Made by a program: the position numbers and the translations under genes. Source: Hemiscyllium ocellatum (lineage: Eukaryota). From it: DNA of 64,000 nt. The notes under the pieces were generated by a model. That model saw only the letters and a program-made list of their open reading frames with translations, ran no database searches and was not told the DNA's origin. Below are positions 1-64,000 of this stretch, piece after piece. The stretch lies in the NCBI RefSeq assembly GCF_020745735.1, contig NC_083435.1, positions 10,943,201 to 11,007,200 of the forward strand, written 5' to 3'. How positions within the stretch are numbered: the stretch's first letter is position 1; each line of letters starts with the position of its first letter.

Positions 1-2830
1 CATAAGACCGTAAGACATTGGAGCAGAAATTAGGCCACATAGCCCATTCAGTCCGCTCTGCCATTCAATCATGGTTGATGAGAATCATAGGCCCATTCTT
101 CCATTTTCTCACCATAACTTTTGATCCCCTTTACAATAAGAACATATCTATCTCCATCTTAAACACACTCTGTGACCTGGCCTCGACTGCCTTCTGTGGT
201 AGTGAATTCCATAGATTCACCACTCTCTGGCTGAAGATGTTTCTCCTTATCTCTATTCTAAAAGGTCTTCCCTTTACTCTAAGGTTGTGCCCTCAGGTCC
301 TAGTGTCTCCTACCAATGGAAACACCTTCCCAACATCCACTCTGTCCAAGCCATTCAGTATTCAGTAAGTTTTAATTAGATCACCCCTCATCCTTCTAAA
401 CTCCATCGACTGCAGACCCAAGTTCTCAAACTATCCTCATATGTTACGCTGTTCATTCCTGGGACCATTCTCATGAATATCCTCTGAACATGCTCCAGGG
501 CCAGTCCATCCTTCCTGAAATATGGGGCCCAAAACTACATACAAAATTCCAAATGTGGCCTGACCAGAGCCTTATAGAGTCTCAGAAGTACACACCTCCT
601 TTTATATTCAAGTCCTCTCAAAATAAATGCCATCATTGCATTTGCTTTCCTAACTACTGACTCAACCTGCAAGTTTACCTTGAGAGAATCCTGGACTAGA
701 ACTCCCAAGTCTCTTTACACTTCAGACTCCTGAATTTTCTCCACATTTAGAAAATAGTCCATGCCTCTATTTTACCTTCCAAAATGCATGCTTTGCCACA
801 TTGTATTCCATCTGCCACTTCTTCATCCAATCTCCTAACCTGTCCAAATTCTTCTGCAGCCTCCCTGCCTCCTCAATGCTATCCATGCTCCACCTATCTT
901 TGTGTCATCTGCAAATTTAGCTAGAATACTCTCAGTTCCTTCATCTTGATTGTTAATGTATAAAGTGAAATGTTGTTGTCTCAACACTGAGCCTTGTGAA
1001 ACACCACTCCCTGCTTTCTGCCAGACAGCCAAGCTTCTATCCATGCTAGCACCTTGCCTCTAACACCATAGGCCATTACCTTACTCAGTAGCCTTCTATG
1101 TGGTGCCTTGTCAAAGGCTTTTTTGAAGTCCAAGTAGATAATATCCAATGGTTCTCCTCAGTCTAATCTGTTTGTTACTTCCTCAAAGAATTCTAGCAGA
1201 TTTGTCAGTCATGACCTGACCTTGATGAAACCGTGCTGACTCTGTCCTATTTTACCATATACTCCCAAGTATTCAGAAATCTCATCCATCATAATGGATT
1301 CAAGGATCTTACCCACGACCGAGGTGAGGCTAATTGGTCTGCAATTTCCCCTCTTCTGCCTTACTCACTTTTGACACTCTCCCTGGTGTCTTATATTAGT
1401 GATTTTGCAGTACTCATGACCCTTCCTGATTCTACAGATTCCTGAAAGATTACCACTAATGCCTCCACTATCTCTTCAATTATCTCCCTTAGAACACTGA
1501 GTATAGTCCAAATGATCCTTGTGATTTATCCACCTTCAAACCATTTTGTTTTCGCTCACCTTTTCCTTGGTGATAGCCACCATACTCATCTCTGCTTTCT
1601 CAATCTCTTGATTCTCTGGGATATTACTCGTGTTTTGCACTGTGGAGACTGATGTGAAATAATTATTCAGTTCCTCAGACACTTCTTTGTTCCCCATTAG
1701 TATCTCTCTTGTGTCATTTTCCAGCAGCCCAATGTCCACATTTGTCTCTCTTTTGCCCTTTTCGTATTGAAAGAAACCCTGACAGTCTTCCTTTATATTA
1801 CTGGCTAGCTTACCCTCATATTTAATTTTCACCCTCCTTATTTCTTCTTTTTTTGTCCTCTGTTGATCTTCGTAAACTTTCCAATCCTCTGGTTTCCCAC
1901 TATTCCTTGCTACTTTATATGCATTCTGTTTTGCTTTTATGCTATCCCTGGCTTCCCTAGTCAGCCATGGTTGTCTCATCCTCCATTACCATGCTTCTTT
2001 TTCTTTGGGATGAACCTCTGCTGTGTCTCTGAATTACTCCTAAAAACTCCTGCCATTGCTCTAGCACTGTCTTCCCCGCTAGGCTCCTCTTCCAGTCAAT
2101 TCTACACAACTCCTCCTCATGCCTCTGTAGTTGTGTTTATTCAGCTGAAATACCATTATTGCTGATTCTATCTCCACTGCTCACTGTTTCACCTTAAGTT
2201 CTCTTATTAAGTCTATATCATTGCATGACACTAAATCCAATATTGCCGGTTCCCTCATGGGCTCAATCACAAGCTGCTCCAAAAAGCCACCTCATATACA
2301 TTCCACAAATTCCCTTTCTTGCAAACACTACCAATCTGATTTTCCCAGTCTACCCACATATTGAAATCTCTCAATGGTCATTGCAACTTTGTCTTTCCTA
2401 CACATCTTTTCTATCTCCTGGTGTATCTGGCACTCTAGTTCATGATTATTATTTGGAGGCCTGTACATGACTCCAACTATGTTTTTTTTTTAACCCTTGC
2501 AGCTCCTCACTTGTACCCAACACAGATTCTACACCATCTGACCCTACTTTGTTTCTCACTTTTAATTTAATTTAATTTCTTACTAATAGAACAACCCCAC
2601 CCCTCTGCCACCTGCCTACTTTTACAATAGGATATATATTGTCTAATATCCCAATCTTGATCTCCTTGCAGCCATGTCTCCGTGATGCCCACCACCTCAT
2701 ACCTGCCAATTTTGATCTGCATGACAAGCTCATTTATCTTATTCCTTACACCGTGTGCATTCAGATACAACACCTTCAGTCCTGTATTAATTGTCCCACC
2801 TCTCATAGTCACTTGTTTGCCAGTGTACTT
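1..2830 (-). mobile_element. CR1 LINE, decayed ORF2 (APE endonuclease + RT) with 3' end
   Basis: Minus-strand peptides LKVLYLNAHGVRNK..ITETWL (endonuclease N-terminus, 2567-2812), linker 1536-1979 and [18 protein letters not shown] (RT, 835-1044); CR1 TCTTATG-type 3' tail at position 1. Confidence 0.9.
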
Positions 2831-2984
2831 GAAATATGATGCTAACTCTTTCCAGATACTTTGTCCAATTTGTGTCTGTGCTGGAGATTTTAAAAATCTC
2901 TCTCGAGTTCTGCACTTTTACCTCCTCTTTTAATTCGGGTTTTCTAATTTCCCCTATCCCACTCTATTTAGCTTAAATTGTTAT

Positions 2985-4280
2985 TGTTGCTCCCAGTGAT
3001 AGGTGAACCTTTAAAAGCAAGTTTTAGTGGACCTTATCAAATTGAAAGGAAATTGAGTGAGGTGATTTATTGAATAAAAATGCCAGAGGGAAGGAATACT
3101 CACACAATGTGTCCTGTGAATATGCTCAAGCGGTATTTTGATAGGAAAGAGAAGCAAAAGGAGAATGTGGTACTTGGAGTGAATAACTAAATCCAGATAT
3201 ATTTGAATTTGATATTCCTCAAATTAAATTTAACAGTGAGGGAGTCTTTAAAAATTGGGAAAAATTATTGAGTTACTCTCCAGAGGAAAACTGAAATGAT
3301 CTGAAACAGTTATTGCAATCACGTGGAGGGACACATAGAAATATATAGAGATTACGCACGATGTAGATATAGGAAATGCTTTTCCAATTAAGCAACAGTC
3401 TAACCATCTAACATTGGCATAGGTTCAAAAGTGATTGAAAGCATGCTGGAAGGCAATATAGTCAAAGTGAGTTGCAGCAACTGGTGATCATCCATAACAA
3501 TGATGCCAAAATCAGATGATACCCAACATTTTTGTGTTGATTATGATAAAATCACTGAAGTTACAAAATCTGATTTATATCTTATTCCAAGGCTGGAAAA
3601 TTGTATTGAGAAGGTTGAGCAAGCAATTTATATTTGTAAATTGGACTTACTCAAAGGATACTGGCAGTTACTTTTATCTGAGAGCGCGAAGGAAATTTCA
3701 GCTCTTGTGATACCGAGTGGACTTTAACAATTTTAAGTTATGGCATTCAGTATGAAAAATGCATCAGCCTACATTTCAAACACTAACTGATAAAATCATT
3801 TTGGGATTACCCAATTCTGTTGCATAAATAGATGATGTAATGATTTTTGACACAAATGGAAGGAACATTTGGAGCATCTATTGAAATTATTCAATCTACT
3901 TCAGAAGGTGGGCTTGGTGATAAACCTGGCTAAGAGTGATTTCACAAAAGCGCAAGTCATGTTCCTTGGCATAACATTGGGCATGGGCAGATGGCCCCAT
4001 GAGATGTGAAATTAAAAGTTATTGTGGAGTTTCCCTGTCAAAGCTGAAGAAGGAAGTAGTATGATTCTTGGGACTGAGTGATTTTTATCAAAACATTTGT
4101 ATCAAATTTTAGCAGTGTGGTTGCTTCACTGACTGACTTGTTGAAGAAACGCAGAAAATTTCAGTGATTGCAGAAATGTCAGAAGGCACTTGACAGGATG
4201 AAAGCTATGTTAACCACTACCCCAATGTTAGCCACACCTATTTATGAAGAAACATTCAAAGTGGCTATCGATGCGAGTGA
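2985..4280 (+). mobile_element. Ty3/Gypsy LTR retrotransposon pol fragment, Gmr1-like order (integrase end, RT, RNase H start)
   Basis: LLPVIGEPLKASFSGPYQIERK..CPVNMLKRYF (integrase GPY/F tail, about 2985-3140) precedes FCVDY..IPRLENCIEKV..LDLLKGYWQ (RT), a decayed YIDD at about 3830 and FKVAIDAS (RNase H start, about 4255-4280). Confidence 0.8.
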
Positions 4281-5319
4281 ATACCCCCACAGTTTCATCA
4301 ACAGATGCCTAAGGGAAAGACAATGGAATGAGGACATGCCACAACCCAAAGGACTAGCCACACTACCATACATCAAAAACATTTCTGAACTGACACCCAG
4401 ACTACGACAACCACTCGGACTCATAACAGCACACAAACCAACAGCCACTCTCAGACAACAACTCACCAGAACGAAGGGCCCGATACCCAATATGGGCAAA
4501 AACAATGTAGTGTACAAAATCCCATGCAAGGACTGCACAAAACACTACATAGGACAAACAGAAAGACAGCCAAAAATCCACATCCATGAACACCAACTAG
4601 CCACGAAACGACATGACCAGCTATCCTTAGTAGCCACACACGCAGATGACAAGCAACATGAGTTCGACTGGGACTAGACTAGACTAGACTTACAGTGTGG
4701 AAACAGGCCCCTCGGCCCAACAAGTCCACACCGACCCGCCGAAGCGCAACCCACCCATACCCCTACATTTACCCCTTACCTAACACTACGGGCAATTTAG
4801 CATGGCCAATTCACCTGACCCACACATCTTTGGACTGTGGGAGGAAACCGGAGCACCCGGAGGAAACCCACGCAGACACGGGGAGAACGTGCAAACTCCA
4901 CACAGTCAGTCGCCTGAGTCGGGAATTGAACCCGGGTCTCAGGCGCTGTGAGGCAGCAGTGCTAACCACTGTGCCACCGTAGGGACAATACTACTATTAT
5001 AGGACAAGCCAAACAGAGAACAGCCAGGGAATTCCTAGAGGCATGGCACTCTTCTACAGATTCAATCAATAAGCACATCGACCTGGACCCAATATACCGG
5101 CCACTGCAGTGGACAGCTGGAACTGACAACCGGAAGCTGCAGATACAAATCACCATAAATGCTGGAGGAAACATCACAGAAGCGCTTCACAGGAGGCTCC
5201 CAAGCACTGAGGATGTCACCTAGACAGAGGGCGAAACGTCTGCAACACAAATTCCCAGCTCGGCGAACAGAACCACAACATCGAGCACCCGAGCCACAAA
5301 CCTTCTCCCAAACTTTGAA
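4281..5319 (+). mobile_element. Penelope-like element 3' part (GIY-YIG endonuclease + terminal repeat), interrupted by a SINE
   Basis: NVVYKIPCKDCTKHYIGQT..HEH GIY-YIG motif; reading continues FDW|DNTTIIGQAKQRTAREFLEAWHS across the SINE; hammerhead-like motif at 5204-5243. Confidence 0.88.
4672..4980 (-). mobile_element. tRNA-derived V-SINE (HE1-like)
   Basis: Minus-strand 5' end GGTGGCACAGTGGTTAGCACTGCTGCC (Pol III A box), GGTTCAATTCC B box, short tandem tail; GGGAC target duplication at 4670-4674 and 4982-4986. Confidence 0.9.
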
Positions 5320-5329
5320 TCATTTATCT

Positions 5330-5778
5330 TGATTGGTTCTGATTTTAATACCACTAAGCAACTTAACTGTTCCAACTCCAATCCAGGTGGACTTTCCAGG
5401 GTATGAAATCTTGTGAAAACCCTCCTGGATGCTGGCCTATGAACCAGCTTTCTCAATTTAGGTCTAGTCAGACAGCTTTGTTGTGTTGCGCCCACCATAC
5501 TGGCACCAAATACAATGGTTTCCAGCCAGGATCCAGAGAAAACTTGGGTTGATGCTTGACTTTGGGCTGACTTCGAGTCCCTCTGATCAGAATACTTCCT
5601 GACTGAGGCTACACAACTGCCTTCACTCAAATGGTGTTCCTCAAGCTCAGTCAGAGTGGTGAGCATATCAACATCTGACAGAATACATCGGATGCTGTTT
5701 TTGCTGCATTTTCCAATGATAAAGCCTGTAGTGCCTGTTTGAAGTCCAATTGGGCTTCAGATAGCAGACATTTTTGTA
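5330..5778 (-). mobile_element. Possible Gypsy gag remnant
   Basis: Minus frame near 5700-5778 reads IQKCLLSEAQLDFKQALQALSLENAA, resembling the LLAE-x-L-x-F-x-x-AL gag motif of vertebrate Gypsy elements; the rest is too decayed to read. Confidence 0.4.
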
Positions 5779-6098
5779 TAGATTAGATTAGATTAGATTA
5801 CTTACAGTGTGGAAACAGGCCCTTCGGCTCAATAAGTCCACACCGACCCGCCGAAGCGCAACCCACCCATACCCCTACATTACCCCTTACCGAATACTAC
5901 GGGCAATTTAGCATGGCCAATTCACCTGACCCGCACATCTTTGGACTGTAGGAGAAAACCGGAGCACCCGGAGGAAACCCACGTAGACACGGGGAGAACA
6001 TGCAAACTCCACGCAGTCAGTCGCCTGAGTCGGGAATTGAACCCTGGTCTCAGGCGCTGTGAGACAGCAGTGCTAACCACTGTGCCACCGTGCCGCCC
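5779..6098 (-). mobile_element. tRNA-derived V-SINE (HE1-like), full length
   Basis: Complete GGGCGGCACGGTGGCACAGTGG 5' end, A and B boxes, (TAATC)n tail; near-identical to 4672-4980. Confidence 0.92.
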
Positions 6099-6981
6099 AG
6101 AAAGTTACATCATTAATCCCACATCTCGTTAAGTGTTATCAACTTCTGCCAGTCATCTTAATTTAATCAAAAACCCCAATATAGATTCCCCTGGTTTTCA
6201 AATTGCTGAGTAAAAGTGATAGAATCTTAGAATTAGAGACATGAGGTTATATTATTCCTTAACTATGTCTTGAAATGTTTTTGTATGTGGAACATCAGGA
6301 GAAATTAGGCTCCTAATTATATAAAACGCTGCAGCTCCACAGGCTGTCAGGAAACTTAATCATCTTTTCTCATCTGCCACAATGTCAAATAATAATGCAT
6401 TCTTTCCACGTACTCAGACTGGCTTCCGACAGTAGGGTCAAATGAGTCATGCTGCCCAAATGAAAACAAGATGTAAGAAATGCTTGCTCCAATTCAAAGA
6501 CAACTGTTGTGAGCACATTTCTTCAGGATCATGCTTTGCCCTTATTGTCTCTGAAATAACTCCACAGAGGCCAGTCTCCTGTCATTGAGTCACCCTGTAT
6601 TTACACATAAACAATCTTTGACTCTCGTAATGCTTCATATAAACTTGGGCACCAAACAGTCACGATCTCCAACACTCATCCTTTGCCCAAAACGTTGATT
6701 TTCCTGCTCCTTGGATGCTGCCTGACCTGCTGTGCTTTTCCAGCACCACTCTAATCTAGACTCTGGTTTCTAGCATCTGCAGCCCTTGTTTTTACCTTCC
6801 TTTATGTTAGCCAGGGAACCCTGATTGGACCAAATTAATAGTCCCAATCATGGGACACAATGTATGAGGTCCAGCTGGCTGACCTCATTACAATTGTTAC
6901 ATTGGAGGTAATCGTTAAGGAATCACTGGGGTCAGGGATGATCGGAGAGGACTGGAAATGGCAAATGGAACACACCCCTAT

Positions 6982-7455
6982 TGAATAGACAATAGGTGCA
7001 GGAGTAGGCCATTCTGCCCTTCGAGCCTGCACCACCATTCAATATGATCATGGCTGATCATCCTTAATCAGTATCCTGATCCTGCCTTATCTCCATAACC
7101 CTTGATTCCACTATCCTTGAGAGCTCTATCCAACTCTTTCTTAAATGAATCCAGAGACTGGGTCTCCACTGCCCTCTGGTGCAGAGCATTCCACACAGCC
7201 ACCACTCTCTGGGTGAAGAAATTTCTCCTCAACTCTGTCCTAAATGGTCTACCCTGTATTTTTAAGCTGTATCCTCCGGTTCGGCACAGACCCATCAACG
7301 AAAACATCTTTCCTGCCTCCAGAGTGTCCAATCCTTTAATAATCTTATATGTCTCAATCAGATGCCCTCTCAGTCTTCTAAACTCAAGGGTATACAAGCC
7401 CAGTCACTCCAGTCTTTCAGCGTAAGGTGGTCCTGCTATTCCAGGAATTGACCCC
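6982..7455 (-). mobile_element. CR1 LINE 3' end
   Basis: ORF 7068-7397 RRLRGHLIETYKIIKGLD..RRNFFTQRVVAVWNAL is a CR1 ORF2 C-terminus. Confidence 0.88.
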
Positions 7456-8780
7456 AGTCCTCTCCTGACCTTTAAGAAGGGAGAGAGGCGGAAAAGAGGA
7501 AATTATAGGCCAGTTAGCCTGACCTCAGTCATTGGTAAGATTGTCAAGTTCATTATTGAGGATGAGATTGTGGATATTTGGAAGTGCAAGGTAAAATAGT
7601 ACTGAGTCATCATGGTTTCATCAAGGGACATTATGCTGAAAATCTGTTAGACATCTTTGAGGATCTAATGAGCTAGTTAAGCAAAGGAAAGCTGGTGGAT
7701 GTGATCTATTTGCATTTCAAGAAGGCCTTTGAAGAGATTGATAAATATGTTAAGAGTCCGTGGTATTGGGGACAAGTACTGACAAGTTGAAAGGATTGGC
7801 TGACTGGCAAAAGGCAGGGAGTCATGATAATGGGGTCTTTTTCAGGACAGCAGCTGGTGACTAATGGAATTCTGCAGCAGTCTATGTGAGGATCACAACT
7901 ATTCACACTGTACATGAACGATCTGGACAAAGTAACTGAGGATATTGTTACTAGGTTTGCAGAAGACACAAAAATAGGTGGAGAGACAGTCAGTTTTGAG
8001 GAAGTGGTGAGGCTACAGAAGGACTTGGACAGGCTAGCGGAGTGGCAAATAATTGATATTTAGAATACAATATGGGAAAATATGAGCCTATGCACTTTGG
8101 TAGGAAGAATTGAGACATAACCCATTTTCTAAACAAGAAAGTGTTTCTGAAATCTGATGCTTAGGAGGGGACTTAGGAGTCAGAGTTCAGGTTAACGTGT
8201 AGGTTCAGTTGGCAGTTAGGAAGTTAAGTGCAATGTTAGCATTCATTTTGAGAGGACTAGAATATAGAATAGGGATGCACTGCTTAGACTGCATTTGGAA
8301 TTTTGTGAGCAGTTTTTGGCCCCTATTTAAGGAAGGATGTGAAGCATGGGGTCCAGAGGAGGTTTACAAGAATGATCCCAGAAGGTCTTATCATATAAGG
8401 AGCTCTCTGGATCTGTACAAGATTGAGTTTAGAAGTATGAGGGGACTCTATTGAAACTTACAGAAGGACGTGGAGAAAATATTTCCATTAATAGTAGAGA
8501 CAAGGACCCAAGGGCAAAGCCTCAGAGTGAAAGGTATGTCCCTTTAGAACTAAGATGAGAAGAAATTTCTTCAGTGAGAAGTTGGTGAATCTGTGGAACT
8601 TATTGCTGTAGAAGGCTGTAAAGGCCAAACCATTGAGTGTCTTTAGGTTAAAGATGGATAGGTTATTGATTATTAAGATAATCAAAGGTTACAGGGAGAA
8701 GCTAGAGAATGGAATTGAGAAACATATCAGTCATGACTGAATGGCAGAGCAGATCAGATGGGTTAAATGGCTCTGATAGC
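7456..8780 (+). mobile_element. CR1 LINE RT and 3' end, decayed
   Basis: AATTATAGGCCAGTTAGCCTGACCTCAG (NYRPVSLTS), TTTGCAGAAGACACAAAA (FAxDTK) and a CR1 3' UTR. Confidence 0.85.
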
Positions 8781-9714
8781 TTATAGTGCCTTTCTTCCTT
8801 TTACATAAATAGAAATGCTTTTACAGACAACTGGATTTTTTTAAATCTTATAATTTTATGGATAAAACAACATTGTTATCGACTGGGCCCAGAAAATCAA
8901 GCTCAGGTGGAAACATTGATTCTATTCGTGGTAGAAAAACACCAGTCTGAACTTAATCAAAGCAGCTGGAGTTCACCAGTGGTGTAGGTTTCTAATCCAG
9001 ATGGATCTGCTAGACTGTCTGCAGATTATTGAAATTTGAATGTGTTACGATTGGAAGACTGTATTGTTAGGGTTGGTTGTGCTTCATTCCTTTCTATGTT
9101 TGCTCAATTGAAGGGGCACTGGGAAGTTCCATTAAACCTCCCTCACGAAATTTCCCATATCCTTCCTGCCAGACCCGAACGACAAATCATCCATACATAC
9201 TTTCACGGCCAAACCCAATTCCTCCCACACACCTTGACCTACTCTATACATTGCATTTTCTTTTACCTTGCCACCTTAATCCTTGGCACTGTACCCAGTT
9301 TCCACCCTATTTACCTGGTTTCCTACTCCACCCTGGCCGGTATTCTACTTACCATGTACCCTATATACCTGGCATTCTATTAACATGACACTCTACTCCT
9401 TACTCATTTGGCAATCTGGCATCCTGCCCTGGCAGGCTGCACCATCCAAGCTGGCAAGCTTCCAATCTACCCATACCACTGACTCTTTGGCACCTTCTTC
9501 TCCAATGCCCTATCACACTTATCTTATGCATTGTCTGTTAAAATGGCTGTCTGGACCTTTAAATATCAGAATGCTGTAAAAGAGGATGTCGTTTACTTTC
9601 CTCGAACAATCCTATTTTATGAAAGCACCATCAGACTGGGAGAATGGCTCTGTATTTCTGAGGAAGCCCAGATGGAATCTCCTCTCAGAAATGTGGAGGC
9701 TCCTTCTTCTATGA

Positions 9715-10600
9715 AAATAGAAACATAGAAAATAGGTGCAGGTGCAATCCATTCAGCCCTTCAGTCCTGAACACCATTCAAGATGATCATGATTGATCAA
9801 ACAATCTCAGCATTCCATCCCTGCTCTCTTCCTATACCTTTTGATACCTTTAGCCACAAGGGCTAAGTTCAACTCCCTTGGATGTATCTAATGAACAAGC
9901 CTCAACAGCTTTCTATGATAGAGAATTCAAAATATGTCTGAGTGAAGAAATTCTTCCTCATCTCAGTCCTGAATGGCTTATCCCTTATTCTTAGACTGTC
10001 ACCCTCTCGTTCTGGACCTCCCCAACATCAGGAACATTCTTCCCACATCTAGCCTGTCCAGTCCCATCAGGATTTTATATGTTATGAGATCCCCCTCATT
10101 CTTCAAAATTCCAGTGAGTCAAAGCTCAATTGATCCAGTCTTTCCTCATATGTCAGTCCTGCCATCCTGGGCATCAGTCCGATGAACCTTTACAGGACTC
10201 CCTCAATCGCAAGAATGTCCTACCTCAGACAAGGAGACCAAAACTGCATCCAATACTCAAGGTGTGGCCTCACCAATGCCCTGTATAACTGCAGCAAGTC
10301 ATCCTTTCTCTGATACTGAAGTCCTCTTGCTATGAAGGAGCATGTCATTAGCTTTCTTCCCAACCTGCTCCACCTACATGCCAATCGTCAGCAACTGTTC
10401 CACCATGACACCAAAGTCACGTTGCACTGCATCTTTTCCTAAACTGACACCAGTCATATAATAATCTGCTCTCCTCTTTTTGTGAACAAATTGGATAACC
10501 TTACATTTATTCCCATTATATTGCATTTGCCAAGTATTTGCCAACTCAGCCAATCTGTCAGTCTGCAGTCTCCTTCCACCCTCCTTGCAGCACACACTGC
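9715..10600 (-). mobile_element. CR1 LINE 3' fragment
   Basis: LAELANTWQMQYNGNKCKVIQF..QRDFGVMV peptide and a CR1 3' UTR. Confidence 0.8.
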
Positions 10601-12220
10601 CACCAAGCTTAGTGTTATATGGCTTTCAATTCCTTCATAAAGATTGTCTCTGATTGCTGAACAACCACTGCCAGAGGAAATTGGACAAGTTCCAGTCTGC
10701 TCATTGCAGAACCAAGAATCTGCAAATAACTGCTCAACTGACAATATCACAGTGACTAAAATCCCCCAATTTAATGGCTGCAATGGTTCACAATATTCAT
10801 CACTAACCAGCCATGCTTACTTGCTTACTATTCATTTCTAATCCATCTATTGGTGTCATGTTTTCTTTTCTTTTCTCACATTATATTAGCTAATTAACCT
10901 ACTCATAAATTCAAATGCTTAAATTCGTTCAGTTTAAAATAAAAATATATTTGGGCTGAGAAAATATATCAATGAGGGAAGGAATATTTTTCAATTTAAC
11001 ATTGTTGCAACTAATTGAGTGGTAGGTGAAAAATGAAAGGGAGTCAATTTATTTCTCCTCACCTGAAAAACAATGTTTTTGGAGGTATACTCTAAGGGGT
11101 GCCCAAAATGCCTGACAATCGGATAAATAGAATTATAAGGCCTGCTCCAGCATTTAGACACAAAATGACTGACAAGCGATAAACAGTGTAAGAAGACTGT
11201 TCCAATATTTAAGAGAAACACAATGGTACCTTTGAACCGAGGTTACTCCAAGTAAAAGGAGGTCGTGTAAAAACAACAGACAGTGACAGTTCGATAAGAA
11301 GATTGCAAGTTTGAAGATTTGGATCAAACATTGAAGAAGGGGTAAACTTCTATGATAACAATCAATGGTGAACTAATGTGATTGTGGCTCATAAAAATTT
11401 GAAGGATTCAAACAAGTTCATTAAATTATGACAAGTGATTTACTCTGGTCTCATTAACAAAAGGATGTTATCCCATTAGGTGAGCAGTGTTAGTTAGAAC
11501 AAGGGCTGTAAATCTCATTTCAGAAGACAGCGAAATGGCATTGTGCAGCTCATCATGCAGCTGTGAAAACAGCAGCTAAAGTTATCTTGTGGTAATTAGC
11601 TGTTTCTTGGAAACTATTTAGTATTAAGAAATAGGTTCTAGTTAAAGATTCTCCAGATAATCACAGAGATAGATTTCGACTGAGTTATGGATATAAATAT
11701 ATAACAAGATATGGTCATTGTCATTATGGGAAAGATTCAAAAATAAATGTAAAAGTTAATTACATCTCAGGAAATATTTTCTTTATCACAACAGGGATCC
11801 TGGATGGATCCAGTAAAAAACAAATTGCTCGCTAAAGAGTGCTATCAGTAGAAGTAGCAATAAAACCTTACATATAACTAACTTTATAATAGAAATTAAT
11901 ATTACAAATCTTAAAGCAGTTAGTTAGAACCAGCTGTCTTTTGTATATATAGAATTCAAGCAGTCTTTAAAGATAAGCAAGTCAGGGACATATTTGAAGG
12001 AGTTCAGCCATTACGTTTGGAATGTAATTGGATGCATAGAAAGATCCCAAAGCCTGGTGATTACAATGTCTGTTAAACATCATGAGATCATGGGAACCTT
12101 GGGTTTTCCACAGGATTGTCAATCATTCATCAAGTGTTTCACAGGATTGAATGTATAGAATAAGGGGAAGAGCACAGTGACCACGCTTTAGGTGATTACT
12201 GTAACTCAATATGTATAAAA

Positions 12221-12736
12221 ATGCTGTATCTCATTGTGAAAAACCAGAACATCATTGATCGCTCTTCCGATCTGAACCAAAGATTAAGAGAGCAACTGCA
12301 TTCTTAGGTCGAGGCCAAACTTGGGGGGGAGTCTTTGGCCCTCTCCCTACATGAACCAATAATTGTTTGAATGCGAATGAGGACTGCCACATGCCTGAAT
12401 CCTGCCTGCCTCCTGAGGCTTTGTCCCCAGTCGGTAGGTTTCATTCCTAGTATACCATCTGGAATGGTAACAAATTGGGCACCTTTGCGTGAGGACAGTT
12501 CTTAACAGAACCCCAAGGCTCCAAAAGGCACAAACATTTATCACACATAACAAAGAGATTTAAAGCAGGCAGACACTTTGTCATTTCTTATTTGGCAATA
12601 TACAAATTAATTTTAGTAGAAACTGAATCTGGTCAAATCGGACCTTGACGTGAGAATGCAATTGTTCCCTTAACCTTTGGTTCAGATCAGAAGAGAGATC
12701 AATGGTGCTCTGGTTTTTCACAATGAGATACAGCAT
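12221..12736. mobile_element. Non-autonomous element with about 96-bp terminal inverted repeats (MITE-like)
   Basis: 12221-12316 is the reverse complement of 12640-12736 with about 12 mismatches (hand count); about 320-bp core without a convincing ORF. Confidence 0.6.
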
Positions 12737-13506
12737 TAATTCAGAATAATTGAAGAATGTTAAAGGCAATTTGCAGCTGGATTGGAAATCTGTGGCTAAA
12801 ACTCTAGCTCAAATGGTCTTAGTCAAATGTTAATCCTGGAGGTGAAAGACAAATGGAAGCATCAAACCTGATCCCCAAAATCCTGGGAATAAGGATGACC
12901 CCTACTCAGAAAGGGAATTTGATTCAGCCAGTCAATGAAATATATTGTCAATATATTAATACCAAGAGACATAGAAACACGAAAGACCTATTAAAACATT
13001 ACATAGCTTTCACAATGTGGGAAGCCAGGAAGTTGATACAGAGATAGAAGTTGGACTAGGCCATTTGACCCTCACACCTATTCCAATATTCCCTGGAAAT
13101 CTCAACCCCAGAGGGTGGGTGCAAACAGTCATTGAATGTATTCAACTCAGATCATGTTTTTTTCTAAGGAAATAAAGGGAAGTTCACTTGTATGAAAGAG
13201 TGGACTAAGCTTGAGGGCCTGAATGGTCTTCTTTTATTCATATTCTTATGTGCTTATGTGGACAGCTCCAAAGATTCACAGCATTGAGTGAAATAGCTTT
13301 GCATCTCATTGTTAAATGATCTTTGCCTTCCCCTTAGCCAGCCTGCCTCCCTCGTCTCTCCTCCCCCATCTGTGTGAGATTCCTGAACCAATGAAATTCA
13401 ACCTCGCGTCATCAATGTGTAATAATTTGGCTTCTGTCATGGTTAATGTTTCTCTATCACCTTCATCAAGGAAGTCAAGAGTAATATTTTTGAAATGATC
13501 ACTGAC

Positions 13507-13869
13507 CTGCAACATTCAGGGTCACTGTGATATCACTATGCTTGTCATTGGACACAACGAAGCACTGATACTGTCCCCTATCGGAGACCCTGACATCTTT
13601 GAGCCTGAGAGAGAGATTCCCCTGTGTCACTTCATCGAGAAACATCTCAGTCCGGCCATTGTGGGTTGAGGGTTGAAACGTTAGGTCATCTGCTCTCCTA
13701 GTGTACATGTGGACAGGTGAGTTGTAGCCATATTCCATGTTGATCCAGCGGACTTCCATATTCTCTGGGGCTACAGCCATGATCAGCACACAATCCAGGA
13801 TGACATCGCCCCCAACAACCCCTATGATGGGGTCCAATGGTCCTGTCACCTGTAAATCTGCCGCAGTTT
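13507..13869 (-). CDS. IgV exon of a butyrophilin/B7-like receptor (gene B1)
   Basis: Acceptor ctgttccag|AA and donor GCAG|gtcagt; 363 nt, phase 1-1; ETAADLQVTGPLDPIIGVVGGDVILDC..MEVRW..GRTEMF..GNLSLRLKDVRVSDRGQYQCFV..TLNVA has V-set Cys, Trp and D-x-G-x-Y-x-C. Confidence 0.9.
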
Positions 13870-14154
13870 CTGGAACAGCCAGCAGAGAGAGAGAGAGCTA
13901 GAGAATGAGATTCATCAGTCTTCACAAAAGTCATTACAGTTATATCATGAATAATAAGATAGAGAGGGGGAGGCAGACAGACAGAGAGGAAGAAACAGAG
14001 AGACAAAGGAACAAAGAGAGAGTAAGGGAAGGGGAGAGGGAAACGTGGAGAGGCACCAGAGCGAGAGATAAACAGACAGAGAACTAAGAAAATAGTTCAC
14101 ATTTCCCACAGTACTGACCATCTGGCAATGCAGCATTTCCCCAGTACCAACCTG

Positions 14155-14900
14155 AACAACCAGCCTAGGTTACTTACAGAAATCCCTAGCATGGGCTTTG
14201 CCAAGATGAGTGCAACTCCACCAACACTTAAGAAGCTTGACATTATCCAGGATAAAGAGGTCCACTGGTTATTACCTCATCCAAGACATTTAATATTCAC
14301 TGACTGCATGAGCAGTGCACATTAGTGGGAACTTGTAGCTTCTACAAAATTCAATACTGCAACTCACCAAAGCACCTTTGACAGCACCTTCCAAAGCCAT
14401 GACGTCCACCATCCAGAAAGATAAGAGTAGCAGATACATCGGAATACACCACCACTTGCAAGTTCTCTTTCAAGCCACTCACTTTACTGCTTTGGAAATA
14501 TATTGCTATTCTTTCAATAATGGATCAAAAACCTGAAAGTCTCTCTCTTGGCACACCTTGGGCATTCCTACACCCTGTATGGGACTCGGTTAACTCTGTT
14601 GACTATACAGCTGGAATAACAGCAACAGTAGAGTTGAAAATCCCACCCTGGCTGAGGTTCCCATGAAAGTTCTTCCTTCTCAATCTCACCCCTCACCTAA
14701 GGCATAGTGAACCTCAGGTTAAACCATCACCATTCATCTCTCTAATGAGAGAGCAGCCCTATGGCCCTCTGGAACTATGGTAACTTTACTTACATCATAT
14801 AGTGGTTCAAGAAGGCAGCTCATCATCACCACTTCTCGACATCTAGAGATATTAAAAACACTGGCCTAGCCAGCGAAGCCAATATCTGATGAATGAATAA
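14155..14900 (+). mobile_element. CR1/L2-superfamily LINE 3' fragment with an inserted repeat tail
   Basis: KMSATPPTLKKLDIIQDK peptide, homologous to 51050-51265, and a GGCCTAGCCAGCGA..GAATGAATAAAA 3' tail. Confidence 0.65.
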
Positions 14901-15005
14901 AAAATCCTTGTCTTCCAACTCAGCATTTGTAAGCTACCACTTTTACCAGACAAAAAACATTAAAAACTAATATTAGTTATTATTTATTAAATGTTGTTCT
15001 CCTAC

Positions 15006-15045
15006 CATAGAAGATCCAAACAAGAATATGGAGCAGGAGAAACAT
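15006..15045 (-). CDS. Signal-peptide exon of gene B1 (coding part; exon 15006-15102)
   Basis: ATG at 15045 gives MFLLLHILVWIFY + G|gtagga (phase 1), joining in frame to the IgV exon as MFLLLHILVWIFYETAA-DLQVTGP; acceptor tatttcag at 15103. Confidence 0.75.
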
Positions 15046-15444
15046 TCCAGAAATTCAGAAATTCGATGTCAGCATATTCAGAAAATGATGGGTTGCAACT
15101 GCCTGAAATAATATTAGAGAGTTCACATTACACAAAAAAACACATGAAATGACACAACTGAGCATTCCAGTTTCAGTAAGTGAAGCATGCATGAATATAT
15201 ATTCACATGTACTGACAGATATCTAGATTCACAAACATTTACATTACAGTCTTGTCCAAAATTTCACATCATATTCTTTACTGTACTTATGCAATGATTT
15301 ATAAATCTCTACATCTTCCAGAATATTGACATGATAATTAGAAACATTTCAAAGGATGGACCAACTACCCATGGTTAATGAAAAATGTTCAAGGTTGCAT
15401 CAAACATAAAGAAAAAAAATCATAAAACATGTAAAGATGACATG

Positions 15445-18400
15445 GAGTCATATAGTCATTGAGATGTACAATATAGAAACAGACCCTTCTGTCCAACTCC
15501 CTGCTGACCAGATAGGCTAAATTAATCTAGACCTATTGGCCAGCACTTGGGCCCATATCCCTCCAAACCCTTCCGATTCATATACCCATCCATATGCCTT
15601 TTAAATGATGTAATTGTACTAGTCTCCACTACTTCCTCTTGCTGCTCATTCCATACATACACTACTCCTTGTGTGAAAAGATTGCCCCTTAGATCCCTTA
15701 TGATTTTTTCCCCCCTCACCCTAAACATATGCCTTCTCATTCTGGACTCCCCCACCCCAGGGAAAAGATCTTATCCATTTACCATATCTATGCCTCTCAT
15801 GATTTTATAACCCTCTATATGGTCACTCCTCAACCTCTGACCCTCCAGGGAAAACAGGTCCAGTCTATTCAGCCTCTCACTATAGCTCAAATCCTCCAAC
15901 CCTGGCAACATCCTTGTAAATCTTTTCTGAACCCTTTCAAGTTTCACAACATCTTTCTGATAAGAGGGAGACCAGAATTGCACACAATATTCCAAAAGTG
16001 GCCTAACCAATGACCTGTACAGCAGCAACATGACCTCCAAAATCTATACTCAATGCTCTGACCAATAAAGGAAAGCATAGCAAATGCTTTCATCACTAAC
16101 CTATTGACCTCCACTTCCAAGGATCTATGAACCTGCACTCCAAGATCTCTTTGTTTAGCAACACTCCCCAAGATCTTTCCATTAAGTGTATAAGTTCTGC
16201 TAAGATCTGCTTTCCCAAAGTGCAACACTTCACATTTATCTAAATTAACCTCCATCTGCCATTCCTCAACCCATTGGCCCATCTGATCAAGATCCCATTG
16301 TCCTCTGAGGTAACCTTCTTCACTGTCCACTACACCTTCAATTTTGGTGTCATCGGCAGTCCTCACTTTCTCCATGCATAGGAAATTGGCTGATGGCATA
16401 AATGGGTCTTTGTTTTTCATATTGACAGGCTCAACAAATAGTTAGGACAGGATTATAGAATGGTTATGATGTTGGAGTAGGTTTACCTCTGTTCCTTTCT
16501 TCCAACTGTGTTAATTTTATTTTCTCTTAAATATATTGAGACTATTCAGTAAGTTTCATATTCTCACCGCTCTCTGGCTGAGAAAGTTTCTGCTGAATTC
16601 CCCATTGGATTTATTAGTGACTGTCTTACATTTATCCAAGTTATCCACATAAATGATCACATCTCCACTACACCAATTCTGCCAAACTCCTTAATAACAA
16701 TGAATGCCTCCATTGAAAAAAACTCACATTTACATAGCACCTTTGATGACATCCCAAAGTATCTTATAATGAAGTATTTCTGAAGCATAATCAACGTTGC
16801 TATGTGGGAAAACAGCAATCCATCTGTGCATAGCAAGCTCCACAAACACCAACATGAATAGATCATCTAATTGTTGTGATGCTGAATGAGGGATTAATAT
16901 TGATCAAGACACATTCAGGTATTGCATCTCAGTAAGGCAAATCAGGGCAGGACTTATACAGTTAATGTTAAGGCCCTGGGGAATGTTGTCAAACAAGGAA
17001 ATGTCAGGATGTAGGTAAATATTTCCTTGAAAGTGGCATTACAGGCAGAGAAGGTGGTGAAAGCAGCATTTGGCATGTTTACCTTCATTGGTCTGAGCCT
17101 CTAGTACAGGAGTCCTATTCAGCCTCTCTAGTACAGGAGTTGGGATGTCATGTTGCAACTGTGCAAACGTTATTGAGGCCACATTTGCAAAATATTCTTG
17201 TCAACCAACTATAGCAAAGCTATTATTAAACTCGAAAGGGTACAAAAAGGTTTAAGAATGCTACCGAGACTGGATAGTTTGAGTTATAAGGAGAGGCTGG
17301 ATAAACTGGAACTCGTTTTCCCCTTGGGGCATAGGAGCTGACAGCTGATCTTATTGAAGTTTATAAAATCATGAGAGGCACAGGCAAGGTGAATACCCAA
17401 GGTATTTTCCCGGGAGTAGGGGAGTGGAAAAGTAGAGGACATAGTTTTAAGGTGAGAGGGCAAAGATTTGAAAGGGAGCGAAAGAGCAACTTTTTTCCAC
17501 AGAGGGTGCTATATGGGACGAGCTGTCAGAGAAAATTCGAGAAGCGAGTACAAAGTCATTTGGGTCGGCAATGAGTGGAGGAGTACGGGCCAAATGGACT
17601 AGTTCAGTTGGGCCGAAGGATCTGCATCGTTGGTGCTTAACTCTATGGCCGAGAATAACTCCCCTGCTCTTCAACATACTTCACCTAACACCACGGGCAG
17701 TTTAGCATGGCTAATTCACCTGGCCTGCAGATCTTGTAGATGAAGCCTGAGCAAACCCACGCAGACACGGGGAGAATGTGCAAACTCCGTACAGACAGTA
17801 CCCGTGGGGAATTGAACCTGGGTCTCTGGTGCTATCAGGCAGCAGTGCTCACCGCTGAGCCACCTTGCCATCCATCTTTAAAGTTCTTTAAATGTAGAGA
17901 GGCGTTTTAATCTCTAATTCCACTCCAAGCAGTGAGTTCAAGTTTCCCTCAACCCCAACCCCCTCCCAGATCCCATGGATTTCCTGCACATATTCAAGTT
18001 CCTGTAATGTTCTCCCTCAGTGCTCCAATGAAAACACCTCCAATGTCTCTTCACAACTGAACTCTCCAGTCCAGGCAGCATCCTGGTGAATCTCCTCCGC
18101 ACCTTCTCCTGTACAATCACTTCCTACCTATAATGTGGATTCCAGAACCAACCACAACACTCCAGTTGTAGTCTAACCAGTGTTTTATACAGTTCCAGCA
18201 CAACACCCTTGCTCTTAAACTCAATGTCTCAACGAATCAATGCAAGTACATATATGCCTTCTTTCCCACTTTATTCACCTGTTCTGTTTGCTTAAGGCAC
18301 TGATGGACATATATACCAACATCTTTCTGATCCTTGGAGCTTCCCAAAGTCATAGAGATGTACAGCACGGAATCAGACCCTTCCGTCCAACTTGTCCACG

Positions 18401-19735
18401 CTGAACAGATATCCTAAATAAATCTAGGCCCATTTGCCAACGCTTGGCCCATTTTCCTCTAAATCCTTCCCATTCAAATGCCTTTAAATGTTGTAATTGT
18501 ATCAGCCCCCACCATTTGCTCGGCAGCTCACTCCATATATGCATCACCCTCTGTGTGAAACAAATTTCCCTTAGGTCCCTGATAAATTTTTCCCCTCTCA
18601 CCCTAAACTGATGCCCTTTAGTTTTGGACTCCTCCACCCCAGGAAAATACCTTGTCTATTTACCCTATCCATGCCCTCATGATTTTATAAACATCTATAA
18701 GGTCATTCCTCAGCCTCCGACCCTCCAGAGAAAACAACCCCAGCCTCTAACTCTAGCTCAAATGTTTTAATCCTGGCAACATCCTTGTAACTCTTTTCTG
18801 AACCCTTTCAAGTTCCATAACATTGTTCTGATAGGAGGGAGAGTAGAATTGCATATAATGTTCCAAATGTGGCCTCACCAATGTTCTGTACAGCAGCAAC
18901 ATGACCTCCCAACTCCTATACTCAATATTTTTACTGGTAAAGGAAAATATACCAAATGCCTTCTTCATTATTCTATCTACCTGCAAAGTCCTACCATTCA
19001 TCATGTACTCCCTTACATTGTTTGTCCTGCCCAAGTGCATTGCCTCACATTTATCTGGATTGTAGCCAAAAGAACTGTGGGTGCTGTAAATCAGAAACAG
19101 AAACAGATGTTACTGGAAAAGCTCAACACATCTGGCAGCATCTGCAAAGAGAAATCAGAGTTTGTAGCTCTGAGGAAGGGTCACCAAAACCAAAACATTA
19201 ATTCTGATTTATCCACAGATGTTGCTAGACCTGCTTAGTTTTTCCAGCAACTAGTGTTTGTGTTTTATCTGAAATGAATTCAATTTGCCACTGATCTGTC
19301 CATATCCTCTTTACTCTAAGGCTATCTTCCTCACTATTTACCATCTATCATCTTTTGTATTGTCTGAAAACTTAATCAACCGTTCTGCATTCAAGTCTAA
19401 CTCACTTATACAAATCTCAAAGTGTAAGGGCCCCAACACTAACAGATGTGGGACCCAACAGACACTGACTTCCAATTGGAAAAACAACCTTCAACTGTCC
19501 CTCTCTGCTTCCTGGCACTTAGCTAACTATGGATTCACTTAGCAGAATTTCTCTGGAACCACAGGCTCTTACTGTCATTCTCAGTCTCCCATGTGGGGCC
19601 TTTTCAAAAGCCTTGCTGAAATCCAAGTAGACTAGCTGCAAAGCATTGTCCTCATCTATACACCTGATTGTCACTTCAGAAAGTCCAATCAAGTTGGTCA
19701 GGCATGACCCTCCACTTGACAAAACGATGCTGACT
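15445..19735. mobile_element. Cluster of CR1 3' fragments on both strands (about 15445-16345 -, 16910-17640 +, 17900-19050 -, 19260-19735 -) with SINE pieces
   Basis: Repeated [34 protein letters not shown] and YLDFSKAFEKAPH peptides. Confidence 0.85.
16720..16910 (-). mobile_element. Deu-domain SINE 3' fragment
   Basis: Resembles the reverse complement of the DeuSINE/SacSINE 3' region as recalled; decayed. Confidence 0.45.
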
Positions 19736-19744
19736 ATTTTTAAG

Positions 19745-20070
19745 AATTAGGAATAGGCCCATCTGCCCAACAAGTCCACACTGACCGCCCCAGGAGTAAC
19801 CCAGCCAGACCCATTCCCCTACCCTCTATTTAACCCTGACTAATGCACCTAGCCTACACAGGCCTGAACATAATGGGCAATTTAGCATTGCCAATTCACC
19901 TAACCTGCACATGTTTGGGTTGTGGGAGGAATCCAGAGCATCCAGAGGAAACACACACAGACTCAGAGAGAATGTGCACCTCCACACGCACAGTTGCCCA
20001 AGGCTGGAATTGACCCCAGGTCCCTGGTGCTGTGAGACAGCAGTGCTAACCACTGACCCACTATGCCACC
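19745..20070 (-). mobile_element. tRNA-derived V-SINE (HE1-like), diverged
   Basis: Aligns by eye to 5779-6098. Confidence 0.85.
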
Positions 20071-20148
20071 CTTGATTAATGGCTGCCTCACAGAATGCAG
20101 GTTAATTTGATCTCTCAGAATTGCTTCTAATCAATTTTCCACCAATGA

Positions 20149-20309
20149 GTTAAAAATCACACAACTCCAAGTTATAGTCCAACAGGTTTATTTGGGAGTA
20201 GTAGATTTCAGAGCATTGTTCCTTTATCAGGTGAAGAAGCAGCGCTCTGAAAGCTGGTGTTTCTAAATAAACCTGTTGGACTATAACCTGATGATGTGTG
20301 ATTTTTAAC
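20149..20309. repeat. Palindromic Penelope-derived mini-element (about 160-bp hairpin)
   Basis: GTTAAAAATCACAC..GTTATAGTCCAACAGGTTTATTT on the left is mirrored by AAATAAACCTGTTGGACTATAAC..GTGTGATTTTTAAC on the right. Confidence 0.75.
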
Positions 20310-21429
20310 TTTGAGAAGGTGAGGACTGCAGATGCCGGAGATTAGAGTCGCGAGTGTGGTGCTGGAAAAACACAGCAGGTCAGGCAGCATCCGAGGAGCA
20401 GGAGAATCGATGGTTCGGGCATACGTTCTTCAGCATGATTCTTTAATTTTGTCCATGCCAGTCCAACACCAGCACCTCGAAGTCATGCCCACCACTGAGG
20501 TTAGACTAACCTCATAGCCAATGAGGTGCCTTTTCAAGGATGCTATAATGAGACAATGTAGCAAACACTAAACTTAGTTATTGAAATGGACCATCCTCCC
20601 CAACAGTGCCCACCTTGTTAACTATTTTCAGCCCTGTGCCATGGCTTCTTGTCACACTATCTTTACTCTTTAAAAGACTGAACTTCAAAAATTTGAGTTC
20701 TGAGGAAGGATCACTGGCCAGAAATGTTAAATCTGATTTCTCTCCACAGATGCTGCCAGCTCCGCTGAGATTTTCCAGCAATTCCTGTTATTGTTTCAAA
20801 GACATTCTTCTCTTCCTCACATCAGGCTGTCAGAGGATAAAACTAAATTGATGTCTGGCACCTGGTTGGATGATCTCAACTTGCCTTTATATAGCACCTT
20901 TAAGATTGTTGCTTTGCAGGAGCAAAAACCAAACAATTGCCACCAACGTCCAAAGGATAATGATTAGAGTTTGGAACAAGGAAGAAGGTTTAAAAAGTAT
21001 CTCAGTGTAGGAGAGATGAAGAGATTTAACAGGAAAGAGAAGAAAGGCTTGCATTAATAAAGTACCTTCCAGGACCACCCAATATTCTGGTAAAACATTG
21101 CTGTGCATATTCCAGAATCTGCACATTCTTTGGGTAATGTGATGACCAGAATTCCATGTGGTCTTAGTAAACTTCTATACAGCTACAACATGACTTGCCA
21201 ATTTTTAATACTCTGTCACTCGACTGATGAAGGCAAGTGTGGCATCTACTTGCTCTATCACTTGTATTGCCACTTTCAGGGAACTGTGGAACTTTATGCC
21301 ATCTTCACATACTTCTAAGAATATTGCCATTTACTGTATTCTTCTCTTCTGCATGAGACCTTCCAAACTGCAGCTCTTGACATTTGCCTGGATTAAATTC
21401 CATCTGCCATTTCTCCATCTAGACTATCA

Positions 21430-22890
21430 ACAGTAGTGATCTTACAGGTATAACTGGAGTCAGGGAGGGTCCCAGAGGATTGGAAAATCGTTAATATAAC
21501 ATCCCTGTTTAAGAAGGGAGCAATGCAAAAGATAGGAAATTACAGGCCTATTTGCCTGACCTGCGTCATTGGTAAGATTTTGCAGTCCCAATGCGAAGGA
21601 TGGGATTTCTGGATATTTAGAAGTGCATGGTAAAATAGGACAAAGTCAGAATGGTTTCATCAAACCAAGGTCATGCTTAACAATTCTGAAAGAAATCTTC
21701 GAGCGTGTAATGAGCAGGTTAGACCAAGGAGAGTCAATGGATGTTACTTACCTGGACTCCAGAAGACCTTTGATAAGGTGCTGCACAGGAGGTTGCTGAA
21801 CAAGATAAGGGCCCATGATGTGTAAGGCCAGGTCCTTACATGGATAGAAGCTTGCCTGTCAGGTAAAAGGCAGAGAGTGGGGATAAAATGGTCCTTCTTA
21901 GGACGGAAGCCAGTGGCTAGTGGTGTTCCACAAGGGTTGGTTTTGGGAACAAAACTTTTCTCTTTATACATTAATGATTTGGATGAAGGAACTGAGGGCA
22001 TTATGGCTAAGTTTGCAGATAATACAAAGATAGATAGAGGGACAGCTAACATTAAGAAGGCAAGGAGGCTGGAGAAAGATTTAGACAAGTCAGGAGAGTG
22101 GGCAAGGAAGTGGCATTTGAAATACAAAGTGGGGAAGTGTGAGGTCATGCACTTTGGTAGGAACAAAAGAGGCATGGACTATTTTTGAAATGGGGAGAAA
22201 ATTCAGGAGTTTGATTTGCAAAAGGACTTGGGAGCTCGAGTCCAAGCTTCTTTCAAGATAAACATGCAGGAGAGTCGGTAGCTCGGAAGGCAAATACAAT
22301 GTTGTCATTCACCTCGAGAGGACGAGAATAAAAAAGCAGGGATCTAGTGCTGAGCCTTTATAAAGCTCTAGTCAGATCACATTTAGAGTACTATGAGCAA
22401 TTTTGGGCCCCATACCATACTGGGCCTGGAGTGGATCAGAGGAGATTCACGAGTCTAGTCCCAGGAATGGAAGTCTTTACACATGAGGAACTTTTGAAGA
22501 CTCTAGGAATTATATTTGATGGAATTTAGAAGGATGAGGAGGGATCTGATTGAAACTTTTAGGATACTGAACAGCCTGGACAGAGTGGATATTGGGAAGA
22601 TGTTTCCATTGGCAGGAGAGGAGGACTGAGGGCGCAGCCTTAGAGGAAAGGCAACACCCTTAGAACGGAGATAAGGAGATAAGGAGAAACTCATCAGAGA
22701 GTGGTGAATCTGTGGAATTCATTACCACAGAAAAAGGCCGTGGAGGCCAGATCATTGAGTATATTTAAAACAGAGGTAGATAAATTATTGATTGCCTAGG
22801 GCTCAATATTATGGGGAGAAAGGTGGAAATCGGTTTGAAACCTGATGGGCGAATGGCCTAAGTTCTGCTTGAATATCTTATGATCTCATG
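21430..22890 (+). mobile_element. CR1 LINE RT and 3' end
   Basis: ORF 21877-22188 [27 protein letters not shown]. Confidence 0.9.
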
Positions 22891-23414
22891 GTATTATATC
22901 TAAATATTCCCAGAGATACAACAATAGCTGCCATTGTCAGAGAAGCAACACATTACAAAGTGGCATTGCTATGTTCATTCAGTGGACAAGACAGTGGCAA
23001 ATTAATTCTAATATTGGCCACAATCAGGTCTTCCAAGAATAAAATAGAGCGAGGCATGTACTAAATGGTGCAAAAAGAGATTTAAATATCAAAGAGAATT
23101 GAAATGAAAGAATGAAACAGAACTTAATCCCCTAACAGAAAGTTGATCTTCACATCCAGAGACCTGGAATTCTGTCCATTATCACTTTGCGATTTGCACC
23201 AGAGCCATGTCAATCAGAGAAAGGGTGGGAAGAAATCAGACATGGGCCAATGGATTGAAAAGGACAGCTGTCACTCAGTGATTATGAGGCGGGATATGTG
23301 GGGGTAAGTGAATCGATTGGTTGAGACTTCTGTCATTCAGACAGTAGGAGGCAGATTTCTGAGGAGATTTGAGAGGAGGAATGAAACGGAAAAGAAACAC
23401 AAAGAATGTTAGAC

Positions 23415-24480
23415 CATAATTCCATAAGACATAGGAGTGGAAGCAAGGCCATTAGGCCCATCGTGTCCACTCTGCCATTTCATCATGGCTGATAGGCATT
23501 TCAATTCCACTTACCCGCACTCTCCCCGTAGCCCCTAATTCCTTGCGAGATCAAGAATTTATCAATCTCTGCATTGAAGACACTCAATGTCCTGGCCTCC
23601 ACTGTGCTCTGCGGCAATGAATTCCACAGGCCCATCACTCTCTGGCTGAAGAAGTGTCTCCTCATTCCGTTCTAAATTGACTCCCTCTAATTTTAGCTGA
23701 AAATGTGTTGCTGGTTAAAGCGCAGCAGGTCAGGCAGCATCCAAGGAACAGGAAATTCGACGTTTCCGGCTAAAGCCTAAGGTTGTGCCTACAGATCCTA
23801 ATCTCCCGCATAACGGAAACAACTTCCCAGGGTCCACCCTTTCTATACCACATATAATCGTGTAAGTTTCTGTTAGATCTCCCCACTACCTTCTAAACTC
23901 TAATGAGTACAATTCCAGGCTCCTCAGCTGTTCATTACATGTTAGGCCCACCATTCCATGGAGCATTCGTGTGGGTCTCCGCTGGACACACTCCAGTGTC
24001 AGTATGTTCTTCCTGAGGTGCGGAGCCCAAATTGGACACAGTATTCTAAATGGGGCCTAACCAGAGCTCTGTACAGTCTCAGAAGCACATCGCTGCTTTT
24101 ATATTCCAACCCTCTTGGAAAAAATGACAACATTACATTTGCTTTCTTAATCACAGACTCAACCTGCAAATCAACCTTTAGAGAATCCAGAACCAGTACT
24201 CCCAGATCCCTTTGTACTTTGGCTGTATGAATTATCTCACTATTTAAAAAATTGCCTGTGTCTGTATTCTTTTTTCCAAAGTGCAAGACTTCACGCTTGC
24301 TCGCGTTGAATTTCATCAGCTATTTCCTGGACCACTCTCCGTTACTGTGTAAATCTTTCTGCAGCCTTCTCACCTCCTCAGTATTACCTGCCTGTCTGCC
24401 TAACTTAGTATCATCAGCGAACTTTGCCAGAATGCTCCCGGTCCCTTCATCCAGATCATTAATATATAAAGTGAACAGCT
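23415..24480 (-). mobile_element. CR1 LINE 3' part with a short element inserted at about 23697-23776
   Basis: MKFNASKREVLHFG..LYRALVRPHLEYCVQF; CATAAGACATAGG tail at about 23421. Confidence 0.88.
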
Positions 24481-24597
24481 GCTTGTCACCAGCTGCCATT
24501 ACAAAAAAGAACCTTTTATCCTAACTCTCTGCCTTTTGTCAGAATGTTGGAAAAACTGAACAGGTCTGGCAGCATCTCTGGAGAGAGAAACAGAATT

Positions 24598-24950
24598 CAC
24601 AGCTATCCCTAGTAGCCATACACTCAGACAACCAGCAACAATTCAACTGGGAAAACACTACAAGCCAGACAGAGAACAGCCAGGGAATTCCTAGAAGCAT
24701 GGAATTCATCCACAAACTCCATCAACAGACACGTCGACCTGGACCCCATATACAAACCACTACAACGGACAGCTGAAACTGACACCCGGAAGCGGCAAGA
24801 ACAAACCACTATAAATACCGGAAGAAACATCAAAGCAGCGCTTCACAGGAGGCTCCAACGAACACACTGATGATGTCCCCTAGCCAGGGGACGAAACGTT
24901 TGCAGCAAAAACTTCCAGCTCGGCGAACAGAACCACAACAGAATTCACAC
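24598..24950 (+). mobile_element. Penelope-like element 3' end
   Basis: Aligns to 4620-5280; hammerhead motif at 24864-24903. Confidence 0.85.
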
Positions 24951-26559
24951 ATCGAGTCGATGTCAGCTCTCTGGGGAACCCTGAAAGAACTGCGGATGCT
25001 GGAAATCAGAACCCAAATCAGAAGTTGCTGGAAGAGCTCAACAGGTCTGGGCAGCATCTGTGGAGAGAATCAGATTGAATGTTTCCAATCCGGTGATCCT
25101 TCCTCAGAACCCCTCAGCAATCCGTCCCCTGGGGACACATCTTTGTTCAATTTTGACAACTCTTCTCTCCAATGGTCAGCCTGAGAAGGGTGGAAGAAGG
25201 GGATATTGGGAAGGGGAGGATTCATCATCACCATATGTAAAACTGGATGATTCAGGAGTGAGATTCTGATGTTTGCTTTATCACAAACAGATGTTAAAGA
25301 CAATGTGGGATTTTTATTTTCCCCTGAGACATGATGGATTTACAGGCAAGATCAGGGAAGGTGGAGCGGAAACGGGTGAAATGATTTGTGATTCTCCATA
25401 ATCCAATGAAACGGCAGCAGAGATTTCCAGCCCAGAGGGCCCAATCCTGTTCCTGTAAATGTGAAAGCAAATCTGCCTCTGTCTGAAGAGGAGACTTCAG
25501 ATCCCGTTGTGAGGAGATGCAGGGAAGGTCCCCCTGTTCCTGATCAGCATTCTTCACACAACAATCAGGACCAGCAAACAAAAAAGACCTTCCGAAGAAG
25601 TGCCACTGGGCCCAGAACGTTAACTTTGCTTTCTCTCCATGGATGATGCCAGACCAGCTGAGCTTTTCCAGCAACTTCTGTTTTTGTTTCTGATTAGCAG
25701 TTTTTCGGATTTTAAATTACGTAACAAATCGATGAATTTAACTGTGAAGTTAAAATGTATTAAACAAAGTAGCTTCTTAAAGCTTGTATTTTTATTGTGC
25801 CTTCCAAGAATGAGAATAATTCGAGTGGAAAATGCCCATTCGGCGATTGTCAGTGCTTTGTTGGTGCCAGAAAACACATCATATAAATTATAATTCAGCA
25901 CATACAGGGACAATATTAACAAGGTCACAGATAGACAGTGTTTGATTCATGCTTTTGATAAAACAGATGATTACATGGTGGTGATTGAAGGATTATTTCA
26001 CTGATAGACACAATGAAGACAGCCAATAAATCAGGCAATTAATGAAAACTGTAACCACAGTTACTTTCCAGTGTGCACCAACTTAACTGTATTTAAAATG
26101 GTTCAATATCTGATCATGACGTCCAAAATCAGTTCACCCCCCACTTTCAAATCTGAAATGGTTTGCAAATCAATATTTCCAGCAATTTCACCCCATGTGG
26201 ATATTCAAATACTTCTCAGACATATTCTGACTCTAATTTTAAATAGGCTCCCACAGACAGAGGAGATTCCTTTCCTCCATTTGATGACAGAGTAGTGACA
26301 TGCTGGACAATATTTACAGGCCTGAGCAAAACAAGTTGCTTCTCAGTGTCATTGTGTCGCATGTGTAATATACATTACGGCAACATGGTGAGAGTCTGAA
26401 CAAAATCAATATGACATTTCTGTTATGCTTCCAAGAAACAAAACAAATTAACAAAAAAAACAATTTAATGACCCAGGCAGCATGAGAACAACCCTCCTTC
26501 TTTCTCCCAGCCCTACACAGCTCCTTGCTGATCTTTCAGTTCCCAGTTCTGATACAGGG

Positions 26560-26565
26560 TTTATT
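26560..26565 (-). other. Candidate polyadenylation signal of TRIM gene T1
   Basis: AATAAA on the minus strand about 110 nt after the T1 stop codon. Confidence 0.5.
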
Positions 26566-26674
26566 TCCAGAATGTTAACCTGGCTTCTCTCTCCACCTGT
26601 GACTGAGACCGACCCCCATCAGTTTACAGCTGGCAGGAGGCAGGGGGACGGGGTGGAATTATGGGATGGATCTG

Positions 26675-27225
26675 TCAGTGCCCTTTAATCCCACAAATTG
26701 TCAGTGGGCCGGAGTTTTTCCCATCGTCATGCTCTCCCAGATAGAAGATGGGAAAGAGCCTCTCCGTGAAAGTGTGGGTGAAAGTGTGGAGATGGGACAT
26801 GGTGTCCGCATTGTAAAATGACACCTGTCCACCCTCATAGTCCAGGAAAATCCCGATCTTCCGGAGATTCACACTCGGGGAGAGGGGAATTTCAGAGGGG
26901 GAGGTGGCAGCAAAATAACCACATCCTGGTAACAGCCACACAGCCCAGACTCCGGTCTCCAGGCTTGGGTCATCCTCACATTTCCTCTCCACAGACTCTC
27001 GGGCCACACCCAGAAACCATTCCGTCTTCTCCCCCACCTCCACCTCCCAGTAATGTCTCCCTGATGTGAATCCCTCTGATCCCAGAACACATTCCCAGGG
27101 AACAAATCTCTCCGGGGAGTTAGGGAGCGGCTGCCGTTTGTCTCCGAGTCTCACACTGGTCCGGTCCTCAGACAGGATGAGCCGGGGATGCGCTGTGTTC
27201 GGATCCAGAGTCACAGGGGCTGGAG
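26675..27225 (-). CDS. T1 exon 6: PRY-SPRY (B30.2)
   Basis: ctctccccag|CT CCA GCC CCT GTG ACT CTG GAT CCG; [43 protein letters not shown]. Confidence 0.95.
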
Positions 27226-30200
27226 CTGGGGAGAGATCAAATAACACCGTCAGAGAAAGGGAGGCAAAGAGAGGACAGGGAGAGTGAGGGGAGCAGGTAG
27301 TGAGGGATTGAGAGACAGAGGTGGTTGGGAGTGGAGGTGATATAGGGCAAGTCTGGAAAAGGGAAGTTTGAAGGAGAGAAGGGTCAGGGAAAGGGGAGTG
27401 AGTGAGGGAGAGTGCAGTGAGTGATGAGAATGGAGGAATGAGGAGGAAGGATGGGTAAGGTGGAAGGCTGGGGAGGGAACAGTGAGGGAAGTGAGAGGGA
27501 TCATTTGGAAGGGAGTGGGTGAGGAAATGAAGTAGACAGGAAGAACAAATCCTTAACCTTAATTTTATCGTAGGAGGGAAGGGAAGGTTAAAGAGAGGGG
27601 AAGAGAGAGGAGGTGTGGGTCATAGGATGGAGAGTGAGGAGAGGTGGGAGAGAGAGGAGGGTAGAGTGAAGGGGCGATATGAGAAAGAGAGAGGTGTGGA
27701 GAATGAGGGGGAGTTCAGAGGGAGGTGAGCAATGGGAGGTTTGACTGCCCAGGTGAGAGCAATGAAAGGGGTCAACCGAGGGATGTAGAGGGAGAGAGCA
27801 GTTTGGGGAGCGCAGCATCATCTGGAGAGCCAGGAGGAGTGGGGAGAAGAAGGGGGAATTATGGAGAGGGGAAGTGTGGTGGTAGTGGCAAGGGGGAGTG
27901 CACTGGGGAGGCTAAACTGAAGCACAAGGTGAGGGGAGAGCGAGGGGCAGAGAGTGTGGCAGAAGTGGAGGGAGAAGAAGCACTAGGGGTGAGTGAAGAG
28001 TGAACTCACAGAAGATGACGGCGACTGTGTGGTTTGAAATTAAATTGATGAAATTTCAATAAATGCCTGATCTGGAGGAGCCAGTGTTGGAGTAGGGTGG
28101 ACAAAATTAAAAACCATACAACACCAAGTTATAGTCCATCAGGTTTATTTGGAAGCACTAGCTTTCAGAGTGCTGCTCCTTCATCTGGTAGTTGTGGAGT
28201 GGGATCATATGACACAGAACTAATATATCAAAAGACTACAGTATCATGCAAATGAAATTATGTATTGAACAAACTAATTGTTATGAAGAGTTTCATCTTT
28301 TAGAATGGGTTGCAGGTTTCGGTGCATTAGTACGTAAATCCCAGCACTTCTTTAAGTCACATTCCCGAGATAACTTAAGGTTTTATCAAAAAAGAAAATG
28401 ACACCTAAGCTCAGACAACGCGTTAAAAGTGTGAGGCTATCTGCATCCCAACCTTGAGTCAGACTGGCTCTATTTCCAAAATGAAATTTCAAAATATGAC
28501 ATATTAACTGTCTGCATTGATTGCACGCAGATTGTGCATTTTTGAGCAACATAGAATATGTCTGCAAATATAATTCTGCAAATACAAAATCATCCCATAG
28601 ACTTATGTGCGTGCAGGAGAGAGACAGAGAGAGAGAGAGAGAGAGTGTGAGTGTGTGCATTTGAGTGTGTACATGTGAGAGTGAGTGCACATGAGAGAGT
28701 GTATGTTTGCATGTGTGCAACTAAGTGTGCATTTGGTAAAATGTGTGAGTATGAATGTTATGGGGTATAAGCCTGTGAGAGGGTGTATGTGTGGGTATGA
28801 GTGCGGGGGGTGTATATATGTGTGTATGAGAGTGTGTGAACATGTAAGAATGTGTGTGTATGTGTACTTGTGTGTATGCATGTGCAAGAGAGTGCATAGG
28901 GTCACTTGTAGTGGGACCTGAACCCAAAGTCCTGGTTAAGACCATCCTCATGGGTACCGAACTTAGTTATCAGCCTCTGTTATAATTTGTTAAAACTCTG
29001 CTACATTTCGATAAGAAAGATATCAAAACGTTTTTTGATTTCTTGGCCAGTTTGTTTTGAATGATCGTCACCTGAGCCCAAATATCCCTGGAAGATGATA
29101 GGTGTGAGCTATGCAGGGCTGGGGCCTATCAGTTGGGAGGCAGTGTGGAGAGTTTGGGTGGGGGGCGGAGGTGAGAAGATCACCAGATGAAATGAAGTCA
29201 GTGACCATGGTTGTCACAATGGGCTGATGTTTCATTGTGGCTTCTTGATCCAGGGAGTGATAGAAAGAGGTATCTGAGAGCTGGCACTCAGCCTCCACAA
29301 TGCAGAGGTCAGTTTCTCAGACTATAACAGCCCCACCCTGATCAGCAGGCTTCATAACAAAGTCAGGGTTGGATCTGAGAGCACTGTCTCCAAGCTGACA
29401 GCCCACCAACCCCACACAGCTCACTTCTACTTCCTTCCCAAATTCACAACCAAACTCATTGTTTCTGCCTGCTCCTGCCCCACAGAACTCATCGCTTCCT
29501 ACTTTAACTCAATCTTTTTTCCCCTGGTTCAGTCGCTGTCCACACATTCCTCAGAAGATTTATGGCAGTTTCAGAATTTCCAGTTTGCAGACATTAGTTG
29601 CCTCCTCTTTACCATGGATGTGCAATGCCTCTACACCTCCATCCCCCACCAGGATGGTCTCAGGACTCTCCACTTCATCCTGGAAAAATGGCCTGAACTG
29701 TCCCTACCCCCCACCACCCTCCTCCCCTTGGCCAAATTCATCCTCGCCCTGAACAACATCTCTTTTAACTGCTCTCATTTTCTTCAGGTCAGAGGGGTGG
29801 CCATGGGTACCCACATGGGTCCTAGTTATGCCTGTGACATGGGTCCTAGTTATGCCTGTGTCTTTGTGGGGTATGTAGAACATTCCTGTTCCAGTCTTGT
29901 TCTGGCCCTAAAGAAAAACTCTTCATTCAATATATAATGATATCCTCAATGTTGCCTCCCCCTCTTGTCTGGAATTGGAAACATTTTTAAATTTTGCTTC
30001 GAGATATCATTGCAATTTCCCTTTCACCAGGTCAATCTCTGACTCCTCCTTTCCTCAACATCTCTGCCTCCATTTCTGGGGATACACTGGACACCAATAT
30101 CCACTACAAACCCACTGACTAATACAGTTATCTGGACTATAAATCTTTGCACCCTGCTTCCTGTAAAGATTCCATTCTATTCTCCCAGTTAGAGTCATAG

Positions 30201-33200
30201 AGTATTCGAGATGAACAGCATGGAAACAGACCCTTTGGTCCAACTTGTCTATGCCAACCCAATCTACTCCCACCTGCCAGCACCGGGCCCATATCCCTCC
30301 AAACCCTTCCTATATGGAGCCAGCCCAGTATCTTCTAGAAATCCTGTTTCCATGCTCTATTCCTCTGGTTAGACAGAACCCTTCACTGCTCTAACACACA
30401 GAAATGATGACTTCAGAAAATTATCCAAATGGACCCACGGAAAGTCCAATATTTCCAGGGAGAATCTCCCAGAATTAACAATTAGTGATGTGAAAATGTA
30501 AACTGGGGCCTTGGAGACCCTACACAACTGGATTTATCATCAGGAAAATGAATATGCATGTTTACCTGGGTGAATGGTGTGTATCATTTCTCTCCAGACT
30601 GTGTACTGTAAAGGGCCGGCGAACTGTCTGAGAGACAGAGAGCTATCAGCAGCTGAGCATTCGCTCACATCCACAGTAAACTTGCTAATATAAAAAAATT
30701 GAAATCACAAGTTCCGCTTTGTTAGAATATTAATGAAATAATTTAAATGGTCAAGTTTTCAGCATTGTTCACGATTCAGTCAACGTGCTAGAAAGTGAAA
30801 TGTTTACCTTATCTTTGTAACTGACCCAAAAAGAATTTGGTAATGCAAGAACAAGGATTGGAAACCCCAAGATCCAATGAAAGGCCCATATCCTGATAAC
30901 AGATCAGAGACTGAGACATCACACACCATGGAGATGATGTATATTCCCTCCATCCCCTTGCTGTATTATAAACAGAGCTTGTGGAACAAAGACAAAAAAA
31001 TCTGAAACATCTAAAAACCTCATCACCAACTGTGTAATACATGGGTCCCACAACCCACCGAGAATCCTGCACCTCTACTTCCACCCTCCTGATCATCTCC
31101 GATTTTAGTCTCTCCCCTCATTGGAGGTTGGACCTTCAGCTGCCAAGACCCTCAGCTCTGGAATTCCCTCCCTGAACCTCTCCATCTCTCTATTCCTCTT
31201 TCCTCCTTTCAGATGCACTAAAACCCACAGCAATCATCTGGGTTAATATCTCAGTGACACTTTTCTATACTTTCCAACACTCCTGTAAAATAACTCAGGA
31301 CATTACAATACACTGATTAAAGTTTTTTTTATTTTGGATTTATGATTGCCTTTATAAAGGTTGCAGTGTGAGTTAGTGTTATAAAAAGTAAAACAAAAAA
31401 TGATTTCCCCTTGAAACTCTGACTGTCTCAGGTTGGTCAGGAGCCATGCAGGGACAGGGATGGCCATTCCCTGGAGACATGGGGCGTGTGTCTCTCTCAG
31501 GGTCAGGGGGAAGGTCACAGTCACACAAACTGCCCAAGGCAGGGCAGTGATCACCTCCAGCCTGAAAACCAGGTTGTACTATTTACAGGCATCTTTTCAT
31601 TGTAGAAGCGTTGTATAGAAGCCTGTTCCAAACCTGTAATTAGCTTCTTATTATAAAACACTCCTGTGCGAACCATAATGTGAATAACTGCCATCCCATG
31701 AATGACCCTTTAAAGTGGCAACAATAACCAGGAAATAACTGGGCAGAGTTTCAGTAAAGAGCATGCCCTACCTTTTCTTCCGACAAGCTTCCTCCTGAAA
31801 GAAATTAATCACAAACAGTGAGGATGGCAGTAACAGATTTCTGGAGGAGACAGACAGGCTGCTGAAATGAGCAGACACAACATGGAAGTGTAACGTGATA
31901 CATTTTGGAAGGAAGATTGAGGAGGGGGTAAAATAAATTGGAACTGCCCATCAGTCCCGTTCACATACACAGTGACTCTCACACTCCCACTGTATCAGGC
32001 ACACCCACACACTCTCCACATGGAACTGGAACTGGATGACAATGGGAGTTCCTGGAGATAATTAAACTTGGGGAACTGAGATAATAACAAAACAAGTAAA
32101 AACATCACAACCCATTCCCGGGAGGGTCTCGGTATTCCCAAGTTTCTCCAGACAATGTGGGAGCGTTTAGTTCAGGAACAGCATCGGAATCAGCCAGTCA
32201 CAGACACAATTTAGTTAGAGTCATTGAGTCAGAGAGTCATAGAGATGTACAGCATGGAAACAGACCCTTCAGTCCAACCCGTCCATGTCGACCAGATATC
32301 ACAATCCAATCTAGCCCCACCTGCCAGCACCCGGCCTAAATCCCTCCAAACCCTTCCTATTCATATACACATCCAGATGCCTTTTAAATGTTGCAATTGC
32401 ACCAGTCTCCACCACTTCCTCTGGCAGCTCATTCCATACACGTACCACCCTCTGTGTGAATATGTTGCCCCTTAGCTCTCTTTTATATCTTTCCTAAACC
32501 TATGCCATCTAGTTCTGGACTTCCCAACCCCAGGGAAAAGACTTTGTCTATTTATCCTATCCATGTCCCTCATGATTTTGTAAACCTCTATACGGTCACC
32601 CCTCAGTCTCTGATGCTCCAGCGAAAACAGCCCCAGCCTGTTCAACCTATCCCTATAGCTCAAATCCTCCAACTCTGACAACATCCTTGTAAATCTTTTC
32701 TGAACCCTTTCAAGTTTCACAACATCTTTCCAATCGGAAGGAGACCAGAATTGCATGCAATAATCCAACAGTGGCCTAACCAATGTCATGTACAGCCGCA
32801 ACATGTACCCAATACTCTGACCAATAAAGGAAAGCATACCAAACGCTTTCGTCACTATCCTATTTACCTGTGACTCCACTTTCAAGGAGCTATGAACCTG
32901 CACTCCAAGATGTCTTTGTTCAACAACACTCCCGAGGACCTTACCATTAAGTGTATAAGTCCTGCTAAGATTTGCTTTCCCAAAATGCAGCACCTTACAT
33001 TTATCTAAATTAAATGGATGGCACAATGGCTTAGTGGTTAGTACCGCTGCCGCATAACACCAGGGACCCAGGTTCGATTCCAGCCTTGGGCAACTCTCTG
33101 TGCGGAGTTAGCACATTCTCCCCGTGTCCGCATGGGTTTCCTCCGGGTGCTCTGGTTTCCTCCCACAGTCCAAGGATGTGCAGGTCAGGTGAATTGGTCA

Positions 33201-36200
33201 TGCTAAAATTGCTCATAGTGTTAATGCATTAGTCAGAGGGAAATGGGTCTGGGTGTATTACTCTTCGGAATATTGGTGTTGACTTGTTCGCCGAAGGACC
33301 TATCTCTGCACTGTAGGGAATCTAATCTAAGCTCCATCTGCCACTTCTCAGCCCATTGGCCCATCTGATCAAGATCCCGTTATAATCTGAGATAACCTTC
33401 TTTGCTGTCCACTACACCTCCAATTTTAGTGTCATCTGCAAACTTGCTAACTGTACCTCTAATGCTCACATCCAAATCACGTATATAAATGGGGAAATGT
33501 GGTGGACCCAGCACCAACCCTTGTGGCACTCCACTAGTCACAGGCCTCCAGTCTGAAAAACAACACTCCACCACCACCCTCTGTCTTCTACCTTTCAGCC
33601 AGTTCTGTATCCAAATGGTGAGTTCTCCCTGTCTTCCGCGAAACCTAACCTTGCTAATCAGTCTCCCATGGGGAACCTTGTCGGACACCTTACTGAAGTC
33701 CATATAGACCACGTCCACCATTCTGCCTTCATCAATGCTCTTTGTTACTTCTTCAAAAAACTCAATTGAGTTTGTGAGACATGATTTCCCATGCACAAAG
33801 CCATGTTGGCTATCCCTAATTAGTCCTTGCCTTTCCATATACATGTACATCCTGTCCCTCAGGATTCTCTCCAACAACTTGCCCACCACCGACATTAGGC
33901 CCGCTGGTCTTTGTTCCCTGGCTTGTCCTTACCACCCTTTTTAAACAATGGCACCACGTTAGCCAACCTCCAGTCTTCCGGCACCTCACCTGTGACTATC
34001 AATGATATAAATATCTCAGTAAGAGGCCCAGCAATCACTTCTCTAGTTTCCCACAGAGTTCTCGGTACACCTGATCAGTTCCTGGGGATTTATTCACTGT
34101 TATGCATTTCAAGACATTCAACACTTCCTCCTCTGTGATATGGACATTTTTCAAGATTCCACTTTCTATATCTCTACATTCTATATCTTCCATGTCCTTT
34201 TCCACAATAAATACTGATGCAAAATACTCATTTAGTATCTCTCCCATCTCCTGTGGCTCCACACAAAGGCTGCCATGCTGATCTTTGAGGGGCCCTATTC
34301 TCTCCCCAGCTGCCCTTTTGTCCTTAATGTATTTGTAAAAACACTTTGGATTCTCCTCAACTCTATTTGCCAAAGCTATCTCATGTCTCCTTTTTGTCCT
34401 CCTGGCTTCTTTCCTAAGTATACTCCTACTGCCATTATACTCTTTGAAGGATTCACTCGATCTATCCTATCTATACCTGACATGTGTTTCTTTCTGGTTT
34501 TTAACCAAAACCAAATTTCTCTGGTCATCCAGCAGTCCCTATACCTACCAGCCTTTCCTTTCACCCTAACAACAAGATAATTTCTCTGGACTCTTGTTAT
34601 CTAATTTCTGAAGTCTTCCCATTTTCGAGCCATCCCCTTACGTGCGAATATCTGCACCCAATCAGTTTTTGAAAGTCCTTGCTTTATACCATCAAAATTG
34701 GCCTTCCTCCAATTTAGAACTTCAACTTTTAAATCTGGTCTACCCTTTTCCATCAATATTTCAAAACTAATAGAATTATGGTCGCAGGCGCCAAAGTGCT
34801 CCCCAACTGACACCTCAGTCACCTGCCCTGCCTTATATCCCAAGAGTAGGTCAAGTTTTGCACCTTCTGTGGTATGTATATCCACATACTGAATCAGAAA
34901 ATTTTCTTGGACACACTTAACAAATTCCTCTCTCTCTAAACCATTAACAACCCGTCTATGTTTGGTAAGTTAAAATCCACGACCATAACCATCCTATTAT
35001 TCTTACAGATATCTGAGATATCCTTAAAATTTGTTTCTCAATTTCCCTCTGAATATTAGGCGTCTATAATACAATCACAATAATGTGATCATCCCTTTCT
35101 TATTTCTCAGTTCCATCCAAATAACTTCCCTGGATGTATTTCCAGGAATATCCTCCTTCAGTACAGCTGTAATGCTATGTAAGCACAGAACCAGACCCTT
35201 TGATCCAACTCATCCAGTATTCCAAAAGTGGCCTAACCAACGTCATGTACAGCCACAGAATGACCTCCCAACTCCTAAACTCAATGCTCTGTCCAGTAAA
35301 GGAAGGCATACCAAATGCCTTCTTCTCTATCTTACTCACCTGCAATTCCACTTTTAAGGAACTATGAACAAGGTCACTTTGTTCAGCACCACGCCCCAGT
35401 AACTTGCCATTAAGTGTATTAGTCCTGCCATGATTTGTCTCTTCAAAATGCAGCACCTCACATTTATCTAAACTCCATCTGCCACACCTCAGCTCATTGC
35501 CCCATCTGATCAAGATCCTGTTGTTCTCTGAAATAATCTTCTTCGCTGTCCATTACACTTTCCATTTTTGGTGTTCTCTACAAACTTACTAGCAATACCT
35601 CCTATGTTCACATCCAAATCTCTTTTTTTCAGTAATTGCTATATCAACGTAATAATTATCTTTTTGCTGTAACTGGGTGAAGGTTCCATTACCTAACCTG
35701 GAATATAATCTCTCACCTTCAGAAATATCAGATCGTCCTTTTGCTCCATCTGTTTCTGCAACTCTGAGAGTTTCTCCTCAATAGAATGTAAATACTCCTG
35801 AATCTCTCGAAGATTTTGCTCCATTGTTTCTACAGTCCTCTCCTCTTCTTCCCTGAGATCTCTGAGTAAACGCTGCTCTTTCTCAGTGAGAATCTGGTGC
35901 ATTTTAGTGAACTCGGATGTGATGTGGGTCTGCAGACTGCTCGCCTGTTCCTACCAAATGAAATGTGAAACCTCATTAATGTCCCGCGGTAAAGGGAACA
36001 AAACTAACCGAGATCCCAGAAAATCAGCACAGGGAGAGCTCACCCTCACTTCGGAAATCTTCCGTTTCTGGGTCAGTTCGATTTGTAGAGCCTCCGATGT
36101 CGCCTCTGTGAGAGAATCTAAGGAAGATTTCAGCTTATTCTGACATCAGGAGAGAAAAATCACAGAATTGAATTGTGATTAGACGGCAAAATGTGGTAAA

Positions 36201-36639
36201 TCTCTCGCCCTCCAATACATCCCCCTTTTACCTTGTAGATTTCAACAGCCTCTTTAATCGGGATGAAACGGTGCTCTCTGTGTTCCGCAGTGACACAAAA
36301 CACACAGAGCAATTTCTTGTCAGTTCGGCAAAACAGCTTTAGATCTTCCTGATGTTCCTCACAGTGAGGTTTACTTTCCTTGTCTTTCGGATCCAGCTTT
36401 AATTTTCGAGCTTTCTCCGCCAGATTCGCTAAGGCCCGATTTACCCTGAGGTTTCTTTCCGGAAACTCCTCTCTACATTCCGGGCAGGAGTTTTTCTCCT
36501 TCTTTTCCCAACTCTGGGTGATACAGGAGCGGCAGAAGTTGTGCCCACATTCCAGTATAACCGGCTCGGTGAAGAAATCCAGACAAATGGCACAAACTGC
36601 CTCCTCGGTCCAACTCTCTCCCTGCTGTCTGGACGCCAT
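26675..36639 (-). CDS. TRIM E3 ligase T1 (RING, B-box2, coiled coil, PRY-SPRY/B30.2), 6 coding exons, 476 aa, TRIM39/TRIM35/A33-like class
   Basis: Exons 36232-36639 (408), 36044-36139 (96), 35717-35950 (234), 31772-31794 (23), 30566-30684 (119) and 26675-27225 (551), all GT-AG; sum 1431 nt = 477 codons, open throughout; sizes match the canonical class IV TRIM layout. Confidence 0.92.
27250..28010. repeat. Purine-rich (GA/GGA) low-complexity tract
   Basis: Plus strand almost entirely G/A; abuts the T1 exon 6 acceptor on the minus strand. Confidence 0.85.
28100..30190. mobile_element. Second-clade Penelope-like element (Neptune-type RT), rearranged, with a TG-rich tract at about 28600-28900
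   Basis: [39 protein letters not shown] core (29614-29900, +) with an internal 24-nt duplication at 29814-29861; terminal part with a GAAAGCT hammerhead-like motif at 28155-28190 (-). Confidence 0.75.
30566..30684 (-). CDS. T1 exon 5 (linker)
   Basis: tatattag|C AAG TTT..CAC CCA G|gtaaac; [39 protein letters not shown] with the typical GPLQY-x-x-W-x-x-M motif. Confidence 0.88.
31772..31794 (-). CDS. T1 exon 4 (23 nt)
   Basis: tttctttcag|GAGGAAGCTTGTCGGAAGAAAAG|gtaggg; EEACRKK; the canonical 23-nt TRIM exon supplying the required phase shift. Confidence 0.85.
32222..35620 (-). mobile_element. Near-complete CR1 ORF2 in T1 intron 3, with a SINE inserted at 33015-33330 (+)
   Basis: Endonuclease end [16 protein letters not shown] (34601-34885), [39 protein letters not shown] (33380-33895), C-terminus 32472-33026. 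Confidence 0.92.
35717..35950 (-). CDS. T1 exon 3 (coiled coil)
   Basis: tttggtag|GAACAG..CTGAAG|gtgaga; [44 protein letters not shown]. Confidence 0.92.
36044..36139 (-). CDS. T1 exon 2 (96 nt, coiled coil)
   Basis: gatgtcag|AATAAG..GTGAGG|gtgagc; [32 protein letters not shown]. Confidence 0.9.
36232..36639 (-). CDS. T1 exon 1 (RING + B-box2)
   Basis: [23 protein letters not shown] (C3HC4 RING) and CEEH..LFC..D..CVFC..EHREH (B-box2); TACAAG|gtaaaa. Confidence 0.95.
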
Positions 36640-36837
36640 GTTCACCCTCAGTACTTCCTGATTCAAATCGGTTTTACTGTGGATGATGACGCGCTGGTGA
36701 ACACATTCACTTCAACGATTCCCCGACGAATACACAGGTTCGAATACCTTAAGCTTGTCTGTCTTATTGATACTTTGACAGGAAGTAAAGAAATGTCAAT
36801 ATGTTGAAGAAGAAATAGGGCTGATCGTAGATTCACA

Positions 36838-37265
36838 GTCAGAGAGATGTACAGCGTGGAAACAGACCCTTCGGTCCAGCCGACCAGATATCCCAACCCC
36901 ATCTCGTCCAAACTGTCAGTACCCGGCCCATATCCTTCCAAACCCTTCCTATTCATATACCCATCCAGATACCTCTTAAATGTTGCAAGTGTACCAGCCT
37001 CCACCACATCCTCTGGCAGCTCATTCCATACACGTACCACTCTCTGCATGAAAAAGTTGCCCCTTTGGTCTCTTTTATATCATTCCCCTCTCACCCTAAA
37101 CCTATGCCCTCTAGCTCTGGACTCGCCCACCCCTCGGAAAATCTTTATCTATTTATCCAATCCCATGCCTCCTTATAAATTCTATAAGGTCACCCCTCAG
37201 CTTCCGACGCTCCAGGGAAAACAGCGGTAGCCTATTCAACCTCTCCCTTTTAGCTCAAATCCTGG
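36838..37265 (-). mobile_element. CR1 LINE 3' end between the two TRIM copies
   Basis: [41 protein letters not shown]. Confidence 0.85.
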
Positions 37266-39224
37266 TGTTGAACCCTGGCCGAGAGTGTGAAATTTCATGG
37301 AATGTAAACACTGGGCTGGGCCAGAGAGAGAGAGAGAGGAAGAGAAGGCGGAAATCTGCCCATGAAAGTTTCCAACCTGAAACGTCGACTCCTCTTCCCC
37401 ACTACTTTTTTCCAGCTCCACGCTTCATCCACTCTGACTCTCCAGCTTCTCCACGGAGATCTGCAGGGAGCGAGTTTTCCTTATGGGAGAACATCCTGGA
37501 TTTTAAGCTGCGACTGTTTCAAGTGCGTTGGAATTGAAGCTGAACTTTGGTGCTGGTTGGTAGCAAAACAGTAAATGCTGGCGATAGCAGCGGGTCAGAG
37601 ACACCAGGCTAACGTTTCGAGTCTGGGTGACTCTTCGTCAGATACTGGGGGGATGCTTTCTCTGACTGGAGAGTTTATAAATAGTGAGATCAGTAAGGCT
37701 CGAGGATTAAATCTGAAAACGGGAGAGGAGGAAATGAAGCGTGAAGATTATTGGGTGAACCTGAAGCTGTTTTCTGAAACTGAGCAAAAACTTTTTCCCG
37801 CTGGGAAAGGACTTCTCGAGTCCCGCGCCGCTTCCGCTGCGTTTCTCTAGGTTTCTCCCTCCACCGACTGAGTTTCTTCTGATCAACATCTGATCTTGCT
37901 TAGCAAACACCAGGCTTAGCGTTTCCTGCCGATCAATGAAGCTGTGGAGACCTCCCACAAGGACAATAAACAAAAGACTCGCTTGATCCAGTCGTCCGGG
38001 AGTTTCAAGAAACCCTTTTGTGATTGACTCTCCCGGTGGGAATCTTGGAAATCTTTCACAGAAAACAAACGGCTGTTTTGTAACTGCAAACAAAAGGAGG
38101 AAAGATTTCCGAAGTGAGGGTGAGTTCTCCCTGTGCTGATTTTCTGGGATCTCGGTTAGTTTTGTTCCCTTTATCGCGGGACATTAATGAGGTTTCACAT
38201 TTCATTCTGTAGGAACAGGCGAGCAGTCTGCAGACCCACATCACATCCGAGTTCACTAAAATGCACCAGATTCTCACTGAGAAAGAGCAGCGTTTACTCA
38301 GAGATCTCAGGGAAGAAGAGGAGAGGATTGTAGAACCAATGGAGAAAAACCTTCGAGAGATTCAGGAGAATTTAAATTCTGTTGAAGAGGAACTCTCAAA
38401 GTTGCAGAAACAGATGGAACAAATTTGGGGGAGGATAGTTCTGAAGGTGAGGGAAGGTATTGCTGGTGGGTTCAGTGTAAGGTCACTGTCGCTTAGGAAG
38501 AGGCGCAGTCCAGATACACAGGATGGAGCAGTTCAGTTATGAAGAGGTGCTGGATCGGCTCGGCGAGCGATCTTTAGGTCAGAAAGTCACAGGACATCAG
38601 GTTTATTTGAAATCACAAGCTTTCGAAGCGCTGCTCCTTTGTGACATGAAGTACAGCAGCGATCCGAAAGCTTGTGATTTTAACGAAACCTGTTGGACTA
38701 GAACCTGTTGTCATGTGACTTCTGACCTTGACCACCCCAGCCCAACACTGGCACCTCCATGTTACGTCTTCTTTAGAGCAGAAAAGAATGAGACCGGATC
38801 TGATTAAAGCGTACACGATGAAAAGGGGTCTGGGCAGGATGGAGAGAGAGAAGCTGTTGCCATTATTCGAAGCGTCATCATCGAAGGGAGGGACAATGTT
38901 AAGAGGAATAGGAGATTTATGTGGGATTTAGGGAAAATGTTTTTCGTTTAGGGCGATGGGAGTCTGGAGTGGATTGTTTGCGATGGTTTAAGGTGGAAAC
39001 CTTTTTTTTAAAAAGTCCTTGGATGAGCTCTTGAACTGCAGTAACATTCACGGCTAAGGGTCAAATGCTAAAATGTGAAATGAATGTAGATAGGTCAGTG
39101 CAGGTTCGATGGGCCGAATGGGCCGTGGTTTCAGATCGTACCGGACACAGGAGCAGGTGAGTCTTGTTTGCGATTAGATTAGGTTCCCTCCGGTGTGGAA
39201 ACAGGCCATTTGGCTCAACAAGTC

Positions 39225-39762
39225 CCCACCGCGGTGCGGAGGAGGGAGGGCAGATCTGAAGACCTCCTCGTGGGTCTGCTCCTGGGCCTGGCCAAACTGG
39301 CCATAAACAGGTCCAGGCAGCGGCCGTGGAAGGGGTCGTCAGGGCCGACTGCCTGCCCCTCTTCCGCGGCTACGTTAGGGCCCGGGTGTCCTTGGAGAAG
39401 GAGCACGCGGTGACCACCAACACCCTGGAGTTGTTCAGGGAGAGGTGGGCACCGCAGGGAGTGGAGTGCATTATTTCCCCCTCCAACTCTATTTTGATTT
39501 AGTCCCTGCCCTCCCCTTCACTGTTTTGATCACACAGCATTGCCCTTTGATGTGAAGGGCACTGCTTGTCACTGGCCACTCCGGCGTTTTCCTTTCTTCC
39601 TGGTGGTGGAAATTAAATAAAGATTTGTGTACTTTGTGTCTCTCACTGTGTCTCACACCTGCACACACACACCACGGGTGTTGGGGAAAATAAGCACTAC
39701 CGCAGTTAGGCGGCAGTGTGGGGGTTAATAAAAATAAACGAAAATTAAGAAAAAGAAAAAAA
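39225..39762 (+). mobile_element. Tx1-type L1-clade retrotransposon 3' end inserted in an HE1-like SINE (SINE about 39175-40035, -)
   Basis: DLLVGLLLGLAKLAINRSRQR..FRGYVRARVSLEKEHA..FRERWAPQG C-terminus, 3' UTR, A-rich tail; AACAAGTC duplicated at 39217-39224 and 39763-39770. Confidence 0.8.
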
Positions 39763-42099
39763 AACAAGTCCACACCGACCTTTCGAAGAGAAACCCGCCC
39801 GGACCCATTCCCCTACCCTATTACCGACATTTACCACGGCCTAATGCACCTAACACTATGGGCAATGTAAGTATGGCCAAATCACCTGACCTGCACATTT
39901 TTGGACTGTGGGAAGAAACCGGAGCACCCGGAGGAAGTCCTGGCAGACACGGGGAGGATGTGCAAATTCCACACAGACAGTCGCCTGAGGTTGGAATCGA
40001 ACCCGGTGTCTGGCGCTATGAGGCAGCAGTGACCTCCCCGTGACGAGACCAGCGTTTTTCAGACAACCAGAACCTTCCATGAGGCATTAACCGACGAATT
40101 ATTTCATTTTCTGTTTGTACTTCTCAGGGTCGTACTTTGTCTATATTGGCTGCTCCATTTCCCGAATTCACTTGTGGGTGTACATTGTTTCTGGGATGGG
40201 GGGGTGAGGTGCTGGTCTCTCTTTGCTGCCTCCCCCTGACAGACCCTCAGAACTACAGGAAGAAAACGTTCGTGATAAGAGCAGGAAAGGTGAAGACAGA
40301 CATTGATGGGAAAAGCTCAGCAGATCTGGCAGGATGTGTGCAGAGAAAGCAGAGTTGACGTTTCGGGTCCGGTGACCTTCATCAGACCCAGAAAAAGTGA
40401 GGAATGCCTTTGGTGGTTAAGATCCCCACCAGGGGAGGGCTCTCTGAGTGAACTCCATGGCTGTACTTTTACTGGAAAGCACCGACAAAATTAAACGTTT
40501 TTGTGCATTCAGGGGGAAACTGTTTTATTTTCATCGAATTCCCGCACTCGCCCACTGTCTGTGAAATCCCAGAAATACCGGTATCCTACCGGAAATAAAT
40601 TCTCGTGAGCTTTACACTTGGGTTGTCATTCTTTCCGGGATCCCCAAGTTTTGTTTTCTCTTAGAATATCGAGTCTGAGACGCAACGAAATCAAAACCAG
40701 CCCAGTGCAGAACATGTCTTTTATTTTTTTAAAAAAAAACTTCAATGGAGACAGTTCCATCCCATTCCGGACAGGTCTCCCACATCCCACCCCTCTGCTG
40801 TCAAACTCACACGTGTCCAGTACATACAGCACCAAGCGCAAACCCCCTCCCCTGGACTCCTGGTGAAAGGAAATCTGGGTTTTAATATTCTCTGCCTTAC
40901 TTTGAAATCCATGACTTCTCTACTCTCTCTATGTTTACCAGATCAGCTCCAGTGCAAACCCCTCTGAGATACTTGCACTCCTGCAACGCTGTCCTCTGGG
41001 AGGACCCTTGATTTGAGTTGCTCACTGATAGCTCTGTCTTCCGGTTGCCTGGGCCCGAATCTCTGGGTTGCCCTCCTTCCCCCTGACCCCTCGGTATCTC
41101 GACTTCGCTTTCACCCTTCTCCCTTCAAACATCCCTCTTTGGCCCGGCTGTTGTTCACACGACCTTCTAGCTCCAAATGGGCCTGGCTGCCGGGCTTTGT
41201 TTTATAACACTCCCGTGTTAAAAGACGTTTGTATAAGTTCACGAATAGGAAAGGTTTGAACAGATATGGGCTACTGGACACTGAAATCAATTCCTAAATA
41301 TTCCAGCGGAGTCAAATTGGTGACATCGACTGTTCAATAATTACAGACTGAGGTGACAATGATCTCAGTAGCTGCTAGCGCCCTGGCAGAAAGTTTAAAG
41401 GCACTTACACAGTGAAGAGCAATGATAGATGTTAGTAATTCCGGTAAAGCCCTGGTAATAATTCAGCTGATAAATCCTGTTCTGAAAGGACTAAGGGAAT
41501 CTAAGGCCTCGTATTAAATACTCACGTTGCCGGCTGTTAATGCCTTTTCACATTTTGTTTCCTGTGGGTTCCTCTGGGTAAGTGACTGAAGTTCCCAGCG
41601 CTGTATTTATTAACAGCGAAGGGGTCTGGATAAACCCAGGAAGGGAGCACGGATCTCAGGATATGAACCCGCGTTTCTCCAGGACACCTGAGCAGGATTT
41701 TGACCAGTGTGTTCGCGGGAGGACACACAGACATTGGAGAACGTGTGTGAACAGGCAGCTAACCGGTTCAGTGGATCCAGGCTCCTCGGTCAAGACGAGT
41801 GGCGGCAGAAAGTGCAAGTCTCTTCTGGATAGTGGAGGCCGCGTTGTGTCCTTTTTGGAGTGTTCTCGGCTCAAGCAGCTCAAGAGGTATTCAGGCAGAG
41901 GTTTCACAGCCTCAGAGAATCTACATTAAAATGGGGAGCGCAGCGAACTGACAGCGGTGTGAGTGAGAATTGAGATCAGCCGAATTATTTCAGTAGTCCC
42001 ATTGACGGAGCAGGCAGGGAGCGAGGGAATCCGCTGTTCTTCCGGAATTTTGACCAAAGGCCCCAGTATCTCACTGCAATAATGCATGCTACAGTTTCC

Positions 42100-42850
42100 T
42101 CTCTCCCTTCCTCCGGATTTCTCTCCTCCTCTGTCTCCCCTTTCCTCCCTAAAGGACGTTGCCTTTTCCATTCCCCGCTCTCCCTCTCTCTGCCCATCCC
42201 TAAAGGTGCCCACGCCCCGTCCCTCCCTGCCCCTACTCTGTCTCCCCCTCTCGTGCTGTGTCTCCCTTATTTACATCCCTGTCCCTCTCTGCTCTTCCCC
42301 TTTCCATTTCCCCACTGGCCCTCTCTCCACCCTTACTCCACCGCCTCCTGCTGTCTCTCCCCACTCGCGCTGTCGAACATTTGACATTTTCTACACACTA
42401 TCCCACACTCTTGTCTCCTCACACCCCAGGCCAGTTTCTACCCATTCACTCCTCTCCTCCTCACCCTTCTCCCCATCCCCCAGTGCCTTTCTCCATGGCT
42501 TCCCATTCTTCTCCCCATCACTGGTTGCCCTTCACCCCATACCGCTCCCCCTCCCCCTCAATTCCATAAGACCATAAGACATAGGAGTGGAAGTAAGGCC
42601 ATTCGGCCCATCGAGTCCACTCCGCCATTCAATCATGGCTGATGGGCATTTCAACTCCACTTACCCGCATTCTCCCCGTAGCCCTTAATTCCTCGTGACA
42701 TCAAGAATCTATCAATCTCTGAAACTTTTCCCCTCCCATCTCTCGCTGTCCTGTTCCTATCCCAGCTGCTTTTCCCCCTCCCTTTCCCCGTCCTCCTTCG
42801 CTTGACATTCTCCTGCCCCACTACTCACTGCCCCACTACTCACTGCCCTC
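42100..42850. repeat. Pyrimidine-rich low-complexity tract containing a young CR1 3' end (about 42563-42720, -)
   Basis: C/T-rich sequence; CATAAGACCATAAGACATAGG tail matches 23421 onward. Confidence 0.75.
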
Positions 42851-43878
42851 TTCCTTTGATGTGTACATTAAAGATCTAGACATGAATGTACAGCCAGAAA
42901 ATTCGCAAAAATCACATTAAAAAATCGGTGCTGTGTTAAATAGCGAAGATGAAAGCCCAAGACTACAGGATGATTTGGACTGGCTGGTTAGATGACTAAA
43001 CAGTGGTAATTAGAATCAAGATTAGAGTGATGTTGGAAAAGCACAGCAGCTCAGGCAGCATCCGAGAGCAGGAAAACCGACAGTTCGGGCAAAAACCCTT
43101 CACCAGGAACGTGGAATCCAAACCTAAATGATGAATTTTGGGAACACGAACAAAAGCCAACACGTTGATTGATCAGATTGGAGGAAGCAGAGGGACCTTG
43201 GTGCGCATGTCCATAGATCCTGAAAGGCAGCAAGACAGGGAGATAAGGTGGACAACAAGGGATATGGTATACTTGCCTTCATTTGTCAAGGCATTGATTA
43301 GAAGAGCAAAGAGATGGAGCTGTATATAATGTTTTTTAAACCACAGCGAGAGTAGTGTTTCAGCGCTGGTGCCACATTGTAGGAAGGAGGAGAAATGGAG
43401 ATATACAGCTGTGAGGACAGACTAAACAGACTGGGGTTGTTCACAGCAGTGAAGGCTGACGAGGGACCTGATTGAGGTGCACACAGTAAAGAGGGGCATG
43501 AATAGGTTAGCTACAGAGAGACCCCCTACTCGAGGCGTCCCTAACTCGGGGGGTTGGGGGGGCACGGATTTAAGGTAAGGAGCAGAAAATTTAGGGGGAT
43601 TTGAAGGGAAAAAAGATGTCAGTGCGAGGATCTGGAACTCACTGCTCAAAAGAATGGTACGGGAAACACCATCAAGGCACTGAATAAGTATTTAGATAAT
43701 TACTTTCTCAGGCTGCTCACCTTTCTCCCTCCAGCAGCCCAGTGCCCACACACCCCGCTCCTCCTTTCTGTCTTTCACGTTTCTATGCCTCCTTCCCTCG
43801 TGTTAAATTTGCCGAATACAGTTCGAACCGTGTGGGCACCTTAACAAGGAAAGTCACAGCAAGAAGCTGGATCTCTAA

Positions 43879-44109
<231 letters not shown>

Positions 44110-44690
44110 TGAAGAGTGGGAGTGGTCCGAGAGTCTTTCAGGAGGGGATAAGTTTCTGGAATGTGGAGCTGATTCCTGGAGATAGTTATGTTGCCCCCAC
44201 ATGGAATCCCCTCTCCCCGAGTGTGAATCCCCGGAAGATCGGGGTTTTCCTGGACTACGAGGGTGGACAGGTGTCATTTTACAATGTGGACACCATGTCC
44301 CATCTCCACACTTTCACCCACACTTTCATTGAGAGGCTCTTTCCCATCTTCAGTCCGGGAGGGAATGACGGCGGGAAAAACTCCGCCCCGCTGACAATCT
44401 GCGGGATTAAAGGGCACTGACAGATCCATCCCATAATTTCACCCCGTCCCCCTGCCTCCTGCCAGCTGTAAACTGATGGGGGTCGGTCTCAGTCTGGGGG
44501 AGAGAAGGAGGGGGAGAGAAGAAACAAATAGAAGCTCAATTGTAGAGAGGGACTGACTGGGTAGAATGAGCTGTGAGCTGCAGGAACCCGGGGACCTTCC
44601 TGCCTGTAATGTTGCTCCACAGGCGGGAGGTGGCGCTACATGACATATCTGGGCAGGGCCGCGGCCGTCCTGTTCTCAGTAAATTGAACA

Positions 44691-44696
44691 AATAAA
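44691..44696 (+). other. Candidate polyadenylation signal of T2
   Basis: AATAAA about 270 nt after the T2 terminal stop. Confidence 0.45.
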
Positions 44697-47600
44697 GCTA
44701 TTTTTAAACTAAAAATGGATTTGAGGTATAACTTCATCGCAGGGACCTCACAGCCAAAAACTCGAGGCACTTAACACCGTTATCCTGAGGTCTGTAAACA
44801 ATTTATCCTTTTAAAGTATGATGTGGAGATGTTGGTGTTGGACTCGACCTTTTGCTCTAAATTCTGTGTCCCATGATCCTGCACCCTGGCGAGGGAGCAG
44901 ATCTGCCAAATCTTGCACTTCCAAATAAACCTGTCAGACTTTCACCTGGTGTCGTGTGATTTTTTTTTTAAAAAACCTTTTTTAAAGTTAAAGGATTTCT
45001 GAATCTATTGTGCTGAAAGCAACAAATACTGGACATTACAGCGGGTCAGGCAGTATCCATGGAGAGAGAACAAGCTAAAAAAACCACCTCTTTTTCGGGC
45101 AGTGGGGTCCTGGTCCTCAGCCGCCGGGTGCAAACCCTGTCCATTATTCTCCTTCCATTACTTTACATCTCTGGCCCCTAGTATTTGCCCTCTTTATCTG
45201 GGCCTCACAATTTTATACACCGCATATCATCCATCTCTTCAGCCTACTCTACTTCAAACAAGCCTCTCCCATAATTAAAATTCTCCAGTTCCATAACACT
45301 GTTTTAAATCTCCTCTGCACCCTTCTGATGTGATCACACATTTGCTGTAATTAGTCCAGATTTCCTAGAGAGCACTCTGAAATCTCACTAGCAGTTAATT
45401 AGTAATAATTTACATTCCTTTACTGGCTGCAACCAAGACAATATCCACTGCGCCTTCTTATCACAACTGGCAGGATGGCTGGCTTGCCTTACAGACTGAT
45501 GTGACATTTTAGTTGAAGTAACTATGAAGGACTTCCCTTCTCAACCTTTCCCCTTTCCTAAAGCATGGTGGCCGTTAGATTAACTCACCACTAGGTGTCC
45601 CTCTCTCATGAGAGAGCAGTACTATTTACCAGCCCTGCTATCGGCAGAGACCTGTGCACATGTTTCCACTGTAATGTTGATTTGTTGTGTGTTCCCACCT
45701 TCCCCAAATACATGTCCTCACACTTTGCGAGACTGAATCTTTGTCACTTTCTGTATTTTTGTCTTGGTCATCAGGCCAACATTTGGGAATAGATTCAAGA
45801 AGCAATTTCTAATGACAAAGGCTAATGGAAATTTGGAACTCACTATCCACGATCCTCTGTGGGGAGCCAGTCACTTGAAAGCCTCAAGATTGATATAGAC
45901 AGGTATACCCTACACATATTTTATTATTAAGTCTCTGACTCAGCACAACTGAATCAAACTTTGCAGTTACTACTCAGTCAATATCTCTCCTAAAAAAAGG
46001 TGATTAGCACTGAAGATGGCACATAATATTTCTATTAAATTATTATAGATAGATTTGGAAAGTTATCTTCCTGAGGGCAGTCAGGGATGTGAAATAAATG
46101 CTGGCCTTACCAGTGATACTCAGGTTGCTTGATTGATTAAATATTTGAGAACACAAGACCTTTAAAAATTCCGTTTGCACATTCATTCAGATGTGGTTGC
46201 TCTTTTTAATCTCGACTTTGAAATATTGAGTCATCAATACTCATAATATTGTAGTTACTTGTAATTAGTCTGTTCAGACATGGTGTGACATAACTCTAGA
46301 GCTGGATGGTTTTGAACCCAGACATTCAGGCTCTAATATAGGGGCACCATGTCAGATGGTGAAGTCTGAAAATTAGGAATGATGACCACGAAATCATTAT
46401 CAATTGTCACAAAACTTCACCTGATGAAGGAGCAGCGCTCCAAATGCTTGTGATTTCAAATAAACCAGTTAGACTATAAACTGCTGTAATAGGACTTCTG
46501 ACCTTATCCATCCCAGGCACCTCCAAACCTTACCTGGACTGCCCTATATTTGACTCTGTTTCCCCAGCAGTACAGTTGATTTTTAATTGTCCTCTAGGCA
46601 AACAGGGATGGACAATGAATGCTGGTATAGCCAGTGATGCCCACTTCCCATGAATGAATAAGAGACAATTTTAACCTAAGCTTCCTTCCCAGGTACTCAA
46701 CACTTGCCCTCCCACTTGATGTGATCCCATTTGCAAATAGTTGTGATTCATTCAGCTTTGTCATTCAAGTCATGAATAAATATTATGAATAGTGTATTGT
46801 AAATAAAAATATTACAAAATTCAATGCATTACATAGAATTAAAAGATGACTACTCTTTCTGTGAGTGCAGAGTGTATGGAAGAACAGGATTTAAATAGAA
46901 CAGCCCCATTGTCCCTGAATGGAATGGATGGTATTCAGTTTGTATTCAGTTACAATGCGTCCTCATTCAGCTGAGTAACATTATAATTCTTTTTCTCTCT
47001 CTTATTTCACAGTACTTAACGTCTAGGTCAGCCGTTCTCAACAGGAGCTATTGGCCTCCTTAGGCTCACATTTGAGGGGGGCCACAGACTGAAAACTGTG
47101 AGAAGGGGAGCCCCAAGGGTTTAGAGAGGCCTTGGTAACTGAACCGATGAAATGTCCGAGCAACAACCTTCATTGGAGTCCATAGTTTCCCTCCTATTTG
47201 TAGTACCTTTCCAACACAACATTTGAATTTGCTGCACTTGGTAAATTAACTGCTTAAGCTCCTGTCACACACCTCACTCCAGAGTCAGTCGTGAATCAGA
47301 CAGCACCAGGTCATTGTATTCAATCAAGGGTTCTCGCATCCATTACCATCGGACTTCATTATCTGAAGGTCAGCCTGTCTTGCTTGGCCTTTTTTATCCT
47401 GGTTTTATTTGTTCATTATTTTTCTTGGAGAAGAGCCTCATGATTTTTTTTTTCCATAAATAATTCTATCCCATAAGTTTCTTGGCAAAAAGAAAGTATT
47501 GGCAGTATTTAGTTGTCGTACGGTTTCATCGCATCTCTGCAAAACCCACTTTTACCCATGTCTTGGAATAGCATGACAATGTTGTCAAATGAGAGCAGCG

Positions 47601-48087
47601 CACACAGGGCACAGCACACAGGACACAGCACACAGGACACAGAGAACAGATTACAAAGGTTACAACCAAAAACGTGACTTCTTCCAACCTCCTTCCTAAC
47701 TAATTTAGATTGCAGTGTGTGAGATTTCTTGTCTTTCAATGAGAATTCCTTGGCTTGCAATTGGCGTGGTGTTTCTTTCTGGGTCATGTTTCCTCAATGC
47801 AACTTAGAAAATCGTCAGATGATGAGCTCTTTGTGGATGGCTTCACTTCAAAAATTGGGAGTCTAATGTCCAAACATCAAAGAATTTGACCAGGCCTTTG
47901 TCCTTAGAACCTGGCCATATTAGATTCCTGGTCAATATGCAGCCTGACCTTGGTCATTGCTTTCCCATCAACTTGAAAGGCACTTTAAAATTTTATACAC
48001 TTCCAGAGCACTTGTTAGCAAGTGACTCACTGGTAAAATTAATGTGTCAGTCTTAACCATGTTAGTGTTTAATGAGACATCAGTTCA

Positions 48088-48605
48088 CTAGTTCTTGACT
48101 GGACAGACAGTTAAGGGCGACTTATCCCAGCCAGGCCAAAAGAATGGGTAGACCTTTTCTGAAAAGTTGACTTGAAATGTGTAAAGGTGGAACATGTCAT
48201 CGGCATTGTAAAAAGACACCCTTCCTGCCTCCATCTCCAGGAACACCCCGATCGTTCCAGGACTGGTCGTTACTGTGACTTTGGAGCGTTGCGCATCACT
48301 TATTCCATATGGCTCACCATCCTTCCCAATTGTCCAGAACCCAGCATCGGCGCACAGGTCAGGCATGCCCTTGCGCTGCACTGAGCCTTTGGTGACGCCT
48401 ACATCCCAGTAGGACTTGTCAGCCACCTTCACCTCCCAGTAGTGGGACCCCTCCGCGAAACCATCCATGCCCAGCACATAAGGGACAGAGTCAAACCGCT
48501 CCGGATTGTCTGGGACATCCTGTGCATCTCCGGCTTGCACACTCAGCCTGTCTGGAGACACCGTCAGACACGCGTTGGCTGTTTCAGGGTCCATCTTTAC
48601 ATGGG
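48088..48605 (-). CDS. Terminal PRY-SPRY (B30.2) exon of butyrophilin-like gene B2
   Basis: ttttctttcctag|CC CAT GTA AAG ATG GAC CCT; AHVKMDPETANACL..PERFD..GSHYWEVKV..WDVGV..IGVFLEMEAGRVSFYN..YPFFWPG..CPVKN*; 518 nt, phase 1, open. Confidence 0.93.
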
Positions 48606-49422
48606 CTAGGAAAGAAAACAAGATGAGAAATGGAAGCAAGAACAGACTGCACAGCCCCTTAAACTTGCTCCATTGATCAATACGATCATAGCATCCCCAT
48701 AGTGTGGAAAGAGGCCATTTGACCCATCATGTATCCACTGATCCTCTCAAAAGCATCCCACCCATAAACAGACTTTGATCCCATCTGCATAATTCTGCAT
48801 ACAGCATGACCAATCCACCCAGCCTGCACATCTCTGGACTGTGGCAGGAAACTGGAGCACCCAATAGGAAACCCAAACAACTGTGGGAAGAACACACAAA
48901 TGCCATACATCACCGACCTGTCTCCCAAGTTACTTCACTATCCACCAAACCGCAATCCCCTTGTCTCTGAAATAGCCTAGAGATCAGTCATTCAGCTCAA
49001 GAGAAATTAGGCATGGGCACCAAATGCCAGCCTCAACAGCAATGCCCACCTCCCATGTAAGCATAAAGAGAAAACACAATATCCTGACAAAAGCTCCATC
49101 AATTGCACCCTTGAATGTATTCAATGATTGTAGCCTAAAGATCAGGAGATGCCCAGAGTTCTGAACATCAATAAATCTCAGAGCAAAAACATTTCTCCTC
49201 ATCTCAATCCAAAATGTCTGACCCCTCACTACTTTTTCAAGTCAGGCAGCTGTTAGCACTGCGGACTCACAGCACCAAGACCCAGGCTCGATTTCAGCTT
49301 GGATGACTGTCTGTGTGGAGTTTGCATGTTCTCTCTGTATCCATGTGGATTTCCACTGAGTGCGCCAGTTTCCTCTCAGTCCAAAGTTGTGCAGGTTAGA
49401 TGGATTAGCTAAAACTTGCTCT

Positions 49423-50570
49423 CAAGTTTTGAGAAGATTTGTAGCTCAGGTTGAGGTTCTGGAGATAGGTTTACTCACTGAGCTGGAAGGTTCATTTTCA
49501 GACATTTTGTCACCATACTATGTAACACCATCAGTGAGCCTCCAGATGAAGCACTGGTGGTGTAGCCCGCTTTCTACTTATGTGTTTGGGTTTCCTTGGT
49601 TTGGTGATGTCACTTCCTATGATGTCGTCATTTTCTGTTCTTTTTCTCAGGGGGTGCTAAATGAGATTCAAGTCAACGTGTTTGTTGATAAAGTTCCAGT
49701 TAGAATGCCAGGCTTCTAGGAGTTCTCGTGCGTGTCTCTGTCTGGCTTGTCATGGATGGATCTGTTATCCCAGTCGAAGTGGTGTCTTTCCTCATCTGTA
49801 TGTAAGGATACTAGTGAGATGGGTCATGTCTTTTTGTGGTATCCTGTTCAGGTATCCTGTATTCAATGAACACAGGCTGCTGATTTTTCAGCTACAAACC
49901 CAAAGAAGCAGTCAAAACGTGTCCAGAAACCTGAGCCACTCTCTCCTACATCAAAGACATCTTGGCAATGATTGGCAGACTAATTCAGACCCCTCGGCTT
50001 CATGGTAGCCCACAAACCCACCAGCACACTAAAACAGCAACTAATGAACTTAAAAGACCCTATACAGACAACAAGCAAAACAAATATCATTGAAAAAATA
50101 CCTTGCAAGAACTGTAACAAATACTACATTGGACAAAAAGGCAGAAAACTAGCCACCAGGATACATGATCATTAACTAGCCACAAAAAGATGTGACCCAC
50201 TCTCACTTAGTATCCTTACATACAGATGAGGAAGGACACCACTTCAATTGGCATAACACATCCATCCTAGAACAAGCCAGACAGAGACATGCACAAGAAT
50301 TCCTAGAAGCATGGCATTCCAACCAGATCTCTATCAACAAACACATTGACATGGATCCCATTTACCAAGCCCCTGATAAAAAGAAAAGGAAATTACATCA
50401 CCACAGGTAATGAAATAACCAAACCTAGGAAACCTAAACACAAAGAGAAAGTGGGCTTCACCACCAGTGCTTCATCCAGAGGCTCACTGATTATGTTACC
50501 TATGATGGTGATGAAACATCTGAAAATGAACCTTCTAGCTCAGCGAGCAAATCGACATCCAAAAACCTGC
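49423..50570. mobile_element. Penelope-like element with an inverted terminal portion (49423-49840 minus, about 49880-50570 plus)
   Basis: Plus part encodes decayed KIPCKNCNKYYIGQ and FNWHNTSILEQARQRHAQEFLEAWHS; the minus part is the reverse complement of the same 3' end. Confidence 0.85.
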
Positions 50571-50589
50571 TCTATTATGTCTAGGGATA

Positions 50590-51300
50590 TGCAGGATAGG
50601 TGGAGTTTAAAAAAACGTATTTGTAAGATGTGAGCATTGCTGGCTGGGAAACATTTATTACCCATCCCAAGTTGCCTCTAAGAATGTGAAAGTGGAAAGC
50701 CTTCTTGAACTTCTGCTGTAGGTAGATCCACAATGGAGGACATTCTGGGATTTTGACCAAGCGACATGGCAATACAGGGCGACCCCATATCCATGGGTCT
50801 GGTTACCATGGTTTCATGCAGTTCAAACATATAAAAGGGAACCTTCCACAACGAGGGACAAGGAGTCTGCCAGGAAGGTACATTTCTCTTTTAAATGAAT
50901 GGCTCCATTTCTACCAGTGGTTTCAGCCTTCTGCAATAAATCCTGGAATGGATCCCTACCGGCTACGAGGGGACTACTGTATATTTCCAAGTCAGAATAG
51001 AGAGTGGCTCAGAGGGAAGCTTGATTGTTGTGTTGCGCCCATGGATCTGCTATCTTGTCCTTCTAGATAGTTGTAGGCTTAGAAGGTGCTGTCTTAGGAT
51101 TTTTTGGTGAATTTCTGCAGTGCACCTTGTAGATAGTACACACTGCTGGTACGGAGGTAGAGAAAGTAGATGATTGTGGGTGTAGTGCCAGTGCAGCAGG
51201 GCTGCTGTGTCCTGGATAGTGTCAAGTTTCTTGAGTATTGTTGGAGTTACGCCCATCCAGGGCAAGGGCAGAGTATTCCACCCTACTCCTGACTTGTAGC
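50590..51300 (-). mobile_element. CR1/L2-superfamily LINE 3' fragment
   Basis: WMGVTPTILKKLDTIQD peptide; same family as 14155-14900. Confidence 0.65.
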
Positions 51301-52833
51301 TTTATGGGCAGGCTTTAGGTATGGCATTAGCCATGGTAAATGTGGGGTTACCGGGATTGGGCAATGGGCCAGATCCAGATGGGATGCTCTTTGAAGGGTC
51401 ACTGCAGGCTCGGAGCAGAATTGGCTTTTTCCGTAGTGTAGGCATTAGACTCGCTAGCCAGGGAACCAGCCCCACAGTGTTTACTCTGCTAAGCCTTCTC
51501 AGAAATATATATATTTCAAAGAGGTTCCTTCTCATTCTTCAGATCTTTAGAGGTTACCAGCTCAAACTTCAATCAAGTTTTCAGGCGAGGAGCTTTTAAA
51601 ATTGACAAGACGTGTCAGTCAGAAAGCTGACCATTGAGAGGAAACTCTGACTCCCTCAGTAACATCCTTGCTTCTGACTCACAGTGCAGTGGGCTGGAGA
51701 TGCATTGAAAGATTTGACCAGTCATTTCCAGGCTGACCTCACCCTGTGTAGTACTGCTGGAATGCTGCACTGTTAAAGAGAGACATTAAAATCAAGGCCC
51801 CCTTGCTACCACACCCCCTGCTCACTCACTCACTCTCAACAAAACTTCCAAACACTAATGTATTTGCCTCATTCACTGTGTTGAAATGAGTCAACATAAC
51901 TGCCAACATTTAGGTCTTTGGTCATGAGAATTTTCCCAAGGGTGTGAAGAATGTTCTGCAAATATATCCCATTCTATCACTGACTGATTTTGCATAACAC
52001 GAATTGGTCAAAAGATTGCTAGGCCTGTTGCAAACAGTTCAAAATAAATTTTCTACATCCATTGTGAAGGACATTTTCACCATCAAAAAGAACATATAAA
52101 AACCACGTATTGAAAGCATTTCTATTGACAGCTCTTTCACCATTGCCAGCTTTATTTACCACCCTCTATTTGCAAGCCTCAGAAAAATGTATCCATCAAA
52201 GGATGTGATTCTGTTATTGGAAATAATTTGGTAAATAATTCAGACAAGTTACACCAGAAACCAATTTAAAGATCATCAGCTGGGCACATCCAACCAGACG
52301 CATTTAAACATGCTGGAAGTTACACATATAAATACACGAGATCCTATTGCACGTCAGTAACAAGAACTTGTACATATGTTTCACCTTTGGTCATAAATCC
52401 AGGTTCACAGAGGCAACCAATCCTCTGCTGTATTTCCAGGCAACTCCCTGACCAATCAGAATCCACCAGCCTCACCTCTACACTAAAGATGACCCAACCA
52501 ATTTGCATCTTCCTGTATAAACGCCTGTCGTGATTCTGTTGCTGCACCCAAAGTCCAGAAAAGGGGAGATCAGCTCCTTCCGGGTTAGTTTGAAAAAGAA
52601 AATTGAGGAATAAAAATGTGATGTCAGAAAAAAGTGCCAATAGAGCTGTCAAACTGTCTTAAACTCCTGAGGAGGTCTTATGGTACAATGGGTCACTTCA
52701 CAACTTGTATCTGTGGAATTTGTGGAACACAGCCTAGGGAATTGATAAGTAATCTTGTAAATCCTTCTGATGGTCCACAAGATGATGGTTAGGGCAGTCT
52801 CGGGTGAGGTCTTACCTACATTGACAATCTTAC

Positions 52834-52860
52834 CTGCATAGCTCCGTATCCTGTTCCACT
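52834..52860 (-). CDS. B2 micro-exon k (27 nt) EWNRIRSYA
   Basis: acttttgcag|AGTGGAACAGGATACGGAGCTATGCAG|gtaaga; matches the W-x-x-x-x-x-x-A pre-B30.2 exon typical of butyrophilins. Confidence 0.88.
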
Positions 52861-53124
52861 CTGCAAAAGTAACACAGAAATAGTAACTGAAGATAACTAA
52901 TAAACTGTAGTACTCTCAAACACGACAGCAGTCAAAGTACATTGTGGCTTTCAGTACACCAAGGATCTGACATTGGCCCACAGTGGGTAGCGAAAGGCAA
53001 AGACACACACACACACACCAGATTAAATGAAATAAAAGTAGCAATTAACATAATTTTGATCATCACACTCCCTTGTTCCATTTATTTCAATGTTACTCTG
53101 GGCTAACATAAAAAAATATACAAA

Positions 53125-54040
53125 CGTTGATAGATTCTTAGAGTTATAGAGGTATACAGCACAGAACAAACTCTTCAATGCAACTCATCCATACTGAGCA
53201 GAAATCCTAAATTAATCTCTTCCCATTTGCCAGCATTTGGCATAAATCCCTCTAAACCCTTCCTATTCACATATCCATCCAGGTTTCTTTTAAATGCTGT
53301 AACTGTACCAGCCTCCACCATTTCCCCTAGCAACTCATTCCATACACACACCCCGTCCTCTGCAATGAAAACGTTGCCCCTTAGGTCCCTTTTAAATCTT
53401 ACTGAAAAGTTATGCCTTCTAGTTTTGGACTCCCCCATCCTGGAGAAAAGACCTTGGTTATTCACCCTATCCCCACCCTTCATGATTTTATAAACCTGTT
53501 ATGTCACCACTCAGCTCCCGATGTGCCTGAGAAAACAGCCGCAGCCTATTCAGCCTCTCCCTATAGCTCAGCCCCTCCAACCCTGGCAATATCCTTCCGA
53601 TAGGAGGGAGATCAAAATTGCATACAATATTTCAAAAGTAGCCTAACTAATGTCCTGTACAACTGCAACATGACCTCCCAAACCCAATACTCAATGCAGT
53701 GACAAAAAAAAGCATACCAAATGTTTTTTTCACTATCCTATCTATCTGCGATTCCACTTTCAAGGAACTACAAACCTGCAACATAAGGTCTCTGTTCAGC
53801 AACACTCCCCAGGGACTGTTCAGTGTATATGTTCTGCCCTAATTTGTCTTTCCAAAATTTGACACCTCCCATTTAATCGAAATTAAAACTCAAGAACCAT
53901 TGTCACTCCTCGGTATAATAGCCCATCTAATCCCAGTGCTATTGTATTCTGAGGTAACGTTCTTCGCTGTCCACAAGACAACCAATTTTGGTGTTATCTG
54001 TAAACATACTAACTATAATCTCCTGTATTCATATCCAAAT
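53125..54040 (-). mobile_element. CR1 LINE 3' fragment in a B2 intron
   Basis: GDRVNNQGLFSRMGESKTR..VWNELLGEMVEAGTVTAFKR. Confidence 0.85.
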
Positions 54041-54099
54041 CATTTGTACAAATGACAACTGAAGATTCTTTTCAATGTGCATTCATACAGGTATCATAC

Positions 54100-54126
54100 C
54101 TGACTGGACCAGAGGTCTCCATTGCT
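54100..54126 (-). CDS. B2 micro-exon j (27 nt) EQWRPLVQS
   Basis: tttcatttcag|AGCAATGGAGACCTCTGGTCCAGTCAG|gtatga. Confidence 0.82.
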
Positions 54127-54982
54127 CTGAAATGAAACAGTGAAGAGAAAATGTGTGAATAAAACCCACTCAATACACTTAACACTATCAACAAATTTTG
54201 CTTTCACGTCAGAGTTTTCTTAAGGAATAAAGCCGAATCCATTTTAAGAATAGCAGCAATAACTAACGCATTATTAACAAAATCTAGCCAGGGTGTGAAG
54301 TCCTGATCTATTGCCAGCATTTCGGATCAACAAATACCTGCGCCAGCAGTTCCCATTCTATTTTCTACGTCAACAGTCAGACTGTGATTGCAACATCTGG
54401 CCATCTAGTGGCACTACAGAGCAAGTTACTGAAGCTCCCTGCTCAACTCCCACCAATATTTTCATTTTTGGTAAAGAACACGCAAGGGTATATTTTCTGA
54501 GAAGCACTGGAGGATTAGCCTCCTGCAATAGAACTGCCCGAGTTTCCATCTTAAACGAAATTTGAAGGGACGAAAATTGGACCCATTGCCCAGCAACACC
54601 TTATAAATTCCCAATCCATGTTCATTAACTGGGAAGTGATCAATTCAAAGTGAATCCAGACTTTGACTATGATTTATTTCACACTCTATAATTTTAGTTA
54701 AAAATGAGGAGGCCCAGGTCAATTTCCACAAAGTTGCCGTTTGCAGACATGATGATCTCTAGATGCTCAATCTCTCATGAGCGCCTGCAGCTCGGTCTAG
54801 AAATCTGTTTCAGGAAACAAGTTATTTGTAACACCAGGAAGGAGACTAGTCAATCCCAGATTATTACATCCAACTGAGGGAAAGTATGGTGCAGACTTGA
54901 ACCTGTTTTTTTTTAATGCTCAATTACTAACTGTAGCTGGGCTGAAGATGAAGGCACATTTTTTTACTGACAGCTAACTCAC

Positions 54983-55009
54983 CAAATTCAGTGCGTAGCT
55001 TCTGATATT
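54983..55009 (-). CDS. B2 micro-exon i (27 nt) EYQKLRTEF
   Basis: ccttattcacag|AATATCAGAAGCTACGCACTGAATTTG|gtgagt. Confidence 0.85.
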
Positions 55010-55379
55010 CTGTGAATAAGGAATGATCAGAAATGGTTAAAGCAAAGAACTGATACCTTCAAATGAAATGAACGATTTCATAAACAATTGACTATACGTA
55101 CAAATTTCAATATCAGTAGTTATTTCCCAAAGCTGATTTCAAACAAAAAAAAACGAACTGACCTGTGTTCATATACTGCCTTCTAATAGGGCACCAATGA
55201 TTTACAAGGAGATGGTACAAAACTAATGCAATAGATTTGAAACATTAACTCAGTTTTACCTCTTTCAACTGATGCTCCCTGGACTGCTGAGTTTCTTTGT
55301 TTTAGATCACTAACCAATCATTTTGTGAAATGAAGGAGAGATAGATGTAGAGATTGGGGGTGGGGTGGGGGCAGGAGAT

Positions 55380-55427
55380 AGAGAGACATAGACATAGATA
55401 TATAGACATAGACATAGACAGAGATAG

Positions 55428-55472
<45 letters not shown>

Positions 55473-55480
55473 TAGAGAGA
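55380..55480. repeat. GATA/GAGAGATA microsatellite within a purine-rich tract (about 55340-55950)
   Basis: Runs of gacataga and gagagagata. Confidence 0.9.
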
Positions 55481-56082
55481 TAGCAAAAGAGGCAGACAGA
55501 ATGAGACAGACAGTCAGGCAGGCAGACAGAGTAAAGAAAGAATACAGAAGGAGTTTTGAGAAGATGGAATACAGGAAGACGAAGAGGGAATGAAGAAAAT
55601 GGATAGGGCAGGAAGCAAAAGGGCAGCAGGTGTGACGAGGTGCAGAAGAAAGAATGAACTGGGGAGAAAACAAGCAGGAAGAGGAGAGGGATAGGAAGAC
55701 ACAAGGTGGAAAAGAGAGACAGAGATGCAGAGACATTAGCAGAAGAGAAGGTGAGATGAGGAAGGAGAGCAGAAGAGAATGAATGAAAAAGGGAAAGAAA
55801 GGAAGAACATGGGGAGCATTTGGGGTGGGGGTGTCAGAGAGAGAGACAGACAGAAAGATTCTGAGGAGCAGAAGGTGAGAATGGGAGAGGAAAGCGAGAG
55901 AAAATATGAAAAGCGAATGAGGCGGAGAGACTGAGAATGAAAATTAGCAGAGAGAGAAGCATTTGCTGTCTGCTTCCGGGTTTTCAATCTGTTCCCTGTC
56001 AGAGCATGTACCATCCCAGTCCCCTCCCTGCTCCAGTGTCGAGGTGAACTTCACTTCTTCAGGCCCACACACAGTTACATAC

Positions 56083-56109
56083 CTGCTTTCTCTGTCTCCC
56101 TCTCTTCAT
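56083..56109 (-). CDS. B2 micro-exon h (27 nt) DEERETEKA
   Basis: ctgtcttacag|ATGAAGAGAGGGAGACAGAGAAAGCAG|gtatgt. Confidence 0.82.
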
Positions 56110-56249
56110 CTGTAAGACAGAATCAAGAACTTAGCAATAGCATGGAACAATGACCCGAGTGAGACATTATACAATATTGATAAAATGGAAAATCAAGGCT
56201 AAAATGTGTGCTCCTCGACACTGGTAATGTGACTGAGTCCCAACACAGA

Positions 56250-56806
56250 CTGAGAAACAGGCCCCCGGCCCTGAGCGCAGCCTGAGAAACAGGCCCCCGG
56301 CCCTGAGCGCAGCCTGAGAAACAGGCCCCCGGCCCTGAGCGCAGCCTGAGAAACAGGCCCCCGGCCCTGAGCGCAGCCTGAGAAACAGGCCCCCGGCCCT
56401 GAGCGCAGCCTGAGAAACAGGCCCCCGGCCCTGAGCGCAGCCTGAGAAACAGGCCCCCGGCCCTGAGCGCAGCCTGAGAAACAGGCCCCCGGCCCTGAGC
56501 GCAGCCTGAGAAACAGGCCCCCGGCCCTGAGCGCAGACTGAGAAACAGGCCCCCAGCCTGAGCACAGCCTGAGAAACAGGCCCCCAGCCTGAGCGCAGAC
56601 TGAGAAACAGGTACCAGCTCGAGCACAGAGTGAGAAACAGACTTCAGCCCAAGCACAGAAAGAGGCCCCCCGCGTGAGGAGAGACTGAGAAACAGCCCCC
56701 AGACTGAGTACAGATGGAGAAACAGGCCCCAGGCTGAGTACAGATGGAGAAACAGGCCCCAGACTGAGTACAGATGGAGAAACCGGCCCCAGACTGAGCA
56801 CAGACT
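56250..56806. repeat. GC-rich minisatellite, 32-bp unit CTGAGAAACAGGCCCCCGGCCCTGAGCGCAGC
   Basis: Nine essentially identical units starting at 56250, 56282 and so on to 56506, then about 8 diverged 30-31-bp units. Confidence 0.95.
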
Positions 56807-56884
56807 GTGGAAGAGCTGCAGTGAGTCTGCCTTTGGTTTGAATTGGCCATCGACAGAAATAAAAAATCTGATTAAATTACTTAC

Positions 56885-56911
56885 CAACTTGTTTCTTAAA
56901 TTGTTCGTGTT
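56885..56911 (-). CDS. B2 micro-exon g (27 nt) EHEQFKKQV
   Basis: tgtatattacag|AACACGAACAATTTAAGAAACAAGTTG|gtaagt. Confidence 0.85.
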
Positions 56912-57049
56912 CTGTAATATACAAGGGAGAGGCATTAATCACAAATTTGAATTTCACACAATGTCTCAACCTTCTTTTTCTGCTATCCTTTGTTATCCTC
57001 TGTGCTCGATATTGACCTCTGTGCTCTGAGCTTAGTCTCCATTGGCCAG

Positions 57050-58310
57050 ACTCACCCGGTCTGGGAGGAGACTGCAGTAGCCCATGCAAGCATCTACCAC
57101 CACAAACTGGAGCAGTGGATAGTGCAACAGCAATCCAATCGACGGTTCTCTGTGCCAGCTGTACTTACACAGCAAACCCCCAGCTACAGCAGGAATCATC
57201 TACCCGAATACCAGGGCAAGCATTGGGTCAGGCCAACATTGGCATCATCTGGGGAGTGAGGAGTTCATGCTATCGGAAGGATGTTGTGAAACCTGAAAGG
57301 GTTGAGAAAAAAAATTTACAGTGATGTTGCCAGGGTTTGAGAATTTGAGCTATAGGGAGAGGCTGAATAGGCTGGGTCTGTTTTCCCTGGAGGTTTATAA
57401 AATCATGTGGGGCATGGAGAGGATAAATAGACAAGATCATTTAAACCTTAAGATTTAAAAGGCACCCAAGGGGAAATGTTTTCACGCAGAGGGTGGTGAG
57501 TGCATGGAATGAGCCATCAGAGGACATGAAGGAGGCTGGTACAATTACAATATTTAAAACAAATCTGGATGGGTATATGATTAGGAAAGGTTTAAAGGGA
57601 TATGGGCTAAATGCTGGCAAATGGGACTTGATTATTTTACGATATCTGGTTGGCATGGACGAGTTGGATTGAAGAGTCTGTTTCCATGCTGTACATCTCT
57701 GTCACTCTATGCCCTTTCCCTCAGGGTAGGGACAAAACCCAGAAGACATAAAGCAGCTAGAACACGAACAGATGTTCACTAACATGGGGAACCAACTCTC
57801 CAGGAAGGAATGGTCAATATCTTGGTCAAAGTGACCACTGTCCAGGAATGGGAACTCTCAGAATTACACAATGTGTGGATTATTTAAATGTCTTTGAACT
57901 CAGAAAATAAGTTGATAGGGTTGTTAAGAAGGCGTATGGTGTGTTGGCTCTCATTAGCTGGGGGTTTTAGTTTAAGGGCTGCAAGGTTATGCTGCAGCTT
58001 TACAGAGCCCTGGTTAGATCACACTTGGAATATTGTGTTCAGTTTTGGTCACCTCATTGTAGGAAGAATGTGGAAGATTTAGAGAAGGGGCAGAGGAGAT
58101 TTACCAGGAGGCTGCCTTGACTGGAGGGCATGTCTTTTGAAGAAATGTTGAGGGAGCTAAGGGTTTTCTCATGGGAGCGAGGAAGGGTGAGAGGCGATTT
58201 GATAGAGGTGTACAAGATGATGACAGGCAGAGACAGAGTGAATAGTCAGAGACTTTTTATTCCTCGGACAGAAATGGCTATCACAAGGGGGCATAATTTT
58301 AAGATGTTTG
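57050..58310 (+). mobile_element. Two CR1 3' fragments (about 57050-57710 and 57900-58310)
   Basis: RKDVVKPERVEKK and RGRVRGDLIEVYKMMTGRDRV peptides. Confidence 0.8.
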
Positions 58311-58471
58311 GAGGGAAAAAAAGTGAGGGATGGGAAGGCCTGTTTGATTGGTTGTGAGGAATTGGAGACACAAAGTCATGTGACCAAACCTCCAGAAGTG
58401 CATCAAACCAGAGTTGATAACACATCTGCTGTCCCTCTCCTCCAGCAGAAATTCCTCAGCTCCCTGCATAC

Positions 58472-58498
58472 CTGCAATAATGGTGGCCATTTTCTTTT
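58472..58498 (-). CDS. B2 micro-exon f (27 nt) EKKMATIIA
   Basis: ccttttttacag|AAAAGAAAATGGCCACCATTATTGCAG|gtatgc. Confidence 0.82.
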
Positions 58499-59139
58499 CT
58501 GTAAAAAAGGAAAAGAAAGAGATGTTAAAGCATAGAACCTTCTAGAAGACGCAACCCAGTACAAGGCTTCTGGAGTGAATGTGGTGAATACAATCCAGAT
58601 CTACCCTCGCCCTGCACAGGTTAGCGATGAGATTACCCAGTCCACCAGGTTAGGTACAGAATAAAAACTATCCTTCTACCCTGTCCCATTAAATACTTCC
58701 AGTATAACACAGATTAGATATAGAGTGAAGCTCCCTCAAAACCATCCTATCAAACACTCCTGGGTCAGGGAAAATACAGGGTTAGAATCAGATTGAAGCT
58801 CTGTCTATACCACCCCCATCAAAAATTCCCAGGAGGTATAGCACAGTTAGAAACAATATAAATCTTCTTGTTCTTTACTGTTCCATCAAATACTCTCAGG
58901 AGATGCAGATATGGACTAGATATAGCACAAAGGTGCCTCTGACTGTTGGCATCAAACACTTTGGTATATCCAGTAAAGCCAATCCCATTAAGCTGAAAGC
59001 ACCTGGAATAAATTTGGGGTAATTCACCAAATTGGTTGTGAGAAACTAAAGGCAATGTGATGCTGGTGAAGAAAGATATGCTGAACATGAGCTGCGAACC
59101 CAAACCCAGAGAGAAAATACTTTGGAAATGATCGCTTAC

Positions 59140-59166
59140 CGTGCAACTGCTGGAGTTCTTCACATT
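59140..59166 (-). CDS. B2 micro-exon e (27 nt) ECEELQQLH
   Basis: tttttctctacag|AATGTGAAGAACTCCAGCAGTTGCACG|gtaagc. Confidence 0.85.
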
Positions 59167-60249
59167 CTGTAGAGAAAAATAGATAAGAGCGAAATTTGTC
59201 ATATGCGGAACAAAGCAAAGCAATCTAAAATCAGATCATTGGTTGTAGCAGAAATGTCACTGAAAAATCCCTGAAATCATTTCTCAAATCAGAGATATTT
59301 TTAAGTTTAGACAAAAAAAACTTTTTAAAAATAATTGATATGTGAGTAATTCTTGCATAGCATTGCTCACCTATCAGATAATACACTGCATATATATTAC
59401 ACAACAACTTACATTTAGAGAGAGAGTCTGTTTTTCTTCAACTACATCTCAAAATATTTTCAAATGTAATATTTGAAGCATCAGCTACACAGTGAGGTAT
59501 TAGGTCAGATGACTAAAGACTTTATCAATGAGGGAGGTTTTCATGGGAACGTGTTTAAAGAAGGTAATTGAGATTTGGTAGGGGTGTAGTGTTTGGAACT
59601 GAAGCAACTGAAACCGTCCTCTCCAATGAAGGAACAATTATAATTTTTGGTATGGAGAGGCTAGAATTAAAGGACCACAGGAATGTCAGAGTTACAGAGC
59701 AGAGAAGGCAAGGACATGAGGGGATTGGGTGGGAAATTAAGAATGGAGACATTTTTCAACTAGGAGCCAACGTAGGTCTGCAAACATCGGAGTGGAACAG
59801 GGGTTAGTGAAGACACAGGCAGCAGAGTGCTGGATGGCCCCAAATTTACAGGCTAGACTGTGAAAGCCCAGTCAGAGGGTGTTGAATGAGATGAAACTGT
59901 GTTGTCAGGAATGCATTTTTCCTCTGATATATTGGAGGTTTGCATTCCTCACAGAATGTCAAAGGCTAGAAACGACTAGAAAATACTGAAATATGGGAGA
60001 CATTATTTGACTATTTGTAGAATTGTGAAGAGAATAGATTATGAAATCAATGACTGATTCACAAACACATGCCCTGATAAAAATAAAATGTGTAACTCAC
60101 TCAATCTCAGGGAGCAGGAGGAGTGTGTGTTCATGGGAAGATTAAATCTTCCTTATGAACAGAAGTCTGCGATTAACTCCAGGTATTCTGGTCAGGTTTT
60201 ATGAGCCTTTTTATCAAAGTTGCAAAGACAACAAAATCACAGGAATCTT

Positions 60250-60555
60250 TTCTTTCCTACAGTGTGGGAACTGGCCCTTCAGCCCAACAAATCCATACCG
60301 ACCCTCTGAAGAGTAACACACCCAGACCCATTACCCTTGACTAATGCACCTAACCGACACATCCCTGAACACTACGGGCAATTTAGTAACAGCCAATTCA
60401 CCTAACCCGCATATCTTTGGATTGTGGGAGGTATCCCACACAGACACAGGGAGAATGTGTAAAGTCCACACAGACAGTTGCCCGAGGCTGGAATCAAACT
60501 CAGGTCCCTAGTGCTGTCAGGCAGCAGTGCTGTCCACTGGGCCACCCGTGCCACC
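60250..60555 (-). mobile_element. tRNA-derived V-SINE (HE1-like)
   Basis: Aligns to 5779-6098 with small deletions. Confidence 0.85.
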
Positions 60556-61062
60556 CTCTGCAGAGTAATTTTGCTGTTCACTCTCTGATTAGACTCTACC
60601 CTCATAAACCCAGTGCCTCTTAAAACTGATGCTAAGTCTCTCCTTCTCGCATTTGCTGGCAGTTTCGATCAGTGAGCATTTTGGAAAGTAGTGAACACAC
60701 CAGACTTGCTGCAATATTAATAGTGATTTAAAGAGGAGTGCATTTCTAGATATCCACAGATTCCCAGCTCTGGGATTTGTTCCCATCAGCTCAAGAAATT
60801 CCCAGAAAGTCAGCTTCTCAAGGATCCCTGTTCTGAGATCAATGAACATAACCAGCTCATAGTGAAGAAGTGACTGAATTAACTCATCCACTTCACATCA
60901 CGTAGTGATAGGAGAGTATTACAATTTAATGTCCATTTTGATGGAGCAGTTTGGGTGATACGGCCATTAACAGTTATTTACAAACCTGTTAACTTGTCTT
61001 CAGATGGGCTGATGCTGAAATGAAACATTACAATCCAAACAGCGTGTGTTCGCATAACTCAC

Positions 61063-61089
61063 CTTTTTTCCTTGCTTGCTTCGCGTTCT
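61063..61089 (-). CDS. B2 micro-exon d (27 nt) ENAKQARKK
   Basis: ttccatttcag|AGAACGCGAAGCAAGCAAGGAAAAAAG|gtgagt. Confidence 0.83.
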
Positions 61090-61393
61090 CTGAAATGGAA
61101 TAAACAAACAACGATGTGATCCTGAGTCGACAGTAACCAGGTCAATGTCTGTCCTTCTCTTGCTCCCAGAATGGTAGAGGTTCAAACCCACTCCTTCATT
61201 CAGCACCTGCTTTATTGCAAATCCCCTGATGGGTCTGCCATGAGTTCTACGTTGTTCCAAAATGGTTTCTCTCCCACTAGAATCTGGTCCCAGTCAGAGT
61301 TACCATCCCGCTTTCCCATCGCTCTCCCACTGTCTTGCTCTGGGCATAATCCACCCACACCTCCCTTCTATCCAATTGATTTCATGTTCTTAC

Positions 61394-61420
61394 CTATCTC
61401 CTGGTGCAGTCTTTGATGCT
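61394..61420 (-). CDS. B2 micro-exon c (27 nt) EHQRLHQEI
   Basis: ttttttttaaacag|AGCATCAAAGACTGCACCAGGAGATAG|gtaaga. Confidence 0.85.
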   Translation of the reverse strand, partial: SIKDCTRR

Positions 61421-61568
61421 CTGTTTAAAAAAAAGTGAAAACACCTCAGTGAGATGACAATAAAGTGACCATGCAATATCTCTGTTTGAAATTGACTCCA
61501 GTCTTGAAACTGCACAGAAACACAATCAGGGTCTGAATGGAACCATCCCCAGCATCCTGATTACTAAC

Positions 61569-61595
61569 CTTCATGCACCTTTCTCTTCTCTTGCT
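61569..61595 (-). CDS. B2 micro-exon b (27 nt) EQEKRKVHE
   Basis: taaaatttcag|AGCAAGAGAAGAGAAAGGTGCATGAAG|gttagt. Confidence 0.8.
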
Positions 61596-61717
61596 CTGAA
61601 ATTTTAAAAATAATCCATGTAAGAAATGGTGAAAAATACAGAGGATTCATTTAGATTTAATTAACAGTGACCATGTGTCCTCCAGTGTTTTATAGAAACA
61701 GAACTGTCTATTTAATG

Positions 61718-62364
61718 TGTTATGGACCAGACCAAACCTCCTCAAACATCTAAAAAGATAACACAGAGCTGAACTTTTATTTAAGGGCAAGTGTAAGGCC
61801 CTTCTTTGTAAATGTGATTCAATAGGTCAAACTAACAGGCTTTGAGAAAAACACTATTCCAACACCACAATAAAATGCAAACTCAAAACAAAGAATTGGC
61901 ACAACTTTATCTCCCTTGAAGACCTAATAAAATACTATTTAACTACTACACATCAACTGTTCCAATATCGCAGCATCCCATGAACCCACTCTTGGTGAAG
62001 GCAAATTCAGCAGAACAATTTTTCCAGACTTGCTACCTCCTCCAGTCCAGAAGAAGGAGAACCAACAGAATGAATCCAGCAGCAAAGAGAGAGAGAGAAT
62101 GTAAGCTTTTAGCAGCAACTAAGAGAGAGCTGTATCTTGCAGCTTCACTCCAAAACCCCAACTTCAACAACTGAAAGCAAAACTAAAACTCTGGGTCGTT
62201 GAGAGCCTGACTCCATGTGCTCGGACTTCTTCAGCTTAATTTTTTTAAAGAAGCAGCTATTCACTCTGCTGTCCATGCAGCAGACATCTCGGCTCCAGGT
62301 TTACAATTCCTCTCTTCAAGAACCAGGACAGAACAAATCCCTCTCAAAGGCACATCTCATCACA
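61718..62364. mobile_element. Probable solo LTR
   Basis: TGTTATG..CATCACA termini (imperfect terminal inverted repeat); flanks AATG and AAGG (3 of 4 match to a 4-bp TSD). Confidence 0.5.
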
Positions 62365-62394
62365 AAGGAAGCATTACAGTATAGACTGATGGGC

Positions 62395-62715
62395 TGAAAA
62401 GCCTCTCCTGTATTGTATTCTTCTACATAGCCAACCTGTGAACAGCAAGATCCCACAAACAGTAACCAGGACAACGACTAGATCATTTGATTCCTCCAAT
62501 GTTAATCGCATGATAAATATTGGCCAGGACACTGGGGAGCCCTCATCTGTTCTTCTTAGAGATACAGCATGTGCTTCCATTCATTCAAAGGCCACGCATT
62601 GAAGCCTAATCTAAATGTCAGCTCCTCTGACAATGCAGCATTCCCTCAGCTCTGTGGAGTGTCAACCTGGAGTTTCGTCCCCAAATCCTGGATAGGAACT
62701 TGAAGCCAAAACCTC
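62395..62715 (-). mobile_element. Deu-domain SINE remnant
   Basis: ATATTGGCCAGGACACTGGGGAG and GCAGCATTCCCTCAG..GGAGTGTCAACCTGG match the reverse complement of the Deu core as recalled. Confidence 0.55.
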
Positions 62716-63308
62716 ATCATAGAACCACAATTCATTCAAGACATAAAACTCATCTTTGTAATGGAGAAAAACTGACTATTCCATCTTGCAGAACATATCG
62801 ACAGTCTCGTCCTCCTTTCGCTTCTCAGTGCCAACCCACCCACAGTTCTGAAAACCATTCTTCCCGTTCAGGTCTGCAATGAGGAGAAATTTCCTCAATC
62901 TATGGGCTGTGAATCTTGTGAATTCTTTGCCTCATCAATCAAAAATGCAGGAAAATAAAAATGTAGGCTCTTTATGTGAGATATTGCAGAGGAGTCAATC
63001 CTCCAAGATCAGACTGAACAGTGGAACAGCTCAACCTGCTCCAGCTGACCCCTGCTCTGGCTTCTCATTTTGTTCTCCACATCATTTTCGATAAAATGCA
63101 TTGAGATATTCTCAGAATGTGAAAGGTGTTACAGAAATGCAAATATTTCTTACTATTCATGCCATGAAGACCTTCAAACCCAAACTATTTGTTAACCGTT
63201 ACATCACCAGACCTAGAATTAGAGTTCTTCTCTCAAATGCTGTGACCATACTTCCACATCATTGGGTTTCCCATTCCCTTCACATTTAAGTTTCAAACAG
63301 CAACTTAC

Positions 63309-63335
63309 CCATGATATCCAGCAGCCTTTGATGTT
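63309..63335 (-). CDS. B2 micro-exon a (27 nt) xHQRLLDIM; upstream exons lie beyond the window
   Basis: gactcattacag|AACATCAAAGGCTGCTGGATATCATGG|gtaagt. Confidence 0.85.
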
Positions 63336-63469
63336 CTGTAATGAGTCAAAGGAAAACGTTAAATCAGTGGCAGCGCTTTGCAACTCACACTTAACCCTTT
63401 CCCAATCCCAGAGCAGCATGCGTCATTCAAATCACATCACCCACTCTCCCCAACTGTGAAAAGTCTTAG

Positions 63470-63870
63470 AAGATATAAGGGAGGGAGAGGAGGGAGAAGC
63501 ACACAGGAAGGAGGAGCAAGAAGGAGTGTGGAGGAAAGGGGAGGGGATGGAGGAAAGGGGAGGGGATGGAGGAAAGGGGAGGGGATGGAGGAAAGGGGAG
63601 GGGAGGTGACATGTTTAAGATGGGTGAGAAGGAAGGAGGAGCAGTGAGAGAGGAGATAGGAAGGGGAGGATGAGAAAGAACAAAGGAGAAGGAGAAAGGG
63701 AAGGTGAAGGAGGGAGAAAAGGGAGAAGGAAGGATGGAGAGAAATAGGGAAGGAGAAGAGGTGGGAGAGCGGAGGAACAAAAGAACGAGGAGGAGGGAAA
63801 GATGAGGAGGAGGAGAGAGAGAAGGGAGAGAGGGGAAGAGGGGGTGGAGGAAGGGGAAGGACAAAGGAGA
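63470..63870. repeat. Purine-rich GGA/GAA low-complexity tract
   Basis: Includes three copies of GGAGGAAAGGGGAGGGGAT. Confidence 0.85.
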
Positions 63871-63964
63871 AGGGCCCAATATCTGGTTATCAGAGTGAAT
63901 AAACTGGAGAGAAACTAGGAGAGGGTCACTGACAGAGGATATGGACTCAAAACAATGGAATAGT

Positions 63965-64000
63965 GGGCGGCATGGTGGCACAGTGGTTAGCACTGCTGCC
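63965..64000 (+). mobile_element. 5' end of an HE1-like SINE
   Basis: GGGCGGCATGGTGGCACAGTGGTTAGCACTGCTGCC. Confidence 0.8.

Follow-up and report, generated by a model that had tools for sequence, protein, structure and literature searches.

Micro-exon array and terminal exon

Here, we analysed a 64,000-nt stretch of the epaulette shark genome (Hemiscyllium ocellatum, GCF_020745735.1 NC_083435.1:10943201-11007200; referred to below as the window), which contains the 3' two-thirds of an annotated butyrophilin-family gene with the domain order IgV-IgC-TM-stalk-B30.2. Eleven minus-strand segments of 27 nt that had been proposed by a first-pass annotation were all present exactly as listed between positions 52834 and 63335, a span of 10.5 kb. 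In that annotation each segment is located by its low end (s), and the exon on the minus strand is s..s+26. The features of the gene within the window are as follows, in the order of transcription:

63309..63335, minus strand: micro-exon 2 of 12, the first inside the window; CAG acceptor and GTAAGT donor; exact exon of XP_060706870.1
61569..61595, minus strand: micro-exon 3 of 12; strict splice pattern and RefSeq protein splice map
61394..61420, minus strand: micro-exon 4 of 12, with 17 of 27 bases in common with micro-exon 2; strict splice pattern and RefSeq protein map
61063..61089, minus strand: micro-exon 5 of 12; strict splice pattern and RefSeq protein splice map
59140..59166, minus strand: micro-exon 6 of 12; strict splice pattern and RefSeq protein splice map
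58472..58498, minus strand: micro-exon 7 of 12; strict splice pattern and RefSeq protein splice map
56885..56911, minus strand: micro-exon 8 of 12, without counterpart in Mobula and Hemitrygon; splice map and orthologue comparison
56083..56109, minus strand: micro-exon 9 of 12, without counterpart in Mobula and Hemitrygon; splice map and orthologue comparison
54983..55009, minus strand: micro-exon 10 of 12, Y-x-K-L motif found in all chondrichthyan orthologues; splice map and alignment
54100..54126, minus strand: micro-exon 11 of 12, Q-W-R/K-P-L-V unit, near-invariant among orthologues; splice map and alignment
52834..52860, minus strand: micro-exon 12 of 12, E-W-x-R unit, aligning with the last juxtamembrane segment of human BTN3A1
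48088..48605, minus strand: terminal coding exon, PRY-SPRY (B30.2), 515 nt of CDS plus TAG; Pfam, acceptor and stop read
47700..48087, minus strand: probable 3' UTR; sequence words found in putative RNA runs

Each of the eleven micro-exons (11/11) is 27 nt long, starts with A, ends with G and is preceded by a pyrimidine tract and CAG, and the donor that follows always has the form GT[AGT][AT]G, so the length, terminal bases, phase (1-1) and splice sites claimed at first pass were all confirmed. A strict search for CAGA-N25-GGTDWG returned 12 matches in the window, 11 of which were the micro-exons, all on the minus strand. The same pattern occurred 1.01 +/- 0.99 times (at most 3) in 100 dinucleotide shuffles, which rules out a chance origin of the array. 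Recent tandem duplication of the micro-exons was also rejected: most exon pairs agree at 7-15 of 27 bases, and 17 is reached by exons 2 and 4 only. The remaining candidates for further cryptic 27-nt exons in the introns had stops or weak donors.

Joined in intron phase 1, the eleven micro-exons read without stops into the terminal exon, whose acceptor lies at 48606/48605, the CDS at 48603-48091 and the TAG stop at 48090-48088. Pfam recognized PRY (2e-16) and SPRY (8e-22) on this exon; among solved structures its closest relative is the intracellular domain of BTN3A1 (5hm7, E=1e-44), with a TM-score of 0.91 between the two folds (normalised by the target's length). Two putative RNA runs (X1 and X2), presumably made from the sample behind the genome assembly, contained 1.00 and 0.98 of the sampled words from 47700-48605 and only 0.28 and 0.04 of the words of the last intron. 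As these putative RNA runs contain the exon and little intron, our guess is that the terminal exon is expressed in the epaulette shark. A homologue search with the B30.2 exon found no transcript-derived partial protein of H. ocellatum and returned only Stegostoma and Pristiophorus models.

Identity and structure of the gene

The joined peptide is identical to residues 284-553 (the C-terminal 270) of XP_060706870.1, a 553-aa H. ocellatum protein named 'butyrophilin subfamily 1 member A1-like' in RefSeq, and the eleven nine-residue units translated in the first-pass annotation agree with it at every residue. An exact splice map gave 17 coding exons of 40, 375 (IgV), 285 (IgC), 120 (TM), 12 x 27 and 515 nt, with all introns in phase 1. 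The count of 'at least 11' micro-exons was thus correct, the annotated gene having 12. Extension past position 64000, as had been suggested, revealed one further 27-nt exon, 2.5 kb beyond the end of the window (window-equivalent 65875-65901), and the TM and Ig exons upstream of the window.

With these upstream exons, the identity as a shark butyrophilin-like receptor, previously inferred from the 3' part, was borne out. V-set and C2-set_3 Pfam matches of XP_060706870.1 fall on their own phase-1 exons of 375 and 285 nt, and just ahead of the stalk the 120-nt exon contributes a hydrophobic run of more than 17 residues, a single TM segment by hydrophobicity. The juxtamembrane region consists of very short symmetric exons (twelve of 27 nt, phase 1), which is a butyrophilin-family feature. 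B30.2 lies on one terminal exon, and in comparisons with the PDB by sequence and by fold, BTN3A1, BTN3A3 and BTN2A1 came out above TRIM21. In NCBI, one and the same chondrichthyan orthologue is named differently from species to species (1A1-, 2A1-, 2A2-, 3A1- and 3A3-like), which argues against a simple assignment to BTN1, BTN2 or BTN3.

A TRIM-type gene was considered and rejected, XP_060706870.1 having no RING or B-box match; the RING/B-box exon at 36163-36711 is part of a neighbouring gene. A chicken BG-type gene (IgV only, 21-nt heptad exons and no B30.2) was rejected as well, since the gene has both IgC and B30.2 and its micro-exons measure 27 nt. TRIM exons occur in the same window, and the butyrophilin-like gene sits among TRIM genes.

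The array had been described as hidden and possibly new. However, the gene and all its micro-exons are already contained in RefSeq (XP_060706870.1/XP_060706871.1), and the same exon layout is annotated in four other elasmobranchs; the architecture is not novel, because public gene models show it. No paper on shark or ray butyrophilin micro-exons was found in the literature searched, which misses most subscription journals.

Conservation of the stalk in cartilaginous fishes

Exon layouts were mapped in Mustelus and Leucoraja (little skate), with 12 micro-exons of 27 nt each, and in Mobula and Hemitrygon, with 10 each; Callorhinchus was compared at the protein level only. In all four mapped orthologues the 285-, 120- and 515-nt exons have the same length and the array has the same layout, and a long stalk was also present in further chondrichthyan models at the protein level. 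Common stalk motifs were recognized in the orthologues of Chiloscyllium, Heterodontus, Mustelus, Leucoraja, Mobula, Hemitrygon and Callorhinchus. The unit of micro-exon 11 is present in the short-stalk paralogue P0158 and absent from the paralogue P0083.

From TM to B30.2 the stalk measures 116-117 aa in Callorhinchus and in five sharks and skates. It is shorter, at 98-100 aa, in Mobula and Hemitrygon, the two myliobatiform rays, which lack exactly two adjacent units. The loss of this adjacent exon pair is the sole natural change among orthologues. The modular stalk of nine-residue units with at least 99 residues, as first proposed, therefore proved to be twelve 27-nt phase-1 exons with 116-117 residues. 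The suggested comparison of exon numbers among elasmobranchs gave a divided answer: lineages and paralogues do have different numbers (12, 10 and 7), but the length is constant at 12 units from chimaera to sharks. By our estimate the chimaera-shark split took place roughly 400 My ago, and judging from these alignments the 12-unit array appears to have been fixed in evolution from chimaera to sharks.

A hydrophobic seam along a predicted helix

The hydrophobic residues of the stalk recur with a period near 3.6. Of the six 12-unit orthologues, five have their periodicity peak at 3.57-3.61; in the sixth, Callorhinchus, the largest peak is at 2.0, with nearly equal and significant power at 3.6. 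The period of 3.6 is significant in all six (shuffle p <=0.002), and the period of 3.5 is weak in them (shuffle p 0.04-0.8). As for the 10-unit rays, Mobula peaks at 3.61, and Hemitrygon has its largest peak at 2.26 and almost as much power at 3.6 (p = 0.0005); in both rays the power at 3.5 is also significant (p 0.0075-0.0095), below that at 3.6. A canonical heptad coiled coil (3.5 = 7/2) was therefore rejected in favour of the observed 3.60 = 18/5. Because hydrophobics recur every 3.6 residues, five per 18-residue exon pair, the seam should be straight, with no heptad supercoil. In every second exon, position 5 is hydrophobic in 94% of cases and position 9 in 78%, and seam coherence is 0.53, compared with 0.15 +/- 0.08 for the null. 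The 7-exon catshark paralogue does not have the 3.6 seam, so the seam is not general to 27-nt arrays.

It is probable, in our opinion, that the stalk forms one long amphipathic helix whose seam pairs two chains in a parallel dimer that spaces B30.2 from the membrane. Between the membrane and B30.2, the twelve 27-nt exons would encode an amphipathic alpha-helix about 100 residues (~15 nm) long. Human BTN3A1 and BTN2A1 have juxtamembrane coiled coils, and by analogy the seam would most likely zip two chains into a parallel dimer, which would fix how far from the membrane, and in which orientation, the ligand-sensing B30.2 domains are held. AlphaFold2 modelled residues 25-124 of the cytoplasmic-part monomer as one helix with block-mean pLDDT of 80-96 (at least 88 from residue 31). 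Dimerisation, the parallel arrangement and the spacer role are what we infer for this helix from its closest solved relatives (BTN3A1, BTN3A3 and BTN2A1, full-length cryo-EM complexes among them); for BTN3A1, a juxtamembrane coiled-coil dimer is the model favoured by one group (PMC7348870).

The same helix might instead be an unpaired, stable single alpha-helix, i.e. an ER/K-type rigid spacer for which the 27-nt exons are merely a ruler. About 54% of the stalk is E, K, R or Q, and large hydrophobics make up only 24%; with 22% E+D, 20% K+R, 11% Q and 12 opposite-charge i/i+4 pairs in 108 residues, its charge- and Q-rich composition suits such a helix, as does the continuous, confident lone helix of AlphaFold. 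However, a solvent-exposed helix needs no hydrophobic seam, and the 3.6 seam is conserved in eight species; moreover, the mammalian relatives have juxtamembrane coiled coils. We regard the unpaired helix as unlikely.

Transcripts and the possibility of a tunable stalk

The first-pass annotation had proposed that any exon could be skipped in frame, and that stalk length, and possibly partner choice or signalling reach, could be tuned by splicing or by exon copy number. Some properties of the gene would allow this. All 12 exons are symmetric and in phase 1, and because the exons end in G and start with A, any pairwise join of the window exons regenerates a Glu/Asp codon, although the terminal G is expected from the splice-donor consensus anyway. 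Relatives also provide precedents: the juxtamembrane 'heptad' exons of mammalian BTN3A are skipped in frame (PMC6790196), chicken BG tails vary via alternative splicing of 21-nt exons (PMC4046983), and 27-nt exon number itself varies (12, 10 and 7) across lineages and paralogues.

On the other hand, the array was included whole, as it looks, in all transcripts and gene models seen. XP_060706870.1 and XP_060706871.1 are one identical 553-aa protein, so no exon-lacking isoform is on record for H. ocellatum, where junction use is read from the RefSeq model together with orthologue RNA. Four RefSeq accessions of Chiloscyllium have the same full-length sequence, seven of seven aligned 553-aa Logan sequences have all 12 units, and all 12 exons are included in four independent RNA-seq contigs of the skate (L005-L008), which show just 6-10 mismatches to the spliced 1659-nt CDS. 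No exon-skipping isoform was seen among the RefSeq accessions, Logan sequences and skate contigs examined; low-level skipping may escape notice in such data, because assembled contigs lose rare isoforms. Skate sequences of 527 aa in the same 90% cluster were considered as a skipping isoform and turned out to be a different paralogue.

The seam speaks against tuning by single exons as well. Skipping any one exon does keep the frame, as proposed, but it turns the hydrophobic seam by half a turn (180 degrees) and coherence collapses: in silico deletion of a single central exon left values of 0.09-0.38, compared with 0.47-0.54 after deletion of an internal exon pair. The natural deletion among orthologues is likewise an exon pair, and the length of 12 units has been conserved over roughly 400 My. 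With a single protein in RefSeq, the full 12 exons in the skate contigs and this conserved length, the proposal that splicing tunes the stalk was not supported, and we consider it somewhat less likely still than an unpaired helix.

The coiled coils of TRIM proteins are antiparallel. A helix lying on a surface (the inner membrane leaflet, or a lipid droplet in the manner of BTN1A1 during milk-fat secretion) or an antiparallel TRIM-like coiled coil is very improbable: a 3.6-residue seam is typical of surface-bound amphipathic helices, BTN1A1 acts at lipid droplets (PMC8664049), and the gene sits among TRIM genes, but only about five residues in 18 make up the hydrophobic face, a narrow one with acidic and basic flanks, unlike lipid-binding helices, the stalk has no sequence similarity to TRIM coiled coils, and two membrane-anchored N-termini favour parallel pairing.

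Comparison with mammalian butyrophilins and chicken BG

The order IgV-IgC-TM-juxtamembrane helix-B30.2 is the same in the shark protein and in mammalian BTN3A1, BTN3A3, BTN2A1 and BTN2A2 (5hm7, 8zjx and 8za9), and human BTN B30.2 domains are 43-45% identical to that of the shark (TM-score 0.91 by the target's length). The basic residues that we take to bind phosphoantigen in BTN3A1 appear, from the alignment, not to be kept in the shark. The main difference is in the stalk: mammalian BTNs have few short exons and roughly 60-70 residues, compared with twelve uniform 27-nt exons and ~117 residues in the shark, and the shark periodicity is 18/5 and not heptad. For BTN3A, PMC6790196 describes 'several very short exons' that code for the juxtamembrane part.

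Chicken BG is, like the shark gene, a butyrophilin-family type I protein, with a long cytoplasmic tail from many tiny symmetric exons that is predicted to be an alpha-helical coiled coil and with an exon number that varies between genes (PMC4046983). However, BG exons are 21 (sometimes 24) nt long, 13-36 per gene and heptad-based, as opposed to 12 units of 27 nt in the shark; BG has a single IgV and neither IgC nor B30.2, whereas the shark array is followed by B30.2. Furthermore, exon number and splicing are highly variable in BG, while the number is conserved in the shark array.

An extension of the parallel-dimer reading, which we put forward only tentatively and do not expect to hold in full, is that the 18-residue exon pair is a ruler unit. 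The dimer would be straight, with 12 units (~15 nm) held since the chimaera-shark split, and its length would be free to change only in steps of two exons, since the seam stays in register only if exons come and go in pairs. The ancestral butyrophilin might then have had a BG-like tail plus B30.2, of which birds kept the tail and mammals B30.2.

Implications for the butyrophilin family

The gene at this locus is real and annotated, belongs to the butyrophilin family and has a micro-exon stalk of unusual length and regularity. Its practical value is modest, the gene models being already public. The shark gene links the two described extremes of the family, namely mammalian BTNs, which combine a short stalk with B30.2, and chicken BG, which has a long tail but no B30.2. 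Butyrophilins signal inside-out: a cytoplasmic ligand is sensed by B30.2, and the change is relayed through the juxtamembrane helix to the ectodomain, which gamma-delta T cells see. A relative from a cartilaginous fish gives an idea of the possible appearance of the ancestral transmission rod; the rod of the shark is twice as long, is encoded by twelve uniform exons and combines a straight 18/5 seam with a conserved length.

Structure and identity of the gene

The positions proposed in the first-pass annotation are the low ends of eleven 27-nt minus-strand segments (52834-63335), all of which (11/11) are preceded by a pyrimidine tract and CAG, start with A, end with G and are followed by a good GT donor. 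A loose AG-N-GT scan for lengths of 15-45 nt gave about ten matches per length per strand, so the simple motif alone is uninformative. The strict pattern CAGA-N25-GGTDWG had 12 matches in the window, 11 of which were the array exons, on one strand and within 10.5 kb, as against 1.01 ± 0.99 matches (maximum 3) in 100 dinucleotide shuffles. When the exons are joined in intron phase 1, an open reading frame runs through all of them into the terminal exon. Splice sites, strict-pattern count, joined translation and Pfam thus fully bear out the claimed array of eleven 27-nt exons running into a B30.2 domain. The intron between micro-exons 56885 and 56083 contains about 18 tandem copies of a 32-bp repeat (56244-56807), and there is a GA-rich microsatellite at 55375-55480.

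With the B30.2 exon as query, HMMER retrieved full-length proteins of the order IgV-IgC-TM-stalk-B30.2, which matched the window in their last stalk units. A second search, using one of these proteins as query, identified the H. ocellatum protein P0155 (RefSeq XP_060706870.1/XP_060706871.1, 553 aa); the joined translation is identical to its C-terminal 270 residues. P0155 mapped exactly on its genomic locus, L001 (GCA_020745735.1; window position = 74246 minus L001 position), as 17 coding exons of 40, 375 (IgV), 285 (IgC), 120 (TM), 12 × 27 and 515 nt, and all of the introns are phase 1.

Exons of the array gene outside the eleven micro-exons (minus strand; window or window-equivalent positions)
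48606/48605 (acceptor) to 48090-48088 (TAG stop): terminal exon, PRY-SPRY (Pfam, 2e-16 and 8e-22)
65875-65901: micro-exon beyond the window (L001 map)
about 66.2 kb: TM exon (L001 map)
67.5-67.8 kb: IgC exon (L001 map)
70.5-70.9 kb: IgV exon (L001 map)
about 71.2 kb: leader exon (L001 map)

Past the window end, the locus therefore holds one more 27-nt exon and then the TM, IgC, IgV and leader exons. With IgV, IgC and TM exons upstream and B30.2 on the terminal exon, the suggested butyrophilin-like identity was confirmed. On the other hand, the array is not hidden, as had been supposed, since the gene is already annotated under the two RefSeq accessions. It is a real, annotated butyrophilin-family gene that had been correctly reconstructed from raw sequence.

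Neighbouring genes

An IgV exon at 13502-13897 (minus strand) is 67% identical to the IgV domain of the array gene's product (E=8e-59). A tandem BTN-like paralogue, situated further downstream on that strand, probably has this as its first large exon; downstream of it, at window positions 1-13500, there was no sign of an IgC exon. Two TRIM-type genes, arranged head to head, adjoin the BTN-like gene.

Exons of the TRIM-type genes (Pfam)
26678-27199, minus strand: PRY-SPRY exon
36163-36711, minus strand: RING/B-box exon
38213-38539, plus strand: coiled-coil exon
44028-44417, plus strand: SPRY exon

Such a mixed BTN/TRIM B30.2 neighbourhood is reminiscent of the human extended MHC class I region. 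Scattered reverse-transcriptase-like LINE fragments were recognised by eye in long open stretches (1539-1985, 15947-16441 and 32475-34969 on the minus strand, among others).

Distribution in chondrichthyans and evolution of the stalk

Genes of Mustelus asterias and little skate also contain 12 × 27 nt, those of Mobula hypostoma and Hemitrygon akajei 10 × 27 nt each, and in all four the IgC, TM and B30.2 exons are again 285, 120 and 515 nt. By the first-pass annotation's own criterion, many published shark models with this architecture would refute its novelty; with the same exon layout public for four other elasmobranchs, this novelty is gone. At the protein level, the long stalk is common to further chondrichthyan models. 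Counted backward from B30.2 in nines, the TM-to-B30.2 distance is 116-117 residues in Hemiscyllium, Chiloscyllium, Heterodontus, Mustelus, Leucoraja and the chimaera Callorhinchus, and 98-100 residues in the two myliobatiform rays (Mobula and Hemitrygon). In the alignment, these rays lack exactly 18 residues, i.e., two adjacent units corresponding to window exons 56885 and 56083; because skate keeps both, the loss arose within batoids.

For the first unit and for the last three, orthology is clear in all species compared, and the Q-W-R/K-P-L-V and E-W-x-R units show almost no variation between orthologues. Both are kept in the short-stalk paralogue P0158, and only the E-W unit, which aligns to the last juxtamembrane segment of human BTN3A1, is kept in the catshark (Scyliorhinus canicula) paralogue P0083. 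At the P0083 locus (L009), seven 27-nt phase-1 exons were mapped, together with a TM exon of 129 nt. Both mapped chondrichthyan BTN-like lineages therefore use the 27-nt unit, in numbers that differ from one paralogue to the other. The 3.6-residue periodicity described below was not found in the P0083 stalk; hence the unit is shared by these paralogues and the hydrophobic seam is not.

A Y-x-K-L motif in the third-last micro-exon (54983-55009, minus strand) is kept in every chondrichthyan orthologue, including chimaera, and could function in sorting (as a YxxPhi motif) or in SH2 binding, but its Y and L occupy seam positions as well. Three RefSeq models, P0156 (S. canicula, 746 aa), P0201 (Chiloscyllium plagiosum, 854 aa) and P0187 (Amblyraja, 1063 aa), resemble fusions of neighbouring BTN-like genes. 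In P0156, the second IgC is joined directly to the sixth stalk unit, without a TM segment or the first five units, which could reflect either an erroneous model or an in-frame isoform that is soluble.

Transcription and splicing

Four independent skate RNA-seq assemblies (L005-L008, four SRA runs) each contain a 1659-nt ORF that equals the spliced genomic CDS save 6-10 single-base differences. This is RNA proof, independent of gene prediction, that in an orthologue, the skate gene, a comparable twelve-exon array is spliced together as predicted. For the epaulette shark gene, two small runs, putatively RNA and putatively from the genome's own sample, offer indirect support for transcription: they contain 1.00 and 0.98 of the words sampled from the terminal exon and 3' flank, but only 0.28 and 0.04 of those from the last intron.

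It had also been proposed that stalk length could be tuned by in-frame skipping of single 27-nt exons. The reading frame permits this, as all introns are in phase 1 and any in-window exon join regenerates GAA, GAG or GAT, but nothing seen supports its use. Both RefSeq accessions of the shark gene, and four in Chiloscyllium, have the same full-length sequence, and all seven aligned 553-aa transcript-derived skate proteins keep twelve units, although assembled contigs drop rare isoforms and the absence of skipping holds for the sequences seen. Moreover, unit number has been conserved over a very long time, and the sole natural change among orthologues is an exon pair. Tuning by single-exon skipping is thus quite improbable. 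The 527-aa members of the skate cluster were rejected as skipping isoforms, being another paralogue.

Predicted helical organisation of the stalk

The stalk comprises 22% acidic, 20% basic, 11% Gln and 24% large hydrophobic residues. Spectral analysis of its hydrophobic residues placed the main peak at 3.57-3.61 residues for five 12-unit orthologues out of six; the sixth, Callorhinchus, has its main peak at 2.0 and nearly equal power at 3.6. All six are significant at 3.6 (shuffle p ≤0.002), and power at the heptad value of 3.5 is weak. Among the 10-unit rays, Mobula peaks at 3.61 and Hemitrygon at 2.26, the latter with almost equal power at 3.6 (p ≤0.0005 in both). Set in an 18-residue frame, alternate exons have hydrophobic residues at positions 5 and 9 in 94% and 78% of cases, respectively. 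With a turn of 100 degrees per residue, the 108-residue array as a whole has its hydrophobic residues facing one way, with a coherence of 0.53 (null 0.15 ± 0.08, maximum 0.47 in 5000 shuffles). In silico removal of any internal adjacent exon pair left coherence at 0.47-0.54, and removal of one central exon reduced it to 0.09-0.38, because nine residues make two and a half turns.

From an alignment of 12 sequences, AlphaFold2 modelled cytoplasmic residues 25-124 as one uninterrupted helix (block-mean pLDDT 80-96, ≥88 from residue 31) running into a confident B30.2 fold, which matches human BTN3A1 at 43% identity and a TM-score of 0.91 (normalised to target length).

Comparison with known families and possible function

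In every structural feature compared, the shark gene agrees with the butyrophilin family; BG-type and TRIM-type assignments were rejected on the same grounds. Chicken BG tails comprise 13-36 exons of 21 or 24 nt, lack B30.2 and show much splicing variation (PMC4046983). Unlike the described forms (mammalian BTN and chicken BG), the shark gene has a uniform 27-nt unit, combines twelve copies of it with a B30.2 domain and shows an 18/5 rather than heptad periodicity. In the literature library that was searched, there was no paper on shark or ray butyrophilin micro-exons.

In the mammalian relatives, the juxtamembrane helices pair: for BTN3A1, one group favours a coiled-coil model (PMC7348870), and full-length BTN2A1-BTN3A1 cryo-EM entries were among the matches. 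The best reading is therefore that two parallel chains would form a helical stalk with a straight seam, which, at about 15 nm, may serve both as spacer and as transmission rod; its dimerisation and orientation in shark are what we infer from this analysis. What merits attention is that this unusually long stalk has a conserved organisation by exon pairs, with an 18/5 periodicity.

Follow-up and report, generated by a model that had tools for sequence, protein, structure and literature searches.

The juxtamembrane region of mammalian butyrophilins (BTN) is encoded by 'heptad' exons and has been proposed to form a coiled-coil dimer; it has been modelled as a parallel one that governs B30.2 and IgV topology. 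The chicken BG molecules, likewise of the butyrophilin family, derive from long series of micro-exons that are symmetric, of phase 1 and split at their first codon. The helical tail that these encode lies in the cytoplasm and bears a hydrophobic stripe; the exons vary in number, and the 21-nt exons yield a coiled coil in a disulfide-linked dimer. Other periodicities than the heptad are known, and 18/5 is an accepted one. In described 18/5 coiled coils (7+7+4) the core spacing is 3-4-3-4-4, and the period of 3.6 is so close to that of a straight helix (3.63) that very little supercoil is expected. They have been described as a stutter delocalised over two heptads, a local feature.

The epaulette shark gene studied here shares the IgV-IgC-TM-stalk-B30.2 architecture of mammalian BTN3A1, BTN3A3 and BTN2A1. 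As in mammals, its stalk is encoded by a number of very short exons that follow the TM exon and precede the B30.2 exon, with an EW-type unit directly ahead of B30.2. Whereas the mammalian stalk has few 'heptad' exons and a heptad register modelled over about 40 residues, that of the shark runs to about 108 residues from twelve 27-nt exons, of two types that alternate with an 18/5 period; apart from the final unit, the stalk sequences align weakly. Chicken BG genes encode one IgV without B30.2 and have 27-37 exons of 21 nt (a few of 18 or 24) that are true heptads and change rapidly in number, unlike the shark array of 27-nt A/B pairs, whose unit count is a constant 12 or 10 and which leads into B30.2. 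Assignment to a BG-type gene was considered and rejected (27-nt exons, power at 3.5 near zero, IgC and B30.2 present). The 3-4-3-4-4 spacing and 3.6 period match known 18/5 coiled coils. In contrast to the local stutter described there, the shark 18/5 pattern is a uniform repeat of the whole stalk encoded as pairs of equal exons, for which we infer the helix packing.

A butyrophilin gene with a micro-exon stalk

Judged by sequence identity, the stretch of DNA analysed (64 kb; the window) holds the 3' two-thirds of an annotated Hemiscyllium ocellatum butyrophilin gene with IgV-IgC-TM-stalk-B30.2 organization. Splicing the 11 micro-exons to the B30.2 exon gives a product 100% identical to residues 283-553 of XP_060706870.1 (NCBI "butyrophilin subfamily 1 member A1-like"). 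The Ig domains and TM segment (the 'membrane' end) lie outside the window and are known from the annotated protein only, which has a V-set domain (29-130), a BTN-type C2-set_3 domain (141-226), PRY and SPRY, and a hydrophobic segment ending at residue 265 (TM). The extracellular IgV and IgC and single TM segment of a butyrophilin are therefore seen via that protein. The cytoplasmic C-terminal B30.2 domain occupies one large exon, as in butyrophilins (Pfam on 48091-48726, minus strand: PRY 2.8e-16, SPRY 1.4e-21). It is homologous to mammalian BTN B30.2: its closest solved relatives are BTN3A1, BTN3A3, BTN2A1 and BTN2A2, with the BTN3A1 intracellular domains (5hm7) matched at E = 1e-44 alongside chains of full-length BTN complex entries. 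Several butyrophilin-like genes lie in the neighbourhood of the stalk gene.

Between the TM and B30.2 exons are the very short exons typical of butyrophilins, 11 of them in the window. The initial annotation had placed eleven micro-exons between 52834 and 63335, and all were recovered there on the minus strand with fitting flanks and phase. Each is 27 nt long, preceded by AG and followed by GT, phase 1-1, with A as first and G as last base, and each is part of XP_060706870.1:

63309..63335, minus strand: micro-exon a, 27 nt, phase 1, type A, EHQRLLDIM, AG/GT flanks
61569..61595, minus strand: micro-exon b, 27 nt, type B, EQEKRKVHE, donor GTTAGT
61394..61420, minus strand: micro-exon c, 27 nt, type A, EHQRLHQEI
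61063..61089, minus strand: micro-exon d, 27 nt, type B, ENAKQARKK
59140..59166, minus strand: micro-exon e, 27 nt, type A, ECEELQQLH
58472..58498, minus strand: micro-exon f, 27 nt, type B, EKKMATIIA
56885..56911, minus strand: micro-exon g, 27 nt, type A, EHEQFKKQV
56083..56109, minus strand: micro-exon h, 27 nt, type B, DEERETEKA
54983..55009, minus strand: micro-exon i, 27 nt, type A, EYQKLRTEF
54100..54126, minus strand: micro-exon j, 27 nt, type B, EQWRPLVQS
52834..52860, minus strand: micro-exon k, 27 nt, type A, EWNRIRSYA, final unit ahead of B30.2
48088..48605, minus strand: terminal exon, phase 1, PRY-SPRY (B30.2; Pfam) and stop codon (48088-48090), acceptor read
54338..54364, minus strand: doubtful unused candidate exon, 27 nt, ENRMGTAGA, poor pyrimidine tract, donor GTATTT

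The unused candidate shares 17/27 nt with exon f, is absent from both XP_060706870.1 and the skate transcript, and is possibly a decayed B-type exon. A strict scan of both strands of the window (AG/27 nt/GTRAG, pyrimidine tract of at least 0.65, open frame) returned nine candidates in total, seven of them within the micro-exon array. Upstream of exon a, past the window end, the annotated protein carries one further unit of nine residues, the 12th, the stalk spanning about residues 274-381 in all, and a little skate RNA-seq contig maps to the skate genome as 12 consecutive 27-nt AG/GT exons. An EW...A unit like exon k precedes B30.2 in many other butyrophilin-like proteins.

Alternating exon types and the 18-residue period

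The motif E-[HCYW]-x-x-[LFI] occurs in all six odd exons and in none of the five even ones, and the alternation of the two classes, as first proposed, is unbroken. It is also seen in the nucleotides. When partitions were scored by within-class minus between-class identity, the motif not being used, the odd/even split ranked 3/462 in the shark and 12/462 in skate, and in cross-species comparison exons of the same class shared 11.6/27 nt vs 9.7/27 for different classes. Exons a and c, originally picked out as nucleotide paralogues, are indeed the closest pair of the array (17/27 nt identical).

Growth of the array by duplication of exon pairs had also been suggested. The A/B classes in shark and skate nucleotides agree with it; the flanking introns that we compared have no class-specific homology. 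Array growth by duplicated pairs is therefore plausible and unproven, and any such duplication must be ancient because the 12-unit array is already present in Callorhinchus. The likeness within classes could also be convergence on an amino-acid pattern.

The hydrophobicity of the stalk has its best period at 3.59-3.60 residues (power 8.7-13.5, shuffle p <= 2e-4), with 0.05-1.2 at the heptad period of 3.5, at a Fourier resolution that over about 100 residues barely separates 3.5, 3.6 and 3.67. A peak at 3.56-3.64 is found in 14/16 chondrichthyan species, which are orthologues rather than independent samples. The sustained 3.6 period is that of an 18/5 coiled coil, and the claim of an 18-residue repeat in place of heptads thus holds across chimaera, sharks, skates and rays. 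Apolar residues had been placed at positions 2, 5 and 9 of the 18-mer and less regularly at 12 and 16; occupancies over nine genera agree (63%, 94% and 71%, then 29% and 48%). Core occupancy is low in the B units, and the mean over the five core positions, about 60%, is weaker than expected of a classical coiled coil.

The 3.6 signal is tied to the order of the exons (permutation p = 0.0000-0.011 across seven lineages); without the alternation of A and B exons the stripe would be interrupted. In silico, removal of a pair lowers the signal from 13.2 to a mean of 11.1, and removal of a single exon to a mean of 2.6, as anticipated from the proposal that a pair skip preserves helical register and a single skip does not.

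Units of exactly nine residues also recall nonads, which are known to yield beta-layers, as in trimeric autotransporter stalks; each unit would then form one such layer of an alpha/beta coiled coil, and exon f does contain M-A-T. Here, however, the repeat is 18 residues rather than 9, the A and B units differ, and the power lies at 3.6 and not at the 9/2 or 9/3 harmonics. The aliphatic-A-T-K-polar-D/E pattern is absent save for M-A-T in exon f, and the helix predicted by AlphaFold2 is unbroken. This reading is largely refuted, and we consider it extremely improbable.

A predicted helix and its possible partners

Structure prediction of the stalk, for which disorder would have spoken against the coiled-coil proposal, gave a helix. 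AlphaFold2, run on the monomer with an alignment of 15 sequences only, predicts one continuous helix over construct residues 22-122 (roughly 100 residues), with mean pLDDT in ten-residue blocks of 87-94 over residues 21-100 and 86-76 beyond. On a helical wheel the hydrophobic sector spans 20-100 degrees, flanked by acidic positions 8 and 1 at 340-0 degrees (57% and 76%) and by basic positions 13, 6 and 17 at 120-160 degrees (79%, 51% and 38%). Since the acidic and basic flanks lie on opposite sides of the stripe, they would be complementary in a parallel pair and repulsive in an antiparallel one. The proline of exon j, invariant across orthologues, counts against a coiled coil.

We favour, as the best explanation and a fairly probable one, an 18/5 parallel coiled-coil dimer that acts as a spacer and is built from paired 27-nt exons. 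The cytoplasmic stalk consists of twelve 27-nt phase-1 exons, 11/12 of them inside the window. Nine residues make 2.5 helical turns, and a single exon type could therefore not keep a stripe on one face; two types alternate in its place, with an A+B pair of 18 residues giving five turns. Type A supplies strong core residues at codons 2, 5 and 9; the core positions of type B, at codons 3 and 6-7, are weaker and rich in Ala. The product is a predicted helix that spans about 100 residues (about 15 nm) and carries a near-straight stripe of period 3.6 between an acidic flank and a basic flank. We infer that the helix associates with a second one, either its own copy (a homodimer) or a paralogue, in parallel and in register, and that the resulting 18/5 coiled coil has almost no supercoil. 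The dimer would fix the distance and orientation of B30.2 relative to the membrane, as proposed for the mammalian BTN3A juxtamembrane coiled coil.

A lone 100-residue helix with high pLDDT would also suit a monomeric rigid spacer, a single stable alpha-helix (ER/K-like) setting the distance from membrane to B30.2, with the stripe as docking face for another protein. E, K and R abound in the B units, whose core occupancy is low, and opposite-charge i,i+3 pairs are enriched (17 vs 9.0 expected, p = 0.001). Single alpha-helices have very high E/K/R content, no hydrophobic stripe, and i,i+4 salt-bridge enrichment, which is taken as their mark. In the shark stalk, E+D+K+R make up just 43% and LIVMFYW 23%, i,i+4 charge pairs are not enriched (12 vs 9.0 expected, p = 0.15), and a stripe is present, so the ER/K domain assignment was rejected. 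A conserved stripe with acidic and basic flanks would be unexpected in such a spacer, and dimers have been reported or modelled for the relatives in mammals and chicken. We regard the monomer as unlikely.

The stripe could also pair in a different way. Two helices might run antiparallel, as in the dimers of TRIM proteins, whose related B30.2 domains are among the best solved matches behind the butyrophilins; one helix might fold back on itself as a hairpin; or the chain might form an obligate heteromer with a butyrophilin-like neighbour. The several butyrophilin-like genes nearby would offer partners, and juxtamembrane pairing of human BTN3A1 favours heteromers with BTN3A2 or BTN3A3. N-terminal TM anchors on both chains, however, favour parallel pairing, the opposite flanks would clash if antiparallel, and AlphaFold2 gives no hairpin. 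These geometries together seem quite unlikely, although the heteromer version is compatible with the parallel dimer that we prefer.

A 3.6 period is equally expected of a helix lying on a flat partner or surface. Requiring no supercoil, the stripe could bind the inner leaflet, a lipid droplet or a cytoskeletal filament, in a manner comparable to the 11-mer repeat lipid-binding proteins. Among relatives, BTN1A1 acts in milk-fat droplet secretion, and the soluble chicken BG tail competes with or displaces tropomyosin. Yet the apolar sector covers a narrow arc of about 80 degrees and is made up in part of Ala, a strongly acidic flank borders it on one side, and the slight acidic excess (23 D+E vs 20 K+R) is poor for acidic membranes. 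A surface-binding amphipathic helix is, in our view, very doubtful.

Stalk length in cartilaginous fishes and splicing

The A/B 18/5 stalk design is kept throughout the cartilaginous fishes examined. Chimaera, sharks and skates have 12 units and stingrays, mobulids and Narcine have 10, counted in proteins that are mostly gene predictions (an older Chiloscyllium model missed four micro-exons). The change from 12 to 10 occurred through two deletions at different sites, each of exactly two exons; orthologue length thus changes in pairs, as the initial annotation had predicted. In the dimer model, evolutionary length change would leave the stripe intact only when made by exon pairs. Across 15 orthologues, E-Q-W-x-P-L of exon j and Y, K, L and one E of exon i are invariant.

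The exon structure also bears on a proposed splice-controlled switch, in which regulated skipping of a single micro-exon would flip the register by 180 degrees and reorient or uncouple B30.2. Every exon is symmetric (phase 1-1) and any skip stays in frame; nine residues are 2.5 turns, and a single skip in silico collapses the stripe where a pair skip does not. Macaque BTN3A transcripts lacking one heptad exon exist. Against this, the unit number is fixed at 12 or 10 in the chondrichthyans sampled, and neither the NCBI models nor the members listed for the 90% clusters, skate RNA-seq assemblies included, contain an isoform that differs by 9 or 18 residues. The several transcripts that NCBI gives for Hemiscyllium and Chiloscyllium all code for the same protein, the skate RNA-derived members of this gene listed in the cluster are all full length (553 aa), and the 527-aa members represent a different gene. 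The switch is therefore not supported by these models and cluster members, and we rate it as highly improbable. After a single-exon skip the two halves of the stripe would look to opposite sides of the helix, which would probably break pairing rather than just turn B30.2.

The coiled coil of butyrophilin and BG micro-exons was already known; the alternating 27-nt A/B version is new. At a speculative level, and with little expectation that all of it holds, the pairing of 27-nt exons might be a genetically encoded register rule that allows only five-turn steps in evolution and possibly in regulated splicing. Including or skipping a single exon, for instance the unused f-like candidate at 54338-54364, might then work as an on/off control by interrupting the dimer stripe, with B30.2 no longer coupled to the ectodomain, and the 12 nine-residue units might represent the ancestral jawed-vertebrate butyrophilin stalk, the source of both the mammalian 'heptad' exons and the chicken BG tails.

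The exon array and its gene

The window has no N runs and a G+C content of about 40-50%. A scan for AG, exon and GT in an open phase-1 frame identified eleven 27-nt exons (a to k) on the minus strand, from 63335 down to 52834, each with A as its first base, G as its last and a pyrimidine tract upstream. Exon b and the terminal exon downstream of the array are:

61569-61595, minus strand, exon b, GTTAGT donor
48605 (phase-1 acceptor) to 48088-48090 (stop), minus strand, terminal exon of 518 nt encoding PRY and SPRY

If 27-nt candidates are restricted to those with an initial Glu codon and a terminal G, the minus strand of the whole window has 15, of which 11 lie inside the array region; the plus strand of that region has 2. 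Stricter splice criteria leave nine candidates in the whole window on both strands, seven of them within the array. Spliced together, the eleven exons and the B30.2 exon are 100% identical to residues 283-553 of XP_060706870.1 (P0154), annotated in Hemiscyllium ocellatum as "butyrophilin subfamily 1 member A1-like"; the gene is thus already annotated. The whole protein consists of a V-set, a BTN-type C2-set, a transmembrane (TM) segment, the stalk and PRY-SPRY. As the gene spans about 23 kb, its 5' third lies past the window end, including the TM exon and the exon for a twelfth nine-residue unit (GLKKSDGFL), both known from the annotated protein.

Splicing was confirmed in the little skate, where we compared the genomic locus (L001) of the orthologue P0163 with RNA-seq-derived contigs (L002 and L003). 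The skate cDNA aligns to the genome as a 120-nt TM exon, then twelve 27-nt exons, all AG/GT-flanked, and then the B30.2 exon; this cDNA-to-genome mapping revealed no extra exon interrupting the 27-nt series. The exon architecture is proved at transcript level in the skate, a lineage distant from sharks.

A search with the B30.2 exon among 1.8 billion representatives returned 4779 relatives; of the top 150, three have a comparable long stalk. Among solved structures, the best relatives are the intracellular domains of human BTN3A1, BTN3A3 and BTN2A1, with E-values as low as 1e-44. The stalk matches zero Pfam families, and the skate stalk (P0020, residues 265-383) used as a query matched itself only.

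Several other elements occur in and around the gene. The introns are filled by tRNA-derived SINE-like copies (motif GGTGGCACAGTGGTTAGCACTGC; 63940-64000, and scattered, e.g. 60400-60560) and other interspersed repeats. The g-h intron holds a 32-nt minisatellite (56244-56807) with about 18 copies, of which the first 11.5 are 97% identical, and purine-rich simple repeats occupy 55375-55480 and 63529-63604. A further butyrophilin-like gene is represented by an IgV exon (13505-13870, minus strand), which shares 90% identity with residues 555-684 of a fused Chiloscyllium plagiosum model (P0162) and 67% with the P0154 IgV; from these matches, the next tandem family member begins downstream of the stalk gene.

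The window also contains a head-to-head TRIM gene pair (segments 26678-27229 and 35802-36711 on the minus strand, 38213-38539 and 43894-44417 on the plus strand) with mirrored coiled-coil exons on both strands. Its other exons are:

36163-36711, minus strand, RING/B-box exon
26678-27229, minus strand, TRIM B30.2 exon
43894-44417, plus strand, TRIM B30.2 exon, matching in two pieces (43894-44145 and 44142/44154-44417)

The two-piece match suggests a frameshift in the plus-strand exon. Both B30.2 exons share 74-80% identity with their counterparts in the short-stalk paralogues P0159 (Stegostoma) and P0160 (Hemiscyllium).

Alternation of exon types and helical periodicity

The motif E-[HCYW]-x-x-[LFI], which the initial annotation assigned to the odd exons (type A), is present in 6/6 odd and 0/5 even (type B) exons, and exons a and c, described there as nucleotide paralogues, are identical at 17 of 27 nt. 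In a motif-free test, all 462 splits of the 11 exons into six and five were scored by how far nucleotide identity within classes exceeds that between them; the odd/even division ranked third in the shark exons and 12th in those of the skate. Between shark and skate, orthologous exons share 15.2 of 27 nt, non-orthologous exons of the same class 11.6 and those of different classes 9.7. Between exons i and j there is an unused 27-nt AG/GT candidate exon (54338-54364, minus strand) with weak splice signals, identical to exon f at 17 of 27 nt. It may be what remains of a lost B-type exon and, if ever included, would break the A/B order.

Growth of the gene by duplication of exon pairs, as proposed earlier, is a reasonable origin for the array but undemonstrated: no class-specific similarity was seen among the introns flanking same-class exons, and the most similar pairs (f-i and c-h) each combine an A with a B exon.

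An 18/5 periodicity in place of heptads was borne out. The shark stalk (99 residues) has a Fourier peak at 3.59-3.60 residues on three hydrophobicity scales (power 8.7-13.5; p <= 2e-4 against residue shuffles) and nearly zero power at 3.5. Of 16 orthologues scored on the LIVMFYW scale (Callorhinchus, seven sharks, two skates and six rays), 14 have their best period at 3.56-3.64. The expected 3-4-3-4-4 spacing is also seen, with high occupancy in A units and low occupancy in B units: in sequences from nine genera taken together, LIVMFYW residues fill position 5 of the 18-residue pair in 94% of cases, position 9 in 71%, position 2 in 63%, position 16 in 48% and position 12 in 29%, and position 15 is mainly Ala or Leu.

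This signal depends on the order of the exons. The observed 3.6 power was matched in 0-1.1% of exon-order permutations in each of seven lineages, and in <=0.12% of within-exon shuffles. In silico, the power of 13.2 fell to 2.6 on average when one internal exon was removed, whereas removing an adjacent pair left 11.1, in agreement with the prediction that register survives loss of a pair and not of a single exon. Because a 27-nt exon encodes 2.5 turns, two alternating exon types are needed, and these yield a uniform 18/5 periodicity. A straight helix has 3.63 residues per turn; relative to this, 18/5 computes to a left-handed twist of about 0.8 degrees per residue, which adds up to about 90 degrees along the stalk, compared with about 400 degrees for heptads over the same length.

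Predicted conformation of the stalk and splice isoforms

AlphaFold2 was run on the stalk plus B30.2 as a monomer, with an alignment of 15 orthologues. It predicted a single continuous helix over construct residues 22-122, with ten-residue block means of pLDDT of 87-94 up to residue 100; the conserved S-x-G in the membrane-proximal unit marks a break. The stalk is thus predicted to be helical rather than disordered; the shallow alignment left B30.2 poorly modelled.

Plotted on a helical wheel at 100 degrees per residue, the apolar sector spans 20-100 degrees, with acidic positions 8 and 1 along one edge and basic positions 13, 6 and 17 along the opposite edge. If two stalks paired in parallel and in register, such flanks would form salt bridges between the helices; in an antiparallel pair they would repel. 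High charge and i,i+4 enrichment are signatures of single alpha-helices, and these signatures are weak here: charged residues make up 43% of the stalk and i,i+4 enrichment was not seen. The motif of a nonad beta-layer coiled coil, another possible arrangement, was not found in the stalk. By analogy with BTN3A juxtamembrane coiled-coil models and the chicken BG dimer, we infer that the stalk dimerises, and it would form a straight parallel dimeric rod.

Because every exon is symmetric, any of them can be skipped without a change of frame, and one heptad exon is missing from a recorded macaque BTN3A isoform. The initial annotation had suggested that skipping might act as a splice-controlled switch, turning B30.2 relative to the membrane. 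This idea is unsupported: no shark or skate isoforms differing by 9 or 18 residues were found in assemblies and gene models. In RefSeq, the two transcripts of Hemiscyllium yield a single protein, as do the four of Chiloscyllium, and the skate RNA-derived members listed for the stalk gene are all 553 aa. Skate cluster members of 527 aa, considered as a shorter isoform, differ at about 270-285 positions and represent a neighbouring paralogue.

Stalk length in cartilaginous fishes

Twelve units are present in Callorhinchus, Heterodontus, Hemiscyllium, two Chiloscyllium species, Cetorhinus, Carcharodon, Mustelus, Leucoraja and Amblyraja, and ten in Hemitrygon, Hypanus, two Mobula species and Narcine; Scyliorhinus was left out of these counts, its model having no TM segment and only seven units. 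The design was seen in all three chondrichthyan groups sampled, namely chimaera, sharks, and skates and rays. MAFFT places gaps of exactly 18 residues at two different sites: in the unit-level alignment, units g and h are missing in stingrays and mobulids, and Narcine lacks a pair near c-e and has g and h. These two even events fit a rule of change by pairs, although a sample of two gives no basis for statistics. The final three units, with E-Q-W-x-P-L and E-W-x-R among their residues, hardly vary, and an EW-type final unit precedes B30.2 in many other butyrophilin-like proteins.

An apparent eight-unit stalk in Chiloscyllium punctatum (P0158, GCC38320.1) was considered as a loss of two pairs. 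The newer RefSeq model (P0161) has all 12 units, including micro-exons c, d, h and i absent from the older one, so the eight-unit form is an annotation artefact. It is a warning that 27-nt exons are easily, and silently, dropped in annotation.

Of the short-stalk paralogues, P0159 has five nine-residue units in the order G-A-A-B-A, with two A units adjacent, and P0160 has two. Either the pair rule fails in P0159 or exons are absent from the model. Both were counted neither for nor against alternation, being other genes with TRIM-like B30.2 that may have missing exons.

Micro-exon stalks are a hallmark of the butyrophilin family. The mammalian juxtamembrane region couples ligand sensing by B30.2 to the ectodomain read by gamma-delta T cells, and its conformation is still debated. 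Mammalian butyrophilins have a few "heptad" exons and chicken BG has 27-37 exons of 21 nt, whereas chondrichthyans have 12 or 10 nine-residue units, encoded in the shark and skate by 27-nt exons of two alternating types; compared with mammals, the cartilaginous fish version is far longer and highly regular. Literature searches on butyrophilin exons of 27 nt and on the stalks of shark butyrophilins yielded no relevant paper and no description of a 27-nt paired-exon 18/5 stalk. What is new here is the 27-nt exon size (2.5 turns), the two alternating types, the uniform 18/5 periodicity and a unit number fixed at 12 or 10 in all chondrichthyans sampled. This observation is solid; the straight parallel dimeric rod is an inferred mechanism, and the switch has no support.

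The geometry is legible in the gene itself: exons of equal size, 12 in number, belong to two alternating types, and each pair makes five helical turns. The stalk of cartilaginous fishes is a clean natural model for asking whether it forms a straight dimeric rod, what holds its length to whole five-turn steps, and how exon size, phase and helical register co-evolved, with paired 27-nt types here and 21-nt exons in chicken BG.
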